From Gemmatimonadota bacterium (GTDB taxonomy: Bacteria; JBHIER01; G020348925): DNA of 64,000 bases. Positions 1 to 64,000 of this stretch are shown here, one piece after another. Location of the stretch: contig CP070758.1 in the NCBI GenBank assembly GCA_020348925.1, forward strand, positions 1,770,030 through 1,834,029, given 5' to 3'. Both the position numbers and the translations under genes were made by a program. The notes under the pieces were generated by a model. The model was not told the origin of the DNA, made no database searches, and saw nothing but the letters and a program-made list of their open reading frames with translations. The first letter of the stretch is position 1. Each line of letters begins with the position of its first letter.

Positions 1-76
1 CATTGCGAGCTTCGATGACTGAAGTCACTTTTTAGAAATGATATCGTAAAAATTTGAACCTGTCATTGCGAGCCCC
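1..76 (+). repeat. Two direct copies of (tgt)cattgcgagc, 63 bp apart. The second copy is followed by a cccgg-ccttctc-ccggg hairpin. A reverse-complement copy lies at 7027..7040.
   Basis: cattgcgagc at 1-10 (truncated by the window edge) and tgtcattgcgagc at 61-73. ctcgcaatgaca at 7028-7039 is the reverse complement. The motif is related to the TGTCATTSC repeat termini elsewhere in the window. Confidence 0.4.
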
Positions 77-192
77 GGCCTTCTCCCGGGATTCTCACTG
101 TGCTCAAGAAACAACGATATGATTCACGACAGCATGTTCCTCCGTCTCTGACAGCCATGCGTCCGACGTGTCTCGACCTCATCGTGTGTCCA

Positions 193-396
193 TCAGGATG
201 ATCTCCGAACCAGAAGGATAATCCCGATGCCGACAAGAATTAACGGCCAAAACTTTTCAAAATCAAGTATGTAATAGTTGTTCAAGAGAAAGAGCACTCC
301 CAGAAGAATAAGAATCCAGCCTGTAACATTCCCACTTCTCTTGGGCTTTTTCTTGTTTTTCTGCTCTTCAACGTTCTCGTGAAGTTTATCATCCAT
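193..396 (-). CDS. Small membrane protein with a basic N-terminus and two hydrophobic helices. It resembles LiaF/PspC-like TM (DUF5668-type) proteins and sits immediately downstream of a membrane PP2C phosphatase.
   Basis: 67 aa ORF with a KKKPKR motif followed by the TM stretch ILILLGVLFLLNNYYIL...WPLILVGIGIILLV. It is on the same strand as the upstream phosphatase gene, 30 nt away. Confidence 0.45.
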   Translation of the reverse strand: MDDKLHENVEEQKNKKKPKRSGNVTGWILILLGVLFLLNNYYILDFEKFWPLILVGIGIILLVRRSS

Positions 397-425
397 TGCC
401 TCACCTCCTGAAGTTTTTGTTCTTT

Positions 426-2861
426 TTACAGTATTTTTAAAACGACCATGGTCATGTCGTCCCTCTGAGACGTGTCACCGATAAAAGCTCGAATTTCCTG
501 CTCAATTGCTGACACGATCTCCCCCGCACTCTTGTCTCTGTTTCTATCAATGAGATCGAACAGTCTCTCCTCTCCGAATTCCTCCTTACGCCAATTGATC
601 GCCTCCGTGAAGCCATCGGTGTAAAAAATGAGAACATCCCCAGGCGCGATGTCCATATGATCTTCAGCAATAACCTGTTTGAAAATTTTTCCCTTGTCCA
701 GTCCCAAAGCTATTCCAGGAGGAGTGAACGACTGGGGTTCACCCTCGGTAGTACGGCGGAGAATCACCGGATTGTGACCGGCCCTGGCATACATGAACCG
801 CTTCCGTTCCACGTCGAGCACACCGTAGACCATACTGATGAAGACGTCAGGTTCCGAATTTTCGTAGAACCTGGCGTTCACTTCGCTCAAAATCTCCTTT
901 GGCGAGACATGATCCGCAGCCTCGGCCCGGAGAATCCCTTTGGTCAGAGCCATGTAGAAAGCGGCCGATACGCCTTTTCCCGATACGTCGCCTATTACGA
1001 CACCCAGTCCTCTCTCCCCCAACGGAATGAAATCATAGTAATCCCCGCCGACCTCGTTGGCCGGCACACACACGGCCGCGATATCCAAGCCGTCAATTGG
1101 AGGGTACTCTTTGGGGAGAAAACTGCGCTGCACGCGGCGCGCCACCTCCAGCTCCTGTTTCATGCGCTCCCGTTCCAGGGCTCGGGCCATGTATGGCGGA
1201 ATGTACTCCTCAATCTGATCCACACTCTCACCGGTCCGTAAACTGACATAAGCAAGAACGGCAGGCACCGCAACGACGGCCAGGGAGGCGAGTCCGTTGG
1301 CGAAGTGGAAGCCACTGCCGGTAAAGAGCATAGGCCAAGCCTTCCACAGCGTCATAATAACAAAACTTCCCACGATCACCGTCGTCAGCTCGTAGCGAAT
1401 AAAAGCGTACGTAAAAACACAGGCCACCGCGCACATGGTTACCGTTTGAGACCACGTCGGTGCGAGCCTGAAAACATCGAATCCGGAGAATCCAAGGGCC
1501 AACCCGGATAGCAGAACAATCATCACGGTGGATCGTATTTTCCCCCTGAGAAATGAAACGAGAAACAGTCGGAAAAACAACTCCAGAAATACGGCGGTCA
1601 CCAGAGCGCCGATGACGATGTGAACAACAGGAAAGGCCGATGTATGCAGATCTCCAATCCCCTCATCAGTCAGCCACACCAGTGACGTTCGAACCCCCAA
1701 AAAGCAGAATACCGTCACAAAACCGAGACACACGAAAGCGAAGGCATATCCCCTCAGGGTGGCCAGACCAAACTCAACGGTGAGGAGCCGGCGGCGGCCC
1801 AATACGTCCAAGACGGCCAATTTCTCCCTCCATGTCGACCGCACGAGGGAATCGCACACCGCCCACAAAAGGGATACGCCGATCACGACAAAAAATGCCT
1901 TCAGGAAATAATTGAGTCCTTCACCCCATTCCCCCCTCAATAGGATCGGAAATATGGCCACAACATGAACCGCCGCTAAAGCAGCGCCCATGACCAGACC
2001 GTATTTGAATTCCAGCTCCGACCGAATTGCTTTCATGAAGAAAAGAACAAGAAAGATAAGACCCACTCCCACCCAGATGAGAATGAAAAATACGGTATAC
2101 GGGAGCGGGGTTTCCGTCTCCCGACTGTACAACGTCTCCATGGCGACCGGCACCTTGTACGAGAAATCGTACGTGATCACCCGGTCGCCTTTTAGAGTTG
2201 CGCCTATTTCGACCCTCTCCTCAGCAATACCGATATCGTGTCGTTCCCACTTAAAATCCCAATTCGTCTCCCCCTGGTGGGTCACGGCGGCATCCTCTTT
2301 GCGTTTGTATTCAGAGAGGTTGATGTTCATATTCACAGAGAGAAAGTTTTCCGCCAGATCAAGAGCATCGGCTTCATCGAGTTGCTTCACATTCTCGGAA
2401 TCTGCCAGGGCAACGGAGTAATCGAAGGCGAAAAGTCTCCCCGTGCCATCCACCTTGGCCTTGACCTCTCCCGACATTTCCACCTGGTTCTCCCCTTCTC
2501 CAACAAGAAACTGAAGATCGCCCCTCTTATACCATGTAATCTCCCAGTAGTAGGCGGGAATTTTTTCTTTGATGATCGTCCGCATCTGTGAAGGTTCGAG
2601 ACTTCTCTGAAGATACATGATCTGTTCCCCCCTGGAGGAGAACTCCACATTTTCCCTGTATCCCTCAAAACTGAGCCCCTGTTGCTCGAGGAAGGTCCGG
2701 GCGATGGCCGCTGCTCCTGTTCCGTCAACCTCCATACGCACCGCCGATGCTGGTGAAAGTCGACCGTACAGAGCTGCGAAGAGGAGCAATCCGACCCCTC
2801 CTGCGATGAACAGAACTATATCCTGTCGGGTAATTCTTTCTTTCATTCTTTCCCCAATCAA
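426..2861 (-). CDS. Membrane-bound PP2C-family (SpoIIE/RsbU-type) serine phosphatase with a large N-terminal extracytoplasmic sensor region and a multi-TM core.
   Basis: 811 aa. The C-terminal 250 aa carry PP2C/SpoIIE motifs (GDVSGKGVSAAFYMALTKGILR, FYTDGFTEA, DDMTMVVLKIL). The central region has about 8-10 hydrophobic helices. The N-terminus has one TM followed by a roughly 230 aa soluble domain. Confidence 0.8.
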   Translation of the reverse strand: MIGERMKERITRQDIVLFIAGGVGLLLFAALYGRLSPASAVRMEVDGTGAAAIARTFLEQQGLSFEGYRENVEFSSRGEQIMYLQRSLEPSQMRTIIKEKIPAYYWEITWYKRGDLQFLVGEGENQVEMSGEVKAKVDGTGRLFAFDYSVALADSENVKQLDEADALDLAENFLSVNMNINLSEYKRKEDAAVTHQGETNWDFKWERHDIGIAEERVEIGATLKGDRVITYDFSYKVPVAMETLYSRETETPLPYTVFFILIWVGVGLIFLVLFFMKAIRSELEFKYGLVMGAALAAVHVVAIFPILLRGEWGEGLNYFLKAFFVVIGVSLLWAVCDSLVRSTWREKLAVLDVLGRRRLLTVEFGLATLRGYAFAFVCLGFVTVFCFLGVRTSLVWLTDEGIGDLHTSAFPVVHIVIGALVTAVFLELFFRLFLVSFLRGKIRSTVMIVLLSGLALGFSGFDVFRLAPTWSQTVTMCAVACVFTYAFIRYELTTVIVGSFVIMTLWKAWPMLFTGSGFHFANGLASLAVVAVPAVLAYVSLRTGESVDQIEEYIPPYMARALERERMKQELEVARRVQRSFLPKEYPPIDGLDIAAVCVPANEVGGDYYDFIPLGERGLGVVIGDVSGKGVSAAFYMALTKGILRAEAADHVSPKEILSEVNARFYENSEPDVFISMVYGVLDVERKRFMYARAGHNPVILRRTTEGEPQSFTPPGIALGLDKGKIFKQVIAEDHMDIAPGDVLIFYTDGFTEAINWRKEEFGEERLFDLIDRNRDKSAGEIVSAIEQEIRAFIGDTSQRDDMTMVVLKIL

Positions 2862-3377
2862 TTCTTCCCTTGATACGGTGAACCTATCACACAGAGAAAT
2901 TACAGCCTCTGCACCACTTACAGTGTATTCGCGATAACGTATCGAAATGCTGCGTCAAAAGCTTCAAGTCGCACGTTCCCATCACGATCAGAAGGCCTCT
3001 CAGCACACCGTTGAAAAATCGCAAGATCAAAATAGGTTATTCCGCACATTCTGTCAAGCGGTTTCTTGAAAACTACGGTCTTCTGCCATAATCAAGATTC
3101 CTCCGGTTCTCAATGAATGAGATGGTGTGACTCCTGATTTTGTTTTGCCCGGCAGGGATTTGAATTTTGGCAATGGGGTTAAAGCCGTTCGGGAACGGAG
3201 TTGTTCCTGCCTCAATTTTCCAAAAGAGATTGACAAGGAAGCCAAAAGGAGTTATTATTTGTCTGATGCATATTCAGGCACTGCAGAAACCTCAAAATCT
3301 TTGGGAAAAAGTATAGCAGCGTGTAATCTAACAACTTGGAACAGGACATCGGTGGTCCTGCAAAACAAAAAGATACC

Positions 3378-4283
3378 ATGCACAGACGGGCGTATACATA
3401 TGCCGCAATTGCCGTCCTGTTTTGGGCAACCGTTGCCTCGGCCTTTAAAATCTCCCTGAGGTATCTCGACTTTCTTCAATTGTTATTCTATGCGTCGCTC
3501 GTCTCGACCGCGGCCTTATTCCTCATCGTATTCATACAAAGGAAACTGTATTTGCTGAGCAGGTACTCGGGAAAACAGTACATCCATTCCATGATGTTGG
3601 GGTTCTTAAATCCGTTCCTGTATTACGTTGTCCTGTTCAAGGCCTACTCGCTCCTTCCCGCTCAAGAGGCGCAGCCCTTAAACTGGACCTGGCCCATAAC
3701 CCTCTCCGTCTTATCCATTCCGCTGTTGAAACAGAGGATGTCGTTGGGGAGTTTTCTCGCGCTGTGCATCAGCTTTTCCGGAGTTTTTATCATTTCAACA
3801 CGCGGAAATATTATGGATTTTCGATTCACGAATCCACTGGGTGTCCTATTGGCAATAGGAAGTTCCATAGTATGGGCCCTGTTCTGGATATTCAATGTCA
3901 GGGATCAACGCGATGAGGTTGTGAAACTTTTGTTAAACTTTGCCTTTGGTTCAATTTTTATTTTAATAACTATTACGTTTTTTTCGAGCATAAAATTTTC
4001 TGACATGCGGGGAGTTTTCGGGGCCACATATGTCGGTCTGTTCGAAATGGGGATTACGTTCGTCGTCTGGCTGAAAGCTTTACAATTTTCAAAGACAACT
4101 GCCAGAGTGAGCAATGTTATATATGTCACTCCATTTTTTTCTCTTATTGTTATTTACTTTGTCCTGGGAGAACGTATATTACCCTCATCAATAGTCGGAT
4201 TGGTACTCATTGTAACCGGTGTCATTATCCAACAGCACAGCAGCCGCTCCCATCCGACTTCCGCACCTGTTCCAAAGAGTTAA
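3378..4283 (+). CDS. DMT superfamily (EamA-like) permease with 10 TM segments.
   Basis: Two repeated 5-TM halves, each typical of an EamA domain (AIAVLFWATVASAFKISL...). The alternative upstream start is 3336. The ATG at 3378 gives a typical short N-terminus. Confidence 0.7.
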   Translation: MHRRAYTYAAIAVLFWATVASAFKISLRYLDFLQLLFYASLVSTAALFLIVFIQRKLYLLSRYSGKQYIHSMMLGFLNPFLYYVVLFKAYSLLPAQEAQPLNWTWPITLSVLSIPLLKQRMSLGSFLALCISFSGVFIISTRGNIMDFRFTNPLGVLLAIGSSIVWALFWIFNVRDQRDEVVKLLLNFAFGSIFILITITFFSSIKFSDMRGVFGATYVGLFEMGITFVVWLKALQFSKTTARVSNVIYVTPFFSLIVIYFVLGERILPSSIVGLVLIVTGVIIQQHSSRSHPTSAPVPKS

Positions 4284-4359
4284 TGCGAACTCAAGACTTT
4301 TATGGATGATGCAGTGACATCGAGTCCAAGAGTCATTCATTCAAAAAGGGGTATATCAC

Positions 4360-5484
4360 ATGAAAAAGAGCACAATGAAGTTTTTCGTACTGAGTATCGG
4401 ACTCTTGTTGGTCTTTATGTGCACCTACTTGGTCCATGCAGCAGATTTCGAAACACAGACAGAGCAGGACACGGTTGAACAGAAAAGAAGCGGCCTCATT
4501 TTTCTGCCCATTCTGGGCTACACGCCGGAAACAAAAATGGCCGGAGGCGCTGCCGTAACTTTCTACTTTCGGGCAAAGGGGACCGAAAAAACCTGCAGAC
4601 CATCAACCCTTATGCCGATTTTCATCTATACTCAGAAGAAACAAATTGTGAGTGAACTCAATGCGGATCTCTACTGGAAAGAGGAAACGATACACCTAAC
4701 GAGCAATATTGGGTACATGAAGTTTCCTGACAAATTCTACGGGATCGGTAACCATACTTCGGAGGATGATGAAGAGGAATATACGCCTCGAAACGCTTAT
4801 TTTTCCTTCAACCTACAAAAAAAGATACAAAAAGTCTTTCATGCGGGAATACTCTATGAATTCACAGATAGTAAAATGAAGGAAGTGGAGGGCGGACGTT
4901 CATTGGCCCAAAAAAAGATCTTGGGAAGTGAAGGTGGAACGGTTTCAGGGGCCGGTATTCTCATGAACTGGGATACCCGCGACAACATATTCTGCGCCTC
5001 TTCGGGGCGCTTCTACCAGCTTTCGACGAGTCTGTTCAGGGACTATTTGGGGAGCGACTATGATTTTACGAGATATACCCTTGACCTTCGACAGTACATT
5101 CCCGTAGTCACGTCTCACGCCATCGCTCTTCAAGGGTACATGAAAGTCATAACCGGCGATCCACCCTTTCAGATGATGTCTATGCTTGGTGGGGATAGTC
5201 TCATGCGGGGGTACTACGGAGGTCGCTACAGGCATAAGAACATGGTTGTTGTTCAAACGGAATATCGCCTGCCGTTGTGGTGGCGATTCGGTCTGGTCGG
5301 GTTTTTGGGATTTGGGGATGTTTCAAAGGACATTGAAGATTTCGTACTAAGTGATTTTAAACACTCCGCTGGCCTCGGTCTTCGATATTTTCTCAATCCC
5401 GAGGAAAAGCTGAACATCAGACTCGACCTCGCCTACGGCAAGGATTCATCCGGTTTTTATATTACACTGTTTGAAGCTTTTTAA
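4360..5484 (+). CDS. Secreted outer-membrane beta-barrel protein of the Omp85/surface antigen D15-like family, with no POTRA domains.
   Basis: Signal peptide MKKSTMKFFVLSIGLLLVFMCTYLVHA. RBS aaaagggg upstream. Alternating amphipathic beta-strand pattern. The C-terminus ends ...GFYITLFEAF with a terminal aromatic, typical of beta-barrel OMPs. Confidence 0.5.
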   Translation: MKKSTMKFFVLSIGLLLVFMCTYLVHAADFETQTEQDTVEQKRSGLIFLPILGYTPETKMAGGAAVTFYFRAKGTEKTCRPSTLMPIFIYTQKKQIVSELNADLYWKEETIHLTSNIGYMKFPDKFYGIGNHTSEDDEEEYTPRNAYFSFNLQKKIQKVFHAGILYEFTDSKMKEVEGGRSLAQKKILGSEGGTVSGAGILMNWDTRDNIFCASSGRFYQLSTSLFRDYLGSDYDFTRYTLDLRQYIPVVTSHAIALQGYMKVITGDPPFQMMSMLGGDSLMRGYYGGRYRHKNMVVVQTEYRLPLWWRFGLVGFLGFGDVSKDIEDFVLSDFKHSAGLGLRYFLNPEEKLNIRLDLAYGKDSSGFYITLFEAF

Positions 5485-5811
5485 TAAATTGCTCTCTTTT
5501 TCATAATAAGGAAGGGTTCAACATTCCTCGCACGGGTATAAAGTCCTCCCTCCCGTCTCTCTTGCTTCGCCATCATTTGTTACAGGCTTCAGCTCGTTTC
5601 AAAGTCTCCCCATACGTCAGGTGCTTTCAATGTTGCCTTAAGATTACTGTACAACGTTACATTATAAATCAGAAGGAGTCGGGTGAAACTTTATTGATAC
5701 GAGAGATGTCGTATCGAAAAACGAATACCCTGGGTTGAGGGTTTTGAAAGGAACAGTAGAATACGCGTTGAGTCGTGGTTAGATCAAGACCCAGATTCCG
5801 GCGGAGAAAAC

Positions 5812-6825
5812 ATGTTCTCTCTCTTTTCGGCCCTTCTTCTTCTTCACTCGCTCGTGTGGGCAGTACCGGAAGTATCCGGCACGGCCGGCACAGCCGATCC
5901 AGGTATCCATGTGTGGTACCTTGGTTCCAACGGCTGGGCCGTGAATATCGGCGAAAAATTGCTCGTCTTCGACTATCAGGAGGGCTCCGATCCAAATCCG
6001 CCCGCCGCAGGCGAAGGGCGAAACCTCCAGAGAGGGTATATCGATCCGGCTGAACTGGACTCCTTTGACACGTATGTGTTTGTGACGCACGCCCATCAGG
6101 ACCACTTCGAGCCCGTCATCCTGGACTGGCAGGAACAGGTCGACAGGATCAACTACTTTTTCGGTTGGGAGGCCGGCGACGATCCCGAACACCATTACAT
6201 GATCGGCCCGCGGGCCCAAGCGCAAGTTGGTGACGTGGAGGTCTACACCATCAACTCGTACCATACAGGCATCCCCGAGGTGGCCTTTCTGGTCCGGGTG
6301 GAGGGGTACACCATCTATCACAACGGGGATTATAAAGCGGAGTACCAGGAGGACTACGCATATCTCCAGACGGTTGCGGATGACATCGATATCGCCTTCG
6401 TCATCGGCATCACCTATGAAGGTCACCAGTATTTCCAGCAGACCCTGTGTCTGGCCGAGATGTTTCACCCGACGTACGTCTTCCCCATGAACCGCGAGGG
6501 GGACGAGTACAAGAGTCTCCAGTTCGCCCAGCTCTTGACGTCGCACGTATCCGGGGTCAACGTCCTTTGTCCCGAGCAGCGGGGCGATGACTACCTTATA
6601 GAGGGTGGCCGGGGAGATGTCAATTTAGATGGGGTAATAAATATCCTCGATGTCATACAAGCCGTGAATATTCTCCTGGAGATCGGAAATCCACCTATGG
6701 AATGTGAGAACCGGGCGGCCGATTGTAACGGTGATGAGAATGTTGATATTTTGGACATCCTCGGGATGATCAATGTGATTTTGGGAATTGGCGAGTGCCA
6801 ACCTCGATTGCCGCGGATTATGTAA
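5812..6825 (+). CDS. Secreted MBL-fold metallo-hydrolase with a C-terminal dockerin-type double Ca-binding repeat.
   Basis: HAHQDH metal-binding motif (HxHxDH). Hydrophobic N-terminus. C-terminal DVNLDGVINILDVIQAVNILL...CNGDENVDILDILGMINVIL is a dockerin type-I-like tandem repeat. Confidence 0.7.
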   Translation: MFSLFSALLLLHSLVWAVPEVSGTAGTADPGIHVWYLGSNGWAVNIGEKLLVFDYQEGSDPNPPAAGEGRNLQRGYIDPAELDSFDTYVFVTHAHQDHFEPVILDWQEQVDRINYFFGWEAGDDPEHHYMIGPRAQAQVGDVEVYTINSYHTGIPEVAFLVRVEGYTIYHNGDYKAEYQEDYAYLQTVADDIDIAFVIGITYEGHQYFQQTLCLAEMFHPTYVFPMNREGDEYKSLQFAQLLTSHVSGVNVLCPEQRGDDYLIEGGRGDVNLDGVINILDVIQAVNILLEIGNPPMECENRAADCNGDENVDILDILGMINVILGIGECQPRLPRIM

Positions 6826-7076
6826 AAGGATGGATTGGGAATAGGGATTGGGAAAGGAGAAACGTCACCGTTTGCAGCAGAGTCTAACGAGATCGTGGCA
6901 GTCCGGGGGATTGGTACGATATAGTGAATGCGACGTTTTTGCTCACCCCATCGAATACATCCAATGAAAGAGGTCCAGGCGATTTTTCGTGATGCAGTCT
7001 CATGCCCAGAGGAGAATGCTTCGTTCGAGCTTTCACTCGCAATGACAGTTTCGATGATAAAAATTGCAGGTCGAAA

Positions 7077-9620
7077 CTAACTTATGACTTGCGGGAAAAA
7101 TGTGATGTCGCCGAAGGCACGGCCCTCCGGGTCCGTGATGCGGAAGTAGAAGCCCCATTCGCCCGTCTTCTGGCAGACTTTGATCAGAACCGTATTCGTA
7201 CCTTCCAGTAATGCGACGGGAATGATATCATTATCGATGTAGGCTCCCCGGCGCCTGTTATTCAACCAGACCTCTTCGCCGTTGAGCCAGATTTTGGTCG
7301 CTTCGTTCGTTCCTACCCGGAGCTGGGCCTGTCGCAGGGTCGGGGAATGGAAGGTGAGAAGCCCGTAGGCAACGGTCCATTTGTCCGGATTCAGAAGCTC
7401 CTTCAGATTGACATAGCCATCGAAGAGATTGTCCCCAGCCTGTCGCCACCGGACTTTCCCCCCCTTGCCCTTATACGCTCTGTCGAGCTGTATCTCCTTC
7501 TCCGGCGGAAACTTTCGATGGAACCCCCCCTTATTTTCGAAGGGGCCGATAACCCACCAATCGGTCTCATGAGGGGTGCCTGTGGCGGTCAATTCCCCTC
7601 TGAGACGCTCCTCATCCCCGATGGTTTTCAAATATTCAAAAAGGAGATATATCAAACTCGTCTCCAGGGCAGTATTCTCGGTTTCGCGTGAGATCCGAAT
7701 CATCTCCTCAAAGAAATTCTGTTTGTCCTCGAGATCCCCAGAACTGCCGGCGATTGCTTCGGAGATGTAGTTCGCCTGATACCAGTCCATGCCCAACCCC
7801 GTCTCGATCGTGAGAAACGTCTGAGCGGCTTCCTGAAACTGAGCTACGGCCACGTTGTTCTCCCCTCGTTTCAGAGAGATCACGCCTCGCAGTAAAGCAC
7901 ATTCGGCCCTATTGAAATCGTTCTGGGCCAGCTTTATGGCTTTTTCAATGAAGGGCTCCATCTCTTCGGGATGCAGATCGTTGAACAGACTGGTCCAGAC
8001 AAAGCTTTGGACGATACTGAAATTGGTCTCATCCAAAATTCTATCTCCTGTGTTCCAAAACCATTCCTCGCGGAATTTTTTGGCAGCGACCGAATCGCCC
8101 ATCTCCTCGTATAAATCACTTATGAGAGTGACCATTGGAAAATTGTTGGGATACACCTTCATGGCCTCTCGAAACTCCTTTACCGCCTTTTCATGTTTTC
8201 CTTTTGCCCACAGGGCTTCTCCGGCGAGGCGATGACTGAATGATTTGATATTGTTACTCGGTGCTGCCTCGTAATATCGACGAAAAGCACGCAAGGCTTC
8301 GTCAAATTCACCCTGGTCCATGTATGCGCCGCCCATGTGCTCCCAGGGAAAGTGGAAATCGGATTTCAATCTCAAGGCCTCCTTATACTCATGAATGGCC
8401 TCGTCGAGATGGCCGGCCATCTGATAGATCTCTCCCATACTGTCGCGAGGATTCGGTTCATCAGGTGCCAGCTCCAGATATCGCAGGAGACTTTCGACCG
8501 CTTTGTCATGCATACCCCGAGAAGAGTAGGCATATCCCAGGAGATTGTACACAAGTTTGTAGGTTTTATCTATGCTCAGGGCTTCTTCAAACTGGGCAAT
8601 GGCCTCGTCAAAACGACTCAGAGCGTAATAGACGGATCCCAATCTATACCGCGCTTCTTTGTCCTTTGGAAAAACCTGAACCATGCGCTCATAGGTTTCG
8701 ATGATCTTTTTCGTATCACCCTGAACACTCGCATCGAGGGCCATAATGTTGTATCTCTCACGCTCAGTAACGCGATCGGCCAAGGCCACCGCCTTCCTCA
8801 CCACCCGCCGGGTATCATCGCTCCGACCCAAACCCGAATAAGCGCTGGCCAGACGAGCGTAGGCCGTGGCGAAGGTCGTATCTATTTCCACCGCCCTTTC
8901 AAACCGCTCGGCCGCCTCCTTATAAAAAACTTTGTACAACAATTCCAAGCCCTCGGCAAAAAAGCGGTAGGCTTCAATTGAATTGGTCGTGACGTCGGCC
9001 AGGTCCTGGTCAAATTCGACGACCCCTTTCAGCGTCAGCTTTAAACCGTCCCGAATCTGTCGGGTCAGTTCGTCAACTTTGGTAAAGACTTCCTCCAGAC
9101 CGCTGCACTCGACCCTCTCCGCCTTGAGCATATTTCCTGTCCGGGTATCAAAAAGCTGAGCGTCGATACGGATATGCTCACCCACACGGGCAAAGCTACC
9201 CACCAAGGCCGTCTCCAAACGACCCCCTCTGGCAATCGAGATCGCCAAGGCGGGGTCAAGAGACCTGTCCTCAGGAACCCCCATTCTTTCCTTCAGGGTT
9301 GTCAATGCATGTTCGCCCACCACGTTCACATAGCGGGATTGGGAGAGATCCGTAATCAACATCTCCATCAAACCACGCTCCATCCATTCAAGATCCTCGT
9401 CCTCGGTCACATTATCGAAATAGAAGACGACGATGGAACGGCGTTCTTCAGGCTGAATCTGCAAAGTGGTGGCCAACCGAGAGGACTCCTGGGTCTGACG
9501 AAGGGCATCATTGGTCAGCTTGATCTTCTGGCCAGCCTCCCTCTTCGAGCACCCCGGAAGCACCACACCCAGAGTCCATATAAGACCAATGATGATAATA
9601 TGTCGAATCGCAGCTTTCAT
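7077..9620 (-). CDS. TPR-repeat lipoprotein (847 aa) with an N-terminal TolB-N/CsgG-like periplasmic domain and a C-terminal beta-sandwich-like domain.
   Basis: Lipoprotein signal MKAAIRHIIIIGLIWTLGVVLPGC. At least 10 TPR-like 34-aa repeats (AYxxLGxxY...A...Y patterns) between about residue 230 and 640. Confidence 0.65.
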   Translation of the reverse strand: MKAAIRHIIIIGLIWTLGVVLPGCSKREAGQKIKLTNDALRQTQESSRLATTLQIQPEERRSIVVFYFDNVTEDEDLEWMERGLMEMLITDLSQSRYVNVVGEHALTTLKERMGVPEDRSLDPALAISIARGGRLETALVGSFARVGEHIRIDAQLFDTRTGNMLKAERVECSGLEEVFTKVDELTRQIRDGLKLTLKGVVEFDQDLADVTTNSIEAYRFFAEGLELLYKVFYKEAAERFERAVEIDTTFATAYARLASAYSGLGRSDDTRRVVRKAVALADRVTERERYNIMALDASVQGDTKKIIETYERMVQVFPKDKEARYRLGSVYYALSRFDEAIAQFEEALSIDKTYKLVYNLLGYAYSSRGMHDKAVESLLRYLELAPDEPNPRDSMGEIYQMAGHLDEAIHEYKEALRLKSDFHFPWEHMGGAYMDQGEFDEALRAFRRYYEAAPSNNIKSFSHRLAGEALWAKGKHEKAVKEFREAMKVYPNNFPMVTLISDLYEEMGDSVAAKKFREEWFWNTGDRILDETNFSIVQSFVWTSLFNDLHPEEMEPFIEKAIKLAQNDFNRAECALLRGVISLKRGENNVAVAQFQEAAQTFLTIETGLGMDWYQANYISEAIAGSSGDLEDKQNFFEEMIRISRETENTALETSLIYLLFEYLKTIGDEERLRGELTATGTPHETDWWVIGPFENKGGFHRKFPPEKEIQLDRAYKGKGGKVRWRQAGDNLFDGYVNLKELLNPDKWTVAYGLLTFHSPTLRQAQLRVGTNEATKIWLNGEEVWLNNRRRGAYIDNDIIPVALLEGTNTVLIKVCQKTGEWGFYFRITDPEGRAFGDITFFPQVIS

Positions 9621-9642
9621 TATAACTTGAACCGGGGAAACG

Positions 9643-11169
9643 TCACAGTACTTTCAATACAACCATGGTGATATCATCCTGGTATGAAGCACGCCCTGAA
9701 AACCGCTCCACCTCTTGAAGAATTTTCTCCAATACATCTCCGGCACTGCCCCCTCTTTCCTCCCTTATGATCCGTTCCAGTCTGTCTTCACCAAACATGA
9801 TTCCGTTACTGTCATCCGCCTCTGTGACACCATCCGTATAAAATACGACCACATCTCCGGAGGAAAGTTTCACTTCATCCTCTTCGTGCCGAATGTCATC
9901 CATCACTCCCAGCAGGAGCCCTCCCTTCTCCAAGTGTCGGATCTCTCCCCTGGTGTTGATCAAAACCGGGTAATTGTGACCGGCGTTGGAGAAACGGAGA
10001 CGTTTCTGTTCTGGGTCCAAGACGGCGAGGAAGAGGGTAGCAAAGGTCTCGGGTGTCGTGCTCCGGCAGAGCATACTGTTGAGTCTCGTCATGAGCTCGC
10101 TGACCGATTGGGTGGTCTCCAGCTGAGCCCGAAGCCCTGCCTGAAGCGTGGACATCAACAGAGCTGCCGGAGTACCATGGCCGGTGACATCACCGACGGC
10201 TATCCCTATCTTTCCCTCGTCGCACGGGATATAGTCGTAATAATCGCCGCCGACCTGTGTACTGGGAATATACATTCCCGCAATATCATAACCCCGAAGG
10301 GACGGAGGCCCTTTGGGCAAGAGCGTCAGTTGAATCTCTTGTGCCAGGGCCAGTTCCTTCTCCATCTCCCGTTTCTCCCGCAAGCCTTCGGTCATGAGGT
10401 TGAAGGTTCGGGCCAAATCACCGATCTCGTCGTGCGACTGAATCTCCACCTTCTGATCGAGATCACCTCTCGAGATGCTTCTCATAGCTCCGGCCAACCT
10501 CTCCAGCGGTCTCGTTAGGCGACGACTCAACAACGCCGACATGGTCACACCGACGGCGATATACAGGCTGAGCAGGGCGATGTTGCGCTGAACAGCTCTG
10601 GACAGCTCCTCCCTCATCTTTATGAGAGAAAATCCAACGGTCACACTCCCCAGGTTCAGATCTCCGTATTGAATATCCACGCTGACACGCTCAAGATCGT
10701 CCTGGGACTCCTCGGCCACCATCCCCCGGTCCAATTGGCGCACAACACCCGATCTGGCAACCTCATCGAGGACCTCAAGACCTTCAACATCAATAAGGTT
10801 TTCATTCAGAGCATGCGCTTTCAACTCGTTCTGAACGTCGTAGACCGCGATGTATACGATATCCTCGATGGTTCGCGGCACTTGCTCGATATAATCCTGA
10901 TAGAGTGACCAGTCCTGGGTCTCCAGGAGGCGAATGGAGGCGACATTGCGAGCGATGCGCTGCATCTGATTCTCAACCTCAGCTCGTTTCGTCTCGGTCT
11001 CCCGGATCGTGTAAAAATACGTCACAGAGGCAATTGTGGCGACGATGAAGAATACGACAAGAGCGGTTATCTTCGCATTTAATCCGAGCTTGAAAGGGAT
11101 ATTATAGAGGTTTAAGAGGGGACGAAAGATCCCCCGGATATTTGCAATGATGGTCGTTTTCCGGGCCAT
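9643..11169 (-). CDS. HAMP-domain PP2C (SpoIIE/RsbU-type) serine phosphatase with an N-terminal single-TM sensor domain.
   Basis: One TM (ITALVVFFIVATIASVTYFY). HAMP-like segment (LTRPLERLAGAMRSISRGDLDQKVEIQSHDEIGDLARTFNLM). PP2C motifs (GGDYYDYIP, VGDVTGHGTPAALLMS, FYTDGVTEA, DDITMVVLKVL). Confidence 0.8.
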   Translation of the reverse strand: MARKTTIIANIRGIFRPLLNLYNIPFKLGLNAKITALVVFFIVATIASVTYFYTIRETETKRAEVENQMQRIARNVASIRLLETQDWSLYQDYIEQVPRTIEDIVYIAVYDVQNELKAHALNENLIDVEGLEVLDEVARSGVVRQLDRGMVAEESQDDLERVSVDIQYGDLNLGSVTVGFSLIKMREELSRAVQRNIALLSLYIAVGVTMSALLSRRLTRPLERLAGAMRSISRGDLDQKVEIQSHDEIGDLARTFNLMTEGLREKREMEKELALAQEIQLTLLPKGPPSLRGYDIAGMYIPSTQVGGDYYDYIPCDEGKIGIAVGDVTGHGTPAALLMSTLQAGLRAQLETTQSVSELMTRLNSMLCRSTTPETFATLFLAVLDPEQKRLRFSNAGHNYPVLINTRGEIRHLEKGGLLLGVMDDIRHEEDEVKLSSGDVVVFYTDGVTEADDSNGIMFGEDRLERIIREERGGSAGDVLEKILQEVERFSGRASYQDDITMVVLKVL

Positions 11170-11245
11170 AATGATTGACGTTCACCTCTCGTTTCCACTG
11201 CTGTCTGTGCTTTGAGAACCGACAAGTGTTTGCCTGTCTTTCGAT

Positions 11246-14200
11246 CTATCCACCCCCGATTATGATATGCACGATGCACATCGTATCAAGAATATCGATC
11301 GCACCAGTGGCATCACAATCTGCAGCCATGAGCTGGCCGTACGAGGGAATCATATCCTGCAAAATAATGCTGATGTTCATTACGACATCAACGATGTCGA
11401 CGTGTCCATCCCCATCGATATCACCTTTTCGAGGGGCTTCAATCTGCATCGACAATCCGACCCGTTCCGTGTTCATGACCGAATCAACTACTGCTACCTC
11501 GAAGGTTCTGCACTCAACAGAGTCTGGCACGCCTGACAGACAGCCGGTAGCATCCAAGGTCAGGCCGCACGGCAACATCCCCGAGTATACGAGCCACGTA
11601 TAAGGGGGCCAACCCCCTGCGGCCGAAAGTGTGTGTTCGTATTCGAATCCCATCTTTCCGGGTGGAAGAGTATCCGTACTGATCGCCAGGGGCAGATCAC
11701 AGACAATACTGTCCGAGAAGGGACCGGACCAGTTGCCGGCCACGTCCCGATATCTGACGGACACCCGCTTGTGTCCGGATCCGCCGCTTCCGCCGTATTG
11801 GGAGAGATCCCAGTCGTGCTTCGTGCTGTCGAGCGGCTCAGCCGGACTCCATGTCTGCCCGTTGTTTGAGAACTGCATGAGAGCGCCTGACCCCATTCCG
11901 CTCATCTCATCGACGGCGCTCAAAAAAGAGAGCGTCACCACAAGACTCGTCGTCGTATCGGCACCTCCGGAAATCGAAATTGTCCCCTGGCTGGGGGCGG
12001 TGGCGTCGAAGGCGAGCGTGACCGACGCACTTTTGTTGTGATCGACATTGTCCGCCCTGTCCTGAAGCCAGACGTAGACTGTGTGCGTACCCTCTGCTGC
12101 TGCTGAGAGGTTCAGGGGATATAAAGTGGTAAAGGTCCCGTCGTCCACGAAGGCCGGAGGTGAACTCAGACGATAGTATGCCCCCTCGACTCCGGAAAGA
12201 TCATCGGGATTGGTCCAGGTGAGGACAAAGGTTGAGTCGTTGGTCCATTCGGGTGGGTCGACTGTGAGGTCCAGGGGCGATTCAGGCGGTTCGGTGTCGA
12301 TCATGATTCGATAGTGTGCCGCCGGTCCCCACAGGCAGACGTCATCCCCGGCCCGGCAGTGGAAGTAGTATGTACCATCAGCGAGGCTATAATAGCCCTT
12401 CTCTCTCATTGTGTTATCTCTGGTCTCATCAGGCATAGTCTCGGGACTCTGGTCGAAAACGTAACTATATCCGATGACACCTGAGAGATCGTAAGGTTCC
12501 TCCCATTGAAACAGAACATCCACGGCCGAATACCAGTCCTCTTCATCCGGGTGCGTCGGGCTGCTGAGAAGAGGTGCTGAGGGCGGACTCGTGTCCTTAT
12601 AAAATTGCCAGTTCCACTCACCGGATTCACCCTCCACGTTGCCCGCATCGTCCACGGCCTTGAAATAGACAATATAGCTCCCGTTCGGCAGGGATGAAAA
12701 CTCCGACAGGGTCCAGCCGTCGCTGTCCCAATTCCTACCCGAAACATTCGTGAAGAGAACCGACCATTCCCCTGTGTAAGAATTGATCTGATACCAGCCA
12801 TCATCGAGGGCCATATCGTCATCGAAACCGAAGTTCGAGAAGAGGGGTGCCCGACTGTAGTACTGATTCTGGGGCTCACCGATGGTCTCCATGGTGGGGC
12901 TCTGATAATCGCCGACTCCAATCGGTCCGGCCAAAGCAGCCACCGCCGCTATGCTTGCTCTGACAACCTCAGTGGCATAGGGCAGGTTCAATGTCCCCAA
13001 AGTATCACCATCGCTGTGATAATAGGGCGTCCAGTCCGGAGATCCCCACAATTGCGCATCGATGGCGAAAATGGCTTTGTACCCGAGCAGGGCAAAGGAG
13101 TAATGATCGCTGCCCCATTGCTCGAAACCCGTATTTATCACCAAGGGCTCCGCCGTCGTATGTTGGTTCACCCTGTCGGCAAAAAAGAGGGCCAAATCGT
13201 AGGAATCGCTGTCACCATAGATGTTTATGTCCCACGTATCATTCGGAGGATCATCAACATAGGCGATCATGTCGAGGTTGATCACGCCGCGGATATCCAT
13301 ATCCCGGTCGGAGGCCCAATTGGCATAGTGCTCGCTACCCAATAATCCCTGCTCTTCACCTGAGAAACAGATGAAGAGTATGGTCGCATCGAAATCGTAC
13401 ATGCTGAGCACACGCGCCGCTTCGACGACCGCAGCCGTGCCGCTGGCGTTGTCATCCGCCCCCGGGGCTGAAATCCACGAATTGCCGTAAACATTTTTGG
13501 AATCGTAATGTCCACACAGGATATATTTCTGGCTCGTATCCGCTACGCCGGGATGAACAGCAACGACATTCCTCCACGTTTGTCCGCTGCAGAGTTCGCC
13601 GCCATAGGTATAGAAATCATAAGAGACGGAAAGACCGAAACTGGTAAAACGGTCGGACAAATATGCGGCCGCTGCCTGACACGAATCCGTGCATGAATAT
13701 CTCGTCCGGAAATCCTGAAGCCGTTTTATGGTTGCCCTGATTTCGCTCTCGGAGACATTGGACAGAATGGATTCGAGAAAAGCATACATTTCGGGATCTG
13801 TGGAGGGAACAGGGGGTTGCGGTTTCTTTCTGTCCCGGGGCAAACGGTCTTTGGAGATTCTCGTTAATCCGTAACCGAAGCGGGAGGCTCTTTCCGCCTC
13901 TGAAGGAGAGGCCCGCAGCAAAGCCGTGCCATTTCTGTAATCGAGCACTTCAGCGTGCTCCGCAATTTTCATCCGGTTGCCTTCGGGAACATAGAGGAGA
14001 TAGTCGTCTTCGGTTCCCTGGTCGTTTCTCAAGACATTGAGCTCCAATCCCACCCGATACAATTCATCCTTCTGGTCCTCGGATATTTTAACGAAAGCCC
14101 TCCCCTCGTAGACTGCCAAGACCGTGATTTCGAAGTCGGTCAGATACTGTTCATGTTCGGGGCTATCCACATCTATCAAAGCAAGGAAGCTCTCCTGTTC

Positions 14201-14302
14201 ACTCCGGACCGTCCCAACGACAGAGAGCACTACAAAGAAACATATCAAAAGCCCCAAAACACCGGCTTTCACACGTGGTTTCCCCTGACACCCAAAACGC
14301 AT
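11246..14302 (-). CDS. Secreted multidomain M28-family aminopeptidase. It carries PPxAP/HYRI repeat modules, a 'putative Ig' domain and a C-terminal dockerin.
   Basis: The signal peptide starts at the ATG at 14302 (MRFGCQGKPRVKAGVLGLLICFFVVLSVVGTV); the ORF also extends upstream to 14512. M28 motifs: HYDS, NSWISAPGADDNASGTAAVVEAARVL, FSGEEQGLLGSEHYA. Modules homologous to the 45938 and 48881 paralogs: DTSPPSAPLLSSPTHPDEEDWY...GTYYFHCRAGDD...HYRIMIDTEPP. Putative Ig domain: LPPGKMGFEYEHTLSAAGGWPPYTW. Dockerin: GDIDGDGHVDIVDVVMNISIIL...DCDATGAIDILDTMCIVHII. Confidence 0.75.
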   Translation of the reverse strand: MRFGCQGKPRVKAGVLGLLICFFVVLSVVGTVRSEQESFLALIDVDSPEHEQYLTDFEITVLAVYEGRAFVKISEDQKDELYRVGLELNVLRNDQGTEDDYLLYVPEGNRMKIAEHAEVLDYRNGTALLRASPSEAERASRFGYGLTRISKDRLPRDRKKPQPPVPSTDPEMYAFLESILSNVSESEIRATIKRLQDFRTRYSCTDSCQAAAAYLSDRFTSFGLSVSYDFYTYGGELCSGQTWRNVVAVHPGVADTSQKYILCGHYDSKNVYGNSWISAPGADDNASGTAAVVEAARVLSMYDFDATILFICFSGEEQGLLGSEHYANWASDRDMDIRGVINLDMIAYVDDPPNDTWDINIYGDSDSYDLALFFADRVNQHTTAEPLVINTGFEQWGSDHYSFALLGYKAIFAIDAQLWGSPDWTPYYHSDGDTLGTLNLPYATEVVRASIAAVAALAGPIGVGDYQSPTMETIGEPQNQYYSRAPLFSNFGFDDDMALDDGWYQINSYTGEWSVLFTNVSGRNWDSDGWTLSEFSSLPNGSYIVYFKAVDDAGNVEGESGEWNWQFYKDTSPPSAPLLSSPTHPDEEDWYSAVDVLFQWEEPYDLSGVIGYSYVFDQSPETMPDETRDNTMREKGYYSLADGTYYFHCRAGDDVCLWGPAAHYRIMIDTEPPESPLDLTVDPPEWTNDSTFVLTWTNPDDLSGVEGAYYRLSSPPAFVDDGTFTTLYPLNLSAAAEGTHTVYVWLQDRADNVDHNKSASVTLAFDATAPSQGTISISGGADTTTSLVVTLSFLSAVDEMSGMGSGALMQFSNNGQTWSPAEPLDSTKHDWDLSQYGGSGGSGHKRVSVRYRDVAGNWSGPFSDSIVCDLPLAISTDTLPPGKMGFEYEHTLSAAGGWPPYTWLVYSGMLPCGLTLDATGCLSGVPDSVECRTFEVAVVDSVMNTERVGLSMQIEAPRKGDIDGDGHVDIVDVVMNISIILQDMIPSYGQLMAADCDATGAIDILDTMCIVHIIIGGG

Positions 14303-14634
14303 ATCGAACTGAAACAATTTAAAGAGTTGAAAACACATACGTCCTTTTTTCTCAATCATAGTAACCCTGAAAAATAGCCTTTTATACCGTCTTAACGCAA
14401 GGAAATTCTTGCGTTCCAGGAAAAAAGAATACCGTAGAGATCTCGTATTGAATCTTGGCACATGCATCACGTTGAAGCGAACCGGAAACTTCTCCATAAA
14501 AAAACCTTGCACATCTTTTCAAAAAAAATTAAGTTATGTAAAATCATGGGGAGGGGGTTGAAACCATCCCACACCCCCGATGAGTGGACTTTCGGTGGAA
14601 ATTTGGACGTTTACAGAGAAAGCAGGAGAGCCCA

Positions 14635-16836
14635 ATGAGAAGACCATTTATTGTGAGCGTAATATTTTTGTGCGTCGTTCTTGTCGCGAGCGTCAGTGCC
14701 CAGAGCCGCACGGATCGCGAGGTGACGCTTGGAGCCAAACTGGAAGCCATCCAGCGAGCTATTCAGGAGAAGGGGGCGAACTGGACCGCAGGTATGACGG
14801 AGATCTTTCAGCTTCCTGAAGAGGAGCGGATGTTGATGTACGGGTGCGCCGATTCCATCTCCCAGGACAAAATCCCGGAGGAGCAGCAGCTCATGCGGTA
14901 CTCGTGGCAGCCGGAGAAATTCGATTGGCGCTTGAAGGACGGCGCGGACTGGACGACACCGGTCAAGAATCAGGGTAGGTGCGGAAGCTGCGTCGCCTTC
15001 GCCACAATCGGAACCCTGGAAGGGCAGCTCAATATTTTCTATGACGACCCGTACCTCAATATGGATCTCTCCGAGCAGTACCTCTTCGCCTGCGGGGGCG
15101 GGACCTGCAATGAGGGTATGAACACCGACCTCGCCTTTCGCTACGTCCTCGGAAACGGCGTTCCGGACGAGGACTGCTTCCCCTATACATCAGGACTGGC
15201 GGGCATCGATAGACCGTGCGGTGACGCCTGCCCCGACTGGCAGGAACGGATCCTCAAGCCCTCCTGTTACGGGGCCGCCGCCGCTGATAAAGACATCAAA
15301 GCACCGGCTGACATCAAAGAGCAGATTCTCCAGGGTCCCGTCTGCGTCACTATGGCCGTCTTCGAGGATTTTGACTCGTACACAGGCGGGATTTACCAAC
15401 ACGTTTGGGGTCAATACGAGGCCGGCCACGCCATCGTTATGGTCGGTTGGGACGACACGACCGAGCCCCCCTGCTGGATTGTCAGAAACAGCTGGGGCTC
15501 CGGATGGGGAGAGAGGGGCTATTTTCGGATACGGATGGGGACGAACGAGGTCGGGATTGAGGACCAGGCCCTCTACGCACGATTCGGCGACGTTCCGGAG
15601 GGAAGGCTCTCGAGCGGTGGCCATCAGTTCGGAGATGTGGATGTGGGAGATTCCGAAAATTGGCTGTTGAACATCTACAATGAAGGAGGTGCTCCCCTAG
15701 AAATATACGAGTACCAATCGAACAAGCCCAATTACTTCATCAGCTCGCCTGCGTCCTTCCCTCAGACTGTCACCCCGGGTGGAACCCTTGGCGTCACTCT
15801 CGTCTTCACTCCTGACACCCTGGGGGAGGAATTCGGCCGCATACGATTCCCGAGCAACAGCTGTCACTTTCTCTCCGTAAAATTGCGCGGGACAGGTGTC
15901 ATCCACAACGTGAGGACAAGTCAGAAATCCATCGAAAAGACCATGGTGGAAGGGGACATCATGACCGTGCCCCTGACCATGACCTACATCGGAGATACCA
16001 CCCTCACCTACCAAGTTGAAATTCTCAGGGAATGGCTCTCTGTTCAACCCGACAGCGGCACACTTGAAACCGGGGGTAGTGTCGATTTCACCGTTACCCT
16101 CGATGCGTCGAACCTGGAACCCGGCGAGTACAGAACAAATATTCTGATCAAAACGGACGATCCCACCGACAAACTCGTCGTCGTCCATATTGTTCTCAGT
16201 ACGGAGGAGGCCGCCGGGGTCGCCCTCACCATCCCGCCCACTGCCATACCCATTGACCGGACAATTCAATTGGGTCTGTCCATCGACAACAAGAACCGCA
16301 TCGAAATGCCCATCAGGGATGTTGCTCTGCACATCGGTTACGATGCGACGTTTATGGAGCTCCGCGAAATTTCATCCACCCTCCGGACCGAGCACATGAC
16401 CGCCTTTCAGTGGTCCGAAGCCGAACCAGGTCAAATTACCCTCTCGATCTCCGACGGCAACGGCAACTGCATCGTTCCCGGAACGGAGCCCATAGCCCAA
16501 TTTTTCTTCGAAGCCCGCGACGGCATATCATGCGGCGACAGCGTGACGCTCACCATCACCGAGGCGACCCTCATAGACACCCTCGGCAGTGCCCTCGAGG
16601 TCCGGCTGAACAACGACCCCTGCCTCCTGCTCTGCAAGGGGGATGTGAACGCTAACGGTACGATAGAGATAGATGATGTTATTGAGGTTATCCGTTTGAT
16701 TCTTGAGAATGGTTGTTTCGAGGAATGGACTCCAGAGTGCTGGTCCTCTGACTACAACGACGACGGAAGCATCGACGCCATGGACCTTGTGTGCATGGTC
16801 AACGTTATCTTGGACAGGGAGGCTGGTTCTGATTGA
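14635..16836 (+). CDS. Secreted papain-like (C1A) cysteine peptidase with an Ig-like/CARDB-like region, a cohesin-like domain and a C-terminal dockerin.
   Basis: RBS aggagag sits 5 nt before the ATG at 14635. Signal peptide MRRPFIVSVIFLCVVLVASVSAQ. Catalytic triad context: QGRCGSCVAF (Cys), GHAIVMVGWD (His), NSWGSGWGERGYFRI (Asn). The ALHIGYDATFMELREI...ITLSISDGNGN segment resembles cohesin. Dockerin: GDVNANGTIEIDDVIEVIRLIL...YNDDGSIDAMDLVCMVNVIL. Confidence 0.8.
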   Translation: MRRPFIVSVIFLCVVLVASVSAQSRTDREVTLGAKLEAIQRAIQEKGANWTAGMTEIFQLPEEERMLMYGCADSISQDKIPEEQQLMRYSWQPEKFDWRLKDGADWTTPVKNQGRCGSCVAFATIGTLEGQLNIFYDDPYLNMDLSEQYLFACGGGTCNEGMNTDLAFRYVLGNGVPDEDCFPYTSGLAGIDRPCGDACPDWQERILKPSCYGAAAADKDIKAPADIKEQILQGPVCVTMAVFEDFDSYTGGIYQHVWGQYEAGHAIVMVGWDDTTEPPCWIVRNSWGSGWGERGYFRIRMGTNEVGIEDQALYARFGDVPEGRLSSGGHQFGDVDVGDSENWLLNIYNEGGAPLEIYEYQSNKPNYFISSPASFPQTVTPGGTLGVTLVFTPDTLGEEFGRIRFPSNSCHFLSVKLRGTGVIHNVRTSQKSIEKTMVEGDIMTVPLTMTYIGDTTLTYQVEILREWLSVQPDSGTLETGGSVDFTVTLDASNLEPGEYRTNILIKTDDPTDKLVVVHIVLSTEEAAGVALTIPPTAIPIDRTIQLGLSIDNKNRIEMPIRDVALHIGYDATFMELREISSTLRTEHMTAFQWSEAEPGQITLSISDGNGNCIVPGTEPIAQFFFEARDGISCGDSVTLTITEATLIDTLGSALEVRLNNDPCLLLCKGDVNANGTIEIDDVIEVIRLILENGCFEEWTPECWSSDYNDDGSIDAMDLVCMVNVILDREAGSD

Positions 16837-17552
16837 AAGAGGCCTCTCACCTTAATTGTTCTTCAGTAAAGAATAGATTCACAGACATCGCCAATTTGAA
16901 CGTGAATAAAAAGCGGAGATTTTCAGCCCGACGTTTGGTGAGACTTTGTAGTAGAGTCTAATAGTGTGGGATTATTTCCTAAGTCGAGCCAAGAGGTTTT
17001 TTCACCATCTCACAACAGCCTTCATCTGACTTATCCACAATTTTCTATCACAGATTCACCGAATCATTATATCCTCCTCGGATAGTTTCATTCTTTTCTC
17101 GACGAACGTGCACTGTGTATATATCCTTAAGCAGATCTAAGAGTTAAGGGCATCTCAGGCAATTCTGAGGTTTCCACCTCCCCTCTCCCAATAGGGATTG
17201 ATCAAATAGCTGATTGCGACATAGCAAATAATAGCACTTTAGGTCTGTTTGTCAAGAGAAATGTACCCAAATTAGTATCCAAGTAAAGTTACCGTAAAAA
17301 ACACTTGCTTGAGTGTGAGCGATTGTATTAATTTCACATGGATATTGGTTCTCGAAAGGAGCAAATCAACCATGAAATGTCAAATATATATTTCAATTTT
17401 TTTGTAAGAAGGAAATACTCTATGCTTGTCTGATAAATACCATTCATAACGCCTACAGCCATTTTCTAAAATGATCCACCACTCAATAGATATCAAATTT
17501 AAACACGATTTATTTTGTTTGCACACTGCACTTTTGAAAAAGGGGGGATTAA

Positions 17553-18332
17553 ATGAAGAACCTGATTATCGTTATCGCACTAATTTTTTCTATCATTAGT
17601 GGATGTACCAAGTCCACTTCAACAGGTACAAGTGGCAACAGCCAGACTTGGTGTCTTTGGATTGGTGCCGACAAGGATACATATGTATGGTTGGAATATC
17701 CGGACAGCCAATGGGGAAAGCAAGGGTATCTGGCTGTAGCATATTTAGGGGATCACAAACGGAGTTTTGTCCACTTTGTTCTTCCAAACCTTCCTGACGG
17801 AACTGAAATTCTCGAAGCATATATGGAGCTCTATCATGGTGGACAGAATGAGGACGGTTATACTGATGACCTCGATATATTGGTACAGCGTGCATCGGGT
17901 TCCTGGAGTCCTGAAACGTTAACTTGGAATAATCAACCGCCTTTCTCCCGAGCTACTGAGTTCACGATCCACCTGCGAAGCAGAGCGTGGTGCGGTTCGG
18001 AGGAAATTAAACATATTGTAACTCAGATGTTCGAAGATCCGGAGAACGACTATGGCTTCATTATTGATTTCTTCTCAGCTTCAATAACTGTTGGGATAGA
18101 AAAAGGATTTCATGCAAATAATTTTGATCGCACTGCTTCGGACATGAAGAATGCTCCGCGCTTGCTTGTTAAAGTTGAGCTCCCTTCCGGGAAAACCATT
18201 AATGACATTACAATGCCTCCACTGGCATCGGACAATGATCTCGGATTCCCCCCAGGAACGGAGATTTTAATGCTTCGCTATAATAATGGTGCGGAGTGGC
18301 CTGAAAACTGGAACGTGGTTGCTGCCGAATAA
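17553..18332 (+). CDS. DNRLRE-domain lipoprotein.
   Basis: RBS aaagggggga upstream. Lipoprotein signal MKNLIIVIALIFSIISGC. Motifs DTYV...SFVHFVLPNLPDGTEILEAYMELY...LTWNNQPP match the DNRLRE-domain pattern (...TWNNQP). The gene has lower GC than its neighbours. Confidence 0.5.
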   Translation: MKNLIIVIALIFSIISGCTKSTSTGTSGNSQTWCLWIGADKDTYVWLEYPDSQWGKQGYLAVAYLGDHKRSFVHFVLPNLPDGTEILEAYMELYHGGQNEDGYTDDLDILVQRASGSWSPETLTWNNQPPFSRATEFTIHLRSRAWCGSEEIKHIVTQMFEDPENDYGFIIDFFSASITVGIEKGFHANNFDRTASDMKNAPRLLVKVELPSGKTINDITMPPLASDNDLGFPPGTEILMLRYNNGAEWPENWNVVAAE

Positions 18333-18700
18333 AAGGAACCTTCCCTCTTTTTCAGGCCAAATCTAAATAAGTGTCGTCGATGCGAGATGCATAATATCAA
18401 AGAAAATTCAGTGCCGAATTCTGAACGATATTGTTCGAATTCCCCAAGAATCACAGAAATCAAGGTTCACATGCGCCAATTCCCAATACAACATTTGCAG
18501 CGCCCATTGTATCAAGAACATTGATAGTTTTACCACCATTGCATCTGCTAACCACTCTGCTCCCTGTAATGCAAATTAAAGTTCGCATAGAAGTGAATAG
18601 TTATCCCAAGATTCACAGAACTAATTCTATTTTTATAACTTACCATGAAGATTGCCACCCGGATCAAAACAAGATAGTCTTACTGCTGTAAAGTCACGAT

Positions 18701-20761
18701 TTACTTCATGAATACCATACCCCGAGTGGCAGTGAAGCTGTTGGCGTTTATCCTAAAAAAGTACACTCCGCTGGGTAAGTCGGTAGCATCCCAACTGACC
18801 GCGTAGGTGCCTGGTGATTGGTGCGCATCGATCAGCGTGGTTACCTTCTCGCCAAGCAAATTATAAATTTCAAGGGTGACCATACAGTCGGTTGCTATAA
18901 CGTAGTTTATTTTTGTCTGAGCATTGAAGGGATTCGGATAGTTTTGTGATAAAGAGTATTCTCTCAGAGATGTGACTTCTGATTCATTTATTTCAATATT
19001 GGTGGGATTACCTTTTAACCAGTCAATAATACTGGCCAATAAATCTACCTTCATAATTTGAAAATCCGGACGAAGGTTTGTCAAATTTTCAAAGGGAAAA
19101 GCGAAGTAGACCAGTCTATATCCTGCAGCATATTTTAAGCCCGCTGTTTTTCCCGTCTGGGAGTATTCGAACACTGGAGTTGCTCCAAGAAGCGGTGTGA
19201 TTACATCCGGTGATCGCAAGTAGTCATTTTCATTGTTCTCCTGTATAAGTAAAAAACCTGAGATGTCACCGCTAATAGGATCCTCCGGCACGCTGGTAAT
19301 GAACCCGTCCTCCGAGTTATCCTGCATCCATTGAGCGCGGAGGTAATTGGTATAAAAATCCACGCCATTGCCTTTTTCGAATAAATCATACCCTATATCC
19401 TGTCCACAGAGAAAGAGCCGTCCACCATTATCCAAATAGGATATAAGGGAGGCTTGATCATCCTGAATCAGTGTGTTTTCTCTTGATTGCCCCGTAAACC
19501 ATATTACAATCTCGTGTTCATTCAACTTGTTTATGGGGGAACCCTGTCGTTCTACTTCCCAGGTTTGAAATGGGACCGCGTTTTCTGAAAGGCAGTAATG
19601 GTAGATATCTTGATACGTGTCACTACCATCATCGTCTACCAGCAACACCAATGGTTTGCCAATAGTGACGTAAAAGCTGTCGATTTTTGTGTATTCATCT
19701 TGTGTTGTGAAAGTGAGATAAAACTTGGCAAGATGAGTTTCAACGTCTGATTCAATGGAAATAATAAAAGGCGTTTGTGTATTTTCTGTGCTCTCATCGG
19801 GGGATAAATCACCATATTCTACAGTGTCAACTGAAACAACCACAGCGGGATCATCAGTGCTCAATGTTGCCATTAGCCCGAAGATATCGACCCCCGAGCT
19901 TATGATTGCCACCCTCAGTTCCACCGTTTCTCCTGGATCGCTTTGCCCGTTACCATCCCCATTACTCTGTCCGATTGAATCATCATCAACACAATAGTAG
20001 TCGATGTGTACCCTAGAAATGAGTTCGTAGTACTTTACGATAGCTTCAAACCAAACTGACGGACTTTGGATGTGCCAGCCGAAATTCCCAGATGGTCCTG
20101 GTCTACAGCCAGGGTAATAATAGTAGAAGCTATGAAAAGGGGTTGTACCCTCATCTTCAACAGCCCAGCCATGACCTGCCGTTATGTAAGTCGTGATTGA
20201 AATGAAAAATGGCTTGTCCCCAAGATCAATTTCCTTTTGCAGACCAGCTCTTGCAGGAATCTCGAACCATTTCCCAAGGTGATCTTCAGTTATCACAAAC
20301 GGGAATGGGCCCCAGATGTGACGTTCCCGATCGAATTGGTCCCATCCGATTGGCGAATGACCTATCACATTACCGGGGAGCCACTGACCGTCCTCGTCAT
20401 AGCCGATCCAACCGCAACTATCCGTGCTGTCGGTGGTAGTGATGTGGCCATCATAGTGGGAGCCGTCCCAAACATCAGCCAGGCAGGTTCCCTCGTAACT
20501 GTTAGACATGAGCCTCAGTGCGATGAGGGAACAGGGTCCGCTTGGCTGGAACCAAACCGCGATGGATTCTCCTGGACAATATGAGGGAAGTAATACAAGT
20601 GTGGTCGGCTCGTCCAATGTTCTCCAACTGAGCGTGTCATAGTCGCTTCGATTAAGAGTACCACCAGGTCGAAGTACCTCAATTTGACCAGCCACAACTG
20701 AAGTGAAGACGAAAAGTGCAAGAATGCAAAACATGAGGATGATATTCAATCTTTGACTCAT
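18701..20761 (-). CDS. Secreted protein with a T9SS type-A C-terminal sorting domain. The functional domain is unassigned; there is a gingipain/C25-like 'LLVDDDG...VIWFTG...GGRLFLCGQDIGYDLF' region.
   Basis: Signal peptide MSQRLNIILMFCILALFVFTSVVAGQ. C-terminal NYPNPFNAQTKINYV...YNLLGEKVTTLID...PSGVYFFRI is the Por-secretion-tail signature. The gene is AT-richer than its neighbours. Confidence 0.7.
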   Translation of the reverse strand: MSQRLNIILMFCILALFVFTSVVAGQIEVLRPGGTLNRSDYDTLSWRTLDEPTTLVLLPSYCPGESIAVWFQPSGPCSLIALRLMSNSYEGTCLADVWDGSHYDGHITTTDSTDSCGWIGYDEDGQWLPGNVIGHSPIGWDQFDRERHIWGPFPFVITEDHLGKWFEIPARAGLQKEIDLGDKPFFISITTYITAGHGWAVEDEGTTPFHSFYYYYPGCRPGPSGNFGWHIQSPSVWFEAIVKYYELISRVHIDYYCVDDDSIGQSNGDGNGQSDPGETVELRVAIISSGVDIFGLMATLSTDDPAVVVSVDTVEYGDLSPDESTENTQTPFIISIESDVETHLAKFYLTFTTQDEYTKIDSFYVTIGKPLVLLVDDDGSDTYQDIYHYCLSENAVPFQTWEVERQGSPINKLNEHEIVIWFTGQSRENTLIQDDQASLISYLDNGGRLFLCGQDIGYDLFEKGNGVDFYTNYLRAQWMQDNSEDGFITSVPEDPISGDISGFLLIQENNENDYLRSPDVITPLLGATPVFEYSQTGKTAGLKYAAGYRLVYFAFPFENLTNLRPDFQIMKVDLLASIIDWLKGNPTNIEINESEVTSLREYSLSQNYPNPFNAQTKINYVIATDCMVTLEIYNLLGEKVTTLIDAHQSPGTYAVSWDATDLPSGVYFFRINANSFTATRGMVFMK

Positions 20762-21220
20762 TGTCCCACCTCCTTATTGGATAGGTGTAGATAGACCAAT
20801 ACATTCAAAATATACGCAACAATCATTCCATTCTATATTATAAAACTGTTGAGTCTTCTTAATTAACTATATTTCATCTATTTATATCATTAAACTTGAA
20901 ATCTGAAATATCAGAAATGAAAGCATTTTGTGCTCGGTGGCTGCAAAACATGCAGTTTCATTCCTCTAAGGATGGTGGAAAATAGATTGGTGGAGAATTT
21001 TTATTATATCCAAATTCGATCTTGATTTCTATAAATATCTTTTGTTACATACAACTTAAGCATCAAAGAAAAAATGCATGTTCTCTTTGATAATTCACTT
21101 TGGGGGAGAGGTTTGATTTAGTATTTCCAATACGTTCAAGAAGTGAGCCATCGAATACTTTTGGGTAAATAGGGAATAAAGTTCTTGTATCAGGAGTGTG
21201 GATAAACGTAAATCCGAAAT

Positions 21221-22369
21221 TCAGTTTGATTCTTTCATCGAGCCTTGTATTGCCTTTACCCCGAATCTTTGAGCATATGAATGCATCGTAATCCTGAGAG
21301 TGTCTAAGCCGTCTCCTTTGAGAGCTGAGATGGCCACACTTCCCGGATACTCCTCCTTCAACCGGCCCAGAAGAGCCGTTTCGTTGAGGCAGTCAATTTT
21401 ATTGAAGACCAGAAGAGACGGTTTCTCCAGAATATTGAGCTCGTCCAGGACCTCGCGGACGGCGACCATGTGATCCTCAAAATTGGGGTGGCTCACATCG
21501 ACGACGTGCAGCAGCACATCGGCCTCGATCGCCTCCTCGAGCGTGCCCTTGAAAGAAGCCACAAGATGGTGGGGTAACTTCCGCAGAAACCCGACCGTAT
21601 CCGTCAGAAGCACTTTTCCCCCATCCTCCAGACGAGCCAGTCGTGTCGTGGCATCGAGGGTGGCAAAAAGCTGATCCTCGGTAAAGACCTCGGCCCTGGT
21701 CAGGGCGTTGAGCAGGGTCGATTTCCCCGAGTTCGTGTAGCCTACAATGGCGACACGAAAAAAATCCCTCCGCCCGACCCGCCGGACTTTGCGTCCCACG
21801 TCGATCTTTTTCAACATACGGGATAATTTAGCAATTCGTTCCCGTATCCGCCGGCGGTCGACCTCCAGCTGGGTCTCACCGGGTCCGCGCATGCCGATCC
21901 CCCCCTGCTGCCGGGAGAGGTGGGTCCATTGTCGTGTCAACCGGGGCAGTAAATATCGAAGCTGGGCCAGTTCCACCTGGGTCTTGGCCTCCCTCGTTCT
22001 GGCCCGACGGGCAAAAATATCCAGAATGATTCCGCTGCGGTCAATGATTTTCGCATCGATGACCCTTTCCAGATTCTTCACCTGGGCCGGTGATAAATCT
22101 TCATCAAAGATGACGAGGTCGGCTTCATACGATTTGACCAACTTGGCCACAGACTCGGCTTTCCCCTGGCCGATAAAAAAAGCCGGATCGATCCGCGATC
22201 GTTCCTGCACGACCCGATCGACGACATCGGCACCCGCTGTATTGGCCAGAAGAGCCAGTTCATCCAACATCTCCTCAACATGCCATTTGGATTGGGCTGG
22301 GAGTGCCACACCGATGAGAACAGCACGCTCCCGCACCTGTCGGTCAGGAATAAAGAAACGCTCTACCAT
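21221..22369 (-). CDS. hflX: GTPase HflX.
   Basis: HflX N-terminal domain (RAVLIGV...EEMLDELALLANTAGADVV). G-domain with G1 GYTNSGKSTLLNALT, and DTVGF. Confidence 0.85.
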   Translation of the reverse strand: MVERFFIPDRQVRERAVLIGVALPAQSKWHVEEMLDELALLANTAGADVVDRVVQERSRIDPAFFIGQGKAESVAKLVKSYEADLVIFDEDLSPAQVKNLERVIDAKIIDRSGIILDIFARRARTREAKTQVELAQLRYLLPRLTRQWTHLSRQQGGIGMRGPGETQLEVDRRRIRERIAKLSRMLKKIDVGRKVRRVGRRDFFRVAIVGYTNSGKSTLLNALTRAEVFTEDQLFATLDATTRLARLEDGGKVLLTDTVGFLRKLPHHLVASFKGTLEEAIEADVLLHVVDVSHPNFEDHMVAVREVLDELNILEKPSLLVFNKIDCLNETALLGRLKEEYPGSVAISALKGDGLDTLRITMHSYAQRFGVKAIQGSMKESN

Positions 22370-22514
22370 CTTCCTCTCGCTCCAGACACCTCACTCGTTC
22401 ATGGAAAAGGGATAGTGAAGGACATGATGACGAAAGCGTACAGATTGGACGTGTAAGAGGGTCAATCGATTCGTAGTTCTTGAACTTCGATTTTGAAAAA
22501 ATAATACGCTTGGC

Positions 22515-22937
22515 TCACTTGAATTTGGTCAATGTGATCGTTGTGCCCGAGGAGGTGCTCGATATATCAACCTTATCCATGAGCGTTCTCAAGATGTAGA
22601 GGCCGCGACCGGAGCCTTTCGAGATATTTTTGGGATCTGTCGGATCTTCAACCTTCTCCGGATTAAAACCACCGCCTTCGTCGGTTATCCTCATGACGAT
22701 CCTGTCCTTTCGAGGTTCGAAACGTATGTGCACTTTCTTCCGAGCATCCCCCTTGTTTCCGTGAATAATGGCATTATTGACGGCTTCAGTCACGGCGATG
22801 GCCAAAAAATCCCCTGTCTCCTCATCAAATCCCATATCCCGGACAACCTTCTCAATCTCGGTAACGACCCTGGGCATCCATTTCAAACTGCTGGGTATTG
22901 TCAACTCTTTGTTACGATCGTCTTCCTTTGAGGGCAC
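22515..22937 (-). CDS. Anti-sigma regulatory factor (RsbW/SpoIIAB-like serine kinase, HATPase_c only).
   Basis: 140 aa. AVTEAVNNAIIHGNKGD (N-box). DEGGGFNP, GSGRGLYILRTLMDKVDI (G-boxes). Confidence 0.7.
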   Translation of the reverse strand: MPSKEDDRNKELTIPSSLKWMPRVVTEIEKVVRDMGFDEETGDFLAIAVTEAVNNAIIHGNKGDARKKVHIRFEPRKDRIVMRITDEGGGFNPEKVEDPTDPKNISKGSGRGLYILRTLMDKVDISSTSSGTTITLTKFK

Positions 22938-23388
22938 CGATACTCCTTAGAGAATATTCACGATAGATACTTCATCCAGACCCGTCGCACCGCAGTCGCC
23001 TTTCTCCCCGCACCTTCTCTTGTTTTGGGACCGGATATCCGTATCATTCCCTGTTTAATATAATAACATCACAAATAAATACAAAATATTTAAAGCAGAC
23101 AGAGCAATAAAACGTCTATGTCGAAAGAAGAGACAGCGATTGAAGCCCAAAGGTTTCATCCGCTCCTCAAATATTTCAACATTCAACAGGTTTCAGAGTC
23201 TCAGGTCGATCTTAGTAAAATAGAACCGGAGGGAGTCTTCAGCGCCCAAGTTCTTTTCCCTTGACCATAGGATTGAAGCCATATATATTGGCATCTTGCC
23301 GATGTTCCCAAGCCCCACTGGGAACGGGCACAGTATCTGAACACAGCATTCAAATCTCTCGGGTTCGAGAGCAATTATCGGTTTCACA

Positions 23389-24234
23389 GTGAATCTTCAG
23401 CAACATGGCAGCGTGGCACTCCTCCTCTTTGACTCATTTGATCGATCCGGAAATCTGCTCCAGGCCATGTCGACACGAGGCGGAGGTGTCAGTCAGGGAG
23501 TGTACGGCTCTCTCAATCTCGGCTTCCACGTTGGGGACGACAACGGCGCCGTACTGACCAATCGCAAGCGTTTCTTCCAGACGCTGTCCATACCGTTCGA
23601 ATCGGTTGTGACGGCCCAGCAGGTACATGGGGCAGAGGTGAGGGTGGTTACAGAGCATGATTGTGGAACGGGAGTGAGGAGTTGGGAAGAGGGGCTCCCC
23701 CAAACAGATGCCATGGTTACCGACGTCTGCGATGTCGGACTTTTAGTCCTCGTGGCCGATTGTGCTCCAGTTCTCCTGCACGATCAAAAACGCAAGGCCG
23801 TCGGCATCGCTCACGGAAGCTGGCGTGGAACGGCTGAGGGTATTGCCAGAAACACTGTATTAAAAATGATCGCCGAATTCGGATGTAAACCGGAGAACAT
23901 AAGAGCAGGCATCGGCCCTTCAATAGGTCCTTGCTGCTACCGGGTGGGAGAGGAAGTCATCTCTTGTCTGAAGAACGCAGCCCCGGACATCTGGAATAAC
24001 CTCCTCATTCCCAAAGGCAAAGACACCGTTTTCCTCAACCTGTGGGAGGCGCTCCTGCAGCAATTGATTGAGGCCGGGATACAGAGGGAAAAGATAGAGA
24101 TCGCCGGTATCTGCACAGCATGTCACACCGACCTCTTCTATTCCCACCGAAGGGAGAACGGGAAGACAGGAAGGAACGGGGCCATAATCGCTCTCAGGAA
24201 TCAAGAGGAACACCTTGAAGCCTGTCACGAATGA
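23389..24234 (+). CDS. pgeF: Peptidoglycan editing factor PgeF / YfiH-family purine nucleoside phosphorylase-like (laccase-domain) protein.
   Basis: STRGGGVS, QVHGAEV, DAMVTDVCDVGLLVLVADCAPVLL, GIAHGSWRGTAEGI, IGPCCYRVGEEV are conserved YfiH/DUF152 motifs. Confidence 0.8.
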   Translation: MNLQQHGSVALLLFDSFDRSGNLLQAMSTRGGGVSQGVYGSLNLGFHVGDDNGAVLTNRKRFFQTLSIPFESVVTAQQVHGAEVRVVTEHDCGTGVRSWEEGLPQTDAMVTDVCDVGLLVLVADCAPVLLHDQKRKAVGIAHGSWRGTAEGIARNTVLKMIAEFGCKPENIRAGIGPSIGPCCYRVGEEVISCLKNAAPDIWNNLLIPKGKDTVFLNLWEALLQQLIEAGIQREKIEIAGICTACHTDLFYSHRRENGKTGRNGAIIALRNQEEHLEACHE

Positions 24235-24250
24235 AAAGGATATGGTTCAC

Positions 24251-26842
24251 ATGAAATTATATGCATTCAGCTTCATCATCATGTTCACTGTGATGATGAG
24301 CCCCAAGTGGGCTTCTCCGCTGAAACCGACGGACCGGCAAGAAGATCCTGACACCACGACCTCGACAGTGATGTCCCAGGACACGACGGTGAGGGAAATG
24401 GATTCGGTCGATACTTCGGACACCGGCCAGGAGGAACCGGACACTGCCTCGATTTTCAAGGTACCGCCCGATACTGCGAAGATCCCCCCCGCCGTTCCCG
24501 ACTCAGCCGAAATCGGCCGAGAGGCTCCGGCCATATCAAGAATCGGCCGAAGTGTGCGTGATGCGACACCCGCAGCCGAGAGTCCCGACGACACCAGCGG
24601 TGCCGATGCGATCTCGGCCGATACATCTACTGTGGAAGCGGCTGCTCCAGACACCTCCCTCGATATCACGGCCGAACCTGATACGGCCGGTTTGGTCCGG
24701 CCTGATACCGTCTCTCTGGAGACCGAAGTTGGCCCTGATACGACGGCCTTTGTGGAAGCCCTCATCGACACAATCTTCGGCAGACTCGATACAGCTTACG
24801 TGGGCGAGATCCTCTTTTCGCACAAACGCACCCTGCCGTTCTCTGCGCTCTACACATACAGATATGCCGGCCTGCAGAGTGATACCACCTTCGGTATTGA
24901 GCTCATAACGAACATAATGCAACGGTCGTACAGAAGTCAATTTCAGTATTTTTCAAAAGGCACGAACATTGTGGCTATCGGCCCGTACGACGTTGAGATT
25001 TTTTCCGCCGAAAGCCTACAACTCGTTTTCGAGCCGAAAGGATTTGTGAAACTGCCTGAGCCTGAAATACCGGAACCTGTGGAAGAAATAGTCGAAGCGG
25101 AAACACCGTCCGCAGTGGAACCGACTCAGTTGAAAGCGTCCCCTACGGACCCCAAGGAATATTTCTCGCGCGCCTACATTCGAGCTTCCGAGGGGAACTA
25201 TGGTGAGGCAAAACGTGATTTAGGGAAAATCCTGGAAATGGACTCGACTTTTTTTGAGGCTCGTCTCATGCTCGGATGGATTCTCTCGGAGGAAAATGAC
25301 AGTGGTGCAGTCGAGGTCTTCAGGAAATGTGCTGCCTTGAAACCGGACGATAGAACCGCTTCATCTTTCCTGGCGTACAACCTGAAAAGGTTCGGATCTT
25401 CAGAGGAAGCTTTCGACAGTTACACCGAGATCGTTGCGGAGGACTCATCGAACTCAGGGGCTCTCTTTCACCTGGCCGCCCTCTATGAAGCGAAGGGAGA
25501 TTCCCAAAAGGCCGATCCGCTGTTCGAAAAAGCCCGGAGCATGACACCGGGCATAGACACCACCGCTGCCACGCCCTCCCTTGCGGATATACACCATGAA
25601 TACTGGTGGGTGGAAGAGGGACTTCAGCTCCTTCACTTTGAGGAGCCGGTCTCTCCTGGGTCCGCCGTGGAGGAGAGCCTCGAATGCGACGTGAACGTCT
25701 CCATCCTCGTCGATGAGACCGGAAAACCTGCCGAGGTGACGATAGACGAACCCTGCGTTCATGCCGGTTCGAACGAGGCCATAGAGAGCGCGGCGTGGAA
25801 GTGCACCTTTAGACCAGGTCAGCACAAGGGCAAGCCGGTCCGGGTGTGGGTATCCCTGCCCTTCCGCGTCGAACCGGCGGAGGCGGTGGTGGTCGCAGAT
25901 TCAACGAAAACCACCGAAACAGACACATCGGCGCTTGTGGCAGAGGTTCCGACGGATGTTGATGTCACACAGGCCCCGCTCGATACAGGGGAGGTCAGGC
26001 CGAAACTGGTCGGGTTCATAAAGCCGCATTATCCGCCGCAGGCCCTGGAGGACAGCATCGAGACAACCGTCGTTCTCAGCGTGCTCGTGGGAACGGACGG
26101 GTCCGTCACAGAAGTGAAATTCGTCCGGCCTGACACCTTGAACGAAGCCTTCAACGAAGAGGCGGAGAAAGCCGCCCGCCGATGCCGCTTTCAGCCCGGA
26201 TTGAGAGACGGCTCTCCGGATACGATGTGGACCGAACTTCCTATGACCTTCAGCTTGACATCTCCTCCAACTACTCCTGAAGGCTCTATTCCCCGTCCGC
26301 AGAGAAGACCTCCGGCAAGAGAAGAGAAACCCCCTCAAGCCGGCTCTCAGGATAAGGCCGCAGCCCTGGTTGAGGCAACCATGCTCGCGGCGCAGCAGAA
26401 CTACGATGAGGCCCTTCAAAAATTGACGACGATTTTAAAATCGGATGCCAAGGAAAAAAACGCGCAACTTCTCTACGGCTTAATTATTCTGGCCAAAGAA
26501 GTGGGCAAGAGAGTGGAGGACGTGGCTCCTCTCGCCCATGGCACGGAAGCCGATTCCTATTGGTGGGTCGATACCATGCCGGAGATCAAGGAATTCAAGG
26601 AGGCCGCGTACCCCGAGGCGGTGATAGCTTCAGGGGCAGAAGCGCGTGTCGTGCTCTACGCGCTGGTCAGCGAAAACGGTTCGGTGGAGAAGGTGATTCT
26701 TCTCACTCCGGCGGAAGAGCAGAGCTTCAATGCCGCGGCGGAGGAGGCCGCAAAAGGGTCTACCTTTACTCCGGGCACACTTGACGGTGAACCGGTAAGG
26801 GTATGGAGTCGCCTCTCCTACGAATTCACGCCGAGTGAGTAA
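24251..26842 (+). CDS. Secreted protein with a D/T/P-rich low-complexity linker, TPR repeats and three tandem TonB C-terminal (TonB_C)-like domains.
   Basis: Signal peptide MKLYAFSFIIMFTVMMSPKWASP at the ATG at 24251. Three segments match the TonB_C pattern (hydrophobic ...P.YP + ...G.V.V.F.V..dG.V..V.V.....F..AA..A......F.P...G.PV): about 25650-25870, 26010-26260 and 26590-26830. TPR-like AYNLKRFGSSEEA..ALFHLAALYEAKGD. Confidence 0.65.
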   Translation: MKLYAFSFIIMFTVMMSPKWASPLKPTDRQEDPDTTTSTVMSQDTTVREMDSVDTSDTGQEEPDTASIFKVPPDTAKIPPAVPDSAEIGREAPAISRIGRSVRDATPAAESPDDTSGADAISADTSTVEAAAPDTSLDITAEPDTAGLVRPDTVSLETEVGPDTTAFVEALIDTIFGRLDTAYVGEILFSHKRTLPFSALYTYRYAGLQSDTTFGIELITNIMQRSYRSQFQYFSKGTNIVAIGPYDVEIFSAESLQLVFEPKGFVKLPEPEIPEPVEEIVEAETPSAVEPTQLKASPTDPKEYFSRAYIRASEGNYGEAKRDLGKILEMDSTFFEARLMLGWILSEENDSGAVEVFRKCAALKPDDRTASSFLAYNLKRFGSSEEAFDSYTEIVAEDSSNSGALFHLAALYEAKGDSQKADPLFEKARSMTPGIDTTAATPSLADIHHEYWWVEEGLQLLHFEEPVSPGSAVEESLECDVNVSILVDETGKPAEVTIDEPCVHAGSNEAIESAAWKCTFRPGQHKGKPVRVWVSLPFRVEPAEAVVVADSTKTTETDTSALVAEVPTDVDVTQAPLDTGEVRPKLVGFIKPHYPPQALEDSIETTVVLSVLVGTDGSVTEVKFVRPDTLNEAFNEEAEKAARRCRFQPGLRDGSPDTMWTELPMTFSLTSPPTTPEGSIPRPQRRPPAREEKPPQAGSQDKAAALVEATMLAAQQNYDEALQKLTTILKSDAKEKNAQLLYGLIILAKEVGKRVEDVAPLAHGTEADSYWWVDTMPEIKEFKEAAYPEAVIASGAEARVVLYALVSENGSVEKVILLTPAEEQSFNAAAEEAAKGSTFTPGTLDGEPVRVWSRLSYEFTPSE
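24383..24806 (+). repeat. Low-complexity acidic Pro/Asp/Thr/Ser-rich repeat region ('PDT' motif recurring about 10 times) inside CDS 24251..26842.
   Basis: Recurrent PDT/ADT/SDT tripeptides: PDTTTS, EPDTAS, PPDTAK, ADTSTVEAAAPDTSLDITAEPDTAGLVRPDTVSLETEVGPDT. Matching degenerate ccNgaYacN nucleotide repeats. Confidence 0.4.
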
Positions 26843-26911
26843 TTTCCGGTTACCATCAGCGCATCTCATAACACCAGATCCCACTGTCAGGAGCGTCCGC
26901 AGGAGGCAGTC

Positions 26912-28093
26912 ATGATCAAAGAAAAGATTACGCAAGCGATAGACATTTTAAAGGAAAAGAACGTCGATGCCTGGTTGACATTCGTCAGGGAAAGCGATAC
27001 CGTCCACGATCCGAGTCTCGACTTCATTCTGGGGACAAGCTGCACGTGGCAGTCGGCTTTCATTATCACACAGGAGGGCCTGACCGCGGCCATTGTGGGC
27101 AGTCTCGACGTGGCCAATATTGAATCGAGAGGGTGTTACGGCGAGGTCATCGGATACAAAGAATCGATCCAGGAGGCCCTTCACGGCGTCTTGCAAAAGC
27201 TCGATCCGCAAACAATCGCCCTGAACTACTCGACGGATTCGCCTTTGGCCGACGGCTTGACCCACGGAATGTATCTCAATTTAATGAAGTACCTCCGGAA
27301 AACGCCTTATGCGAAACGAATCATCTCCGCCGAACCTATCGTGGCCGCCCTTCGGGGGCGAAAATCGCCGACCGAGATCGAACGAATTCAAGAGGCCGTT
27401 CAATTGACCCTGGTCATGTTCGATCGCGTATCAGACTACATCCAGGTGGGACGCACCGAAAAAGAGGTCGCAGCGTTCCTGAAGGAGAAAGTGAAGGAGG
27501 CCAGGGTTGAACTCGCCTGGGACCCTGACTACTGTCCGTCGGTTTTTACAGGCCCTGAATCGGCCGGCGCCCATGCCGGGCCAACCGATCGGACCATCGC
27601 GCGCGGCCACTTGATGAACATCGACTTCGGAGTAAAAAAGGATGATTACTGCTCTGATCTTCAGCGCACCTGGTACGTTCTGCGGGAAGGGGAGGCCGAG
27701 CCGCCTGATGACGTCCGCAAGGCTTTCGACACCATTCGGGAGGCCATTCAATTGGCCGCGGCGCGGCTGAAGCCCGGCGTGGAAGGTTGGATTGTGGACG
27801 ATGTAGCCCGCAGCCATATCACCTCGGCAGGCTACGATGAGTATCCTCACGCCCTCGGTCATCAGATCGGCCGTTTCGCCCACGACGGCGCGGGACTGCT
27901 CTGTCCGAAATGGGACCGGTACGGGAAAATGCCCCATGAAAAGGTCGAAGCACAACAAGTGTATACGATCGAACCGCGGATTACGCTGAAAGAATTCGGG
28001 GTAGCGACAATTGAGGAGATCGTCGTAGTGACAGATTCGGGCTGCCAATTTTTATCAGATCCCCAGAAGGAGATCTACATCATAAAAGAGTGA
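26912..28093 (+). CDS. M24-family metallopeptidase (Xaa-Pro aminopeptidase/creatinase-like), cytoplasmic.
   Basis: RBS ggagg 7 nt upstream. M24 metal-binding motifs: HLMNIDFGVKKDDYCSDLQRTWYV, HALGHQIGRFAHDG, YTIEPRI, EE. Confidence 0.8.
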   Translation: MIKEKITQAIDILKEKNVDAWLTFVRESDTVHDPSLDFILGTSCTWQSAFIITQEGLTAAIVGSLDVANIESRGCYGEVIGYKESIQEALHGVLQKLDPQTIALNYSTDSPLADGLTHGMYLNLMKYLRKTPYAKRIISAEPIVAALRGRKSPTEIERIQEAVQLTLVMFDRVSDYIQVGRTEKEVAAFLKEKVKEARVELAWDPDYCPSVFTGPESAGAHAGPTDRTIARGHLMNIDFGVKKDDYCSDLQRTWYVLREGEAEPPDDVRKAFDTIREAIQLAAARLKPGVEGWIVDDVARSHITSAGYDEYPHALGHQIGRFAHDGAGLLCPKWDRYGKMPHEKVEAQQVYTIEPRITLKEFGVATIEEIVVVTDSGCQFLSDPQKEIYIIKE

Positions 28094-29049
28094 GAAAAGC
28101 GAAAAAAAAGTGAGCAGGCTATAGCCGCTTGAGAGGGACAAAGTAAGAGGAGAAAGGAAGGATAGTATGGGTAGGCTTAATTATCGTTTTGTCAATCAAC
28201 CCCGGCTAGTCACCTGCTCATTTTTTCACTTTTCATGTACGCTATAAATTATCTTCTTAAGTTTCAGCAACCTCCTTGTTACCTTGGAAATCCGGATGAT
28301 GTGACTCTATGGGTAGTATTTATTTTTCTTGTTGACACAATATATAGAGTAATTTGTATTTGTCAAGGTAAAAATGATATTTTTTTTCGAGGTGTAAAAA
28401 CGAACAGCATATTTGTCCGTCGCTTTCAGATCCCCAACAAGGTCTCCGTTGTGGCCTCTCTTCAACCTCGTAATCTTTTGCCGGGCATCCTCCAGGAACG
28501 AAAATCATCCGTTTGATGTCGCCGCTTCAAACCCAACCGGTAACACCGGTTGAAAATGTGCGTCACACCTTTTCATTCTTTCGGAGAATCCAGTTATTCT
28601 TAAGTTATTGTATTCAAAGCATATGTGCCGCTCAGCGGCTCGTCAGGGTGCAACAGCGCTTGCACCGAAAGGGGCCCGGGACTGAGAGTCTGGGAACCGA
28701 TTTTCATCTTTCCGGTCAGCTTCCGGCCGGTTTTTTCCGCAGCGACCTCTCGGCCGATCGAAAGCCTTCTCATTCTGATAGGGATCGTCTTGGCCGTTCC
28801 AGTGCCGATCCTGTGGCAGATCGTGTCCAGGACGAACGGCCCCTGGTTCCGGTCGAGATTTTAAACCATATGAAACGAACTGGTGAACTTTGGGGGGCTC
28901 AATTCTTCATTGTTGCGGACAGGGCCTTTCGGCAACTCCCCGGCCCCACGCCACACCGAGAAGCGAGAGATTTCCAACCTAAGTTTCGCACTTACGGCTC
29001 CACCGCCTGAATCCCAACCTCCACGGGGATCAGAGAAGAGACACAACCG

Positions 29050-30138
29050 CTACAATATGAAGGTGATCCCGACCGCGTAATGTCCTTCCCTCTCTTCTCT
29101 AACAGCCTTCGACCACCTCGAAGTTCGGAAATTATATCCACCCACAATGCTTAAGGTACTTATCACATGGCCGACACTGACACCGACGAATATATCGTCG
29201 AAAAGATCTTCCGATAGTCTCGTTCCCGTAACGAGACTGAAAGATATTTGCCTCCAGAATTCTATCTTTGAACGGTTCAGACGAGGCTTCGGCCGTTGGG
29301 GTCTCATTATGTAAAGGTGTCCAAGTATGAAGGGTTCGACCGATGTTTTGTTGACGCTATCTTGTCTGGCCGTCTCGCCGGAAAGAAAAGTCCCCATCAA
29401 GCCAATACTCGAGGTGACCCATGAGCTGCTATAGTTGCCAAATGTAGCCTGAGGTTCGATTTTTGAGTCGACTTCTTCCAATCGGATTCTGTTTATGGTA
29501 TTTTCTGCCAGAGGCAGTTTCGTTCGCCCGTGATAGAGGCGGGCGGAAGCATCGGTCTTTTCTCCAATCGGTATCATGTGAAGAACCGCTTGTGTATCAG
29601 GCGGGCATCTTGCCATCATCCTCTCCCCCACAGTCCGCCCTAAAACAGCCCCGACGATCATTTTCACTGCGGTGAAAAGCGCAAATTCGCCGGATCCAAC
29701 CCTCCGATCAAGGGACGACATCTTAATAACAGGCTTGTTACTGCTCTTTGATACGGAGTCTATGGTTGAGCTGTCCTCGGCCACAAACACCAGCACATAT
29801 ATGAAGCGTTCACCAAAGAGTTCATCCCTGCGTTTATCACCCTTGAGCAAATCGATCCGGACCGGCGTCTCCTCCGACGCAGTTTTTCCTCTTCTATCGA
29901 CGAATATGACAAGGTCCGGCAGTTCGTCATCATACACCTCGCCATAAAAGGCCTGGGGCAGATGTTCAAGTTGGCCCCGCGACAAGGAATCCAGCAGGGC
30001 GTCGATCTTCCCCGACTCGAATTTGACTCTGGCGGCACCTCGAATCATTTTATGAGAACTGCAGGACAGGCTCATCGTAAGGACACACGAAAATGCCAGT
30101 GCAAGCATAACCGGTAAATGTGGCGAACAGGATTTCAT
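29050..30138 (-). CDS. Hypothetical lipoprotein/secreted protein (362 aa).
   Basis: Signal peptide with lipobox-like MKSCSPHLPVMLALAFSCVLTMSLSC. No recognisable catalytic motif. The C-terminus ends ...GITFIL. Confidence 0.4.
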   Translation of the reverse strand: MKSCSPHLPVMLALAFSCVLTMSLSCSSHKMIRGAARVKFESGKIDALLDSLSRGQLEHLPQAFYGEVYDDELPDLVIFVDRRGKTASEETPVRIDLLKGDKRRDELFGERFIYVLVFVAEDSSTIDSVSKSSNKPVIKMSSLDRRVGSGEFALFTAVKMIVGAVLGRTVGERMMARCPPDTQAVLHMIPIGEKTDASARLYHGRTKLPLAENTINRIRLEEVDSKIEPQATFGNYSSSWVTSSIGLMGTFLSGETARQDSVNKTSVEPFILGHLYIMRPQRPKPRLNRSKIEFWRQISFSLVTGTRLSEDLFDDIFVGVSVGHVISTLSIVGGYNFRTSRWSKAVREEREGHYAVGITFIL

Positions 30139-30308
30139 GTTTTTCTCCTTCGTTTCCGACTAAAATGTGCCGCGGGGCGTTCCTCTTCAAAGACGTGGCT
30201 GGAGTAACTCCAGTCTGAGGAGGACGCCGTCTGCTCCACCAGAGATCCTCGCCGCCTGCTGATCCTTTGTTCCACTGTCGCCCTCACCGTTTCGGTTCTC
30301 CTAAAATT

Positions 30309-31388
30309 CTACGATACCTCTCCATGATGGATTTCCCCACCTCCCTCAGGTTCCACCTCGAACGCTCTGGTCTGCAATTCCCCATAAGCGAGGAAGAGCT
30401 CGCGGTACCACAATCGGAAGAACTTCAGATAACAAAAAAACATCAGGATACTGACCAGCACACATGCAAGGCCCAAAAATACGAGATTGGAACAGCAAAG
30501 AACGATGACTCCAGCGAGAATGAAACTCAGAGACATATTTCGACTGAAGCCGTAAAGGTTCAGAAACGTGTTGAGCTGTTCCCTCACCCATTTCTCCTTT
30601 TTGACCTTACTGTAAGCATGCAGGTACATTGCACGACTTATATTTTCAGTCTCCCTATTTATCTCACCGAAAATCTTTGGCTCTCCCCACGGCAACCAAC
30701 CCTCTGCGATCCAACGCTCCTCAATAATCTTATCCTTGGCCAACGCATCCAGAATATGCCTCCTCAGGGGCTCAACGAGAGGTTCCCAGTAGTGTTCGAA
30801 AATGAAATTGAACGATCTCATCAAGAATCCCTTCTTGGGTCTGCTCCAGAACAGGTTGATGCTGGGGGATCGCAACCACTTTTTTGTCACCATTCGCTCC
30901 AAAAGCCAGGCTGATAGAATAGCCAGAATGTGACCTAAGACGTAAGCGACTCCCACCCATAGTACGAAAAAGACAAACCCGATATCTTTTCGAAACAGGA
31001 AGTGTTTGGGCTGAGCTTCGAGAAAAAGGAGATTCGTATGCAGGGCGCGTTGCATATCGAGGTTGTTCTTCAAAGCTTCTAACAGCTGAGAGGTATTTGT
31101 AGTGTCACTTTTCAGCAGGGTTTCTTGAAGTTTAAAATTGTTTTCCAACACCCGTGTCAGCTGCGAGTAGTTTCGCCACGCTTGCGCTGGGAGGGAGGCA
31201 CTTTCCGACTTTTGTTGCACCTCCGGAGTATCTGAGGTGTGCTGCAACTGCGGGATGTGGTAGAAACGTTCCTGAAGGAATTTGCCTGTTACCGGCCAGA
31301 ACCCCAAGATGACCAGTATCAGAAAACCCGGTGCAAGATATCCGAAAAAGTCATACACTGAAAACGGGATATCTTTCATAATGCGCAC
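30309..31388 (-). CDS. Hypothetical integral membrane protein (359 aa).
   Basis: N-terminal TM (GYLAPGFLILVILGFWPV), central TMs (FVFFVLWVGVAYVLGHILAILSAWLL) and C-terminal TMs (LSFILAGVIVLCCSNLVFLGLACVLVSILMFFCYL). No recognised family. Confidence 0.4.
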   Translation of the reverse strand: MRIMKDIPFSVYDFFGYLAPGFLILVILGFWPVTGKFLQERFYHIPQLQHTSDTPEVQQKSESASLPAQAWRNYSQLTRVLENNFKLQETLLKSDTTNTSQLLEALKNNLDMQRALHTNLLFLEAQPKHFLFRKDIGFVFFVLWVGVAYVLGHILAILSAWLLERMVTKKWLRSPSINLFWSRPKKGFLMRSFNFIFEHYWEPLVEPLRRHILDALAKDKIIEERWIAEGWLPWGEPKIFGEINRETENISRAMYLHAYSKVKKEKWVREQLNTFLNLYGFSRNMSLSFILAGVIVLCCSNLVFLGLACVLVSILMFFCYLKFFRLWYRELFLAYGELQTRAFEVEPEGGGEIHHGEVS

Positions 31389-31557
31389 CCTCCTCGTATG
31401 AACGGGTTTTATTCTCGAATCCCAGCTCTTGGCGCAAGACGTCGAAACTTCGGTCTGCAGGGAGACGATTGAATTACCTTACTGGCTCAAGTCGAAGGAT
31501 GAAAGCTGTTGAAACGGTCGAAAAGCGAACCTCGTGTTGTAATCATCAATACGAAAA

Positions 31558-31763
31558 TATAATCCCAATATAGTCCCTGTCAAGACATATCCATTCCGTG
31601 AATAATAAGAGCGATCCGAAATACTGTCGGGCAGAAGGTGAGGACACTGATCGATGAGGAGACGAAGGTTGGATATTATTCTGCCACCTGGGACGGAAAG
31701 GATAATCGAGGACAGATCGTGGCCAACGGCATATACCTGTGCGGTCTTAAGACACTTTATTTC
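31558..31763 (+). pseudogene. Orphan, decayed remnant of a T9SS C-terminal sorting domain. It covers only the last ~65 codons of a lost cargo gene and is interrupted by a stop and a frameshift.
   Basis: Frame A (31558-31602) reads YNPNIVPVKTYPFRE* (compare NYPNPFNP...SF.L). After a TGA and a frame change, 31602-31763 reads IIRAIRNTVGQKVRTLIDEETKVGYYSATWDGKDNRGQIVANGIYLCGLKTLYF. This matches the CTDs of the intact cargo proteins here (e.g. VTLSVYNVLGQMVRTLVSGECDPGEHVVSWDGTD..LPSGVYFSRI). There is no upstream ORF in the same orientation. Confidence 0.4.
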
Positions 31764-31805
31764 AGCTCGGTACGGAGGATGACTTCGGTCGGGGAGGAAC
31801 ACATT

Positions 31806-32894
31806 TTATTCGGCGTCCCCTTTAACAATATACTCGGCCATCTTCCCGAAGTAACTGGCCACTTCAGGCGCTTCGATTCCCGTTTCCCTCAAGGCGCTCG
31901 AGTTGTCGAACTTCAGTTCGCTCGACATATAGGGCAGATAGAGTCGAATTTCATCAACCGCGTCGCGCTCCCCCCGGGAGAGTCTGTTCTCCATTTGGGA
32001 GACATAAGCGAGAAACTCCTCCGGAGGAATCAAGGCAAACGGATCCCGCCCGAAATGATGGCCGGCAAGATCCCTGATCTCCCCGAGCGTCGTTGTCTTA
32101 TTCAATCCGGCCGTCAGATGGTAGCATCTGCCGAGACTGGCTCTGTTCGCGGAAAGAGAATATACGGCGTCCGAGACATAATCCACCGGCACGAGATCGA
32201 GCGGGGATGATGGGTAGCCCGGAAGCATTTTCAACAGGCCGAGAGAGTACATTCTCAGTACTCTGTAGAATCCATTGTAACTCGAGGCCCTTCCCGTCCT
32301 GGAATCGCAAATAACGATGCTGAGACGGTGAATCGCTATCGGCAATTGGCTCATACGCTCCCTGACGATTTTCTCCGCCTCAAATTTGCTCCTCTCGTAC
32401 GTATTGTTGTGCTGCTGCCCCCTATCCAGCTCATCCTCTTTAATGATGCCCTTTCGTCTCCCCGCCACATACGCTGTGCCAATGTAATCGACTCTCTCCA
32501 AACCCTTGCACGTCCGTGCAAAATCGAGAACGTTCACTGTACCGCCCACATTCGTTTTTCGCGCGTCCTCAAGCTCGAGATCAAATCGTGCGGCGGCGGC
32601 ACAGTGCAGGACGTGGCAGATTTTCTCCCCCAACCCTTCATACGCCTCACGTTTCAACCCAAAGCTATCCAGGGAAACATCACCTTCCAAGACCTCGATC
32701 CGCCCGGAAAAACGCGAAATATCCTCATCAGGATAGAACCCGGTAAGGACGCGTTCTATTCTGTCGCGGGGACGCTCTTCATGTCTGCTTCTCACCAGCA
32801 GATGTATTTTATTGTCAGTACAGTCCAGCCACTTCTGCAGCAAGCTGCTTCCAATATATCCGGTAACGCCAGTCAACAACATCTCTCCGGTCAT
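31806..32894 (-). CDS. NAD(P)-dependent thioester-reductase-like (NAD_binding_4 / 'male sterility' family) epimerase/dehydratase-fold protein.
   Basis: N-terminal Rossmann motif LLTGVTGYIGSSLL. HLLVRSR...RIE, YxxxK-type active-site context GTAYVAGRRKG...YNNTYERSKFEAEKIV. It overlaps the upstream acyl-CoA ligase gene by 4 nt. Confidence 0.7.
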   Translation of the reverse strand: MTGEMLLTGVTGYIGSSLLQKWLDCTDNKIHLLVRSRHEERPRDRIERVLTGFYPDEDISRFSGRIEVLEGDVSLDSFGLKREAYEGLGEKICHVLHCAAAARFDLELEDARKTNVGGTVNVLDFARTCKGLERVDYIGTAYVAGRRKGIIKEDELDRGQQHNNTYERSKFEAEKIVRERMSQLPIAIHRLSIVICDSRTGRASSYNGFYRVLRMYSLGLLKMLPGYPSSPLDLVPVDYVSDAVYSLSANRASLGRCYHLTAGLNKTTTLGEIRDLAGHHFGRDPFALIPPEEFLAYVSQMENRLSRGERDAVDEIRLYLPYMSSELKFDNSSALRETGIEAPEVASYFGKMAEYIVKGDAE

Positions 32895-34615
32895 ACCTCA
32901 CCCCTTTCACAGTGATCGTACAGGGCATCAATTTCTTTTTGATATCGCTCGACGATTTTGCTTTTTCTGAGCTTCAGGGTCGGCGTCAGCAGCTCATTCT
33001 CCACCGTGAATTCCTCCGACAGCAGGGCAAACGCTCTCACCTTTTCATACGATGCCAGATCGGCCGTCGCAGTTTCTATCTCACTCCCGATGAGTTCTTT
33101 CACTTCATCCGTCTCTAAAAGGGCCGCATAATTGCCACAGGCAATGGCCCTGTCCCGGGCGTAACTGGAAATGAACTCCCTGTCCGGTACAATCAGGGCT
33201 ACAATATATTTTCTCTTGTCACCGTACAGGACGGCCTGGGCAATATACCTGCTCATCGTCAGGCGTGCCTCGATGGGCGCGGAGGCAATCTTCTTGCCAT
33301 AGGAGGTGACAATGAGCTCCTTTATCCTGCCGGTAATGATGAGATTTCCGTCTTCATCGAACCGGCCTTGATCGCCGGTATGAAACCAGCCGCCCCTGTC
33401 GATCGCCCCCTCCGTCTCCCCAGGCTTGTTCAGATAGCCCTTCATCACATTGGGGCCCTTCACCAGGATTTCGTCGTTCTCGCCGATGGCCACTTCAATC
33501 CCATCCAGAGGTCTGCCCACGGTCCCGAGTTTGCGATCCTTCAAGGTATGACAGCACACGATGGGCGACGTTTCCGTAAGGCCGTATCCCTCCATGATGT
33601 GAAATCCTAAAACATGAAGAACCTTGGCGATCTTTGGGTCGAGGGGTGCACCCCCTGAGGCGATGATCCTCAGCCTCCCGCCCGCAATTTTGCGAAATGT
33701 TGACGCGATGAAGGCGTTGAAAATACCGCATCTCACTTTGAGTCCCAGAGGCACACTCTTCCTTTTGTAGGTGAGATTGGCATACGTATTGAGGTCTCTG
33801 ATCGCGGCAGAAACAAGGGCCCTTTTCACGAACGAACTTCCCTCCACTCTTTTCACGACCTCATCGTACGCTTTTTCTATCACCCTTGGGACGGCCAGGA
33901 GTATGGTGGGACGGATCGTCGCGACATCCTGAGCGAGGGTGGACAGGTTCTCGGCGTAGGCGATGCTCGCCCCGGCAAAGAGCATGGCGTAATAGCCGCA
34001 CGTCCTTTCGAACATGTGAGAGAGAGGGAGATAGGAGACGACAACATCCTCATCATGTGCACGGCATCTTTTCTTTATCGACAGCGCGTTGGAGACGATG
34101 TTGCCGTGGGTCAGGACGACACCTTTCGGTTCACCGGTCGTACCGGAGGTGTAGACAACAGTCGCCACGTCATCACAGGAGATATCATCATGGTCGGGTA
34201 CTCCGGTTTCATCCTTTTTCAAATCAGTAAAACACAAAAAATCCTGTTCAGCGCTGATACCTGAATCGTCGAAGAGCACGATCTTTTCGAGATTCGGCGT
34301 TTCACTCCGAATGCTACCGATACCGGTAAAGAGCCCGGCATTTTCGACAAAGATCATTCTCATCTTTGAATCATTTAGAATGTACCTCACGTGGGGAGGG
34401 GGCAGCGTGGGATAAATGGGCACGACGACACCCCCCAGTTTCAGAGTTGCCAGATCGGCAATGGCCCACTCCGGCCGGTTGTGAGAAAAAATGCCAACCA
34501 CATCCCCCTTCTCCAGCCCCATGCTCTCGAGAGATGAAGCGATCCTCTTTATGCGCTCACTCAACTCCTTGTACGTGATGCCTCGATATTCTTTGTCCTT
34601 GCCCTTGTAAAGCAA
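32891..34615 (-). CDS. Long-chain fatty-acid--CoA ligase (AMP-binding superfamily).
   Basis: AMP-binding motifs: VVYTSGTTGEPKGVVLTHGNI, EGYGLTET, GWFHTGDQGRFDEDGNLIITGRIKELIVTSYGKKIA. Confidence 0.85.
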   Translation of the reverse strand: MLYKGKDKEYRGITYKELSERIKRIASSLESMGLEKGDVVGIFSHNRPEWAIADLATLKLGGVVVPIYPTLPPPHVRYILNDSKMRMIFVENAGLFTGIGSIRSETPNLEKIVLFDDSGISAEQDFLCFTDLKKDETGVPDHDDISCDDVATVVYTSGTTGEPKGVVLTHGNIVSNALSIKKRCRAHDEDVVVSYLPLSHMFERTCGYYAMLFAGASIAYAENLSTLAQDVATIRPTILLAVPRVIEKAYDEVVKRVEGSSFVKRALVSAAIRDLNTYANLTYKRKSVPLGLKVRCGIFNAFIASTFRKIAGGRLRIIASGGAPLDPKIAKVLHVLGFHIMEGYGLTETSPIVCCHTLKDRKLGTVGRPLDGIEVAIGENDEILVKGPNVMKGYLNKPGETEGAIDRGGWFHTGDQGRFDEDGNLIITGRIKELIVTSYGKKIASAPIEARLTMSRYIAQAVLYGDKRKYIVALIVPDREFISSYARDRAIACGNYAALLETDEVKELIGSEIETATADLASYEKVRAFALLSEEFTVENELLTPTLKLRKSKIVERYQKEIDALYDHCERGEV

Positions 34616-35496
34616 AGCCGCTTTTCCGGGATAGAGCGAGGCAGCTTCGCAAAAGAGTCCGTAAAGAGTTTGAGTTCTATGTTCTCTCTGAGTTGTTATT
34701 TGTATCCTCCTGTTTTTAAGATCGCCCTGGGATTCCTGGCCCTGAGTGAAACTCTATGGGACCTCTGCCCCGATGAAGAACTTCGTTTAGCTTGTAAATC
34801 TCATAACACTTTCGTCGTCAACGAGCCGATTGCTAAAACGGCTCGACTCGGCAGCGTTTCCTGGGAATCTTTCGCTTTTATGGGCCGTGAAGCCCGTGGA
34901 TTATGCGCGGTACCACTTCAAAGGAATTGCTGGAAGTCTTTTAAGTGTTTGGGTTTTTGGGTCCACAATGATTCCAACAGAGTCAAGGGCAATAACCCCT
35001 GATATGGGCTCGACATCATCAGGGCCGAAGATGATTCTGCCTGCAGTGATATCATCCATGAACTCCAAAACGCAGGCCCAAATTCCAATTCTCTCGGAGT
35101 TCCTTCAGTCGGTTCATAGGTAGTTTTACCTACAGGCATAATCCCTGTTTTCTTGAGCTCCTTTGCGGGAGCGAGACAATCGGACTCCCGGTATAAACCG
35201 AGAAATCTGCCTCACACTTTCCTGGTGAGTCGACTTTGCCCTGACCGTAACCGTAACATACCTCAATCCCATCGTAATCCCTCCCTTACGTATATTAGAT
35301 CCAGACTCGATATTAATAACTTAATACGTGAAAAATCATCCCATTGCACTTTTCCTAACAAATGCAGCACAAACTGTTCTTCACAACAGCGTAATTTTTG
35401 CATGCTAAGTAAAGTCCGTTTTATTATATGTGCAGAGCGCAATAATAATAGTGGGTCGAAATGATTTTGCCAACTCATTTCCAACCTGGTTTATTC

Positions 35497-35608
35497 ATGA
35501 GCTGTCATTCCGGCTGGAATGCCGGAATCTCCTCGATTGATGCACCGGGTTCTCTATTCAGGAGATTCCGGGATAAACCCGGCATGACAGAGTATACAAT
35601 TGCGGGAG
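35497..35608. repeat. Roughly 110-bp nested palindromic element with TGTCAT termini, similar to a REP/MITE-like repeat family.
   Basis: Left arm: ctgtcattccggctggaatgccggaatctcc. Right arm reverse-complement: ctgtcatgccgggtttatcccggaatctcc. Inner perfect 11-bp inverted repeat: ccggaatctcc/ggagattccgg. Each arm also contains its own hairpin (attccggc-tggaat-gccggaat). It lies in a 1.1 kb non-coding gap. Confidence 0.5.
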
Positions 35609-35717
35609 ATACTACCGAACAAAGCTCAACACCAGTATTCATTATAATTCCATAAATATATTCGTGTTACGTTGCGTTTGCAGTGGTTTTTTAAAATTAT
35701 CCAGGCTAAATCCCAAA

Positions 35718-36104
35718 TCATGCCATCGCCACACACTCGATCTCAATTTCGACGTCCTTGGGCAGTCGGGCGACCTGGACGGCGGAGCGGGCGGGTGGGT
35801 TCTTCCCAAAATATTGATCATAGACCTCATTCATGGCGGCAAAGTCGTCCATGTCTTTCAAAAAGACCGTCACCTTCACCACTTTGTCGAGACTCGATCC
35901 CCCGGCCTCAAGGAGGGCCTTGAGGTTCTCCAAAACCCGCCTCGCCTGTACCTGAATATCACCGGAAACAAGCTCTCCTGTCTCAGGATCCATCGGAATC
36001 TGACCGGCCGTAAACAACAATTCACCGCTGCCTACCTTGACAGCCTGACTGTACGGCCCAATCGCCGCCGGGGCCTTGTCGGTTTGGATGACCTTTTTTG
36101 ACAT
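35718..36104 (-). CDS. ridA: RidA (YjgF/TdcF) family reactive enamine/imine deaminase.
   Basis: 128 aa. [49 protein letters not shown] are the RidA signature. Confidence 0.85.
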
Positions 36105-36313
36105 GGTTTTTTCCTTTCTTTGCGTTACGTGTTTCGTTTTTTGGATCCTTGTTGTAAAATATAATATACTGTTTTACCCTGTTGACCGCAAATACGAACT
36201 TAGTTCCCTTTGAAGGTTCGGCCCTATGAAATTTAGGATATTGGCTACAGTCTTTGTGGTGCATATTGTGCGGTGCGTGTTTTTGACTGTGACTGTGGGA
36301 TTTCGGATTTGTC

Positions 36314-38269
36314 CTAAAAGACGGGGTTGCATTCGAATTGAATGCCGAACCTGCGATCGTCCTCCCTATCACCCTCGTAGAAACGGGTCATCGAGTACTT
36401 AAAAGCCATTCGGGCGGCGCGACCCAATTTTACCTTGGCCAAAACATACCACCGCATTCCCTCACCATAGAAACCCGAATTTGTCATCAAGCCCGGTAAA
36501 TCGTTTTCGAACTCGTAGATGCGGCTGTCATACGAGTCCGTTTCGAAGAGGACAATCCTGGTATCCAGAGTCATCCACTTCTTTGGGCAAAGACGCAGGT
36601 CACCGGAGAGGAGCCATCCGGTCTCTGTGACCGACAGATCAGGATATCCCACCCGAACGCTCTCCCACCTTCCGCGAAGTCTTCCCGCCTCGGAGAACTC
36701 CCAGTCGACTTGCCCTCTCACATTGACCTGCTGTCTCCCCGTATTCTTTGATTGTCCCTCGCCGACGCTTTTATTCGTCTCCTTGTTCTTCAAACGAAGA
36801 CGGACGGTCGCGAGCATTCCGCCGGCAACTCTCCGTTCGGCCTGCGTCCAGAATTCCTGACGTGTGGGCGGCATTTTCTCATAATAGTGTCGCCACGGAT
36901 TCCTCAGTCTATCAACATAGGCCCTCAATCTCGTTCCCGAATCCGGTTGATACACGAAACCGAGCAGAGCACCGCATTCATTCTGCGTCTCGTCCGGCTT
37001 CTCGGCAAAGGCATAGTTGTGTCGGTTATAAAAGTGCGGCTCGTAGTTTCGCACGAGGGCATCGATCTCTATTCGATCGAAGTCAATGATGAGTCCCATG
37101 ACCATCCCTGAGCCCGAACCCTCTGTCCTCGAGATCTCCCCAAACAGGTTCAAACGGCGACAATAGAGATCGAAATTGATCCCAGCCACAGTATTGGACC
37201 CTCCGCGAAAAGTAAAACGTTTCCGCTCCGTATCCTTCGGATCGAAGACATGATCGTACCCGCTGTGATAAAGGCAGACACCCACATTTCCCCAGCTTCC
37301 CCCTTCATAAGAAAAATGGGCCCCGTAGAGATCCTCCTTCAGAGTATCCCTTTTTCGCTGTTCGGTTTCCGTTCGATGGAGGCCGCTTTCATAGACACTG
37401 CTGACCGTGCTGTCGGAATTGAAGGTGGCATCCACTCTCGCTTGCGAACCGAAGAGTGAAAAGGTAATACCCCTCACAGAACCACTGCAGCCCAATCCGA
37501 AGAACGGACCGGTTTCGGAAGTGGAAGTGTTGGCTCCCACTCCCCTCTCCCGCTTCTTCAAGGACGAAGGAAACGAGGCTCCCTTGAACCCTCCGGAATA
37601 CGCGCCTAAGACAAGCCCCTGACCGAAATCGAGTCGAAAGTTTCCGAAGATGATCCTATCAAAGACATGCCATCGCTCAATTTCAAGAGAAGAGACCCTA
37701 TGATCGCTCAGGGACTTTTCATCGGCGTCCTTCTCCGTGACTACACATATTGTGATACGATCGGAAATGCTCGCTTCACCCCTGGTATACACTTTCTCCT
37801 GGAAAAGGAATTGGTCCCCTTCGATCTCCTCCGAGGACGCGCCATGCAGGATCCGCGTCCGCAGTCTGCCTGACACAGCCGGCAGACTGCGCTCGGCCTT
37901 CAACCTCACAAAGGGTTCTATTGCTTCCAGCAGATCTTCATCAACCCCCGAAATTCCCTGGAGGTCGGAAAGGCATCTGAAAGGACCGAATGCCCGCCTG
38001 TGCTTCACGATCTCTTGGGCCTGAACCGGGGAAAGATAGGGGATGCGCTGCAGTTCGGGGGCCGAGGCCGCATTGAGGTCAATCGGGTGTTCTTTCAATT
38101 CAGCCAGGCGCTCGAGCAGTTCAGACTGATCCGAGGTTTCCCCTTCGGACTCCAAAAAATCCTCATATTCCTCCTGGGCGTTGACATTGGCGTAACAGCA
38201 CAATGCAACCACAGAAATAAGCGCAATAAAAGGATATCCCCAATTTTTTTTCATGCGATGTACGAGCAA
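36314..38269 (-). CDS. Secreted protein with an N-terminal ComEA-like helix-hairpin-helix DNA-binding motif fused to a large predicted outer-membrane beta-barrel.
   Basis: Signal peptide MKKNWGYPFIALISVVALCCYANVNAQ. HhH: IDLNAASAPELQRIPYLSPVQAQEIVKHRRAFGPFRCLSDLQGISGVDEDLL. About 450 aa of alternating beta-strand pattern ending ...FGIQFECNPVF with a terminal Phe. Confidence 0.55.
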   Translation of the reverse strand: MLVHRMKKNWGYPFIALISVVALCCYANVNAQEEYEDFLESEGETSDQSELLERLAELKEHPIDLNAASAPELQRIPYLSPVQAQEIVKHRRAFGPFRCLSDLQGISGVDEDLLEAIEPFVRLKAERSLPAVSGRLRTRILHGASSEEIEGDQFLFQEKVYTRGEASISDRITICVVTEKDADEKSLSDHRVSSLEIERWHVFDRIIFGNFRLDFGQGLVLGAYSGGFKGASFPSSLKKRERGVGANTSTSETGPFFGLGCSGSVRGITFSLFGSQARVDATFNSDSTVSSVYESGLHRTETEQRKRDTLKEDLYGAHFSYEGGSWGNVGVCLYHSGYDHVFDPKDTERKRFTFRGGSNTVAGINFDLYCRRLNLFGEISRTEGSGSGMVMGLIIDFDRIEIDALVRNYEPHFYNRHNYAFAEKPDETQNECGALLGFVYQPDSGTRLRAYVDRLRNPWRHYYEKMPPTRQEFWTQAERRVAGGMLATVRLRLKNKETNKSVGEGQSKNTGRQQVNVRGQVDWEFSEAGRLRGRWESVRVGYPDLSVTETGWLLSGDLRLCPKKWMTLDTRIVLFETDSYDSRIYEFENDLPGLMTNSGFYGEGMRWYVLAKVKLGRAARMAFKYSMTRFYEGDREDDRRFGIQFECNPVF

Positions 38270-38302
38270 CGTCTGACGAAACGATCGACTTCATAAGAAA
38301 CA

Positions 38303-40003
38303 TCAACGAAGCCGTGGGTGTTCTCGTGAAAAATATTCCTTGCTCAGCTTAACGACAACTCCCGATAGGGCAATGATGGCGATGAGATTGGGAATCGACA
38401 TCAGCCCCAGAGCCGTATCCCCAAAACCCCACACCACTTCGAGGGAGAAGATCGCCCCCAAAAAATGCATGACGACATATACAAACTTGTACGGCAGAAC
38501 GGCCCGAGGGCCGAAGAGGTACTGTGCGCTGCGGTCCCCGTAATACGACCAACTTATGGCCGTGGAGATGGCAAAGAGAAAGACAGCGATGGTGACTAAG
38601 AGATTGCCGTACCCTCCCAGAATAGGACGTAAGCCCATCTGAAAGGACCAGGCCGTGAGCGGAGATCCGTGCTGGAGCATGAGGCCCTCGATGTGGACGT
38701 CGGTCACATCCAGTGATCTCCCGTTGCTGCCAACAACACCTGTCACCGAGCCTTCGTCCGAAACATCAAAAGTGCCCGTGAAGGATTCATCCCCATGTAG
38801 AATATGGCTCTGTTCGACAATTCCGTCCCGCCTGACGAAGAGTACGCCCTCGGCCACCCCATCCCTCACGGAGAATGACCCTTGGTACACGTCGTCATCG
38901 TCGATCTCCCCCTTCATCTCAATCACTCCTGTGCCTCTGATAACGGTGATGTTGCTCTTTGTCTCGAAAGGGATTTTTTCGGGTTTTTTCCGGTGCCACG
39001 TTCCCATAATACAGATAACGAGCCCGGTAATGGTACAAATCGTTATCGTATCGATGAAAGGTCCGATCATGGCCACCGTTCCCTCGCGCACCGATTCCTT
39101 TGTCTTCGCTGCTGCGTGGGCGATGGGGGCTGATCCCTGTCCGGCTTCGTTGGAGAAGAGTCCCCGTTTGACCCCCCAGATGAGGGTCCACATGAATGTC
39201 GAACCCGCGAAGCCACCGATTCCCGCAGTGGGCGTGAAGGCTTGTTTGAAAATGAGGGCGAATGTGGCCGGAATCTGGTCGTAATTCAACACCAGGACCA
39301 ACAGACCGCCGGCAACGTAAGTGATGGCCATGGCCGGAGCGAGACGACAGGCCACCTGGCCGATTCTTCTGATGCCGCCGAGGATAACGAGGGCGACGAG
39401 ACTGGACGTCATGAGCCCCGTGATCCAGGGGGGGATGCCCAGATCGGCCCGAAAGCTGTCGGCGACGGTGAATGATTGTATGGCATTTCCCGTTCCGAAG
39501 GAGCAGATGACTGCCAGGGCGGCGAAAAGAACCCCCAGCCATTTCCACTGCGGTCCCAATCCTCTCTCAATGTAATACATCGGACCACCTGAGGCCGATC
39601 CGTCCGGATGAAGAATACGATAGAAGTGGGAAAGGGCGCACTCGACGTACTTCGTGCACATTCCGAAGATAGCTGTCACCCACATCCAGAAAAGTGCCCC
39701 AGGACCACCATAATGGATGGCCGTCGCCACCCCCGCGATGTTGCCGATCCCGACAGTCGCCGAGAGGGCCGCCGACAGTGCCTGAAAATGACTGATATCG
39801 CCCTCATCCCTGGGATCGTCGTAATGACCGGCAATGACCTCCAGGCTGTGACGAAATTTACGGATCTGGACAAACCGGAGGCGTACCGTCAGAAAGATTC
39901 CGGTGCCGACGAGAAGAACGACCAGAAAGGGCAACTGCGGAGGCCAACTCCAGACAATCTCCTGAACCGCATCGATCACGTTTTTCACGGTCTCCATACT
40001 CAT
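38303..40003 (-). CDS. Alanine/glycine:cation symporter (AGCS family) with an unusual ~110-aa soluble insertion.
   Basis: AGCS N-terminal signature FQALSAALSATVGIGNIAGVATAIHYGGPGALFWMWVTAIFGMCTKYVECAL. Insertion: KKPEKIPFETKSN...DGVAEGVLFVRRDG...VTDVHIEGLMLQHGSPL, lying between TM blocks. Confidence 0.8.
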   Translation of the reverse strand: MSMETVKNVIDAVQEIVWSWPPQLPFLVVLLVGTGIFLTVRLRFVQIRKFRHSLEVIAGHYDDPRDEGDISHFQALSAALSATVGIGNIAGVATAIHYGGPGALFWMWVTAIFGMCTKYVECALSHFYRILHPDGSASGGPMYYIERGLGPQWKWLGVLFAALAVICSFGTGNAIQSFTVADSFRADLGIPPWITGLMTSSLVALVILGGIRRIGQVACRLAPAMAITYVAGGLLVLVLNYDQIPATFALIFKQAFTPTAGIGGFAGSTFMWTLIWGVKRGLFSNEAGQGSAPIAHAAAKTKESVREGTVAMIGPFIDTITICTITGLVICIMGTWHRKKPEKIPFETKSNITVIRGTGVIEMKGEIDDDDVYQGSFSVRDGVAEGVLFVRRDGIVEQSHILHGDESFTGTFDVSDEGSVTGVVGSNGRSLDVTDVHIEGLMLQHGSPLTAWSFQMGLRPILGGYGNLLVTIAVFLFAISTAISWSYYGDRSAQYLFGPRAVLPYKFVYVVMHFLGAIFSLEVVWGFGDTALGLMSIPNLIAIIALSGVVVKLSKEYFSREHPRLR

Positions 40004-40393
40004 CTCCTCAAAGAACCGATACGCCTGGGAATGGGTTATTCAACTCCCTGCAAAACAGATGCAAAGGAGCCTGCTCTTTGCCGCAGGGAACATCCTGCCT
40101 CCCAAGGAACGTGAGCTCCTTGGTGTGGGCCAGGGGCAATATGTATCACAATAACTCTTTTTTGTATGGTTGTCAATAAAAAAATCGAAAATTTTTGACC
40201 GGCAATTTTTAACAGGTGAGGTAAGAACGTAGAAATTAAACAAACATTCAAAAAAGTACTTGACTTTCCCCCTGAAAAATATAAAAATTATACATACTAT
40301 GTCTCAGTCCTGTTATCGGACCAACTGCGTGCACTCATGTCGAAGACAGCGCAAAAAGAGATACGATGTGACAAAAAGGAGGAGTGAAAAAGA

Positions 40394-41581
40394 ATGGACA
40401 CCTTCTATTTCGATTTTCGCGACGTATTCCGAGCGGCCAGAATCGGACTCAGTGGCAAGAAGATGTGGACCCTGTTCCTCTCTCTGGCCCTGGCCCATTT
40501 CGTGTATCTCGTCTTAGGATATCTCGCCTTGCTGGCCAGCGGATTCTCCCTTCAGACCATCTGGGGTTCCTACGGATTGTTTCCGGTAGCCGTCGTTGAC
40601 CAATTTGCCTGGTACAGCTGGCTTCTCTTCGGGGCCGCAATCATTCTCTGTATCATCATCTTTTTATTCGCCAGTGCGATAGTTGCCAGAATCACGTTCC
40701 AGCAATTGAAAGGTGACGAGCTGTGCGCCTTCAGCGAAGCCTACAGGTTCTCCAAGAGGCACTGGAAAGCCGTCGTCGTTACACCGTTCAGTTACATCGT
40801 GATTGTCGCTTTTATCGTCTTGTGCGGACTCATTCTCGGACTTGTGGCCCGAATCCCATACGTGGGCGAATTGGGATTCTCGATCTTTCTCGTCCCTATT
40901 GTTTTTGTCGCCATCTTCATCGTATTCATGGCGGTGGTTGCGGTATTCTCCTTCATCCTGAGTCCGGCCATTGTGGCCACAGCTGGTGAGGATACAATGG
41001 AGACCGGCATTCAGAATTTCTCCATCGTGTGGAGTCAAACCTGGCGTTTGGTTGTTTATGAGGCTATTCTGAAAGCGACGACGGCCGTGGGTTTCTATGT
41101 TCTCAGTCTCATCACCTTCATAGCCTTGGTGCTCACCTACTGGGTTTGTGGTCTCTTTATGGGCCCGAAAATGGCCCACATTGCCAGCAAAGCCCTCGGC
41201 TATCTCCCGGCATCGTGCCCCTTCTTTGAGAACTTCACCCAATACTTTTGGATACCAAGTCTTTCTCCTTGGCTGCCCACCCTCCCCATTCCCGGGAAAA
41301 TGGGAATCACGGGAGAAATCTCCGCCATTATCTGCGGAGTCTCTCTCGTCCTTGTTATGTGGGGGGTTGTCTCCTATTCCTGGTCAACATTAACTGCGGG
41401 CCAAGCGATCATTTACCTCATACTCAGAAAAAAGAAGGACGACGAAAACCTGCTGGATCGAGAGGAAGAAGAGGAAGACAAGAGCATAAACCTCGAAGGG
41501 AGCGAAGCAAGACCTGGGGAAAATGAGGAGGGAGGCGGGTTGTCGGAGACGGGATCTCTTCAAGTAAACGAGAACACATAG
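40394..41581 (+). CDS. Hypothetical polytopic membrane protein with an acidic C-terminal tail.
   Basis: About 8 hydrophobic helices. The C-terminus DREEEEEDKSINLEGSEARPGENEEGGG is acidic low-complexity. No family recognised. Confidence 0.45.
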   Translation: MDTFYFDFRDVFRAARIGLSGKKMWTLFLSLALAHFVYLVLGYLALLASGFSLQTIWGSYGLFPVAVVDQFAWYSWLLFGAAIILCIIIFLFASAIVARITFQQLKGDELCAFSEAYRFSKRHWKAVVVTPFSYIVIVAFIVLCGLILGLVARIPYVGELGFSIFLVPIVFVAIFIVFMAVVAVFSFILSPAIVATAGEDTMETGIQNFSIVWSQTWRLVVYEAILKATTAVGFYVLSLITFIALVLTYWVCGLFMGPKMAHIASKALGYLPASCPFFENFTQYFWIPSLSPWLPTLPIPGKMGITGEISAIICGVSLVLVMWGVVSYSWSTLTAGQAIIYLILRKKKDDENLLDREEEEEDKSINLEGSEARPGENEEGGGLSETGSLQVNENT

Positions 41582-41995
41582 AGATTCGTACCGAGTAATC
41601 CACAACCGCCAGCAAGGACGGAGCTTTGTGATTCGGTCTAAGTCAATCGACAAGATCGAAGCTTACGTCAATCGGGTATGGCCACGAAGCCCGTATCGTT
41701 TCGCGATCAGGTTTTTACTTCATTGTGTGCAATTTTTGTGGCGACACAAAACCGATCCGCTGACCCTTCTATCCGCTTTCCGAGTATGCCGTGGATACAT
41801 CAAGCCTTTTGGACCACCCGGTTTTCTCTCGTCCATCGTCCCGGCCTTCAATGGACGCTCTCATACTTCCCCCAGGGACAAATCCAAGCCGTCACTTTAA
41901 CATTGACAGAATGGTGGAGCGACCATATATTGTAAAACTTTTCGAGAAATAGAGATTCGGAAGAGAGTTCACATTTTTCTGGGACACATCGCAGC

Positions 41996-43801
41996 ATGGA
42001 TTGGAACACACAGAATATCCGTAATTTTTGCATCATCGCTCATATTGACCACGGCAAATCGACCCTGGCCGATCGGTTGTTGGAGTTCACAGGCACCGTC
42101 TCGGCTGCGGATATGATCAATCAGGTTCTGGATGACATGGATTTGGAGCGGGAGCGGGGCATTACGATCAAATCCCATCCCATTCGGATGGATTACACAT
42201 CGAAAGGCGGCGGCACGTATATCCTCAACCTTATCGACACCCCCGGGCACGTCGATTTTTCCTACGAAGTTTCAAGGAGCCTGGCGGCCTGCGAAGGAGC
42301 CTTATTGGTCGTCGATGCCGCCCAGGGTATTGAAGCACAGACGATCAGCAACCTCTTTCTGGCTCTTGAAAACAATTTGACCGTCATCCCCGTCATTAAT
42401 AAGATCGATCTGAAGAACGCCCAGATCGATGTTGTCACCCGACAGATTTCGGAACTCACAGGTGCTTCGGAGAAGGAGATCCTGTTGGTCAGTGCCAAAG
42501 AAGGTTCCGGCACGGAAGAAGTATTGGAGGCGATTGTAGACCGCATTGCACCTCCCTCTCTGCACCCCGACAATCCCAGTCGAGCCCTCATCTTCGACTC
42601 TCAGTTCGATCAATATCGCGGTGCCGTCCCCTACATTCGGGTTTTTGACGGGATCTTCAAACAAGGGATGCGGATACAACTGTGCTCCAGCGGTAAGGAA
42701 TTTGAGGTGGACGAGGTCGGCATCTTTCGGTTGAATCGCATCAAACGAACGAGCCTTTCAGCCGGCGAGGTCGGGTACCTTGTGGCCAACATTAAAAAGG
42801 TTTCAGACACAAAGGTCGGCGACACGATCGCCGCTGCTCATGGGCCAACGATCGCTCCTCTGCCGGGCTACAAGGAGGTCAAACCGATGGTCTTCAGCGG
42901 CCTCTATCCAACGAACAGCGATGATTATGAGGAACTGGGATACGCCCTGGAGCGTTTGAAACTCAACGATGCCTCATTGAGTTATGAACCGGAATCCTCC
43001 GCAGCGCTTGGATTCGGGTTTCGCTGTGGATTTCTCGGTCTGCTCCACATGGAAATCATTCAGGAGCGTCTGGACCGAGAGTACGGCCTGGACATCATCA
43101 CCACGGTGCCCAATGTCAAGTATCGGCTCCTGTTGACCACTGGGGAACGGATCTTCGTCGAAAATCCAGCCGCTATGCCGGAGGTACGCCTCATCGAGGC
43201 CATTGAGGAGCCCTATATCAAGGCTCATATTATTGCTCCGGCCGATTATGTCGGGACGGTTATGAAACTTATGAAGGAACGAAGGAGTCTCTTTAAGACG
43301 ATGGACTATCTCGATCGGACCAAGGTCGATCTCCACTACGAACTGCCCTTTTCCGAGATCGTCTTTGACTTTTACGATAGACTGAAGTCTGTGAGCCGCG
43401 GATACGCCTCTTTTGACTACGACTATATCGATTACAGACCATCGAGCCTGGTAAAATTGGAGATTTTACTCAACAACGTGCCGGTGGATGCACTCTCATC
43501 CATTGTCCACAAGGATCGAGCCTACGAGTGGGGGCGAGAACTCTGCCAGCGATTGCGCACCATCATCCCCAGGCAGCTCATTCAAGTGGTTATTCAGGCG
43601 GCCATCGGCAGCCGTATCATCGCCCGGGAATCGATCGCTCCGCTGAAAAAAAATGTGACGGCAAAATGCTACGGCGGCGACATCACCCGCAAGAGAAAAT
43701 TGCTCGAACGGCAGAAGGAAGGGAAAAAACGCATGAAACAGGTGGGAAAAGTCGAAATCCCCCAGGAAGCTTTTCTGGCTATCCTGAAAGCGGAAAGATG
43801 A
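41996..43801 (+). CDS. lepA: Elongation factor 4 (LepA).
   Basis: [22 protein letters not shown] (G1), [13 protein letters not shown], and the LepA-specific C-terminal domain ...[22 protein letters not shown]. Confidence 0.95.
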
Positions 43802-43857
43802 AGGGATACCACGTCCCCTGTTCTCGCTCAAATGACTTTGGAGAGGAGGAACTCAAA

Positions 43858-44685
43858 GTGACGCGCAAAAAACAGAAAAAGAGAAAATCAATCATTCGTG
43901 AATATATGGAATCCATCGTCGTGGCCGTCTTTTTGGTCATGTTCATCATCCGCCCGTTTGTTGTTCAGGCATTTCGTATTCCCTCGGGTTCAATGGAGGA
44001 TGCGCTCTTGGTGGGGGATTTTCTCTTGGTCAACAAGTTCATCTACGGAGCGAAGAGTATTGACAGAATTCCCCTCACAAAGATCGATATTCCATATTTC
44101 ACCCTGCCCGCTTTGACCGATCCGAAACCGGGAGACATCATTGTCTTCCGGGCACCGCACGAACCTGATAAGGACTTCATTAAACGGTGTATCGCCGTTC
44201 CAGGCCAGACGCTTGAGATCAAAGACAAAATTGTGTATATCGACGGCAAAAAAATGGAAAATCCACCGAAGGCGAAGCACATCACGAATTATTCCATCCC
44301 CAAGGCGGCCGGTCTTCGTGACAACTTCGGCCCAGCCCGGGTACCGACCGAAGGGGATACCCTCCGTTTCGCCAACTTAAACGAATACGAATATGAGTTA
44401 TTGAGGATGTATCTCGAATACAAGGGAGAGGCCCTGGCAACAAAGGGAAACGGATTTACGTTGAATGGCCGGAGTGCAAACTTTTACATTATGGACGAGG
44501 ATTGCTATTTTATGATGGGCGACAACAGAGACAACAGTCGTGACAGTCGCTTCTGGGGTTGGCTTCCCAGAAAAGACATTCGAGGAAAGGCCCTCATCCT
44601 CTACTGGTCCTGGAACAGCGAGCCACCTCTCTACGACATCTTTCACAAGGTTCGATGGGGTCGCATCGGATGGCTCATCAAGTGA
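43858..44685 (+). CDS. lepB: Signal peptidase I (LepB).
   Basis: A GTG start preceded by the strong RBS ggagaggagg. Basic N-terminus plus TM (RKKQKKRKSIIREYMESIVVAVFLVMFII). Catalytic Ser box IPSGSMEDAL. GDNRDNSRDSRFWGWLP (box E). The six-frame ORF extends upstream to 43528, but that part overlaps the lepA 3' end. Confidence 0.8.
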   Translation: MTRKKQKKRKSIIREYMESIVVAVFLVMFIIRPFVVQAFRIPSGSMEDALLVGDFLLVNKFIYGAKSIDRIPLTKIDIPYFTLPALTDPKPGDIIVFRAPHEPDKDFIKRCIAVPGQTLEIKDKIVYIDGKKMENPPKAKHITNYSIPKAAGLRDNFGPARVPTEGDTLRFANLNEYEYELLRMYLEYKGEALATKGNGFTLNGRSANFYIMDEDCYFMMGDNRDNSRDSRFWGWLPRKDIRGKALILYWSWNSEPPLYDIFHKVRWGRIGWLIK

Positions 44686-44763
44686 AATCTTTCCTCGTAA
44701 TCCTGCCGTTGTCTCTCAGCATTTCGGCTGTTTTAAGGAATCATGGAGATACGATAGACTCCT

Positions 44764-45537
44764 GTGCAGAGTGACATTGAAAAAGCCAGCACGTTTATCA
44801 GAGAGGCGAAAAGAATGGTAGCCTTCACAGGGGCTGGGATCTCCGAAGAGAGCGGTATCCCCACCTACCGGGACACAAACGGCCTGTGGACCAAATATGA
44901 TCCCAGCAAATATGCCAGTATAGATTATTTCCTGCAGGATCCTTCGTACTATTGGCATTTCTTCCGGGAAGTCCGATATCCGCTGCTCTTCGAGAGTGCA
45001 CAACCCAATCCTGGCCACCTGGCACTGGCCGATTTGGAGCGCACGGGCAAGCTTCGGTGCGTCATTACGCAGAACATCGACGGACTACACCAGGAGGCGG
45101 GATCGACGCGGGTCATCGAGCTTCACGGGAACACCCGCATTATCCGGTGCCTGGAGTGTTCCAAAGAGTTCACTGCCGAAAAAGTGTACGAGATGACGGA
45201 AACGAGGATCCCCCCCCTTTGCACCGATTGCGGTGGTCTTTTAAAGCCGGCCGTCGTCTTCTTCGGCGAACAGCTTCCTCAGGATGCGGTTCATGATGCT
45301 TATGCTGAGGCCGAAGCCTGCGATCTGTTTCTTGTCGTCGGAAGCTCCCTCGTCGTCTATCCCGCTGCACATATTCCTGTTCGGGCAAAGGAATGCGGCG
45401 CGAGACTCGTCATCATCAACAAAGAGCCCACCGTCATGGACACTCTGGCCGATGCCGTCCTCAACGCCAAGGCCGGTACGACACTTCCTCAAATCATTGC
45501 GACTCCCGCACCTCAGAGGAATACTCCGAAAACGTGA
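44764..45537 (+). CDS. cobB: NAD-dependent protein deacylase (Sir2 family, CobB-like).
   Basis: VAFTGAGISEESGIPTYRD, TQNIDGLHQ, HGN. Zn ribbon CLEC...CTDCGG. VFFGEQLP. The GTG start is at 44764 (alternative ATG 44815). Confidence 0.85.
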   Translation: MQSDIEKASTFIREAKRMVAFTGAGISEESGIPTYRDTNGLWTKYDPSKYASIDYFLQDPSYYWHFFREVRYPLLFESAQPNPGHLALADLERTGKLRCVITQNIDGLHQEAGSTRVIELHGNTRIIRCLECSKEFTAEKVYEMTETRIPPLCTDCGGLLKPAVVFFGEQLPQDAVHDAYAEAEACDLFLVVGSSLVVYPAAHIPVRAKECGARLVIINKEPTVMDTLADAVLNAKAGTTLPQIIATPAPQRNTPKT

Positions 45538-45937
45538 TCCAGGTTTCCCCTTTTACCACCACCCCTCCACCATTAAACACCTTGACAGTGAGTCTGGGAT
45601 GTCATATCTTTTGTTCCAAAGAATAGCGGAGAAGGGGTCGAGCCGGATGGACAGGGACCCCGTGAACGGTTGGACACGGAGGAGAATTTATATCGCAGAT
45701 CGATTCCTCCGTCAATTTTTTTAGGAGCATGATAACAACTGAAAGATGATGGGAGCGAGCAGAGCCATAGGTAACCTGAAAAAGGATCACACTCAATCTC
45801 GGACCGTGAGATTGCCTGGGCAAAAAAATACCGAAAAGACTCTTTTTTTGACTTAAGTCAAGGTGTTCCAAAATGTTCTTATATATTTTCAAATTTCCAA
45901 TATGAAGTGCACGGACGATACACATAAAGGGCACGAT

Positions 45938-48691
45938 ATGTTTTTCAGACTCATTCTTCTTTTTGTAAGTACTGCTATGTTTTGGCCAGTTCTGGTGCAC
46001 GGCCAGGAGATTCTCAAGCAATTGCAGGCGCCGGGCTCTGAACCGAGGGGCTTGACCTGGGACGGCCACTCCCTGTGGTGTGCTGATGCCTCGGCACAAA
46101 GGGTCTATCAAATCGATCCTGACGACGGTCAGATCATCTCCTCATTCGACTACTCTATGGACTTCCAGTACGGAGGGCTGGGCTGGAGCCCCGAGGGATA
46201 TCTTTGGATCACAGATTACCGGGAGAGTCAAAGCTGGTTCGACAAGGTCCACCCGACATCGGGCAGCGTGATCTCCTCGTTCCACTGCCCAGGCGGGTGA
46301 ACCGCTCGAGGTGCAGGGGTGGCCAGTCTGGCCATCGACACTCTCTGGTACTCCGACAGGAGGCAAAAATATATCGGTAAAACGACCACATCAGGGTATT
46401 TGGTCGAAAACATTGAAACGTTCGACTCATTGATTCGCGACATAGCCTGGGACGGGACCCATATCTGGGCCATATCACTCGAGGGAACGATCAAGAAATT
46501 CAGCACCTCAGGCGATCTGATCGAGACATACGCCGGGCTCCTCAGCGGCGGATGGGGGCTGACCTATGATGGTGCCTATGTGTGGGCCTCCGATCCGGGA
46601 ACGAACAAAATTTACAAACTTCTCTTCCCGGGCTTGGGCGACAAAACACCACCTTCCGCTCCCGCGCTCACATCCGACACGCACCCATCCCAGGACGACT
46701 GGTACAGGCAGGACAGTCCCACCCTCAACTGGACCCCCCCTGCAGATCCCTCGGGCATAAGCGGATACAGTTACGCAGTGAACCACGAATCCACATTTTC
46801 TCCGGATACAACCAGTGAGGGTTGGCTGACAACCGCCACGTACAGCGACCTGACTGACGGCACATGGTATTTCCACTGCCGGGCCAGAGACGGCGTAGGC
46901 AATTGGAGCACGGCGAATCATTACCGTATCAGAATCGACACACAAGCCCCTGCCCCCCCCATCAACCCCACCGTTTTTCCCAGCGGATGGACCAACGACA
47001 GTATTTTCCAAGTCCACTGGACTAATCCTCCCGACAGTTCGGCCATAGCCGGTGTCTATTACAAGATCGGACCACCTCCTGAACACGGGGAAGATGGGAC
47101 GTTTTCTTCGACGATACCTCTATTTCTCGCAGCCCCGGCTGAAGGCGAAAACGCTGTGCATCTCTGGCTCGAAGACGGCGCAGGGAACAAGGACGAGGCC
47201 TCTCGCGCCGATGCCGTTCTCCCGTATGATGCCACCGGACCTCAGGAGGGGACTATTTTAATAAACGCCGGCGCTGAAGCTACAGTATCAACCACGGTCA
47301 CTTTAGCCAATCTAAACGCTGTTGATGCCTTGAGCGGCATGGAACCAGGGGCACAGATGCGGTTCAGCAACGACGGTACGACCTGGTCTCCGGCCGAAGA
47401 CTATACGAGCCTCAAGACCAACTGGGATCTCTCCTCGTATGGGGGGACGAGTCAACCGGGACCCAAGACGGTCTCCGTCATATACCGCGATGCCGCCGGC
47501 AACTGGTCAGATCCCTTCAGCGACGACATTCTTCTCTCTGAACCCCTGGCTATTGTCACCGATTCCCTGCCCGGAGGTGCTGTGGGCTTTGCCTACGAGG
47601 AGACTTTGGTTGCAACAGGAGGGGTACCGCCTTATAGCTGGAGCATATCCTCCGGAGCGCTTCCCAACAATCTGACGCTCACTCCCGACGGCACAATCAC
47701 CGGTGTGCCTGATGAAGCCGGTCCTTCGAATTTTATCGTCGAGGCGATCGACCCCTATTCGAGTTCTCAGTTCCGAGCTTACACAATCACCATATTCATC
47801 GGGGCAACCAAAGGGGACATAAACGGCGACTCCGAGGTCGATCTTCGCGATATACTCCCTGTTGTCGGATATATTCTGGGACGAAGCGGGTTGACGCAGT
47901 CGCAGCTCTGGTCGGCTGATGCCTTTCCTGACGGATCAATCGACCTGTCCGACCTGGTGGCTTTAGCCCATCTCATCGTCGGGCAATCGTCCGGAGCCGC
48001 GAGGGTCTCATATTCTGGGGGAGGTCCATCCGTTCTCCGGGCCTCACACACATATGATGCTCCATCATCAACCGTGACTCTGTTCCTCGACAACGGAGTA
48101 CCTGTCGGTGGCCTTCAACTCGAGGTACGATTACCCCGGGACGCAACGCTTCGCAAGCCCCCTCAAGTCACCGACCGATGCGGATCTTTCACCGTGGACT
48201 ATACCAAGAATCACGACGATCTCACCGTCCTGACGTACACCCTCAACGGAGACGCGATCTTACCCGGGTCAGGACCCCTCTTGATGCTGTCTTTATCCTG
48301 CCCGGAAGATACGAAGGAACAGAACGCCATAATAGAAAAAGCATTTCTGGTCGGTGTCAGGGGCGAACCGCTCCCTCTCGACATTCGGACAGAATCTGTA
48401 GTGACTGCCCCCGTGGCACACGGTTTGGCACGCAACTATCCCAATCCTTTCAATCCTGAGACGTCCATCAGTTTTTCACTTCCTGCTGAGAACACCGTTT
48501 CCGTAATCATCTATGATGCTTTGGGCCGCAGGGTGAGAACAATCGCCGAGGAGACATTGAAGGCCGGAGTTCACACCATGCTTTGGGACGGACGTGATGA
48601 AGGCGGCCACGCATCGCCGAGCGGAGTCTATTATTGCAGAATTGACGGGGGAGATGTCGTTCACACACTAAAGTTGGCCCTCATCAGATAA
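45938..48691 (+). CDS. Secreted beta-propeller / PPxAP-module / putative-Ig / dockerin / cohesin-like protein ending in a T9SS C-terminal sorting domain. It is interrupted by one in-frame TGA at 46298-46300, presumed recoded (selenocysteine?).
   Basis: Signal peptide MFFRLILLFVSTAMFWPVLVHGQ. The ORFs 45863..46300 and 46319..48691 share a frame and are separated only by a TGA after ...FHCPGG. The second ORF has no signal peptide yet ends in a T9SS CTD (NYPNPFNPETSISFSLP...SGVYYCRI). Propeller-blade repeats: GLTWDGHSLWCAD...VYQID, IAWDGTHIWAIS...IKKF, GLTYDGAYVWASD...IYKL. Dockerin: GDINGDSEVDLRDILPVVGYIL...DGSIDLSDLVALAHLIVG. Confidence 0.6.
46298..46334 (+). promoter_or_regulatory. In-frame UGA with a downstream hairpin (tggccaGTCtggcca, 46320-46334). 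Candidate bacterial SECIS-like recoding element.
   Basis: The TGA at 46298-46300 is followed 19 nt later by a 6-bp perfect stem with a GUC loop. The E. coli fdhF SECIS apical loop is (A)GGUC(U). A homologous position in the paralog 48881..51319 has the same arrangement. Confidence 0.5.
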
Positions 48692-48880
48692 TATTTCCGT
48701 AGCAATGACATCATTTCCGCTTTAAATTGGAATATTTTACAGGACCCTTTCGGGATCGTGCGGAAGTTCCAAAAGGTCACTCCCGGTTTGGGGGAAAACG
48801 GTCTTCTCCTCAAAAGAGGAATAATCCCGAACCCCACGCTTCGGGCGGTGCGAACCAAGTTCGAAAGAGAGAGGTGGCTT

Positions 48881-51319
48881 ATGAAACAATGGCAACGGTT
48901 GCTTTCGGTTTTTCTTGTATCACTCCTACCGGTCGCCGGATTCGCTCAACGCATTGTCAAAGAGTTTGATACTCCGGGTCCTGAGCCGAGGGGCTTGACC
49001 TGGGACGGAACATATCTCTGGTGCGCTGATGCCGAAGAGGATTCCATATTCAAGATCGATCCTGAGTCAGGTCAAGTTATTCACTCTTTCTATTTCAGCA
49101 TGACTTTTGAATTTTCCAGAGGAGGAGGAATAGCGTGGAGCGGCGACGGTGCCCTGTGGGCCACCCGTAGTACCTATTTTTATAAACTTGACGCGAACAC
49201 CGGTCAGAGCATAACAAACTTTCACTGTCCTGGGGGCTGAAGCGTCCGACCGGCGGGCGTGACCCGCCAAGGGAGTTACCTCTGGTATTACGATCAAACA
49301 TCCAATTACGTTGGGAAAACGACCACCGGAGGGAGTCTTCTGGCCAATTTCATCCCGAGCGACAACACTCTCCGAGACCTTTGTTGGGACGGCACCCATC
49401 TCTGGACCATGAACATCTCAGGCGAGATAAAGAAATATACCACATCCGGAGTTCTCGAAGAAACCGTTACCGATCTTCTCCCAAGAGGATGGGGCATAAC
49501 GTTCGACGGCTCACATCTGTGGGCCTCGGATCCTCAAACCGATAAGATCTATCAAATAGCACTCTCCGATGACTCAGATCCCCCCGGAGCGCCGCTGATC
49601 CAAAGCGCAACGCATTCCTTCGATTCAGCCTGGTACAGCGATCCCGATCCGGTTTTCACCCTCACGCAACCTGAAGATCCTTCGGGTATCGCCGGATACA
49701 GCTATCTCCTGGATGAACACGCTGAGACCGTCCCTGACAATTCTGTCGACGGAACAGGAACGACGGTCGCCTATGTATCCATCCAGGATGGAAAATGGTA
49801 TTTCCACTGTCGGGCTCAGGATGGGGCCGGGAATTGGGGCGAGACAAATCACTACAGAATTCAGATCGATACGACACCTCCGGCAGGTGGCACCATCCTC
49901 ATCGAGGATGACGCCGACACGACGAAATCCTTAGTGGTAACCTTGGGCAATCTCCAAGCCGAAGATACTCTCTCGGGAATGGGTTCCGGTGCAGCCATGA
50001 AATTCAGCAACTACGGATCCGTCTGGTCAGACGAAGAGCCTTTCAGGGACACCCGCACGGGCTGGGATCTCTCACAATATGGCGGAAATGATTCCTCGGG
50101 TCTGAAAAGGGTCTTCGTCTCTTTCCGAGATGTGGCCGGGAACTGGTCCCAGCCCCTCTTCGATGAGATCATCTACAGCGCACCTCTTGTCGTTGAAACA
50201 GAATCGCTGAGTGCAGGTACCCTGGGTTTCGCTTATGCCGAAACGCTTTTCGCCTCAGGCGGTTGGCCACCCTATGAGTGGGAGATTGGTGGGGGTGCAT
50301 TACCTCCTGACCTGGAACTCGATACTACTGGCATCATATCAGGGAAACCGGATTCGGCCGGAACATTCACTTTTACGGTGACTGTAACTGACGCCAACAT
50401 GTCCGCAACAATGAAGGATTATACAATCACCATTCACATTGAGGCCGAAAAGGGAGACGTGAACGGCGACGCGGATGTCAATATTCTTGATATCATCGCC
50501 GTTGTTCGATATATCCTCGGATTGGAGGAGTTTACCCCTCTTCAAATATGGGCGGCTGACGTCATAACCGACGGCGCCATCGATGTAACGGACATCCTGG
50601 GCATCGTCAACCTCATCCTCGAATCGCCTGGTGGAGGACGGTTGATGCTCTCACAGGGGCAGGCCCTCATCGGCCTCGAAGAAGACACACGCTTTCCCAA
50701 TGCCCACAATACCACAGCTGTTACCTTGAAGAGTCAAATACCTGTGGCTGGAATCCAGCTGAACATAAGGCTGGCTTCAGGTTCAAAGCTAACACGCCCG
50801 CCTCAATTGACACAGTGGAGTCAAACTTTTCAATGCAGCTATAAAATCAACGAGAATAATGTCTTACTTCTGTTGTACAGCCTGTCACACGAGATCATTT
50901 CACTGCCCTATCCTGTTCCAATTGTGAATCTCCGTATCCCTGAGGATGCCTACCCCGTATACATTGAAAGTGTCATCGTCGCTGACAAAAACGGCCAGCC
51001 AATCACCGTCGGCAACGATCCTGAAAAGCTGAGCTCTGCCCGGCAGGGGACGGACGTTCAAAGCCATCCGAATCCCTTTAATACGGAAACGTTCCTGTCG
51101 TTCACCCTTGAAAAGAGAGAATACGTCACACTGTCTGTCTACAATGTCCTGGGTCAAATGGTCAGAACACTCGTGAGCGGGGAGTGTGATCCGGGCGAAC
51201 ATGTGGTGAGCTGGGACGGCACGGACTGGACCGGCAATACACTTCCCAGCGGAGTCTATTTCAGCCGAATAGAAGTGGGAAATATCGGAACCGTTAGGGA
51301 GATGCTCCTTTTGAAGTGA
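48881..51319 (+). CDS. Paralog of 45938..48691 with the same domain order (beta-propeller, PPxAP module, putative Ig, dockerin, cohesin-like, T9SS CTD). It is interrupted by an in-frame TGA at 49238-49240, presumed recoded.
   Basis: RBS gagaggtgg upstream. Signal peptide MKQWQRLLSVFLVSLLPVAGFAQ. The ORFs 48758..49240 and 49259..51319 share a frame and are split only by a TGA after ...FHCPGG. Dockerin: GDVNGDADVNILDIIAVVRYIL...DGAIDVTDILGIVNLIL. T9SS CTD: HPNPFNTETFLSFTL...YNVLGQMVRTLV...SGVYFSRI. Confidence 0.6.
49238..49268 (+). promoter_or_regulatory. In-frame UGA with a downstream hairpin (ggcgggCGUGAcccgcc, 49252-49268). Candidate SECIS-like recoding element.
   Basis: The TGA at 49238-40 is followed 11 nt later by a 6-bp GC stem with a CGUGA loop (a GU dinucleotide in the apical loop). 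It is positionally equivalent to the hairpin at 46320-46334, although the sequences differ. Confidence 0.5.
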
Positions 51320-51344
51320 TGTGGTGGGACACGAATCGTGACAG

Positions 51345-51376
51345 AGACGAAAGCCACCCAGGTCCGATCTTGGGTG
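51345..51376. terminator. Rho-independent terminator between the convergent genes 48881..51319 (+) and 51417..52112 (-).
   Basis: gccaccca-ggtccgatct-tgggtggc stem (8 bp GC-rich) followed by TTTTTT on the + strand. It is A-rich on the 5' side, so it may also function for the minus-strand gene. Confidence 0.6.
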
Positions 51377-51416
51377 GCTTTTTTAAAATGATTAAATATA
51401 CGGCAATGAATTCTTC

Positions 51417-52112
51417 CTATTCCTCTCGAATCAGCTCCTTGAGAAGCGTTGTGAGCACCCTGGCCAGTTTCCGTTCTTCACTTGTTTGACGGAGATTGAA
51501 CGTGTCAATATCGCCCTTGGCTCCGCGCTGCTGAGAGCCATCACGGACAACGGCCAGAATAGCCGGCTTCGCACCGTACTGGATGGATGTAAAAAATGCT
51601 CGCAAATCTTTTATCGTACCATCTTTACATCGGATTGCGAACGTCCCCTGCTCAGGCAGCTCGCCACCCATTGTATACCCTTGATAAATCTGTCTGATTC
51701 GTTCCTTCTCCGCTGGAAAAGCGTGTGTGTCATAGGTTTTATCCAGCATATCCTCGTTCGTGTACCCCATGATTCGCTTGAGCGCTTTATTGAAGAACTT
51801 GTGGGCTCCGTCCTGGATAACCGTGACACCGTCCTCAAACCTATTGAGAAAAGCTGTAAAATGTTCGTCCGGCTGGCCGGATGTGTCGACGCCTTGATAC
51901 ATCTGCCCCTCGCCCGTCAGGAGCCAGTCGAGGGAAAAACCCATTTCACAGAGTTTTTTCAGAATTTCATCTTCCGGAAGTCTCCCCTTCTCATAATTGC
52001 AGATGGCCGGTCCTGTCTTGCCAAATCGCGTTCCAAATTCAACCTGGTTTTCACCAAGACTCTTACGAATTTTGACTAACCTTTCACCACGTTCCTTGTC
52101 AAGTGTTGCCAT
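51417..52112 (-). CDS. XRE-family HTH transcriptional regulator with a C-terminal PAS-like sensor domain.
   Basis: N-terminal Cro/C1-type HTH (LVKIRKSLGENQVEFGTRFGKTGPAICNYEKGRLP). The C-terminal roughly 120 aa carry PAS-like features (IMGYTNEDMLDKTYDTHAFPAEKERIRQIY...GTFAIRCKDGTIKDL). Confidence 0.6.
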   Translation of the reverse strand: MATLDKERGERLVKIRKSLGENQVEFGTRFGKTGPAICNYEKGRLPEDEILKKLCEMGFSLDWLLTGEGQMYQGVDTSGQPDEHFTAFLNRFEDGVTVIQDGAHKFFNKALKRIMGYTNEDMLDKTYDTHAFPAEKERIRQIYQGYTMGGELPEQGTFAIRCKDGTIKDLRAFFTSIQYGAKPAILAVVRDGSQQRGAKGDIDTFNLRQTSEERKLARVLTTLLKELIREE

Positions 52113-53468
52113 TTCAAAAACCTCGCGAAAAAAACCGCTACTCCTAAGGTGAAAAATACCGATGTCTGCTCATTATGCTCACTGCGAAACGAACGAGCCT
52201 CTGAGCAAACTCTCTCTGAATAAATTGTAAAACTGAAACTCTGCAAACCCGCATCAGCGCTGTTGGCAGCACCGCGACCCCACATCACCTAAAGCAACTC
52301 CAAATATAATGCAAAAAATTGTAAAATGCAAACTACAAATTTAAGAGCGGTTGATTTTCAGCGAACGCCCGAAGGACTCCGGTGATGTTCCGGTTTCTCA
52401 ATGTTCTGAAGCCCGAGCCCAAAGACCGTCAGGCGAACGGGACCCTTCGATGACGTTTCTGGTGAGCGGAGCCTGGCCGGAGCTTACCGAAATGTTGAAT
52501 TGTTCGTGACAGGCTCTTATTTTCCGCCCTCCGAATCCCCGCAAAACCGTGGATGAGTTCAAAAAGAGAGCGCAGGGGGACGGACGACGATCCCGGCGAA
52601 GGCTGGGGCTGTTTTCCCTTTTTGCTTCGAATACATTTCGGAAATTCCCAAAATTTTCGAAATGTATATCAGGTGGTTTGGAGAAAAGGATCGCTTCCCT
52701 CCGGGAGGCGGCAGGATTTCGATGTGAGCTGGCGGAGCAGCGAATGCACCATATCCTGAAATCTTTCGGGACCGGAAGTGTTGAGCGATGCGAATACTTC
52801 TTCAATGACGGTAAAAAAGGAAGAGCACAACATCTTTCCCCTTAGAAGCAAGAAGTGAACGAAGGTCAAAACCGGCCTCTTTCCACTCCTGACACCATGC
52901 CTTCACTTCGTGCATTCCGAGCATCTCACCGACGAGAGGAAACAGATCGCTCACAACTTCCTGCCACGAAACATGTCTCTATTATTGACCAGGAGTCTCA
53001 CCTGACAGAGAGCAGGCCGGGTGAAAGCGCGGGGCGAACGTCCTCACGCGCTGAGGAGGATGCCTGTGAAGGGAGGAGCATCTCGTGAATCAAAGTGAGA
53101 AACAGAAACCGACAAGTGCAATTGAGGCAGGTCGTAAAGGGAAGGGGAGCCAATTATAACCAGATCCGTATAAAGAAACGAAAGTCCGGCTCGACGGGAT
53201 TTCGCCCTCCAAAAAGTGATCGGGACTTGTAGATTTTGGCTGGGAGAAAGGGGTTGGGATCCGAGATTCCTCACCATTTTTATACATGACGACCAAAATC
53301 TTTGCGAATGGAACGGTTGTGCATGACTCCCTTGTGTTATCTCCCCATATCAAGAGAGGACTGGGGGGTTGGAAACCGTTCACAGCAAATCTCGGTACAT
53401 CTGCGCAATTCCTTGTGACGGTCCGTGAAGCATCCATACGGGATTTTGGGAGCGAGGTACGATTACGC

Positions 53469-53783
53469 TCACTCCACCTTGACTGCAGTGCCGTATACCA
53501 GTATCTCCGAAGCGCCGGACATGACCATGGATGTGGTTATCCGGATACACACAACGGCATTCGCCCCCAGGTCTTCGGCCTCCTCGACCAGGCGATCGAG
53601 CGCCTGCTCCCGAGACTCGGCCATCATCTTCGTATAGTCGGAAATCTCTCCGCCGACAATACCGCGCAAACCGGCCACGATATCCCTGCCCACATGTCTG
53701 GCCCGGATAGTATTGCCCTTCACCAATCCATAATGCTTCACTATCTTCTTGCCCGGAATATCGCTTGATGTTGACAACAGCAT
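53469..53783 (-). CDS. ybjQ: YbjQ/UPF0145 (DUF74) family protein.
   Basis: MLLSTSSDIPGKKIVKHYGLVKGNTIRARHVGRDIVAGLRGIVGGEI...ANAVVCIRIT...ILVYGTAVKV matches the YbjQ fold pattern. It starts 2 nt after the anti-sigma gene stop. Confidence 0.7.
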   Translation of the reverse strand: MLLSTSSDIPGKKIVKHYGLVKGNTIRARHVGRDIVAGLRGIVGGEISDYTKMMAESREQALDRLVEEAEDLGANAVVCIRITTSMVMSGASEILVYGTAVKVE

Positions 53784-53785
53784 AT

Positions 53786-54232
53786 CTACCTCCTGACGTC
53801 TCTGTATCGATCCCTTTTCCAAAAATAGAGCCGCTCTCTCAGAACCGAGATAAAAAGAATGGCCACCCCTACAATCAGACCCAGAATTGCCACTTTCACA
53901 AAAAGCCCTACGGTTGGATCGGCAATAAACTCCTCAACCGCCTTATAGCCGCCGTAGCAAAGCAGAAGAATCCCACAAATGGAGAGCAATATCCAACCGA
54001 CACCTCTTTCAATACGGTTGTAGATTACCGACCAATAATCCCGCCAGATTTTATCCTCAGGGCTCGTCAGTTTCATTCCGTCTGTCACCTCCTTCAATTT
54101 TCTGTAATGCTCCAGCTCTGACGAGCATTCGGCGCAACTTCGGACGTGTCCCAAGAATGCACCCCTGTCGTGCTCGTTCAACTCATCGTCAATGTAGCCC
54201 ATCATCAGATTCTTAAACTTCTCGCAGCTCAT
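53786..54232 (-). CDS. zf-HC2 anti-sigma factor (single TM).
   Basis: N-terminal HVRSCAECSSELEH (HxxxCxxC zinc motif), followed by a TM stretch WILLSICGILLLCYGG...VAILGLIVGVAILFISVL. It lies downstream of the ECF sigma gene. Confidence 0.75.
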   Translation of the reverse strand: MSCEKFKNLMMGYIDDELNEHDRGAFLGHVRSCAECSSELEHYRKLKEVTDGMKLTSPEDKIWRDYWSVIYNRIERGVGWILLSICGILLLCYGGYKAVEEFIADPTVGLFVKVAILGLIVGVAILFISVLRERLYFWKRDRYRDVRR

Positions 54233-54290
54233 TCCTCAACACCTCCTTTTTCCATCGAACTTTGCACAGACATATGAATTGAGCATCACT

Positions 54291-54866
54291 TCACTCCACT
54301 TCAGTATGTTGTTCCAATTTCTGTCTCAAAGCTCGTCTGGCATAATACAAGCGGGACATGACTGTCCCCTGGCTGCACGAGAGAACCTCGGCAATCTCAC
54401 GATACGTGAGGTTTTGAAAATGACGCAGAATGATGATCTCCCGATCGCGGGGCTTGAGCGAAGAGATGGCCTTCCACACCCTGTCCTTTACGGCATCCCT
54501 CTCCACCATAAGGTTCGGATCAAAAGAGAGGGAGAGCTCCTCCCTCTCAACGCGTTCGCTCAAATCCTCCAAAGCGATCCGGGGATTGGCCCTTTGCTCC
54601 CGTAACCAGTTAAAACACAGATTTTTCAGAATCTGATAGAACCACGGGAAGAAACGTCGATTCGGATCGAATTTCCTGCGATGGCGATAGACCCTCACAA
54701 AAGCTTCCTGTGAAAGATCCAGGGCGACATCATGCTGGCCGACCAATCCTAAAGCGATGAAATACGCCTTGCGCATGTATTTCTTGACGAGAAACTCGAA
54801 GGCTTTCGTTTCCCCCTTTCGCCAGCGTACTACGAAATGTGTTTCATCATCCATCGCTCGGTTCAT
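54291..54866 (-). CDS. ECF-subfamily RNA polymerase sigma factor (sigma-24-like).
   Basis: Region 2 (FEFLVKKYMRKAYFIALGLVGQHDVALDLSQEAFVRVY) and region 4 (LTYREIAEVLSCSQGTVMSRLYYARRAL) motifs. Confidence 0.85.
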   Translation of the reverse strand: MNRAMDDETHFVVRWRKGETKAFEFLVKKYMRKAYFIALGLVGQHDVALDLSQEAFVRVYRHRRKFDPNRRFFPWFYQILKNLCFNWLREQRANPRIALEDLSERVEREELSLSFDPNLMVERDAVKDRVWKAISSLKPRDREIIILRHFQNLTYREIAEVLSCSQGTVMSRLYYARRALRQKLEQHTEVE

Positions 54867-55083
54867 ACTGTCCCCTGTGTGAAAAAAACTTTTTCAAAGA
54901 AGTCTTGCTTGCTCTACTGGAATTTCATTCAATGAATATACACAGACATAGATCGTTTTATTCAAAAATTTTTTCCATGGTTCTTTGATCGCCCTGTATC
55001 TCAAAAGGGAGCGGGAATATGGAGAGACCCACGCCTATACTGAGAGAGTGAAAGAGTGCGATTCTACAAATAAATGAATCGCG

Positions 55084-57273
55084 CTATGCAAAAATATTTT
55101 CAGCCCCTGAATCTCTGATGAAAAGGCAGGAGGTTTTGAGCGTGTCGGCCACTTTCCTCAAGTATTTAGGGTCTATTGTTTCAGCCAAGCCAAAGATATT
55201 GATATCGGCTTCAGGGGCACTGTCGAGCGCCTCTTCGAAGTCTCCCGCGAGGACAACCGCTTCCGTGTGACTTGGCATACGGGCCGCATCGCGAAATTTA
55301 TAGAGATGAGTTATCACTCTTTTTACGTTCTCTTCCGAATCGACGGCGCGGAGCAATCTGAGAGCACCCTCCCAATTCTTCACCAATTGGATGCTCACGA
55401 TTATGGCTAAATCCTTGTTCGGACTCTCTTGCCTGAGCCAAAGGTTGACTTTCTTTTTACAGCCGAAACCCCTCTTCGGATGCTGTCTCAAGAGAATCAT
55501 TCCCAGACCGTGCATCCTTCCGTGTTCGATCAATCGGATGAGTTGTCCGTCCTTTTTCGAATCCTCACTCAAAGTGATAAAGAGCGTGTTCGGGGGAAAA
55601 AACATTCCCTTCAAGATTTGCATCACAATAGCGCTGCCACCCACGAAATCATCATCCTCGATGGATGTCGAGGTCAGAAAGAGACCTTCCTCCTTCAAGG
55701 GCGTGATCAAACGGTCAAGATCCTTTGAGACCGCATCCTTTTGTTGAGCCGGAACGCTCCCTGTTTTGCCCGGGGTCGAAGCGACTTTCTTCCCTTTTTC
55801 AATGACACGAACGTGAAAGACCCGCAATGTCCCGCCGGGATAAATGATATCTCTGACGAATTGGATGAGGGTTGTCCATACTTTCGGATCCTCTATGGGT
55901 ACGAGCAAATTGGGTCTCCAGGATTTGGCATGATGAGGAAATTTTACAGCGGTTTTGGCTGCCCACTCGGCAATGGAGACGAACAGGGCTTCGCGCACAT
56001 CTCCCCACCGGACCTTGAGATGTTTCTTGAGAAGAAACATATAGACAGCAATAATTATGGCGATGGCCGCGACACTGAAAACCGGATTAATAAGAACCAT
56101 GGCCGCAAGGGCGGCTCCACCGCCGAATAGAGGGATGCCCTTGGGGATACGAAAGGACGGTCGAAAGCTGACAATGCCGATGCCCTGCTCGATGGCGACG
56201 ACAATGTTTACCATGGCGTAGGTGATCAAAAAGAACATGGTCAACAGAGGTGCGATGGTATCGAGTTCCCCAAGCAGGAGACTGATTTCTACTATGAGGC
56301 CGGTAAACAAAATTGCGTTTCGCGGCTCTCCGGTTTTACTCGTTTTGGAAAAGAAGGAGGACAAGGGGGCGACGCGATGACGGCCCAAGGCCTGCAAGGT
56401 TCGAGGACCGCTCACCAGACAAGCAAGGGCTGAGGAGACGGTGGCTCCCATAATGGCCGCAATAACCGCCCAGGGCCAGCGCGCCAACAGAATCATAATG
56501 TTCGTATTTGTTACCAACTCATCAGCGCTGCTGTGCCGGGCCAGCCAGATGGCTGTGAGGAGATATAAAACGAAGGTCACCGCGATGGCCGACATAATAC
56601 CGATGGGGATGCTTCTTCTTGGATTCCTCAAATCCCCGGACATGGCTGCTCCGGCCTCTGTCCCGGTCACAGCCGGAAAGAAAATCGCGAACGCGCCCCA
56701 AAAACCAACATTCGCGAACCGACCCCAGGTCACAATCTGGGGTTGGACCTCACCTCTGCCCAGAAAAAATGAGATGAAGGCAAAGGCGATCACGGCCATG
56801 ATGAGAAACTGCACCTTCATGGCCAACTTGGCACTGACATACGAGAGAACAATCAGGATAAGGAGAAGCAGGGATGAGATGATCCTGGGATCCTGGGTGG
56901 GAAAGATGCTCTGCCAGGCCTCGGTAAAACCGATAATATACATGGCCGCACCGAGCGTGAAGGAGAAATAGAGGGGCAGACCTATGGCTCCTCCAACTTC
57001 CGGTCCCAGGGATTTGGCAATAATATCGTAGGAGCCGCCGGCGCCAACCTTGATGTTCGTGCAGATCGAAGAGAGCGAGAAAGCATAACTGATGGTGATG
57101 AGGTGGGCAATGACCATTATGAGAATCGCCCCTCCCAAACCGCCCGTGCCAACCACCCATCCGAGTCGCAGAAACAATATGACGCCAAAGATGGTCAACA
57201 CTGCCGGCGTGAAGACACCCTCAAAGGTGCCGAATTTTCTAGATGTCGTGCCTGTTGACATACTCCTCAACAC
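55084..57273 (-). CDS. Cation-chloride cotransporter (SLC12/CCC family)-like APC-superfamily transporter with a C-terminal cytoplasmic domain.
   Basis: N-terminal KFGTFEGVFTPAVLTIFGVILFLRLGWVVGTGG is the SLC12 signature region. Twelve TM helices. About 250 aa of hydrophilic C-terminal domain. Confidence 0.75.
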   Translation of the reverse strand: MLRSMSTGTTSRKFGTFEGVFTPAVLTIFGVILFLRLGWVVGTGGLGGAILIMVIAHLITISYAFSLSSICTNIKVGAGGSYDIIAKSLGPEVGGAIGLPLYFSFTLGAAMYIIGFTEAWQSIFPTQDPRIISSLLLLILIVLSYVSAKLAMKVQFLIMAVIAFAFISFFLGRGEVQPQIVTWGRFANVGFWGAFAIFFPAVTGTEAGAAMSGDLRNPRRSIPIGIMSAIAVTFVLYLLTAIWLARHSSADELVTNTNIMILLARWPWAVIAAIMGATVSSALACLVSGPRTLQALGRHRVAPLSSFFSKTSKTGEPRNAILFTGLIVEISLLLGELDTIAPLLTMFFLITYAMVNIVVAIEQGIGIVSFRPSFRIPKGIPLFGGGAALAAMVLINPVFSVAAIAIIIAVYMFLLKKHLKVRWGDVREALFVSIAEWAAKTAVKFPHHAKSWRPNLLVPIEDPKVWTTLIQFVRDIIYPGGTLRVFHVRVIEKGKKVASTPGKTGSVPAQQKDAVSKDLDRLITPLKEEGLFLTSTSIEDDDFVGGSAIVMQILKGMFFPPNTLFITLSEDSKKDGQLIRLIEHGRMHGLGMILLRQHPKRGFGCKKKVNLWLRQESPNKDLAIIVSIQLVKNWEGALRLLRAVDSEENVKRVITHLYKFRDAARMPSHTEAVVLAGDFEEALDSAPEADINIFGLAETIDPKYLRKVADTLKTSCLFIRDSGAENIFA

Positions 57274-57357
57274 TCCCGACTCGTTCCAAGATTTTGTTGA
57301 AAGAAACTGCTGTTCCTAATCTCACGAACAGGGAACATGGATGTTTGATTTTGGACC

Positions 57358-59880
57358 TTATTCCCGGTATTTTTCAATCTGTCTGACAAAGGATCGAACC
57401 AACCGTCGGGCTTTGTCTTTGGTTTTCGCTTCGGCCTGCAGGAGAAAGGATGATTGGTCGGCTCCCGGTAGAATCAGAACATAACTGTCACCGTAGTGAA
57501 CCCGAATCCCATCAAGAAGTATCCGCTCCTCCTTCTCCGTCGCTTTCATCAGGCGCCGCATCACCTGGCCCTTCTTTTCCAGAGGGCAGGGCACTGTCTC
57601 CCTGACCATATTCAGCTTAGGAAGGGACCGCTTCAGCTCTCTGAACCTGAGGCCGGTGCTGACCATCAATTCCAGGATTTTAACCGTGGCGAACATGGCA
57701 TCGCATCCCAGTTGAAATTCCGTAAAAATGAATCCCCCTTTCGTACCTCCCACGAAGCTCACCCCGGCTTCGGAGCCGCCGTCCATCATCCCTCTATGGT
57801 TGTCCTTCGTCCAGATCACCTGGGCTCCGTATTTCCGGGCCAATATACCGACGTTCATCGAAGCTGATACAGGCACGGAGATTCGTTCGGGATGCTGGTG
57901 TTGAAGGTGCAGCGATACGACGGCCAGTAGGGCATCATGGTGGTCCAGGAGTTTGCCGGTTTCATCAACGATGAAGATTCTTTGGGCTCCGGGATCAATG
58001 AGAAAACCGGCATCGGCTTTGAGGGATGTGACGATGGTGGAGAGCTGTAGAATGATGTTTTCCATGTTCTCCTGAGTCATATGAACCCGTTCAGTCTCAT
58101 GGTATGCATTCAGGGAGATCACTTCAATTCCCAATTCTCCGAAAATGGTTGGTAGAACCATAGCTGCGGCGCCATTTGCGTAGTCGACCACGACCTTGAG
58201 ACGGGCTTGAGAGATCGCACTCCGGTTGAGGTGTTCGAGGAAATCCTGACGGTAGGATTCCAAGACGCGGTAGGGATAGTTGAGATGACCGATCTCATGA
58301 TGGGGCACGCGGTGAAAATCTTCTCCGAAAAAGAGCCGCTCGATGGCCTTCGTCTTGGAAACGGGAAGGTCCCTTCCCGTGCCGTCGAAGAAGATGATAT
58401 CTTTCACCGACCCATCTGTGGGCGAACTGCGAACGTGAAGCCCTGCCTTCTCTTTGCCGGATCTGAGTTCGTAGCGAACGATAGGAATGGGTACAGTACG
58501 CAAGTTTTCCACATTCACGCCTGTGGACATGAGCCCGCTGATGACGGCCCGACTGATCATGCGGGAGGAGAGGTAACCGTCACGGCTGGTTACCACGCTG
58601 TTGCCAACTCCGATGAATGCTCCGAAAGCGGCTCCCAATCGTGCTGCCAACTCCGGTGAGATCTCCACGTTGGCCAGACCGGTGATTTTCGACTCGAAAA
58701 AGAGCTCGCGGGCCCAGCGCTCTCCCCAAACGAGACTTGTCGACAGAACCGCCCCATCCTCCACGACCTTACTGGGCCAAATTTTTACCTGCGGTTTAAT
58801 CCGAGAATCTCGTCCGATGACGCACCCCTCCCCGATGGTCACCCCATCGAGGATGTGGGTGCCGCTGGAAATCGTTGAGCCATGGGCGACAATATCGTCC
58901 GTCATGTGCACGCCATCGCCCACGCGAACGCCGTCCCACAGAATCCCTCGCAATATGGATGCACGAGGCCCGATCCAGCAGTCGTCGCCGATGACGGTAT
59001 TTTCAAGAGTCGCCTCCCCCTCAATACGGCAGTTGTTTCCGATTACGACTGCCCCTTTGAGCGTCGCACCTGGATCAACTACCGTTCCCTGCCCGATCCA
59101 GGCCCATCCATGCTCCGTGTCCCGCTTCTCCCCCGGAAAAGGTATCTTCACCTGTCCATTGAGAATATCCCGTGTCGCCTGTTGATATTCACCAATATTT
59201 CCCACATCGCGCCAATAGCCCTCAGCTATGTATCCGAAGAGAGAGCTTCTTCTTTTCAAAAATTGAGGAAAGAGATCCTGGCTGAAGTCGGACTCCACCC
59301 CCGGGGGAATATGTTTGAAGACCTCCGACTCCAAAATATAGATCCCGGTGTTGATGGTATCGCTGAACACTTCACCCCAGGTGGGCTTCTCGAGAAAGCG
59401 GAGAATTCGACCGTTGCGATTGGTGATGACGATGCCGTAGGGCAGAGGATTGTTCACCCGGGTGAGTACAATGGTGGCCAGCGCTCCTTTTCTTCTGTGA
59501 AAGGCCACGGCTTTTCCCAAGTCGATATCCGTGATCAAATCACCGCTGATAATGATGGTCGTCCCTCCGAGAGCGTCTGCGGCATTCTTCACGCTGCCAG
59601 CGGTTCCCAAATCCTCCTCAGCGCGAACATAGGTAATGTTGACCCCGAAAGCGGAACCGTCACCGAAATAGTTCTCGATTTGTTCGCCTTGAAAGTAAGG
59701 CAGCACAACGAGCTCTTTGACTCCATGGATCTTCAAGAGATCAATGACCCGTTCCATGATCGGAACGTTGACGAGAGGAATCATAGGTTTCGGTCGATGG
59801 CACGTCAGAGGCCTCAATCGTGTCCCGAAACCGCCTGCCATTATGACGGCGTTCGATCCGTTCTTTTTATTTTTGGTCAT
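57358..59880 (-). CDS. Bifunctional sugar-1-phosphate nucleotidyltransferase (GDP-mannose pyrophosphorylase-like, with a left-handed beta-helix) / phosphomannomutase-phosphoglucomutase.
   Basis: N-terminal AVIMAGGFGTRLRPLTCHRPKPMIP (NTP_transferase), followed by hexapeptide repeats (VIGNNCRIEG..., IGEGCVIGRDSRI). The C-terminal half has PGM/PMM alpha-D-phosphohexomutase domains (GVNVENLRTVPIP, GLHVRSSPTDGS, ...). Confidence 0.85.
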   Translation of the reverse strand: MTKNKKNGSNAVIMAGGFGTRLRPLTCHRPKPMIPLVNVPIMERVIDLLKIHGVKELVVLPYFQGEQIENYFGDGSAFGVNITYVRAEEDLGTAGSVKNAADALGGTTIIISGDLITDIDLGKAVAFHRRKGALATIVLTRVNNPLPYGIVITNRNGRILRFLEKPTWGEVFSDTINTGIYILESEVFKHIPPGVESDFSQDLFPQFLKRRSSLFGYIAEGYWRDVGNIGEYQQATRDILNGQVKIPFPGEKRDTEHGWAWIGQGTVVDPGATLKGAVVIGNNCRIEGEATLENTVIGDDCWIGPRASILRGILWDGVRVGDGVHMTDDIVAHGSTISSGTHILDGVTIGEGCVIGRDSRIKPQVKIWPSKVVEDGAVLSTSLVWGERWARELFFESKITGLANVEISPELAARLGAAFGAFIGVGNSVVTSRDGYLSSRMISRAVISGLMSTGVNVENLRTVPIPIVRYELRSGKEKAGLHVRSSPTDGSVKDIIFFDGTGRDLPVSKTKAIERLFFGEDFHRVPHHEIGHLNYPYRVLESYRQDFLEHLNRSAISQARLKVVVDYANGAAAMVLPTIFGELGIEVISLNAYHETERVHMTQENMENIILQLSTIVTSLKADAGFLIDPGAQRIFIVDETGKLLDHHDALLAVVSLHLQHQHPERISVPVSASMNVGILARKYGAQVIWTKDNHRGMMDGGSEAGVSFVGGTKGGFIFTEFQLGCDAMFATVKILELMVSTGLRFRELKRSLPKLNMVRETVPCPLEKKGQVMRRLMKATEKEERILLDGIRVHYGDSYVLILPGADQSSFLLQAEAKTKDKARRLVRSFVRQIEKYRE

Positions 59881-59938
59881 CTTTCCCCCTTTCTCAGGGC
59901 ACGGATCAGGAAGAACAAACGTGTTCCGTCCTACTCTG

Positions 59939-60988
59939 CTATGAAGACTTCGGAGCGGCCTGGCTCAAGTATCGCGCGGCCTCCTCAGGCGGCATCGGGT
60001 TGATATAAAATCCGCTTCCCCATTCGAATCCGGCCACCCTCGTCAGACGGGGGATAATCTCAAAATGCCAGTGATAATCAAATTCCACGGTCTGCCAGTA
60101 CATTGGTCTCTTCGGTTTCGCCTCCGTATTGGGAGACGTGTGCAGGATGAAATTGTACGGAGGATCGTTGAGGCATATTTTCAGCCGGGACAGGATGTCC
60201 TTCATTGTCTCAGCTAAAAAGGAAAGCTCCTCGTCCGTTGTCGTTTCAAAGGCATGTTTGTGGACTTTAGGAACAACCCAGCATTCGAAGGGGAAGCGGG
60301 AGGCAAAGGGGGAGAGGATCACGTAATGACCATCATCACGAATAATCCGATCGGGAAAGACGGTCTCCTGTTGTATCAGGTCGCACATCAAACATCGCTC
60401 CTTCTCCCGGTAATGTTCTTTGGACGTCTCCAGTTCAATGGCCACCGTTCTCGGGGTGACGGGGGTAGCGATAAGTTGCGTGTGTGAATGGCTCAAAGAT
60501 GCCCCGGCCGCCTCCCCGTGATTCTTAAAGATTAATATGTATCGGAAACGGTCGTCCTTTTTCAAATCGGCGATCCGGTCTCGGTAGATGGTTAAAACGC
60601 GGATCATCTGGTCGTGATCGAAGTCGGCCGTGGTGAGTGTATGCTCAGTCGTCTCGATGATGACCTCGTGGGCCCCCACCCCGTTCATCGCATCGTACAA
60701 TCCGAGGCCGCGACGATCGAGATCTCCGTCAATTCTTAACGCCGGGAACTTATTGGAGATAACCCGGACCGTCCACCCTGGTTCGTTCGGCTGAGTCCCC
60801 TCATCCCGATATGCGAGGATTTCCGGGGGAGTCATCGATTCATTTCCTTCACAGAAGGGGCAGGTGTTTTCCTTCTGCGGCTCCTCACATACTTCGAAGT
60901 CCGTAGGACGCATGGCTCTTTCGGTGGCAATAATGATCCATCGCTTCTGGAGCGGGTCATGTCGTAATTCTGGCATAGTCACCTCCAA
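59939..60988 (-). CDS. galT: Galactose-1-phosphate uridylyltransferase family (HIT-like; GalT/ADP-glucose phosphorylase type).
   Basis: Zn site CPFCEGNE. VISNKFPAL. Active-site LSHSHTQLIA (HxHxQ). The second half-domain is present. Confidence 0.8.
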   Translation of the reverse strand: MEVTMPELRHDPLQKRWIIIATERAMRPTDFEVCEEPQKENTCPFCEGNESMTPPEILAYRDEGTQPNEPGWTVRVISNKFPALRIDGDLDRRGLGLYDAMNGVGAHEVIIETTEHTLTTADFDHDQMIRVLTIYRDRIADLKKDDRFRYILIFKNHGEAAGASLSHSHTQLIATPVTPRTVAIELETSKEHYREKERCLMCDLIQQETVFPDRIIRDDGHYVILSPFASRFPFECWVVPKVHKHAFETTTDEELSFLAETMKDILSRLKICLNDPPYNFILHTSPNTEAKPKRPMYWQTVEFDYHWHFEIIPRLTRVAGFEWGSGFYINPMPPEEAARYLSQAAPKSS

Positions 60989-61506
60989 AAAATTTTACAC
61001 AAGTAGCTCATCCTTCGTTTTGCAGGGAGATCGCGTCTCTATTCTGGGACAGGTTCCTCCATGGAGTTTTCCGTGCAGACGCTTCCTCGGAAGAAAAACT
61101 TCAGAGCGACGCTTCGCCTCAAACCGACGAGGCATAACGGTAGCAAGAAAATCCGAAATTCTCCTATCGAAACCCGAAACAAATTCCAATGACCTCCACC
61201 CCACTGCTCCAAGCCGGAAAACCTTTGCGCAGAACAGTTCAATTTTGTGCTGACCCAGATTTTGAGCCTTTGAATTTTGAAATCGTTTCGAGCTTCTCAT
61301 TTCGGAATGCGAATTTCAAAGCACACAGTTTGATGACACCACCAAAACGTAACACAATCTTTTGAGACTTGCCTCATGAAGCTGGCCAGTCTTACTCTTC
61401 GATCCATAATATAATACATGGCGTTAGAAAGAGGGAACAAGAAATGGGAAAATGCAACCGGGTCAAACATGGGCCGCATCGGCTCCGCAGAATGCGAAGT
61501 GATTTT

Positions 61507-62487
61507 TCAATTGGGAAATATGACGAAGCGACTGGCCACATATGCACAATAAAGAAGGAGCAGCAGAACCCCCTCGAGCCTGCTGATTTTTAATCCCGTT
61601 TTAAAGAAGACAATGAGGAGCAAACTCAGCATCACCATGCAGGGCATATCAAGCCACTGGGAGATTTTCTGAACCGAAATAGTCGTCACCAGAACCGCAA
61701 ATCCTACGATCCAAAGCGTATTGAAGATGTTGCTGCCAATGATGTTGCCGACTCCGAGGCCGGACTCCTTTCGGAATCCAGCGACCACGGTTGTGGCCAG
61801 CTCCGGCAGTGAGGTTCCGACGGAGACAATGGTCAAACCGATGACAAGCTCACTGATACCCAAAGCATGGGCAATGTTAACGGCTGACCGTACAAGAAAG
61901 GTCCCACTGCCTAACAGGAGTCCCAGTCCGATCAAAGATAAAATTGACTTTTTGAGTCGCTCTTTCGGCTTCTTCGAGAGAGGATCGATATTCCCCCCCC
62001 CGTTACCGACCGCGGTCCCGGAATCGCTGTCGGTTCTTCCTCTCAGCGCATTTCGAACGCAATAGAGGAGAAAAAGGATGAAGAATATAAGAAGAATGAC
62101 ACCTTCTGACCAGCCTATCTTCCCGTTGAATGAGAGGAGCCACAGGAGGACGGCTGTGCCAGAGACCCACGGAAGTTCACGACGGAGCACCTTTGGTTCG
62201 ACCTCCAAAGGATGGAAAAGTGAAGCCAATCCAAGGATGAGGCCGATATTGGCAATGTTGCTCCCTACGATGTTACCGATGGCGATGGATTCAGACTTGG
62301 CCAGGGCAGCCATAAAACTGACTCCAAACTCCGGCGCTGAAGTGCCGAAGGCCACGAACGTTAAACCGATAATAATCGGTTTGACACCGAGAGACCGTGC
62401 TAACGACGATGAATTTTTAACGAGAAGATCAGCTCCATACGAAAGTATGGCGAGTTCTATTAGAAAAAGAACGATTTGAATGAGCAT
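61507..62487 (-). CDS. CaCA-family sodium/calcium exchanger (YrbG-like).
   Basis: Two alpha-repeats: GLTFVAFGTSAPEFGVSFMAA and GLTIVSVGTSLPELATTVVAG. About 10 TM segments. Confidence 0.85.
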   Translation of the reverse strand: MLIQIVLFLIELAILSYGADLLVKNSSSLARSLGVKPIIIGLTFVAFGTSAPEFGVSFMAALAKSESIAIGNIVGSNIANIGLILGLASLFHPLEVEPKVLRRELPWVSGTAVLLWLLSFNGKIGWSEGVILLIFFILFLLYCVRNALRGRTDSDSGTAVGNGGGNIDPLSKKPKERLKKSILSLIGLGLLLGSGTFLVRSAVNIAHALGISELVIGLTIVSVGTSLPELATTVVAGFRKESGLGVGNIIGSNIFNTLWIVGFAVLVTTISVQKISQWLDMPCMVMLSLLLIVFFKTGLKISRLEGVLLLLLYCAYVASRFVIFPN

Positions 62488-62630
62488 CTATCTCAATCTT
62501 CCCTTCGAACACTGAAGACTATCCTGGATCATTCATAAAAATGGTCAGAATTTAGACTCATGAACATTATTGGCGTTGAACTCCGCCCGTGTATGCTTTC
62601 CATAGGAACCCTGCATGTCATTCCCGCACG

Positions 62631-62684
62631 GAGTCTACCCCGTATTCCATTACGGGGGCTGGAATGACAGCTTGTGAATAGAGC
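62631..62684. repeat. 54-bp palindromic element (TGTCATTCC ... GGAATGACA) with an internal hairpin. Same repeat family as 35497..35608.
   Basis: tgtcattcccgcacggagtctaccccgtattccattacgggggctggaatgacag. Terminal 9-bp inverted repeat plus an inner cccgtaat/attacggg hairpin. The 16-mer agctgtcattccRgcc is shared with the 35497 locus. It lies in a 735-bp non-coding gap. Confidence 0.5.
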
Positions 62685-63222
62685 AGTTCGGACAATAATT
62701 CCAACAATCTCTCTAAAATATGCGGAAATTTTTCATATGCCACAAAGATCATAAGAGTCGTTTCTGGTGACGATCGAAGGTTCGGATTCACTTGAAGCAC
62801 TATTCACGTCAAAACGTGTGTCTTGTTTCAAATGGCCATAAACCCTACTTTTTATCCCGCAAGGATCCGAGACAGATCCGAATATGAACGGTACTCGCTT
62901 CGCTCGCGACAGGCCCACGGGACCCACACCCCACTGTGCGGAGACTCTGCCAGCTTACATTGAAATCCTGTTATCCCCTGGCTGAAAGCGATCTTATCCC
63001 CACTCCTTCTGATACATTCGAAATTTGTAGGATGTTCGAGACGTAAAACTACACCGTACGAACATAAAATGCAAACCATAACTGACAATGACTTCGACAA
63101 AAATTTGCCTGGAATATCCGGATGTTAAAATCGTTTTAAATTTAGGATTTTGTGCTTCAGAATGTTGAATCCATGGTCCGCCTGCACCCGAATTCCAAAG
63201 CCGCCGCCTCGCAGGTGGTGGT

Positions 63223-64000
63223 TTACGTGGCATAAATGTGCAAGAATTGTCTTCTCGATCTGTGTTTTAATTTTTCAATGGCTTTCACTTTAATTTGTCG
63301 TGCTCTTTCCCTCGTGACTCCGAATTTTTCACCGATCTCGCTCAAGGTGAGAGATTTCCTCCCGCTCAGTCCGAAATAGAGCCGTATCACCTCTGCCTCC
63401 CGGCAGGTCAACGTAGCCAAGGCTTTCTCAATATCAGCCGGTAAAAATCCAAGGTACATCCCTTCATCCGGATACGGCTGTCTCTCATCTCCAATGATAT
63501 CTAAAAGTACATAATCATCATCACTTTTTATGGGAGAATTCAACGAGAGTGGAGTTGATGCGCCTGTCAATGTTTTAACGACATCTTTGTCAGGAACACC
63601 AAGCTCCGATGCGATTTCGAATGTATTGGGCGACCTTCCGTGTTCTTGGAAATACGCACCCTGAATTTTGCCTATTTTTCGCAGCATATTGTGCCTGTTC
63701 ATAGGAATCTTCACAATTCGCGTCTGCGAAGCGAGAGCCGTAAGTATGGCCTGTCGTATCCACCACACAGCATATGAGATGAATTTGAATCCCTTTGTCC
63801 CATCAAATCGTTTTACCGCCTCCATCAATCCCATATTTCCCTCGTTGATAAGGTCCTCGAGGGGCAACCCGTAACCTGCATAATTTTTCGCTACGGTGAT
63901 AACATATCGAAGGTTGGCCTCGATCAACTTTTGAGCCGCTCTCTTATCCCCCCGTCGAATCCTTCTGGACAATTTTCTCTCCTCCTCGGCCGTAATAAGG
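63223..64000 (-). CDS. Sigma-70 family RNA polymerase sigma factor (RpoD/RpoS-like group). The 5' end is truncated by the window edge.
   Basis: Region 2 (RRIRRGDKRAAQKLIEANLRYVITVAKNYAGYGLPLEDLINEGNMGLMEAVKRFD...FISYAVWWIRQAI), region 3 and region 4 (LTCREAEVIRLYFGL...LSEIGEKFGVTRERARQIKVKAIEKL). The reading frame continues upstream of 63972 to the window end (…ITAEEERKLSRRIRRGD). Confidence 0.85.
   Translation of the reverse strand, partial: LITAEEERKLSRRIRRGDKRAAQKLIEANLRYVITVAKNYAGYGLPLEDLINEGNMGLMEAVKRFDGTKGFKFISYAVWWIRQAILTALASQTRIVKIPMNRHNMLRKIGKIQGAYFQEHGRSPNTFEIASELGVPDKDVVKTLTGASTPLSLNSPIKSDDDYVLLDIIGDERQPYPDEGMYLGFLPADIEKALATLTCREAEVIRLYFGLSGRKSLTLSEIGEKFGVTRERARQIKVKAIEKLKHRSRRQFLHIYAT

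What the first reader, a model, noticed from the sequence alone, without database searches (positions are those of the whole stretch)
46250..46340. Conserved in-frame UGA plus downstream hairpin in two tandem paralogs: candidate selenocysteine/recoding site in T9SS-secreted proteins
Both paralogs (45938..48691 and 48881..51319) are continuous reading frames except for one TGA. In both, the TGA falls at the identical aligned position, immediately after ...(S/N)FHCPGG. Amino-acid similarity continues across the stop in the same frame (TARGAGVASLAIDTLWYSD versus SVRPAGVTRQGSYLWYYD).

The downstream parts lack any signal peptide, yet they end in T9SS sorting domains. Those domains require Sec export, which argues the two halves are made as one polypeptide.

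Each TGA is followed within 11-19 nt by a different but equally stable 6-bp GC hairpin with a G-U-containing apical loop: tggccaGUCtggcca at 46320-46334 and ggcgggCGUGAcccgcc at 49252-49268. This is the architecture of bacterial SECIS elements.

Other genes in the window, such as lepA and the M24 peptidase, terminate normally at TGA, so a global UGA-sense code is unlikely.

A Cys four residues upstream (C-P-G-G-U) could form a selenylsulfide. Extracellular, T9SS-sorted selenoproteins carrying dockerin/cohesin modules would be unusual.
Basis: partly seen in the sequence, partly recalled or inferred. Interest (0 to 1): 0.85.

Follow-up and report, generated by a model that had tools for sequence, protein, structure and literature searches.

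The report
New secreted beta-propeller selenoprotein family (candidate)
Two neighbouring genes for secreted cell-surface proteins each contain one conserved in-frame UGA followed by a small RNA hairpin, which most likely directs insertion of selenocysteine. This appears to define a selenoprotein family not yet listed in current catalogues.

Summary
Both tandem genes (45938-48691 and 48881-51319) are open except for one TGA, at 46298 and 49238, directly after FHCPGG.

I found 21 distinct relatives in independent assemblies (37-95% identical). All 21 carry TGA at this column, never TAA, TAG or a Cys codon.

The reading frame, the amino-acid conservation and a confident AlphaFold model (pLDDT 89.7) all run through the TGA as one five-bladed beta-propeller. 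No conserved restart codon follows.

A 6-8 bp hairpin with a G-U/G-G apical loop sits 17-25 nt after the UGA. It meets the published bacterial SECIS criteria. It shows frozen synonymous sites and compensatory base changes, and it is rebuilt in a register shifted by 7 nt in one subfamily with the same CGUGA loop. None of 12 terminating TGAs in the window has such a hairpin.

TGA is an ordinary stop in 11 of 31 long genes, so the code is standard.

The family is absent from NCBIfam and from a 2026 catalogue of 119 prokaryotic selenoprotein families, and no Cys form was found.

Not shown: selA, selB, selC and selD in the source genome could not be examined.

Verdict: very probably a new, obligately Sec-containing family of T9SS-sorted, dockerin-bearing surface proteins. 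Its biochemical function is unknown; a rhodanese fusion in one subfamily hints at sulfur or selenium transfer.

The parts
45938..48691 (+). Paralog A, read through as one gene of 917 codons. The deposited annotation splits it; the downstream 790 aa is UCE20050.1.
45938..46003 (+). Paralog A predicted signal peptide (aa 1-22, ...VHG|Q). The first mature residue is Gln, invariant in the 10-sequence alignment A1.
   Evidence: sequence inspection; alignment A1, (no predictor run)
46004..46630 (+). Paralog A five-bladed beta-propeller domain (aa 23-231). It spans the TGA.
46286..46288 (+). Invariant Cys codon (C117), four residues before the UGA: motif C-P-G-G-U.
   Evidence: Cys 21/21
46298..46300 (+). 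In-frame TGA of paralog A, the candidate selenocysteine codon (residue 121).
46318..46336 (+). SECIS-like hairpin A: 8 bp (GGUGGCCA/UGGCCAUC), loop GUC at 46326-46328, 25 nt between UGA and loop, -11.2 kcal/mol.
46667..46942 (+). Paralog A Big_13 Ig-like domain (aa 244-335).
47582..47794 (+). Paralog A He_PIG Ig domain (aa 549-619).
47810..47971 (+). Paralog A type I dockerin (aa 625-678).
48437..48676 (+). Paralog A T9SS type A C-terminal sorting domain (aa 834-913; TIGR04183 34.2 bits against a cutoff of 23).
48881..51319 (+). Paralog B, read through as one gene of 812 codons. The downstream 686 aa is UCE20052.1. It ends at an ordinary TGA (51317-51319) with no hairpin.
48881..48946 (+). Paralog B predicted signal peptide (aa 1-22, ...GFA|Q).
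   Evidence: sequence inspection
48947..49564 (+). Paralog B beta-propeller domain, spanning the TGA.
49226..49228 (+). Invariant Cys codon of paralog B (C-P-G-G-U).
49238..49240 (+). In-frame TGA of paralog B, the candidate selenocysteine codon (residue 120).
49252..49268 (+). SECIS-like hairpin B: 6 bp GGCGGG/CCCGCC, loop CGUGA at 49258-49262, 17 nt between UGA and loop, -11.1 kcal/mol.
50201..50434 (+). Paralog B He_PIG Ig domain (aa 441-518).
50450..50617 (+). Paralog B type I dockerin (aa 524-579).
51068..51295 (+). Paralog B C-terminal FlgD_ig/Por_Secre_tail-type sorting domain (aa 730-805). Por_Secre_tail scores 23.5 bits, below Pfam's cutoff of 27; FlgD_ig scores 42 bits.

Best explanation
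**Claim.** Each of the two tandem genes encodes one secreted selenoprotein.

**Proposed mechanism.** The UGA at 46298 (paralog A) or 49238 (paralog B) is decoded as selenocysteine. The mRNA hairpin 17-25 nt downstream acts as a bacterial SECIS element: it recruits SelB carrying Sec-tRNA(Sec) to the ribosome.

**The product, from N- to C-terminus.**
- A signal peptide.
- A five-bladed beta-propeller, with Sec in a family-specific, three-residue-longer loop (C-P-G-G-U) just before the innermost strand of blade 3.
- Ig-like domains.
- A dockerin.
- A T9SS C-terminal sorting domain.

The selenol would therefore be displayed outside the cell. It probably works as a redox or sulfur/selenium-transfer centre together with the invariant Cys four residues upstream.

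**Shown here.**
- The TGA is conserved.
- The fold runs continuously across it.
- The hairpin is under RNA-level selection.
- The genetic code of the window is standard.

**Inferred.**
- Sec is the residue inserted.
- SelB binds the hairpin.
- The protein reaches the cell surface.
- The chemistry of the site.
For: **(1) The TGA is conserved.**
- TGA occupies the same HMM column in 21 of 21 distinct family sites. They come from NCBI, JGI, ENA and Logan assemblies.
- Pairwise identity is 37-95% (median 51%), giving 13 clusters at 70% identity.
- Never TAA, TAG or a sense codon.

**(2) TGA is an ordinary stop elsewhere in the window.**
- It ends 11 of 31 long genes, including paralog B itself.
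- None of 12 terminating TGAs has a SECIS-like hairpin.

**(3) One polypeptide is made.**
- Pfam and family-HMM matches span the TGA.
- AlphaFold2 with X at the site gives one propeller: pLDDT 89.7, pTM 0.88, with strand 89-94, loop 95-102 and strand 103-110.
- The first in-frame start after the TGA varies from +15 to +84 nt. It is absent within 90 nt in L097, and there is no conserved Shine-Dalgarno sequence.

**(4) The hairpin fits the published bSECIS rules**.
- Both window copies pass at about -11 kcal/mol.
- 17 of 21 relatives have at least 6 bp, a loop matching ^.?G[GU], 17-25 nt spacing and dG of -7.3 or lower, against 1.9% of all TGAs in the window.

**(5) Selection acts on the RNA.**
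- Synonymous sites are frozen at codons +7 to +13 (CTG 14/15, ACC 14/14, GCC 9/9, AGC 12/14). Four-fold sites elsewhere are near random.
- Compensatory changes occur in the stem. Pair 25-35 is AU in 6 sequences and GC in 6. In the second subfamily 3 of 6 pairs change on both sides, 96.7% of cells are paired, and the covariation score beats all 500 shuffles.
- In a loop-anchored alignment 97 of 102 cells are canonical.
- The same CGUGA loop is encoded by R-E codons in one subfamily and by G-V-T codons, 7 nt upstream, in the other.

**(6) The motif looks like a reactive site.** An invariant Cys at -4 and an invariant Gly at +6 flank the site.
Against: - No selA, selB, selD or tRNA-Sec is present in the window or in any fetched locus. 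The rest of the source genome could not be searched, so the decoding machinery is unverified.
- No Cys-containing homolog was found. The classical Sec/Cys pairing test is therefore not available.
- Rfam SECIS models give only an insignificant partial hit to SECIS_3 (E = 8.3) for paralog A and nothing for paralog B.
- Four of 21 relatives have an imperfect hairpin: an A-C mismatch, or a loop without G in its first two positions.
- No other selenoprotein gene was seen in the roughly 64 kb window or in the family-bearing loci.
Confidence: 0.85

Rival explanations
1. **SECIS-independent read-through.** The UGA is read through, but not as selenocysteine. A near-cognate or suppressor tRNA inserts Trp, Cys, Gly or Arg. 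The hairpin acts only as a pause or read-through stimulator.
For: The Sec machinery was not observed. No Cys form exists to pin down the chemistry. Rfam SECIS models do not match.
Against: - If a standard amino acid were wanted, a sense codon would appear in at least some of 21 diverged relatives. None does.
- The loop keeps the G-U/G-G signature and the 16-37 nt spacing specific to SelB-type elements.
- The site sits in a C-x-x-x-U motif typical of reactive residues.
- From my own knowledge, no hairpin-driven programmed UGA read-through other than Sec is established in bacteria.
Confidence: 0.07
2. **Two real genes.** The TGA is a true stop. A roughly 100-residue secreted two-blade fragment and a separately initiated downstream protein are made, as in the deposited annotation.
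For: Gene callers and the GenBank record split the genes. Paralogs A and B each have a GTG 21 nt after the TGA.
Against: - Stop codons of real gene ends interconvert, yet this one is TGA in 21 of 21 relatives.
- The stop cuts blade 3 of a single propeller, which folds confidently as one domain.
- The residues between the TGA and any start codon are conserved in frame.
- There is no conserved start or Shine-Dalgarno sequence, and none at all within 90 nt in L097.
- The downstream part has a T9SS sorting domain but no signal peptide of its own.
Confidence: 0.05
3. **Artefact or decay.** The TGA is a sequencing or assembly error, or the genes are decaying pseudogenes.
For: None beyond the presence of a stop codon.
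Against: The same codon occurs in two paralogs and in independent assemblies from four sources. Both halves are under strong purifying selection.
Confidence: 0.01

Closest known systems
Bacterial selenoprotein genes with an intragenic SECIS (prototype: E. coli fdhF; consensus bSECIS model as summarised in PMC13188914)
   Same: - An in-frame UGA followed inside the coding region by a stem-loop.
- An apical loop of 3-5 nt with G then U/G in its first positions.
- 17-25 nt between UGA and loop, within the 16-37 nt range.
- In paralog B, 11 nt lie between the UGA and the base of the stem.
- Energy below -7.5 kcal/mol.
   Different: - The conserved element is only a 6-8 bp hairpin.
- It is not recognised by Rfam's SECIS_1-5 models.
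- Its position has shifted by 7 nt between subfamilies while the loop is kept.
- SelB binding is inferred, not shown.
Predicted extracytoplasmic selenoproteins in the 2026 catalogue, e.g. TonB-dependent receptor FCYXU-type (NF049945), GSU2204/MtrB-PioB family outer-membrane protein, UshA-like and DsbA/DsbG-like proteins
   Same: Exported proteins with Sec close to a Cys. This shows that Sec outside the cytoplasm has precedent.
   Different: - A different fold: a five-bladed propeller.
- A different motif: C-x-x-x-U, not CxxU, CxU or UxxC.
- T9SS sorting plus a dockerin.
- No NCBIfam selenoprotein model matches.
Rhodanese-domain selenoproteins (forms 1-5 in PMC13188914)
   Same: One subfamily of the present family (L011, L093, L095, L096, L100) carries a rhodanese domain. 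This links it to sulfur/selenium-transfer chemistry.
   Different: Here Sec lies in the propeller. The rhodanese active-site loop keeps Cys (VYC[RKG]SGYRS). The two window paralogs have no rhodanese domain.
Five-bladed beta-propellers of the plant/bacterial glutaminyl cyclase type (PDB 3mbr, 2faw, 3nol); Vgb lyase and NHL propellers
   Same: The best global fold matches are the glutaminyl cyclases: TM 0.76-0.78 on the query and 0.66-0.69 on the target. There are weak Pfam Vgb_lyase/DUF6923 hits.
   Different: There is no sequence-level membership: the Pfam scores are below the cutoffs. The C-P-G-G-U loop is a three-residue insertion absent from the nearest non-Sec propellers.
T9SS type A cargo with dockerin modules in FCB-group bacteria
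   Same: N-terminal signal peptide, C-terminal TIGR04183 domain and a type I dockerin. Neighbouring genes encode other dockerin or T9SS enzymes. A cohesin/dockerin T9SS scaffold-like protein lies next to the L009 copy.
   Different: As far as the literature I searched shows, none of the described cargo contains a recoded UGA.

Membership tests
Bacterial selenoprotein gene (Sec-UGA plus bSECIS) | In-frame UGA conserved at the same position among homologs | tested here: met
   21 of 21 distinct family sites have TGA at HMM column 117.
Bacterial selenoprotein gene (Sec-UGA plus bSECIS) | Coding potential and homology continue in the same frame after the UGA, as one protein | tested here: met
   - HMM and Pfam matches span the site.
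- The AlphaFold2 model is one continuous propeller, pLDDT 89.7.
- There is no conserved restart codon.
Bacterial selenoprotein gene (Sec-UGA plus bSECIS) | bSECIS: 4-16 bp upper stem, 3-9 nt apical loop with G in its first two positions, 16-37 nt from the UGA, energy <= -7.5 kcal/mol | tested here: met
   - Paralog A: 8 bp, loop GUC, 25 nt, -11.2 kcal/mol.
- Paralog B: 6 bp, loop CGUGA, 17 nt, -11.1 kcal/mol.
- 17 of 21 relatives pass at -7.3 or lower, against a background of 1.9%.
- This was my own implementation, not bSECISearch.
Bacterial selenoprotein gene (Sec-UGA plus bSECIS) | The RNA structure is under selection (covariation, synonymous constraint) | tested here: met
   Caveat: the stems also encode conserved amino acids, and the sequences are related to one another.
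Bacterial selenoprotein gene (Sec-UGA plus bSECIS) | Homologs with Cys aligned to the Sec position | tested here: not met
   - The FHCPGG-Cys patterns scanned in GTDB genomes and JGI metagenomes recovered no Cys-form family member (with the re-scans).
- None was found in the protein searches.
- The next-best propellers score 91 bits or less and lack the loop.
- Absence is unusual but does not exclude Sec.
Bacterial selenoprotein gene (Sec-UGA plus bSECIS) | selA, selB, selC (tRNA-Sec) and selD in the same genome | not testable with these tools
   - They are absent from the 64 kb window and from all loci held.
- The 5.04 Mb MAG could not be reached.
- The SelA search listed only enterobacteria.
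Bacterial selenoprotein gene (Sec-UGA plus bSECIS) | Selenium demonstrated in the protein | not testable with these tools
   Needs 75Se labelling or mass spectrometry.
Any of the 119 catalogued prokaryotic selenoprotein families / NCBIfam selenoprotein models | Sequence match to a family model, or a listed fold and motif | tested here: not met
   - The NCBIfam release 20 scan of read-through paralog A returns only T9SS/FlgD-type hits.
- The catalogue lists no propeller, T9SS or CPGGU entry.
- The words 'propeller' and 'T9SS' do not occur in the review or the BSepDB paper, and 'propeller' does not occur in the deep-Sep paper.
T9SS type A cargo | C-terminal TIGR04183/Por_Secre_tail domain plus an N-terminal Sec signal peptide | tested here: met
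   - Paralog A: TIGR04183 34.2 bits, cutoff 23.
- Paralog B: FlgD_ig 42 bits, and Por_Secre_tail 23.5 bits, below its cutoff.
- Signal peptides were judged by inspection only.
Type I (plant/bacterial) glutaminyl cyclase | Pfam Glu_cyclase_2 membership and the catalytic site | tested here: not met
   No Pfam hit for the window proteins. Only the fold is similar.

The most novel reading that the evidence does not exclude
**The reading.** This is an obligately selenocysteine-dependent surface enzyme family in uncultured FCB-group bacteria (Gemmatimonadota, Zixibacteria and relatives); no Cys form was found in the collections searched. Its parts would be:
- a five-bladed propeller carrying a Cys-x3-Sec centre;
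- export through the T9SS;
- docking through a dockerin onto a cohesin scaffold;
- in some lineages, fusion to a catalytically intact rhodanese.

**What it would do.** It would carry out extracellular sulfur or selenium (polysulfide, thiosulfate, selenide) transfer or redox chemistry that Cys cannot support.

**A consequence.** Selenium supply would gate production of the full-length surface protein.
Probability: 0.3. Interest if true: 0.8.

Novelty: new member of a known kind. Interest (0 to 1): 0.62.

Why it matters
- It would add a structurally new family to the bacterial selenoproteome: a beta-propeller that is T9SS-sorted and carries a dockerin. It comes from poorly studied phyla.
- It shows that these genes are mis-annotated as two ORFs in public records.
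- A family with no Cys counterpart at all is a good place to ask what selenium does that sulfur cannot, here outside the cell.
- The hairpin has moved by 7 nt while keeping the same loop. That is a clean natural experiment on what a minimal bacterial SECIS needs.
- The rhodanese fusions give a testable biochemical lead.

Tried and rejected
**Searches for the Sec machinery.**
- I searched for SelA with the E. coli sequence, hoping to spot the MAG's own copy by its contig length (5038017). Only the 120 best hits were listed, and all were enterobacterial.
- phmmer with E. coli SelA, SelB and SelD against all 171 fetched loci and the window found only LepA-type GTPases.
- ARAGORN found no tRNA in the window or in the family-bearing loci.
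- A look-up of the window's LepA returned only an 8.4 kb Logan contig, so I could not walk along the 5 Mb chromosome.

**Other selenoproteins nearby.** I scanned the window and loci L001, L009, L010 and L011 for TGA-interrupted frames with Cys/Sec motifs. Nothing credible turned up.

**Rfam.** The gathering-threshold search gave nothing. The E-value searches gave only an insignificant SECIS_3 fragment.

**Structure prediction.**
- The single-sequence run with X was poor, pLDDT 55.8.
- It succeeded only with an alignment of window sequences and trimmed database fragments.

**Search for Cys forms.** The exhaustive representative search with the N-terminal profile was swamped by multi-blade repeat proteins. 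It was uninformative about Cys forms beyond one more truncated member ending in FHCYGG.

**Alignment.** A MAFFT alignment of loop-anchored hairpins re-aligned them by homology. This exposed the 7-nt register shift but could not be used for pair counting.

**Literature.** Searches for Zixibacteria or Gemmatimonadota with selenocysteine, and for secreted or propeller selenoproteins, gave nothing relevant.

**Explanations considered and rejected.**
- An alternative genetic code (UGA as Gly or Trp): TGA terminates 11 of 31 long genes here.
- A pseudogene or assembly error: the codon is conserved across independent assemblies.
- A transcription terminator or attenuator: the hairpin lies inside conserved coding sequence and has no U-tract.
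Full report
**1.

Reading the frame from ATG 45938 gives 917 codons, with one stop: TGA at 46298-46300. Reading from ATG 48881 gives 812 codons, with one stop: TGA at 49238-49240. Both follow F-H-C-P-G-G.

- UGGCCA-GUC-UGGCCA at 46320-46334. It extends to 8 bp at 46318-46336.
- GGCGGG-CGUGA-CCCGCC at 49252-49268.

Pfam finds a weak Vgb-lyase/DUF6923-type beta-propeller match that spans the TGA in both proteins. Downstream it finds Big_13 and He_PIG Ig domains, a type I dockerin and a FlgD_ig/Por_Secre_tail C-terminal domain. NCBIfam TIGR04183 (T9SS type A sorting domain) passes its cutoff for paralog A. No cohesin was detected in these two proteins.

**2. The genetic code of the organism is standard.**

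Of 31 long ORFs in the window, 11 end in TGA, 11 in TAA and 9 in TAG. Those ending in TGA include lepA, HflX, the Sir2 deacetylase and the M24 peptidase, and paralog B itself.

None of 12 terminating TGAs is followed by a SECIS-like hairpin.

The window belongs to a GenBank MAG labelled 'Gemmatimonadota bacterium', a single contig of 5,038,017 bp. The deposited annotation splits both genes at the TGA (UCE20050.1, UCE20052.1).

**3. The TGA is conserved in a whole family.**

A protein search with the read-through N-terminal domain returned two kinds of fragment. Some were 133-146 aa and all ended in ...FHCPGG. Others began just after that point.

I fetched their contigs and scanned GTDB genomes and JGI metagenomes. 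I then re-scored all six-frame translations with a family HMM. This gave 21 distinct sites scoring 237-378 bits, and every one has TGA at the same column.

The motif is [H/S/T]-C-P-G-[G/W]-U. One member has C-V-Y-G-U, and one further database fragment ends in C-Y-G-G. The Cys at -4 and a Gly at +6 are invariant.

The members are 37-95% identical (median 51%) and form 13 clusters at 70% identity. Named carriers are Zixibacteria SM1_73 (LJVD01000085) and an unclassified MAG (JBHIER010000084). Tandem pairs also occur in L001 and L009.

The next-best propellers score 91 bits or less and lack the loop altogether.

No Cys form exists in what I searched:
- the FHCPGG-Cys patterns scanned by the two collection scans recovered no Cys-form family member (re-scored);
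- the protein searches found no full-length Cys or annotated U form.

**4. One polypeptide is made.**

The TGA falls inside blade 3 of the propeller. Amino-acid conservation continues in frame immediately after it (G at +6 in 21/21, W at +15 in 19/21).

The first in-frame start codon after the TGA lies anywhere from +15 to +84 nt. It has no conserved Shine-Dalgarno sequence, and none exists within 90 nt in L097.

AlphaFold2 was run on paralog A residues 23-232 with X at the site, using an alignment of window sequences and database fragments. It gives one continuous propeller: mean pLDDT 89.7, pTM 0.88. The motif loop (model residues 95-102) lies between the last strand of blade 2 and the first strand of blade 3.

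The best global fold matches are the five-bladed glutaminyl cyclases 3mbr, 2faw and 3nol, with TM 0.76-0.78.

Compared with the nearest non-Sec propellers (FNAPGS---GPWGL), the family loop is three residues longer (FHCPGGUTARGAGV). In propellers this loop class forms the face around the central channel, where active sites usually lie. That point is from my own knowledge and is an inference.

**5. The hairpin behaves like a bacterial SECIS.**

The published consensus asks for four things (PMC13188914):
- a 4-16 bp upper stem;
- a 3-9 nt apical loop with G, usually G-G or G-U, in its first two positions;
- 16-37 nt between the UGA and the loop;
- an energy of -7.5 kcal/mol or lower.

Paralog A has 8 bp, loop GUC, 25 nt and -11.2 kcal/mol. 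Paralog B has 6 bp, loop CGUGA, 17 nt and -11.1 kcal/mol.

Among the 21 sites, 17 have a perfect stem of at least 6 bp meeting the loop and spacing rules at -7.3 kcal/mol or lower. Only 1.9% of the 2470 TGAs in the window do so, and only 0.4% reach -11. The four exceptions have one A-C mismatch or a CCGGGAA loop.

Three lines of evidence show selection on the RNA rather than only on the protein.
- **Frozen synonymous sites.** At codons +7 to +13 the codons are CTG 14/15, ACC 14/14, CGT 13/18, GAG 13/15, GCC 9/9 and AGC 12/14. Four-fold sites elsewhere carry 1.5-2.0 bits of entropy.
- **Compensatory stem changes, some of them non-synonymous.** One example is CUGGCC/GGCCAG against CUGACC/GGUCAG. 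Pair 25-35 is AU in 6 sequences and GC in 6. In the second subfamily 3 of 6 pairs change on both sides, 96.7% of cells are paired, and no shuffle out of 500 reaches the observed covariation score.
- **A shifted register with the same loop.** The CGUGA loop is built from Arg-Glu codons (CGU GAG; loop starts at nt 28) in one subfamily. In the other, which includes paralog B, it is built from Gly-Val-Thr codons (GGC GUG ACC; loop starts at nt 21). The hairpin has moved 7 nt while keeping its loop.

In a loop-anchored comparison, stem pairs 1-6 are canonical in 97 of 102 cells and pairs 7-10 are not conserved. The alignments are small and the sequences are related, so these counts are supportive rather than formal proof.

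**6. What is not shown.**
- No selA, selB, selD or tRNA-Sec lies in the window or in any locus I hold.
- I could not reach the rest of the MAG.
- Rfam's SECIS models give no significant match.
- No other selenoprotein gene was seen nearby.

The identity of the inserted residue therefore rests on comparative evidence.

**7. What the protein may do.**

All family members with complete ends have a signal peptide, and the first mature residue is an invariant Gln. Those with complete C-termini end in a T9SS-type sorting domain or a dockerin.

The window and L011 are rich in other dockerin- or T9SS-bearing enzymes. A cohesin/dockerin T9SS protein lies next to the L009 copy. This suggests display on a cell-surface scaffold.

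In the Zixibacteria-type subfamily the propeller is fused to a rhodanese domain (Pfam E = 2e-16). Its active-site loop is intact: VYC[R/K/G]SGYRS.

In L001 and L009 the two copies sit among IscR-IscS-NifU-MnmA genes.

These hints point to sulfur or selenium transfer, or thiol/selenol redox chemistry at a Cys-x3-Sec centre. That remains inference, and the window paralogs themselves have no rhodanese domain.

**8. Comparison with what is known.**

The recoding mechanism is the ordinary bacterial one. The protein family is not:
- NCBIfam release 20 has no matching selenoprotein model;
- the 2026 catalogue of 119 prokaryotic selenoprotein families lists no propeller, T9SS or CPGGU entry;
- the review and the BSepDB paper mention neither propellers nor T9SS, and the deep-Sep paper does not mention propellers.

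Exported selenoproteins do exist, for example the FCYXU-type TonB receptor and UshA-like, DsbA-like and MtrB/PioB-like proteins. An extracytoplasmic location alone is therefore not unprecedented.

**9. Verdict.**

I put Sec recoding at about 0.85.

It is a probable new selenoprotein family, mis-annotated as split genes in public records. It is notable for having no Cys counterpart and for its surface-display architecture.

It is a new member of a known kind of system rather than a new mechanism. Interest: 0.62.

Noticed in passing
window 5812-6825 (+), 11246-14512 (-), 14584-16836 (+), 18701-20761 (-); L011 1571-13414: The region is rich in secreted enzymes that carry type I dockerins and/or T9SS sorting domains. 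In the window these are a metallo-beta-lactamase fold, an M28 peptidase, a papain C1 and an unknown protein. In L011 they are an S8 subtilase, a C25 gingipain-like peptidase, an SBBP propeller and a purple acid phosphatase. This suggests a cellulosome-like surface assembly in these FCB-group bacteria.
   Followed up: partly
L009 1-2613 (-): A protein of at least 1055 aa with weak cohesin hits, a dockerin and a T9SS C-terminal domain lies a few genes upstream of the tandem Sec genes. It is a possible T9SS-anchored scaffoldin for the dockerin-bearing proteins.
   Followed up: no
window 46004-46006 and 48947-48949; alignment A1: The first residue after the predicted signal-peptide cleavage site is Gln in all 10 members of alignment A1. 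This resembles Bacteroidota T9SS cargo, whose N-terminal Gln is cyclised to pyroglutamate (my own knowledge; not tested).
   Followed up: no
L011 10436-11749; L093, L095, L096, L100 downstream parts: The Zixibacteria-type members fuse the Sec propeller to a rhodanese domain with an intact Cys active-site loop. A beta-helix-like region and a dockerin follow, in place of the Ig domains and T9SS tail seen in the window paralogs.
   Followed up: partly
L001 1003-5802; L009 3044-10594: In these two related contigs the two Sec genes are interleaved with iron-sulfur and sulfur-relay genes: Rrf2/IscR, IscS-like aminotransferase, NadA, NifU_N, MnmA and NifU. This synteny is not present in the window.
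   Followed up: no
family hairpins, e.g. window 49252-49268 versus L001 5141-5161: The SECIS-like hairpin lies 7 nt further upstream in one subfamily than in the other. Even so, it keeps the identical CGUGA loop, encoded by different amino-acid codons.
   Followed up: yes
window 426-2861 (-) and 9643-11169 (-): There are two SpoIIE/PP2C-type phosphatase genes, one with a HAMP domain. A sigma-70 gene (63223-63972) and an ECF sigma factor gene (54291-54866) lie elsewhere in the window.
   Followed up: no
window 41996-44685; L090: lepA is followed directly by a signal peptidase I (S26) gene that overlaps its stop codon by 4 nt, and then by a Sir2 deacetylase just upstream of paralog A.
   Followed up: no
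L010 876-1268: An IS66-family transposase fragment lies immediately upstream of the Sec gene in MAG JBHIER010000084.
   Followed up: no
L009 14932-17296 (-): An MttB-family methyltransferase sits next to an S-methyltransferase. I did not check it for an in-frame TAG (pyrrolysine).
   Followed up: no

What the first reader, a model, noticed from the sequence alone, without database searches (positions are those of the whole stretch)
45938..51319. Tandem paralogous ~900-aa secreted proteins with an unusual module order: beta-propeller – PPxAP/HYRI module – 'putative Ig' – dockerin – cohesin-like – T9SS CTD
The two adjacent genes share the whole architecture, including:
- the PPSAP...DWY...SGI(A/S)GYSY...GTWYFHCRA(R/Q)DG(A/V)GNWS..NHYRI(R/Q)IDT module;
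- the GFAYxETL..GG.PPY.W putative-Ig motif;
- a dockerin double repeat immediately followed by a cohesin-like beta-sandwich (GGLQLEVRLP... / AGIQLNIRLA...).

A third protein, the M28 peptidase at 11246..14302, reuses the same PPxAP module, putative-Ig motif and dockerin.

Dockerin and cohesin on the same T9SS-anchored polypeptide suggests a self-assembling cell-surface protein lattice outside the cellulosome context.
Basis: partly seen in the sequence, partly recalled or inferred. Interest (0 to 1): 0.65.

Follow-up and report, generated by a model that had tools for sequence, protein, structure and literature searches.

The report
Secreted selenoproteins carrying dockerin and cohesin
Each is also interrupted by a conserved UGA codon that most likely encodes selenocysteine, so they belong to a widespread selenoprotein family that I could not find in current catalogues.

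Summary
The architecture is real. Both genes have a signal peptide, a five-bladed beta-propeller, Big_13 and Ig-like modules, He_PIG, a type-I dockerin, a cohesin and a T9SS type-A sorting domain. The "cohesin-like" call holds:
- Direct Pfam and PDB sequence searches fail.
- A profile of the module recovers Pfam-Cohesin proteins and PDB cohesins.
- The AlphaFold model (pLDDT 94) matches cohesin structures almost exclusively.

The dockerin-cohesin-CTD order is a recurrent cassette in uncultured bacteria. A T9SS-anchored cohesin-dockerin system has already been inferred for Cloacimonadota.

- All 17 homologous loci I could read have TGA at that site, with coding continuing in frame.
- 84 further database proteins end exactly at that motif.
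- A GC-rich hairpin fitting the bacterial SECIS model follows each TGA.
- TGA is an ordinary stop elsewhere in the window.
- The read-through propeller folds as one domain (pLDDT 94.5).

No close Cys-containing orthologue was found. The family matches no NCBIfam selenoprotein model and is absent from the 2026 catalogue of 119 families. Whether the genome has Sec machinery could not be tested. The propeller's chemistry is inferred only.

The parts
45938..48691 (+). Gene 1. One 917-codon reading frame including one in-frame TGA (codon 121) and the final TAA.
   Evidence: ORFs 45863-46300 and 46319-48691 are in the same frame, separated only by the TGA. One search gives the domains.
45938..46003 (+). 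Gene 1 signal peptide (MFFRLILLFVSTAMFWPVLVHG|QE).
   Evidence: Read from the sequence (hydrophobic core, small residues before the cut). No signal-peptide predictor was available.
46004..46636 (+). Gene 1 five-bladed beta-propeller domain containing the Sec codon.
   Evidence: Alignment A1. Weak Vgb_lyase match. The fold is inferred from the gene 2 model.
46298..46300 (+). In-frame TGA of gene 1, candidate selenocysteine codon (F-H-C-P-G-G-U).
   Evidence: The same codon is found at the same site in 17 of 17 loci.
46318..46336 (+). SECIS-like hairpin of gene 1: GGUGGCC(A)-GUC-(U)GGCCAUC. The apical loop starts 24-25 nt after the UGA.
   Evidence: -11.2 kcal/mol; about 1% of in-frame positions in window genes reach -10. 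(conserved in 8 sequences, 2 compensatory pairs). Model criteria from PMC13188914.
46667..46942 (+). Gene 1 'PPxAP...HYRI' module, which matches Pfam Big_13.
   Evidence: E 1.5e-7, 32.2 bits, cut-off 27.
47582..47794 (+). Gene 1 He_PIG putative Ig domain.
   Evidence: 31.3 bits, cut-off 24.
47810..47971 (+). Gene 1 type-I dockerin with two Ca-loop repeats.
   Evidence: 27.6 bits, cut-off 22.9.
48041..48406 (+). Gene 1 cohesin module.
   Evidence: profile homology. (AF2 pLDDT 94; Foldseek top hits are cohesins).
48437..48676 (+). Gene 1 T9SS type-A C-terminal sorting domain.
   Evidence: TIGR04183: 36.4 bits and 34.2 bits, cut-off 23.
48881..51319 (+). Gene 2. One 812-codon reading frame including one in-frame TGA (codon 120). 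It ends with an ordinary TGA stop.
48881..48946 (+). Gene 2 signal peptide (MKQWQRLLSVFLVSLLPVAGFA|QR).
   Evidence: Read from the sequence. No predictor was available.
48947..49573 (+). Gene 2 five-bladed glutaminyl-cyclase-like beta-propeller containing the Sec codon.
   Evidence: AF2 of the read-through domain: pLDDT 94.5, pTM 0.91, 20 strands. (3mbr, 2iwa and 3nol at TM 0.80).
49238..49240 (+). In-frame TGA of gene 2, candidate selenocysteine codon.
49249..49273 (+). SECIS-like stem-loop of gene 2: a 9-pair consensus stem whose upper stem is GGCGGG-CGUGA-CCCGCC. The apical loop starts 17 nt after the UGA.
   Evidence: -11.4 kcal/mol. (5 sequences, 3 compensatory pairs, -13.0 kcal/mol consensus).
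49643..49873 (+). Gene 2 'PPxAP...HYRI' module with a Big_13-like match below the cut-off.
   Evidence: 22.1 bits, cut-off 27. It is 50% identical to the gene 1 module.
50201..50434 (+). Gene 2 He_PIG domain.
   Evidence: 43.1 bits.
50450..50617 (+). Gene 2 type-I dockerin.
   Evidence: 38.8 bits.
50669..51037 (+). Gene 2 cohesin module.
51068..51295 (+). Gene 2 T9SS type-A sorting domain.
   Evidence: TIGR04183 29.0 bits, cut-off 23. (FlgD_ig 42.1 bits).
11246..14302 (-). M28 peptidase sharing the Big_13, Ig-like, He_PIG and dockerin suite. It is a candidate docking partner.
14584..16836 (+). Papain-family C1 peptidase with Ig domains, a third cohesin module (about 16270-16614) and a C-terminal dockerin.
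   Evidence: A3 profile E 5e-9.
5698..6825 (+). Metallo-beta-lactamase-fold protein with a C-terminal dockerin.

Best explanation
Each gene is a single selenoprotein gene.

Translation (inferred from strong sequence evidence): translation starts at the signal peptide. At the conserved UGA inside blade 3 of the propeller, a SelB-type factor bound to the hairpin just downstream inserts selenocysteine. This gives full-length proteins of 917 and 812 aa.

Export and display (inferred from established T9SS biology): the products are exported by the Sec translocon, cross the outer membrane through the type IX secretion system and are displayed on or released from the cell surface. The type-A C-terminal domain directs this step.

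The head (shown as fold and conservation, inferred as chemistry):
- The N-terminal five-bladed, glutaminyl-cyclase-like propeller is the functional head.
- Its C-P-G-G-U loop lies between the outer strand of blade 2 and the inner strand of blade 3.
- It most likely forms a redox-active Cys/Sec (selenenylsulfide) pair. That pair would act on S-S or S-Se bonds outside the cell.

The stalk and connectors:
- The Big_13, Ig-like and He_PIG modules form a stalk.
- The dockerin and the cohesin next to the anchor are connectors. They would tie these proteins to each other, or to the dockerin- and cohesin-bearing peptidases encoded nearby, in a cellulosome-like surface assembly.

What is shown: the architecture, the cohesin fold, the conserved UGA, the hairpin and the single-domain fold across the UGA.
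What is inferred: Sec insertion itself, T9SS export, the redox chemistry and which dockerin binds which cohesin.
For: In-frame TGA:
- It sits at the identical site in both paralogs.
- The same holds in 15 more genes: both genes of the syntenic contig L001, plus L002, L003, eight GTDB genomes (L004-L011) and L021-L023. That makes 17 of 17 TGA, never TAA or TAG.
- Amino-acid similarity and an excess of synonymous changes continue in the same frame on both sides.
- 84 of 84 short database homologues end exactly at F-x-C-P-G-G or a close variant of it; 77 of the 84 end in C-P-G-G.
- TGA is a normal stop for many genes in the window, including gene 2 itself.

Hairpins:
- They score -11.2 and -11.4 kcal/mol. 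The apical loops contain GU (AGUCU and CGUGA) and begin 24 and 17 nt after the UGA, which meets the published bSECIS criteria.
- Only about 1% of in-frame positions in window genes reach -10 kcal/mol.
- Compensatory pairs occur in both alignments.

Structure and modules:
- The read-through propeller folds as one five-bladed domain with pLDDT 94.5 and pTM 0.91. It resembles glutaminyl cyclases at TM 0.80.
- Dockerin, He_PIG, Big_13 and CTD score above their cut-offs.
- The cohesin is supported by profile and by fold.

Context:
- Sister genes fuse the same Sec-propeller to rhodanese plus beta-helix plus dockerin, to dockerin plus CTD, or to CTD alone.
- Neighbouring genes encode dockerin- or CTD-bearing peptidases, both here and in L022.
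Against: - No selA, selB, selD or tRNA-Sec was found in the window or in any fetched locus. The rest of the genome could not be searched.
- No close homologue has Cys at the Sec position, which is the usual supporting criterion. Only the distant P0007 and P0014 have Cys within one residue of it.
- Rfam finds nothing in the window at its gathering thresholds.
- The hairpin is weak in the Zixibacteria rhodanese-fusion group: 2+3 consensus pairs (up to 2+4 by eye) around a mismatch, with a consensus energy of -2.75 kcal/mol.
- The two folded 63-nt stretches are not more stable than shuffled sequence, z about -0.5.
- The redox function rests only on the Cys/Sec motif and the rhodanese fusions.
- Cohesin-dockerin binding and T9SS machinery were not tested.
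Confidence: 0.75

Rival explanations
1. The TGA is a real stop or a leaky stop and does not encode selenocysteine. Either each locus is two genes (a small secreted two-blade peptide plus a downstream protein started at an internal GTG), or the UGA is read through at low level by a near-cognate tRNA such as Trp or Cys.
For: - Gene callers and GenBank annotate the halves separately, for example UCE20051.1, a 119-aa hypothetical protein.
- A GTG lies 6 codons after each TGA in the window.
- No Sec machinery and no Cys-form homologue were found.
Against: - The split falls inside blade 3 of a propeller that folds confidently only as one unit.
- The downstream part has no signal peptide of its own, yet it carries a dockerin and a T9SS CTD.
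- The start-like GTG is not conserved: the Zixibacteria genes have CTG at that codon.
- The stop is TGA in 17 of 17 cases, whereas an ordinary stop would drift among TAA, TAG and TGA.
- A conserved hairpin with a G[U/G] apical loop follows at SECIS spacing.
Confidence: 0.12
2. The dockerin of one molecule binds the cohesin of another copy or of the paralog, so the T9SS-anchored proteins polymerise head-to-tail into a self-assembling surface lattice.
For: - One dockerin and one cohesin lie on the same polypeptide in both paralogs and in at least 26 other library proteins.
- The genes are tandem paralogs.
Against: - No binding test was possible.
- The orthologue of gene 2 in the syntenic contig L001 lacks the cohesin module altogether. 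L002 and L023 have dockerin plus CTD only. The cohesin is therefore dispensable for this protein family.
- Three dockerin-bearing enzymes in the window have no sorting domain and would need a cohesin partner. That favours an anchoring role.
Confidence: 0.2
3. The cohesin module is only a structural spacer between the functional modules and the T9SS sorting domain. It keeps the cohesin fold but binds no dockerin. The dockerin then binds a cohesin elsewhere in the genome or is a plain Ca-binding module.
For: - The window modules are too divergent to match Pfam Cohesin directly.
- Sequence identity to solved cohesins is 7-15%.
- The module sits immediately before the CTD in 51 of 144 proteins, a position where Ig-like spacers are common.
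- Non-cellulosomal cohesins of unknown partner are known, such as 2xdh.
Against: - The module co-occurs with a dockerin far more often than chance. 35 of 144 proteins have a double Ca-loop motif within 115 aa upstream, against 4% of random segments.
- Cohesin and dockerin genes are dense in this window.
Confidence: 0.25
4. The propeller is a glutaminyl cyclase or another non-redox hydrolase or lyase of the Vgb or lactonase type. Sec would serve as a nucleophile or metal ligand rather than as half of a redox pair.
For: - The best full-length structural matches are glutaminyl cyclases at TM 0.80.
- There are weak matches to Vgb lyase models.
- Database names of relatives include glutamine cyclotransferase and streptogramin lyase.
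Against: - There is no Pfam Glu_cyclase_2 match at E <= 0.01.
- The C-P-G-G-U loop is an insertion specific to this clade and is absent from the non-Sec relatives.
- Cys is conserved 4 residues before Sec, or directly adjacent in L011, as in thiol/selenol redox motifs.
- The clade is fused to rhodanese in its sister group.
Confidence: 0.2

Closest known systems
Bacterial selenoprotein genes with a coding-region SECIS (for example fdhF; 119 families and subfamilies listed in PMC13188914)
   Same: An in-frame UGA is followed within 16-37 nt by a stem-loop with a small apical loop that has G in its first two positions. A Cys lies near the Sec, as in many redox selenoproteins.
   Different: - The fold is a five-bladed propeller; most catalogued families are thioredoxin-like.
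- The motif is C-x3-U rather than CxxU or UxxC.
- No catalogued family and no NCBIfam selenoprotein model matches.
- No Cys-form orthologues were found.
- The protein carries T9SS, dockerin and cohesin display modules.
Plant/bacterial-type glutaminyl cyclase (five-bladed propeller; PDB 3mbr, 2iwa, 3nol)
   Same: The overall five-bladed fold, with TM 0.80-0.81 over the whole domain.
   Different: - Identity is 15-20%.
- There is no Pfam PF05096 match.
- The Sec-bearing loop is a clade-specific insertion.
- Cyclase catalytic residues were not examined.
Cellulosomal and non-cellulosomal cohesin-dockerin pairs (Pfam PF00963 and PF00404; for example A. fulgidus cohesin 2xdh, ScaB cohesins)
   Same: The cohesin fold and profile-level homology. 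A canonical duplicated Ca-loop dockerin.
   Different: - One cohesin and one dockerin sit on the same enzyme-like polypeptide.
- No multi-cohesin scaffoldin is present in the window.
- No glycoside hydrolases are nearby; the neighbours are peptidases.
Cellulosome-like, T9SS-CTD-anchored assembly inferred in Cloacimonadota (PMC8542988)
   Same: Dockerin-bearing peptidases are combined with cohesin proteins carrying a C-terminal sorting domain, in an uncultured lineage of the kind (Cloacimonadota, Zixibacteria) that carries T9SS sorting domains.
   Different: In that system a 3,755-aa scaffoldin has tandem cohesins. Here single cohesins are appended to catalytic proteins, one class of which is a selenoprotein.
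Thioredoxin reductase C-terminal Gly-Cys-Sec-Gly redox centre (recalled from my own knowledge, not tested here)
   Same: A Cys/Sec pair lies on a Gly-rich flexible loop. The Cloacimonadota member reads P-G-C-U.
   Different: The fold and context are entirely different. This is an analogy only.
Rhodanese-like selenoproteins (forms 1-5 in PMC13188914)
   Same: Sister members of this family contain a rhodanese domain.
   Different: In those families Sec replaces the rhodanese active-site Cys. Here the rhodanese keeps Cys (C-x-S-G-x-R-S) and the Sec is in the propeller.

Membership tests
Bacterial selenoprotein gene (Sec-UGA plus bSECIS) | In-frame UGA at a conserved site, with the same reading frame under selection on both sides. 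| tested here: met
   17 of 17 loci have TGA at the same site. Alignment is conserved on both sides. Synonymous changes are abundant up- and downstream. 84 of 84 short homologues end at the motif or a close variant of it.
Bacterial selenoprotein gene (Sec-UGA plus bSECIS) | Stem-loop meeting the bSECIS model: 3-9 nt loop, at least 4 bp stem, G in the first two loop positions, 16-37 nt spacing, MFE <= -7.5 kcal/mol. | tested here: met
   Criteria are from PMC13188914. Window genes score -11.2 and -11.4 kcal/mol and have compensatory pairs. The hairpin is weaker in the Zixibacteria rhodanese-fusion group, where the stem is interrupted.
Bacterial selenoprotein gene (Sec-UGA plus bSECIS) | Homologues with Cys aligned to the UGA. 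| tested here: not met
   There is no Cys form among 53 + 231 homologues or in 185,579 species genomes searched with the FHCPGGC pattern. Only the distant P0007 and P0014 have Cys one residue away.
Bacterial selenoprotein gene (Sec-UGA plus bSECIS) | selA, selB, selD and tRNA-Sec in the same genome. | not testable with these tools
   None occur in the window or in 23 fetched loci. The rest of the 5.04-Mb source contig could not be read.
Bacterial selenoprotein gene (Sec-UGA plus bSECIS) | UGA is not generally reassigned in the organism. | tested here: met
   TGA ends many well-supported genes of the window, including lepA, SIR2, signal peptidase, the C1 peptidase and gene 2 itself.
Any catalogued prokaryotic selenoprotein family | Match to a listed family or to an NCBIfam selenoprotein model. 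| tested here: not met
   Table 1 of PMC13188914 (119 families) has no propeller or C-x3-U family. NCBIfam gives only weak Vgb lyase matches. The word 'propeller' is absent from PMC9312934 and from the BSepDB paper.
Cohesin (Pfam PF00963) | Direct match to the family model. | tested here: not met
   No Cohesin match even at E <= 10. No PDB cohesin is found by single-sequence search.
Cohesin (Pfam PF00963) | Profile-level (transitive) homology to cohesins. | tested here: met
   26 of 40 aligned relatives match PF00963, best E 1.2e-14. The profile hits PDB cohesins, 3l8q at 3.9e-7 and 5n5p at 1e-5.
Cohesin (Pfam PF00963) | Cohesin beta-sandwich fold. | tested here: met
   AF2 pLDDT 94.0 and pTM 0.86. 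Nearly all of the top Foldseek PDB hits are cohesins at TM 0.65-0.76.
Cohesin (Pfam PF00963) | Ca-dependent binding of a dockerin, and conserved binding-face residues. | not testable with these tools
   No complex prediction or binding assay is available. Identity to solved cohesins is only 7-15%.
Dockerin type I (Pfam PF00404) | Model match above the gathering score, with two Ca-loop repeats. | tested here: met
   27.6 and 38.8 bits against a cut-off of 22.9. Both D-x-N-x-D-type loops are visible in the translations.
T9SS type-A sorting domain (TIGR04183 / PF18962) | C-terminal domain match above the cut-off. | tested here: met
   TIGR04183 scores 36.4 bits (gene 1) and 29.0 bits (gene 2) against a cut-off of 23.
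T9SS type-A sorting domain (TIGR04183 / PF18962) | T9SS machinery (PorU, PorV, SprA and so on) in the genome. | not testable with these tools
   No such gene is among the window genes scanned.
Glutaminyl cyclase, plant/bacterial type (PF05096) | Five-bladed propeller fold. | tested here: met
   3mbr, 2iwa and 3nol match at TM 0.80-0.81.
Glutaminyl cyclase, plant/bacterial type (PF05096) | Sequence-model match or catalytic residues. | tested here: not met
   No PF05096 match at E <= 0.01. Catalytic residues were not compared.
Cellulosome-like system | Scaffoldin with several cohesins. | tested here: not met
   Only three single cohesin modules occur in the window, each on a catalytic-type protein.
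Cellulosome-like system | Several dockerin-bearing enzymes. | tested here: met
   Five dockerin proteins lie in 64 kb: the MBL-fold protein, the M28 peptidase, the C1 peptidase, gene 1 and gene 2.

The most novel reading that the evidence does not exclude
These genes define a large, apparently obligate-Sec family of extracellular selenoenzymes. The family is found mainly in Zixibacteria and also in MAGs labelled Gemmatimonadota, Cloacimonadota and Ignavibacteria. A glutaminyl-cyclase-like propeller uses a Cys/Sec pair to carry out sulfur or selenium redox chemistry at the cell surface: disulfide, persulfide or polysulfide exchange. It works with rhodanese in sister genes. T9SS and cohesin-dockerin contacts integrate it into peptidase-containing surface complexes. 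This would be the first selenoprotein component of a cellulosome-like machine.
Probability: 0.3. Interest if true: 0.8.

Novelty: new variant of a known kind. Interest (0 to 1): 0.62.

Why it matters
- **Selenoproteome.** If the UGA encodes Sec, there is an unrecorded selenoprotein family with well over 80 distinct members in public data. At present they are annotated as two unrelated hypothetical proteins, or named 'BamB', 'YncE' or 'streptogramin lyase'.
- **New biology for Sec.** The family would extend selenocysteine to a beta-propeller fold and to T9SS-secreted, cohesin-dockerin-linked surface proteins. It points to selenium-dependent extracellular chemistry in abundant uncultured sediment bacteria.
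- **Cys-alignment screens.** The family apparently lacks Cys-form orthologues, so selenoprotein screens that rely on Cys alignment may miss families of this kind.
- **Cohesin-dockerin systems.** The dockerin-cohesin-CTD cassette gives a concrete set of modules, five dockerins and three cohesins in 64 kb. These can be used to test how non-cellulosomal cohesin-dockerin systems are wired in Gram-negative bacteria.

Tried and rejected
- **Direct cohesin searches.** Direct Pfam (E up to 10) and PDB sequence searches of the cohesin-like segments gave nothing useful. The word-indexed homology search with that segment found no hit. Only the exhaustive profile search worked.
- **RNA searches.** Rfam at gathering thresholds found nothing in the window. 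ARAGORN found no tRNA in the window and only tmRNA in L008 and L010. Whole-stretch RNA folding was not more stable than shuffles, so I relied on the local hairpin, its spacing and its conservation.
- **Global TGA reassignment.** Rejected: many genes of the window end with TGA.
- **Pseudogene.** Rejected: 17 loci and 84 further proteins share the same site.
- **Cys-form orthologues.** Searched for by single sequence, by profile and by a genome-wide FHCPGGC pattern. None was found.
- **Other selenoprotein genes.** I looked for other in-frame-TGA genes in about 310 kb of held sequence. Only the propeller genes stood out.
- **Source contig.** Exact protein look-up failed twice.
- **Sec pathway in the lineage.** I looked for literature evidence in Zixibacteria and Gemmatimonadota and found none.
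- **Structure jobs.** The propeller was modelled with X at the Sec position.
- **Promoters and terminators.** The scan around the genes was at chance level.
- **Regex error.** My first dockerin regex was too strict and gave zero matches. It was replaced and controlled against random segments.

Full report
**1. What is in the sequence**

The region 45938-51319 holds two tandem genes on the + strand.
- Gene 1 starts at the ATG at 45938 (MFFRLILLFVSTAMFWPVLVHG|QE...) and ends at the TAA at 48689-48691.
- Gene 2 starts at the ATG at 48881 (MKQWQRLLSVFLVSLLPVAGFA|QR...) and ends at the TGA at 51317-51319.

Domain scores for gene 1 / gene 2 are as follows.

| Model | Gene 1 (bits) | Gene 2 (bits) | Cut-off |
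|---|---|---|---|
| Big_13 (the PPxAP...HYRI module) | 32.2 | 22.1 | 27 |
| He_PIG | 31.3 | 43.1 | 24 |
| Dockerin_1 | 27.6 | 38.8 | 22.9 |
| FlgD_ig | 44.3 | 42.1 | 27 |
| TIGR04183 (T9SS type-A sorting domain) | 36.4 | 29.0 | 23 |

The paralogs are 44.5% identical over 805 columns, and 50% identical in the propeller. Gene 1 has one extra Ig-like module.

The M28 peptidase (11246-14302, - strand) reuses Big_13, He_PIG and a dockerin. It is 39.6% identical to gene 1 over 639 columns. The observation therefore holds, with one important omission described in section 3.

**2. The 'cohesin-like' module**

Direct tests failed:
- There is no Pfam Cohesin match even at E <= 10.
- There is no PDB cohesin by sequence.
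- The word-indexed search finds no homologue.

Profile and fold tests succeeded:
- A profile of the two window modules (A2) was searched exhaustively and found 182 proteins at E <= 0.001.
- After aligning 38 of their modules with the two window modules (A3), 26 of the 40 members match Pfam Cohesin, best E 1.2e-14.
- The A3 profile hits mainly solved cohesins, for example 3l8q at 3.9e-7 and 5n5p at 1e-5; 19 of its 22 matches are cohesins, including all those with E below 0.3.
- AlphaFold2 on A3 gave pLDDT 94.0 and pTM 0.86 for the gene 1 module.
- Foldseek against the PDB returned cohesins almost exclusively. The best is the non-cellulosomal cohesin of Archaeoglobus fulgidus, 2xdh, at E 1.1e-7 and TM 0.75.

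The same profile finds a third cohesin module in the neighbouring C1 peptidase, residues 563-677, at E 5e-9. With the MBL-fold protein at 5698-6825, the window has five dockerin proteins and three cohesin modules.

**3. The in-frame TGA**

Each gene is split by a single TGA in the same frame:
- ...SSFHCPGG-TGA-TARGAGV... at 46298-46300.
- ...TNFHCPGG-TGA-SVRPAGV... at 49238-49240.

TGA is an ordinary stop for many genes of the window, so there is no general reassignment.

The same interruption is found in every relative I could read at the DNA level:
- both genes of a syntenic metagenome contig (L001), plus L002 and L003;
- eight GTDB species genomes, L004-L011. Five are labelled Zixibacteria, one is an unclassified bacterium, one is an 'Ignavibacteria' bin and one is Cloacimonadota;
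- three further contigs, L021-L023.

That makes 17 of 17 TGA and never TAA or TAG.

Protein similarity continues in frame across the codon. Roughly half or more of the changed codons are synonymous in most comparisons (about a quarter to two-thirds overall), both upstream and downstream.

A profile search returned 231 relatives at E <= 1e-10. Among the 120 listed, 84 new ones are shorter than 200 aa. All 84 end at F-x-C-P-G-G or a close variant of it: 49 end in FHCPGG, 18 in FSCPGG, 7 in FRCPGG, and 7 depart from C-P-G-G in the last three residues. These are N-terminal fragments cut by gene callers at this codon. One of them is this window's own gene, deposited as UCE20051.1, 'hypothetical protein JSV84_06830 [Gemmatimonadota bacterium]', on a contig of 5,038,017 bp.

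**4. SECIS-like hairpins**

The published bacterial SECIS model asks for four things (PMC13188914):
- a loop of 3-9 nt;
- a stem of at least 4 bp;
- a G in the first two loop positions;
- 16-37 nt between the UGA and the loop, with MFE <= -7.5 kcal/mol.

The window genes fit this model:
- Gene 1 has GGUGGCC-AGUCU-GGCCAUC, with the loop 24 nt after the UGA, at -11.2 kcal/mol.
- Gene 2 has GGCGGG-CGUGA-CCCGCC, with the loop 17 nt after the UGA, at -11.4 kcal/mol.
- Only about 1% of in-frame positions of long window genes reach -10 kcal/mol under the same rules.

Consensus folding gives two groups:
- For the gene-2 group, RNAalifold gives a 9-pair stem-loop with three compensatory pairs and -13.0 kcal/mol.
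- For the gene-1 group plus Zixibacteria and Cloacimonadota, it gives a conserved 5-pair hairpin with a 5-nt loop and two compensatory pairs. This consensus is weak, at -2.75 kcal/mol.

In the Zixibacteria rhodanese-fusion genes the stem is interrupted by a mismatch and fails my strict test. Rfam at gathering thresholds reports nothing in the window.

**5. One domain across the UGA**

The read-through propeller of gene 2, with X at the Sec position, was modelled with an alignment of database homologues (A4). It folds as a single domain with pLDDT 94.5, pTM 0.91 and 20 strands, which is five four-stranded blades.

The Sec is residue 98 of the mature domain. It lies in the loop between the last strand of blade 2 (88-93) and the first, innermost strand of blade 3 (102-108). 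By the usual propeller topology these loops surround the mouth of the central channel. That placement is an inference, because I had no access to the coordinates.

The best full-length structural neighbours are the five-bladed glutaminyl cyclases 3mbr, 2iwa and 3nol at TM 0.80-0.81. Pfam Glu_cyclase_2 does not match. The C-P-G-G-U loop is an insertion specific to this clade; ordinary relatives have P-G-x-x-P-x-G-L there.

**6. Is it a known selenoprotein?**

- The 2026 catalogue of 119 prokaryotic selenoprotein families and subfamilies has no propeller and no C-x3-U family.
- NCBIfam release 20 has no selenoprotein model that matches.
- Two other recent overviews do not mention a propeller.
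- No Cys-form orthologue was found. The distant P0007 and P0014 have a Cys one residue away.

Lack of Cys forms is unusual. It would hide the family from Cys-alignment screens. It also removes one standard line of support.

I could not test whether the genome has selA, selB, selD and tRNA-Sec. None is present in the window or in any fetched locus.

**7. Family context**

The Sec-propeller is always preceded by a signal peptide. It is combined with different display modules:
- the window's suite, also seen in L004;
- dockerin plus CTD, in L002 and L023;
- CTD alone after unassigned sequence, in L011;
- rhodanese plus right-handed beta-helix plus dockerin, in L005-L010 and L021; the L022 member shows rhodanese plus dockerin without a recorded beta-helix hit.

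Neighbours are often dockerin- or CTD-bearing peptidases. Here they are the M28 and C1 peptidases. In L022 an M28 plus dockerin gene lies directly upstream and an S8 plus CTD gene lies nearby.

Cys is conserved four residues before Sec. In the Cloacimonadota member it is adjacent, reading P-G-C-U.

**8. Most likely mechanism**

- Shown: architecture, cohesin fold, conserved UGA, hairpin and a single-domain fold across the UGA.
- Inferred, with high confidence: SelB- and SECIS-dependent insertion of Sec, giving full-length secreted proteins.
- Inferred from established T9SS biology: export by the Sec translocon and T9SS, with surface attachment or release after CTD removal.
- Inferred, with low to moderate confidence: the Cys/Sec loop is a redox centre acting on S-S or S-Se bonds outside the cell. 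This would be consistent with the rhodanese fusions. Possible roles are disulfide, persulfide or polysulfide exchange, perhaps opening disulfide-bonded substrates or keeping co-displayed cysteine peptidases reduced.
- Inferred: the dockerin and the anchor-proximal cohesin connect these proteins with each other or with the nearby dockerin and cohesin enzymes.

**9.

The dockerin-cohesin-CTD order is not unusual. Of 144 other library proteins with this module:
- 51 carry it immediately before a CTD;
- 26 have dockerin-cohesin-CTD;
- 19 have cohesin-dockerin-cohesin-CTD.

These counts are regex-based, with a 4% random rate.

A cellulosome-like, CTD-anchored cohesin-dockerin assembly with peptidases has already been proposed for Cloacimonadota (PMC8542988). 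A self-assembling lattice remains possible but is untested. The cohesin is missing from the L001 orthologue of gene 2 and from the L002 and L023 members, so it is dispensable for the family. Three dockerin enzymes in the window lack a sorting domain, which favours an anchoring role for the cohesins.

**10. Verdict**

The finding is real and its cohesin call is right. Its 'unusual architecture / lattice' reading describes a known kind of system. The novel element is that these are candidate selenoproteins of an uncatalogued, widespread family. I put Sec decoding at about 0.85. I put the overall explanation at 0.75, with the chemistry at about 0.3.

Noticed in passing
window 14584-16836 (+); cohesin module about 16270-16614: A papain-family C1 peptidase carries two Ig-like domains, a cohesin module (A3 profile E 5e-9) and a C-terminal dockerin, but no T9SS sorting domain. 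It is a second architecture with cohesin and dockerin on one polypeptide, in the opposite order.
   Followed up: partly
window 5698-6825 (+): A metallo-beta-lactamase-fold protein has a C-terminal dockerin (40.2 bits). It is one of five dockerin proteins in 64 kb.
   Followed up: no
window 18701-20773 (-): A 690-aa protein has no recognisable domain except a T9SS type-A sorting domain (TIGR04183 38.7 bits).
   Followed up: no
L001 4628-6862: The orthologue of gene 2 in the syntenic contig has lost the whole cohesin module and the start of the sorting domain, including the NPF motif. The loss is an in-frame deletion of about 130 aa between '...HN' and 'SETFLSFTL'. It is either a natural deletion variant or an assembly artefact.
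   Followed up: partly
L005-L010, L021, L022 (for example L008 9872-11857): In Zixibacteria the same Sec-propeller is fused to a Cys-type rhodanese (C-x-S-G-x-R-S), in most of these members a right-handed beta-helix, and a C-terminal dockerin. Several of these have an extra Cys five residues after the Sec (U-G-A-T-S-C in L007-L010).
   Followed up: partly
L011 1617 (Cloacimonadota MAG): A variant motif, A-P-G-C-U, has Cys directly next to the Sec codon. It is reminiscent of the Gly-Cys-Sec-Gly centre of thioredoxin reductase. This member also lacks the otherwise conserved Cys in L-W-C-A-D.
   Followed up: no
window 48881-49240 and database entries P0216-P0313: Public annotation splits these genes. 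The N-terminal fragments are deposited as hypothetical proteins or named 'BamB', 'YncE', 'streptogramin lyase' or 'sugar lactone lactonase' (for example UCE20051.1, KPL00063.1, MGB2697257.1, HEX9912704.1).
   Followed up: partly
window (whole) versus L004-L010: The window's own protein is labelled 'Gemmatimonadota bacterium' in GenBank. The closest genome-resolved relatives of the gene are labelled Zixibacteria or unclassified, so the taxonomic label of the source MAG may deserve a check.
   Followed up: no
window 426-2954 (-) and 9643-11181 (-): Two SpoIIE/PP2C-type phosphatases, one with a HAMP domain, flank the dockerin-protein cluster. A PAS/HTH regulator (51417-52112, -) lies directly downstream of gene 2, and this placement is conserved in L001.
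   Followed up: no
L023 1549-3087 (-) and 13147-16514: Near another family member lie a cohesin plus T9SS-CTD protein, a multi-4Fe-4S ferredoxin and a multihaem cytochrome. This is a possible redox context for the selenoprotein.
   Followed up: no
L008 16953-17333 and L010 17412-17792 (-): tmRNA genes with the tag peptide ANDYSYALAA lie about 7 kb downstream of the selenoprotein gene in two genomes.
   Followed up: no

What the first reader, a model, noticed from the sequence alone, without database searches (positions are those of the whole stretch)
49200..49275. Second copy of the UGA + hairpin recoding signature (paralog 2)
The TGA at 49238-40 splits ORFs 48758..49240 and 49259..51319, which share a frame. 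The flanking peptide is NFHCPGG | SVRPAGV. The hairpin ggcggg-cgtga-cccgcc starts 11 nt after the TGA.

The codon position is conserved, while the hairpin sequence is not. That pattern is expected for a structure under selection rather than for repeated DNA.
Basis: seen in the sequence. Interest (0 to 1): 0.8.

Follow-up and report, generated by a model that had tools for sequence, protein, structure and literature searches.

The report
Secreted propeller protein with predicted selenocysteine
The in-frame TGA at 49238-49240 is most likely a selenocysteine codon, read with the help of a small RNA hairpin just downstream, in a secreted five-bladed propeller protein whose family is absent from current selenoprotein catalogues.

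Summary
TGA 49238-40 joins two same-frame ORFs into one 812-codon gene (48881-51319). A 17-nt hairpin, ggcggg-CGUGA-cccgcc, starts 11 nt after it.

The gene encodes a signal peptide, a five-bladed beta-propeller that spans the TGA, Ig-like domains, a dockerin and a T9SS sorting tail. The upstream paralogue (45938-48691) has the same FHCPGG-TGA junction with a different hairpin.

I collected 19 distinct homologous junctions from MAGs and metagenomes, down to 42% protein identity. All keep TGA at this codon, keep the frame open on both sides and keep a hairpin there. 17 of 19 pass strict bacterial SECIS criteria, against 1 of 63 non-TGA homologues and 3.3% of TGA triplets in the window.

Synonymous sites inside the stem are frozen. 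The outer pair switches G-C/C-G/U-G. In one subgroup the hairpin sits 7 nt further downstream although the proteins are collinear.

TGA is also the ordinary stop of 12 of 27 window genes, so the genetic code is standard.

No Cys-containing homologue was found, and no catalogued selenoprotein family matches. The Sec machinery could not be checked because it is outside the window.

Verdict: a probable new selenoprotein family that uses the known mechanism.

The parts
48881..51319 (+). Complete gene 'paralogue 2': 812 codons including one in-frame TGA, ending at stop TGA 51317-19. GenBank splits it into UCE20051.1 (119 aa) and UCE20052.1 (686 aa).
   Evidence: ATG 48881 is preceded by GAGAGAGGTGG. 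The translation is continuous apart from the single TGA.
48881..48946 (+). Signal peptide MKQWQRLLSVFLVSLLPVAGFA. The mature N-terminus is Gln23, which is invariant in the homologues.
   Evidence: Read directly from the sequence. Q23 is an invariant column in alignment A1. The cleavage site is inferred, not predicted by a tool.
48947..49570 (+). Five-bladed beta-propeller domain that spans the TGA. The Sec codon falls in blade 3.
   Evidence: The Pfam Vgb_lyase/DUF6923 match covers residues 39-226, across the stop. The AlphaFold2 model has pLDDT 93 and pTM 0.89 with 20 strands. The best whole-fold matches are plant/bacterial glutaminyl cyclases at TM 0.76-0.78.
49223..49237 (+). Codons for His-Cys-Pro-Gly-Gly directly before the TGA. 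The Cys codon is 49226-49228, which gives a C-x3-U motif.
   Evidence: F, C and the first G are invariant in all 19 junctions. H is present in 18 of 19.
49238..49240 (+). In-frame UGA, the predicted selenocysteine codon (residue 120 of the precursor).
   Evidence: It is TGA in all 19 homologous junctions. The frame is under purifying selection on both sides.
49252..49268 (+). Predicted bacterial SECIS hairpin: stem 49252-57 / 49263-68, loop CGUGA at 49258-62. It starts 11 nt after the UGA, leaving 17 nt between the UGA and the loop.
   Evidence: Hairpin energy is -11.1 to -12.6 kcal/mol. It meets all four constraints of the consensus bSECIS model quoted in PMC13188914.
50450..50617 (+). Dockerin type I domain.
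   Evidence: Pfam PF00404, residues 524-579, 38.8 bits against a cutoff of 22.9.
51068..51316 (+). T9SS type A C-terminal sorting domain.
   Evidence: TIGR04183, 27.4 bits against a cutoff of 23. Pfam Por_Secre_tail and FlgD_ig also hit.
51350..51384 (+). Terminator-like hairpin followed by a T-run after the gene (AAAGCCACCCAGG...TGGGTGGCTTTTTT).
   Evidence: Read from the sequence. The simple terminator scan did not list it.
45938..48691 (+). Tandem paralogue 1 with the same architecture and the same FHCPGG-TGA junction.
   Evidence: The tandem pair is also conserved in loci L055 and L057.
46298..46300 (+). In-frame UGA of paralogue 1.
46318..46336 (+). Hairpin of paralogue 1: 8-bp stem, loop GUC, 25 nt between the UGA and the loop.
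   Evidence: It is conserved in 5 type-1 sequences and occupies the same columns as the type-3 hairpin.

Best explanation
The gene at 48881-51319, and its tandem paralogue at 45938-48691, most likely encode a selenoprotein.

**Proposed mechanism.**
1. The ribosome reaches UGA 49238-40.
2. The 17-nt hairpin at 49252-68 lies just outside the mRNA channel and acts as a bacterial SECIS element.
3. SelB-GTP-Sec-tRNA(Sec) binds the GU-containing apical loop and delivers selenocysteine to the A site, in competition with release factor 2.
4. Translation then continues to the real stop at 51317-19.

**Product.** The full-length protein has a signal peptide at one end and a T9SS sorting tail at the other. 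It is therefore exported and displayed or released at the cell surface. Its N-terminal five-bladed propeller carries a His-Cys-Pro-Gly-Gly-Sec loop between blades 2 and 3. By the usual propeller convention this D-to-A loop lies on the face commonly used for ligand binding. I infer that it forms a redox-active Cys/Sec pair or a metal-binding site.

**Shown here:** the conserved UGA, coding continuity across it, the conserved hairpin with SECIS geometry, and the domain architecture.

**Inferred:** that the inserted residue is Sec, that SelB reads the hairpin, and what the protein does.
For: 1. **TGA conservation.** TGA sits at the same codon in 19 distinct sequences from independent MAGs and metagenomes, at 42-84% protein identity. 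Window genes end in TGA, TAA and TAG at 12:10:5, so a genuine stop codon would be expected to drift.
2. **One polypeptide.** The propeller domain spans the TGA.
3. **Coding across the stop.** pN/pS is 0.26 in the five codons between the TGA and the GTG, the same as in the flanks. The Arg codon there varies CGA/CGG/CGC/CGT/AGA.
4. **SECIS geometry.** The hairpin has a 6-bp stem, a 5-nt loop with G at position 2 followed by U, 17 nt spacing and -11 kcal/mol. This meets every constraint of the consensus bSECIS model (PMC13188914).
5. **Enrichment.** 17 of 19 TGA junctions pass strict criteria. The comparison figures are 3.3% of window TGA triplets and 1 of 63 non-TGA homologues at the aligned site.
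6. **Base-pair support.** 98.5% and 95.8% of cells are paired. The outer pair is G-C in 5 sequences, C-G in 4 and U-G in 1. One stem change is G-C to G-U.
7. **Synonymous sites.** Third positions of GCG GGC GTG ACC are invariant in 11 sequences, whereas almost all flanking conserved-residue codons vary.
8. **Hairpin shift.** The hairpin is 7 nt further downstream in types 1 and 3. The type-3 and type-2 proteins are collinear, and the same CGUGA loop is read in a different frame.
9. **Nearby Cys.** An invariant Cys lies four residues upstream of the UGA.
10. **Export logic.** Only the read-through product has both the signal peptide and the T9SS tail.
Against: - No selA, selB, selD or tRNA-Sec lies in the 64-kb window. 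The rest of the genome could not be read, so Sec capacity of this organism is unverified.
- No Cys-containing homologue was found. By one paper's account almost all selenoproteins have such homologues (PMC12013277).
- Covariation rests on one pair per hairpin type among related sequences. Four of the six pairs never vary.
- Single-sequence folding energy is not significant.
- No Rfam family matches.
- There is no experimental evidence.
Confidence: 0.85

Rival explanations
1. Selenium-independent programmed read-through. The hairpin slows or remodels termination so that a near-cognate tRNA (Trp, Cys or Arg) reads UGA. This would yield a mixture of a 119-aa precursor fragment and the full-length protein.
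For: The Sec machinery is unverified for this genome. No Cys homologue was found. A conserved UGA, a conserved hairpin and coding continuity would be expected under this model too.
Against: The hairpin geometry and its G[U/G] loop match the SelB-dependent consensus specifically. An invariant Cys four residues upstream fits a Cys/Sec pair. From my own knowledge, hairpin-stimulated UGA read-through is not an established bacterial mechanism.
Confidence: 0.07
2. A genuinely split gene. TGA terminates a small secreted 96-residue N-fragment, and the rest is translated separately from the GTG at 49259, as currently annotated in GenBank.
For: Gene callers and GenBank annotate two ORFs. A GTG lies 18 nt after the TGA in type-1 and type-2 sequences.
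Against: - The five codons between the TGA and the GTG are under the same purifying selection as the flanks.
- There is no AGGAGG-like site before the GTG.
- In type-3 sequences and in L062 that codon is CTG or TTG.
- The fragments would be two incomplete halves of one five-bladed propeller.
- The C-fragment would lack a signal peptide yet carry a T9SS tail.
- The stop is always TGA.
Confidence: 0.04
3. A pseudogene or a sequencing or assembly error that created a premature stop.
For: None beyond the presence of an in-frame stop.
Against: The same TGA occurs in 19 distinct sequences from different assemblies and in both tandem paralogues. The ORFs are intact and pN/pS is about 0.28 on both sides.
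Confidence: 0.01
4. An altered genetic code in which TGA is a sense codon (code 4 or 25).
For: None.
Against: TGA terminates 12 of 27 Pfam-supported genes in the window, including this gene itself. Only two TGAs in the window join long open frames.
Confidence: 0.01

Closest known systems
Bacterial selenoprotein genes with a coding-region SECIS (prototype E. coli fdhF; consensus bSECIS model of Zhang and Gladyshev as summarised in PMC13188914)
   Same: An in-frame UGA is followed directly by a stem-loop. The loop is small with G then U or G at its start. 16-37 nt separate the UGA from the loop. The hairpin energy is at or below -7.5 kcal/mol. The 17-nt hairpin starting 11 nt after the UGA matches, from my own recollection of Liu et al. 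1998 (not checked here), the minimal E. coli SECIS geometry. About 11 nt of mRNA is occluded by the ribosome (PMC4513850).
   Different: The host protein family and the hairpin sequence are different. No bulged U is evident. No Cys-containing homologues were found. The Sec machinery of the host was not verified.
Cell-envelope selenoproteins in the 2026 catalogue: TonB-dependent receptor of FCYXU motif type, multiheme cytochrome ExtKL, GSU2204-family outer-membrane protein
   Same: These are predicted selenoproteins located outside the cytoplasm. The TonB receptor type also has a Cys close upstream of Sec, preceded by an aromatic residue.
   Different: The folds are different (beta-barrel or cytochrome, against a five-bladed propeller). 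The motif is CxxU there and CxxxU here. Export here uses a T9SS sorting tail plus a dockerin.
Plant/bacterial-type glutaminyl cyclases (five-bladed propellers; PDB 2IWA, 2FAW, 3MBR, 3NOL, 3NOK)
   Same: They are the best whole-domain structural matches to the model, with TM 0.75-0.78 normalised to the query.
   Different: Sequence identity is only 11-19%. Neither window protein matched Pfam PF05096. A weak profile hit to the PDB chains gave E 0.08-0.7. These enzymes are not catalogued selenoproteins. Whether they carry an HCPGGU-like loop was not examined. A shared fold does not imply a shared activity.
Non-selenoprotein DUF6923 / Vgb-lyase-like propeller proteins, many with T9SS tails (e.g. 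P0013, P0016, loci L068-L139)
   Same: They belong to the same large repeat family (11,203 representatives at E <= 1e-3). They share the blade motif FxxPGxxPxGLxWDGxYLW and often the same C-terminal sorting tail.
   Different: They lack the three-residue insertion that carries Cys and the TGA. They also lack the downstream hairpin (1 of 63).

Membership tests
Bacterial selenoprotein gene (UGA-Sec plus bSECIS) | In-frame UGA conserved at the same codon among homologues | tested here: met
   19 of 19 distinct junctions carry TGA, at 42-84% protein identity.
Bacterial selenoprotein gene (UGA-Sec plus bSECIS) | The reading frame is conserved and under purifying selection on both sides of the UGA | tested here: met
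   pN/pS is 0.26-0.29 upstream, between the TGA and the GTG, and downstream. The propeller domain spans the stop.
Bacterial selenoprotein gene (UGA-Sec plus bSECIS) | A downstream stem-loop meets the consensus bSECIS model: loop 3-9 nt, stem 4-16 bp, G in the first two loop positions, 16-37 nt from the UGA to the loop, MFE <= -7.5 kcal/mol | tested here: met
   The criteria come from PMC13188914. Paralogue 2 has a 5-nt loop CGUGA, 6 bp, 17 nt spacing and -11.1 kcal/mol. Paralogue 1 has a 3-nt loop GUC, 8 bp, 25 nt spacing and -11.2 kcal/mol. 17 of 19 homologues pass a stricter no-bulge version.
Bacterial selenoprotein gene (UGA-Sec plus bSECIS) | The hairpin is maintained by selection on RNA structure (covariation, or conservation beyond what the protein requires) | tested here: met
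   There is one pair with compensatory changes in each hairpin type, and 96-98% of cells are paired against 15-46% when slid. Synonymous sites in the stem are frozen. The hairpin position shifts by 7 nt between collinear proteins. The hairpin is absent from non-TGA homologues. Covariation alone is thin, because 4 of 6 pairs are invariant.
Bacterial selenoprotein gene (UGA-Sec plus bSECIS) | Homologues carry Cys at the Sec position (usual, not obligatory) | tested here: not met
   None was found among 54 genome loci, the 80 best metagenome loci, or the listed hits of the protein searches. More distant relatives lack the whole insertion. The searches were not exhaustive.
Bacterial selenoprotein gene (UGA-Sec plus bSECIS) | selA, selB, selD and tRNA-Sec are present in the same genome | not testable with these tools
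   None lies in the 64-kb window. The remaining roughly 4.97 Mb of the contig could not be fetched.
Bacterial selenoprotein gene (UGA-Sec plus bSECIS) | Selenium is demonstrated in the polypeptide | not testable with these tools
   This needs 75Se labelling or mass spectrometry.
Any of the 119 catalogued prokaryotic selenoprotein families, or an NCBIfam selenoprotein model | Match to a listed family, domain or Sec motif | tested here: not met
   Table 1 of PMC13188914 lists no propeller, DUF6923 or CxxxU 'HCPGGU' family. The NCBIfam release 20 scan returned only T9SS, FlgD-Ig and Vgb-like partial hits.
T9SS type A cargo protein | An N-terminal Sec-type signal peptide plus a C-terminal sorting domain above the curated cutoff | tested here: met
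   TIGR04183 scores 27.4 bits (paralogue 2) and 34.2 bits (paralogue 1) against a cutoff of 23. The signal peptide was read from the sequence. Both features are on one chain only if the TGA is read through.
Plant/bacterial glutaminyl cyclase (Pfam PF05096) | Sequence-profile match above the family threshold | tested here: not met
   There was no PF05096 hit at E <= 0.01. PDB profile hits gave E 0.08-0.7. Only the fold is similar.

The most novel reading that the evidence does not exclude
The lineage might lack the selenocysteine machinery. The conserved UGA-plus-hairpin would then be a selenium-independent, structure-programmed read-through or termination switch. It would set the ratio of a small secreted N-fragment to the full-length surface protein. 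That would be a bacterial recoding mechanism without precedent. A milder and more likely novelty is that Sec is inserted and forms a new His-Cys-x3-Sec site on an extracellular propeller with no Cys-containing counterpart in nature.
Probability: 0.07. Interest if true: 0.85.

Novelty: new member of a known kind. Interest (0 to 1): 0.55.

Why it matters
If confirmed, this adds a selenoprotein family of an unusual type.

- It is a T9SS-exported, dockerin-bearing five-bladed propeller, not a cytoplasmic thioredoxin-fold oxidoreductase.
- It apparently exists only in the Sec form.
- It is duplicated in tandem.
- The homologues found come from metagenome assemblies and MAGs; I did not check the habitats of those samples.

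Selenium chemistry would then be placed on the outside of the cell. The family would also give a clean natural example of a SECIS hairpin that moved 7 nt within a collinear coding sequence.

In practical terms, GenBank annotates each gene as two unrelated ORFs (UCE20050-52), and gene callers split the homologous loci in the same way. The family is therefore easy to miss in surveys that start from annotated proteins or rely on Cys/Sec pairing.

Tried and rejected
- **Genetic-code change.** Rejected, because TGA ends 12 of 27 window genes.
- **Pseudogene or assembly error.** Rejected on conservation across 19 sequences.
- **Other selenoprotein candidates in the window.** None found. No other TGA joins two open frames of at least 70 codons and has a hairpin.
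- **Rfam.** No hit at gathering thresholds. Permissive local scans gave only chance-level hits, for example SECIS_3 at E = 5.7 on paralogue 1.
- **Single-sequence folding significance.** Weak, z -0.8 to -2.3, so I relied on comparative tests instead.
- **Cys homologues by protein search.**
  - The word-indexed search retrieved few candidates. It even missed the C-terminal fragment UCE20052.1, which is in the collection. Its negative result therefore carries little weight.
  - The exhaustive profile search was dominated by multi-blade repeat proteins among its top 150. It added only two more N-fragments, P0085 and P0150.
- **Structure prediction.**
  - An X-substituted window sequence was accepted.
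- **Sec machinery in the host genome.** I found no way to reach the rest of the contig. I ran no further search on it, because its candidate retrieval is limited to close relatives of the query.
- **Literature.** No paper links selenocysteine with T9SS cargo or propellers. A search on Gemmatimonadota and Sec gave nothing informative. The BSepDB supplements are not held.
Full report
**1. The observation**

The sequence is as described.
- TGA lies at 49238-49240, between ORFs 48758..49240 and 49259..51319. Their starts are 501 nt apart, so they share a frame.
- Translation from the ATG at 48881, which follows a GAGAGAGGTGG ribosome-binding-like site, gives one 812-codon reading frame. It is interrupted only by this TGA and reads ...NFHCPGG*SVRPAGV....
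- The hairpin GGCGGG-CGTGA-CCCGCC occupies 49252-49268, and exactly 11 nt separate it from the TGA.
- The gene directly upstream (45938-48691) is a paralogue with SSFHCPGG*TARGAGV. Its TGA is at 46298-46300. Its hairpin is different, ggtggcca-GTC-tggccatc at 46318-46336.

**2. What the gene encodes**

Both paralogues have the same layout:
- a signal peptide;
- an N-terminal beta-propeller, seen as partial Pfam Vgb_lyase/DUF6923 hits that run across the TGA;
- Ig-like domains (Big_13, He_PIG);
- a dockerin;
- a T9SS type A sorting tail (TIGR04183 above its cutoff).

An AlphaFold2 model of the propeller, with X at the TGA position, is confident: pLDDT 93, pTM 0.89, 20 strands in five blades. Its best whole-domain matches in the PDB are the five-bladed plant/bacterial glutaminyl cyclases, at TM 0.76-0.78 and 11-19% identity. 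There is no significant sequence match to that family.

The motif Cys94-Pro-Gly-Gly-Sec98 (mature numbering) lies in the loop between the last strand of blade 2 (residues 88-93) and the first strand of blade 3 (residues 102-108). By the general propeller convention, which is my own knowledge, D-to-A loops lie on the face usually used for ligand binding.

**3. The code is standard and the TGA is not an accident**

- TGA is the ordinary stop of 12 of 27 Pfam-supported genes in the window, including this gene.
- Only these two TGAs join long open frames.
- The window comes from a 5.04-Mb contig that GenBank labels a Gemmatimonadota MAG. There the pieces are annotated separately as UCE20050.1, UCE20051.1 (JSV84_06830) and UCE20052.1.

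**4. Homologues**

- A protein search returned ten N-terminal fragments from other assemblies. All end in ...FHCPG[GS].
- I fetched their DNA, and scanned GTDB representative genomes and JGI metagenomes. This gave 19 distinct junction sequences.
- Every one has TGA directly after F[HS]C[PA]G[GSAW], with the frame open on both sides. Propeller identity to the window protein goes down to 42%.
- Two further cluster representatives end the same way: P0150, and P0085 with FHCYGG.
- The tandem pair and its neighbours (SIR2 deacetylase upstream, PAS/HTH regulator downstream) recur in L055, and the tandem pair also recurs in L057.
- Homologues at or below 39% identity lack the three-residue insertion that carries Cys and the TGA. 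They show the ordinary blade motif PGxxPxGLxWDG.
- No sequence with Cys, or any sense codon, at this position was found. The protein searches were not exhaustive.

**5. Translation continues through the TGA**

- Among ten type-2 sequences, pN/pS is 0.29 in the 30 codons upstream. It is 0.26 in the five codons between the TGA and the GTG that gene callers use as a start, and 0.28-0.29 further downstream.
- The invariant Arg in that five-codon gap uses CGA, CGG, CGC, CGT and AGA.
- The GTG is not preceded by an AGGAGG-like site. In other subgroups it is replaced by CTG or TTG.
- Only the read-through product carries both a signal peptide and a T9SS tail.

**6. The hairpin**

*Chance level.* Alone, the hairpin is unremarkable for GC-rich sequence, with z -1.2 to -2.3. 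In context it is not. With strict criteria (contiguous stem of at least 5 bp, loop 3-9 nt, G in the first two loop positions, 16-37 nt from the UGA to the loop, energy at or below -7.5 kcal/mol), the pass rates are:

| Set | Pass |
|---|---|
| All 2468 TGA triplets in the window | 3.3% (1.0% at or below -10 kcal/mol) |
| The two window junctions | both, at about -11 kcal/mol |
| The 19 TGA junctions | 17 of 19 |
| Non-TGA homologues at the aligned site | 1 of 63, and marginally |

The two junctions that fail keep the same helix, one with a G-U pair (L063) and one with an A-C mismatch (L065). These criteria are the consensus bSECIS model as quoted in the 2026 review PMC13188914.

*Three hairpin types exist.*

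| Type | Sequences | Stem (nt after the UGA) | Loop |
|---|---|---|---|
| 2 | 11, including this gene | +12..17 / +23..28 | CGUGA |
| 1 | 5, including paralogue 1 | +19..24 / +30..35 | GUC or GUU; the two sequences with G in place of the closing A (L055, L064) score best with a 5-nt GGUCU loop |
| 3 | L063, L065, L067 | +19..24 / +30..35 | CGUGA or CGGGA |

*Base-pair support.*
- In type 2, 98.5% of cells are paired, against 35-44% when the partners are slid. The outer pair is G-C (5), C-G (4), U-G (1) and one A-C mismatch. One inner pair becomes G-U.
- In types 1 and 3, 95.8% of cells are paired, against 15-46% when slid. One pair switches between G-U and C-G.
- Covariation is therefore real but thin. 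Four of six pairs never vary, and the sequences are related.

*Synonymous sites.* The fourfold-degenerate codons GCG GGC GTG ACC in the stem and loop are invariant at their third positions in all 11 type-2 sequences. The following CGC changes once, to CGU, which keeps a G-U pair. Among ten flanking codons with conserved residues, nine vary. My hand-computed one-sided Fisher test on 4/5 against 1/10 gives about 0.017.

*Position shift.* Type-2 and type-3 proteins are collinear between Sec and the LW motif, yet the hairpin is shifted by 7 nt. The same CGUGA loop is read in a different frame. This is hard to explain by protein constraint.

**7. Mechanism**

The most economical reading is canonical bacterial Sec insertion. 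SelB-GTP-Sec-tRNA(Sec) binds the apical G-U of the hairpin as it emerges from the ribosome. It then decodes the UGA in competition with RF2.

The 11-nt spacer equals the length of mRNA occluded by the ribosome (PMC4513850). From my own recollection of Liu et al. 1998, which I did not check here, a 17-nt upper stem-loop 11 nt from the UGA is the minimal E. coli SECIS.

In E. coli recoding runs at about 30-40% and depends on selenium supply (PMC4513850, abstract). A truncated N-fragment is therefore a likely by-product or regulatory outcome.

I infer, and have not shown, that the invariant Cys four residues upstream and the nearly invariant His form a redox or metal site with Sec.

**8. What is missing**

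- No selA, selB, selD or tRNA-Sec lies in the window, and I could not reach the rest of the genome.
- The absence of Cys homologues is atypical (PMC12013277).
- There is no experimental evidence.

These gaps leave about 7% for Se-independent read-through and about 4% for a truly split gene.

**9. Comparison with known families**

- The 2026 catalogue of 119 prokaryotic selenoprotein families contains no propeller, DUF6923 or T9SS family and no HCPGGU motif.
- NCBIfam release 20 has no matching selenoprotein model.
- No paper links selenocysteine with T9SS cargo.
- The mechanism is known. The protein family is, on this evidence, new.

**10. Verdict**

This is a probable new selenoprotein family (confidence 0.85), of moderate interest. 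Its unusual points are its extracellular location, its non-thioredoxin fold, its apparently obligate Sec form and the migrating SECIS hairpin.

Noticed in passing
window 48944-48949 (codons Ala22-Gln23); alignment A1 column Q23: The residue right after the predicted signal-peptide cleavage site is Gln in all 11 aligned homologues. From my own knowledge this recalls the Bacteroidetes 'Q-rule', in which exported proteins carry an N-terminal pyroglutamate. It is curious for a protein whose own fold resembles a glutaminyl cyclase.
   Followed up: no
window 5812-6825, 11246-14512, 14584-16836, 18701-20761: The window holds several other predicted secreted proteins with dockerin or T9SS tails: a metallo-beta-lactamase-fold protein plus dockerin, an M28 peptidase plus Ig domains plus dockerin, a papain-like C1 peptidase plus dockerin, and a 686-aa protein with a Por_Secre_tail. 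Dockerins combined with T9SS tails suggest an unusual surface-display system in this lineage.
   Followed up: no
window 34616-35717: About 1.1 kb between an acyl-CoA-synthetase-like gene and a RidA-like ORF (35718-36104, minus strand) has no convincing ORF and no Rfam hit.
   Followed up: no
window 45863-51319; GenBank proteins UCE20050.1-UCE20052.1: GenBank annotates the C-terminal parts as separate proteins and the N-terminal fragment of paralogue 2 as a 119-aa hypothetical protein. JGI named an identical-length fragment 'outer membrane protein assembly factor BamB'.
   Followed up: yes
L065/L066 (junction at L065:3283) and P0085: Motif variants exist. L065/L066 have FSCPGG-TGA (His replaced by Ser), together with the only hairpin that carries an internal A-C mismatch. 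P0085 ends in FHCYGG (Pro replaced by Tyr). His and Pro are therefore not strictly required.
   Followed up: partly
window 43528-43801: The longest ORF for the signal peptidase I gene (43528-44685) overlaps the end of lepA (41996-43801) by about 270 nt. The Pfam match starts at residue 124, so the true lepB start is probably further downstream.
   Followed up: no
window 40394-41578, 29053-30138, 30312-31388, 28513-29007, 53286-53765: Five sizeable ORFs (160-395 aa) have no Pfam match at E <= 0.001. They were not examined further.
   Followed up: no
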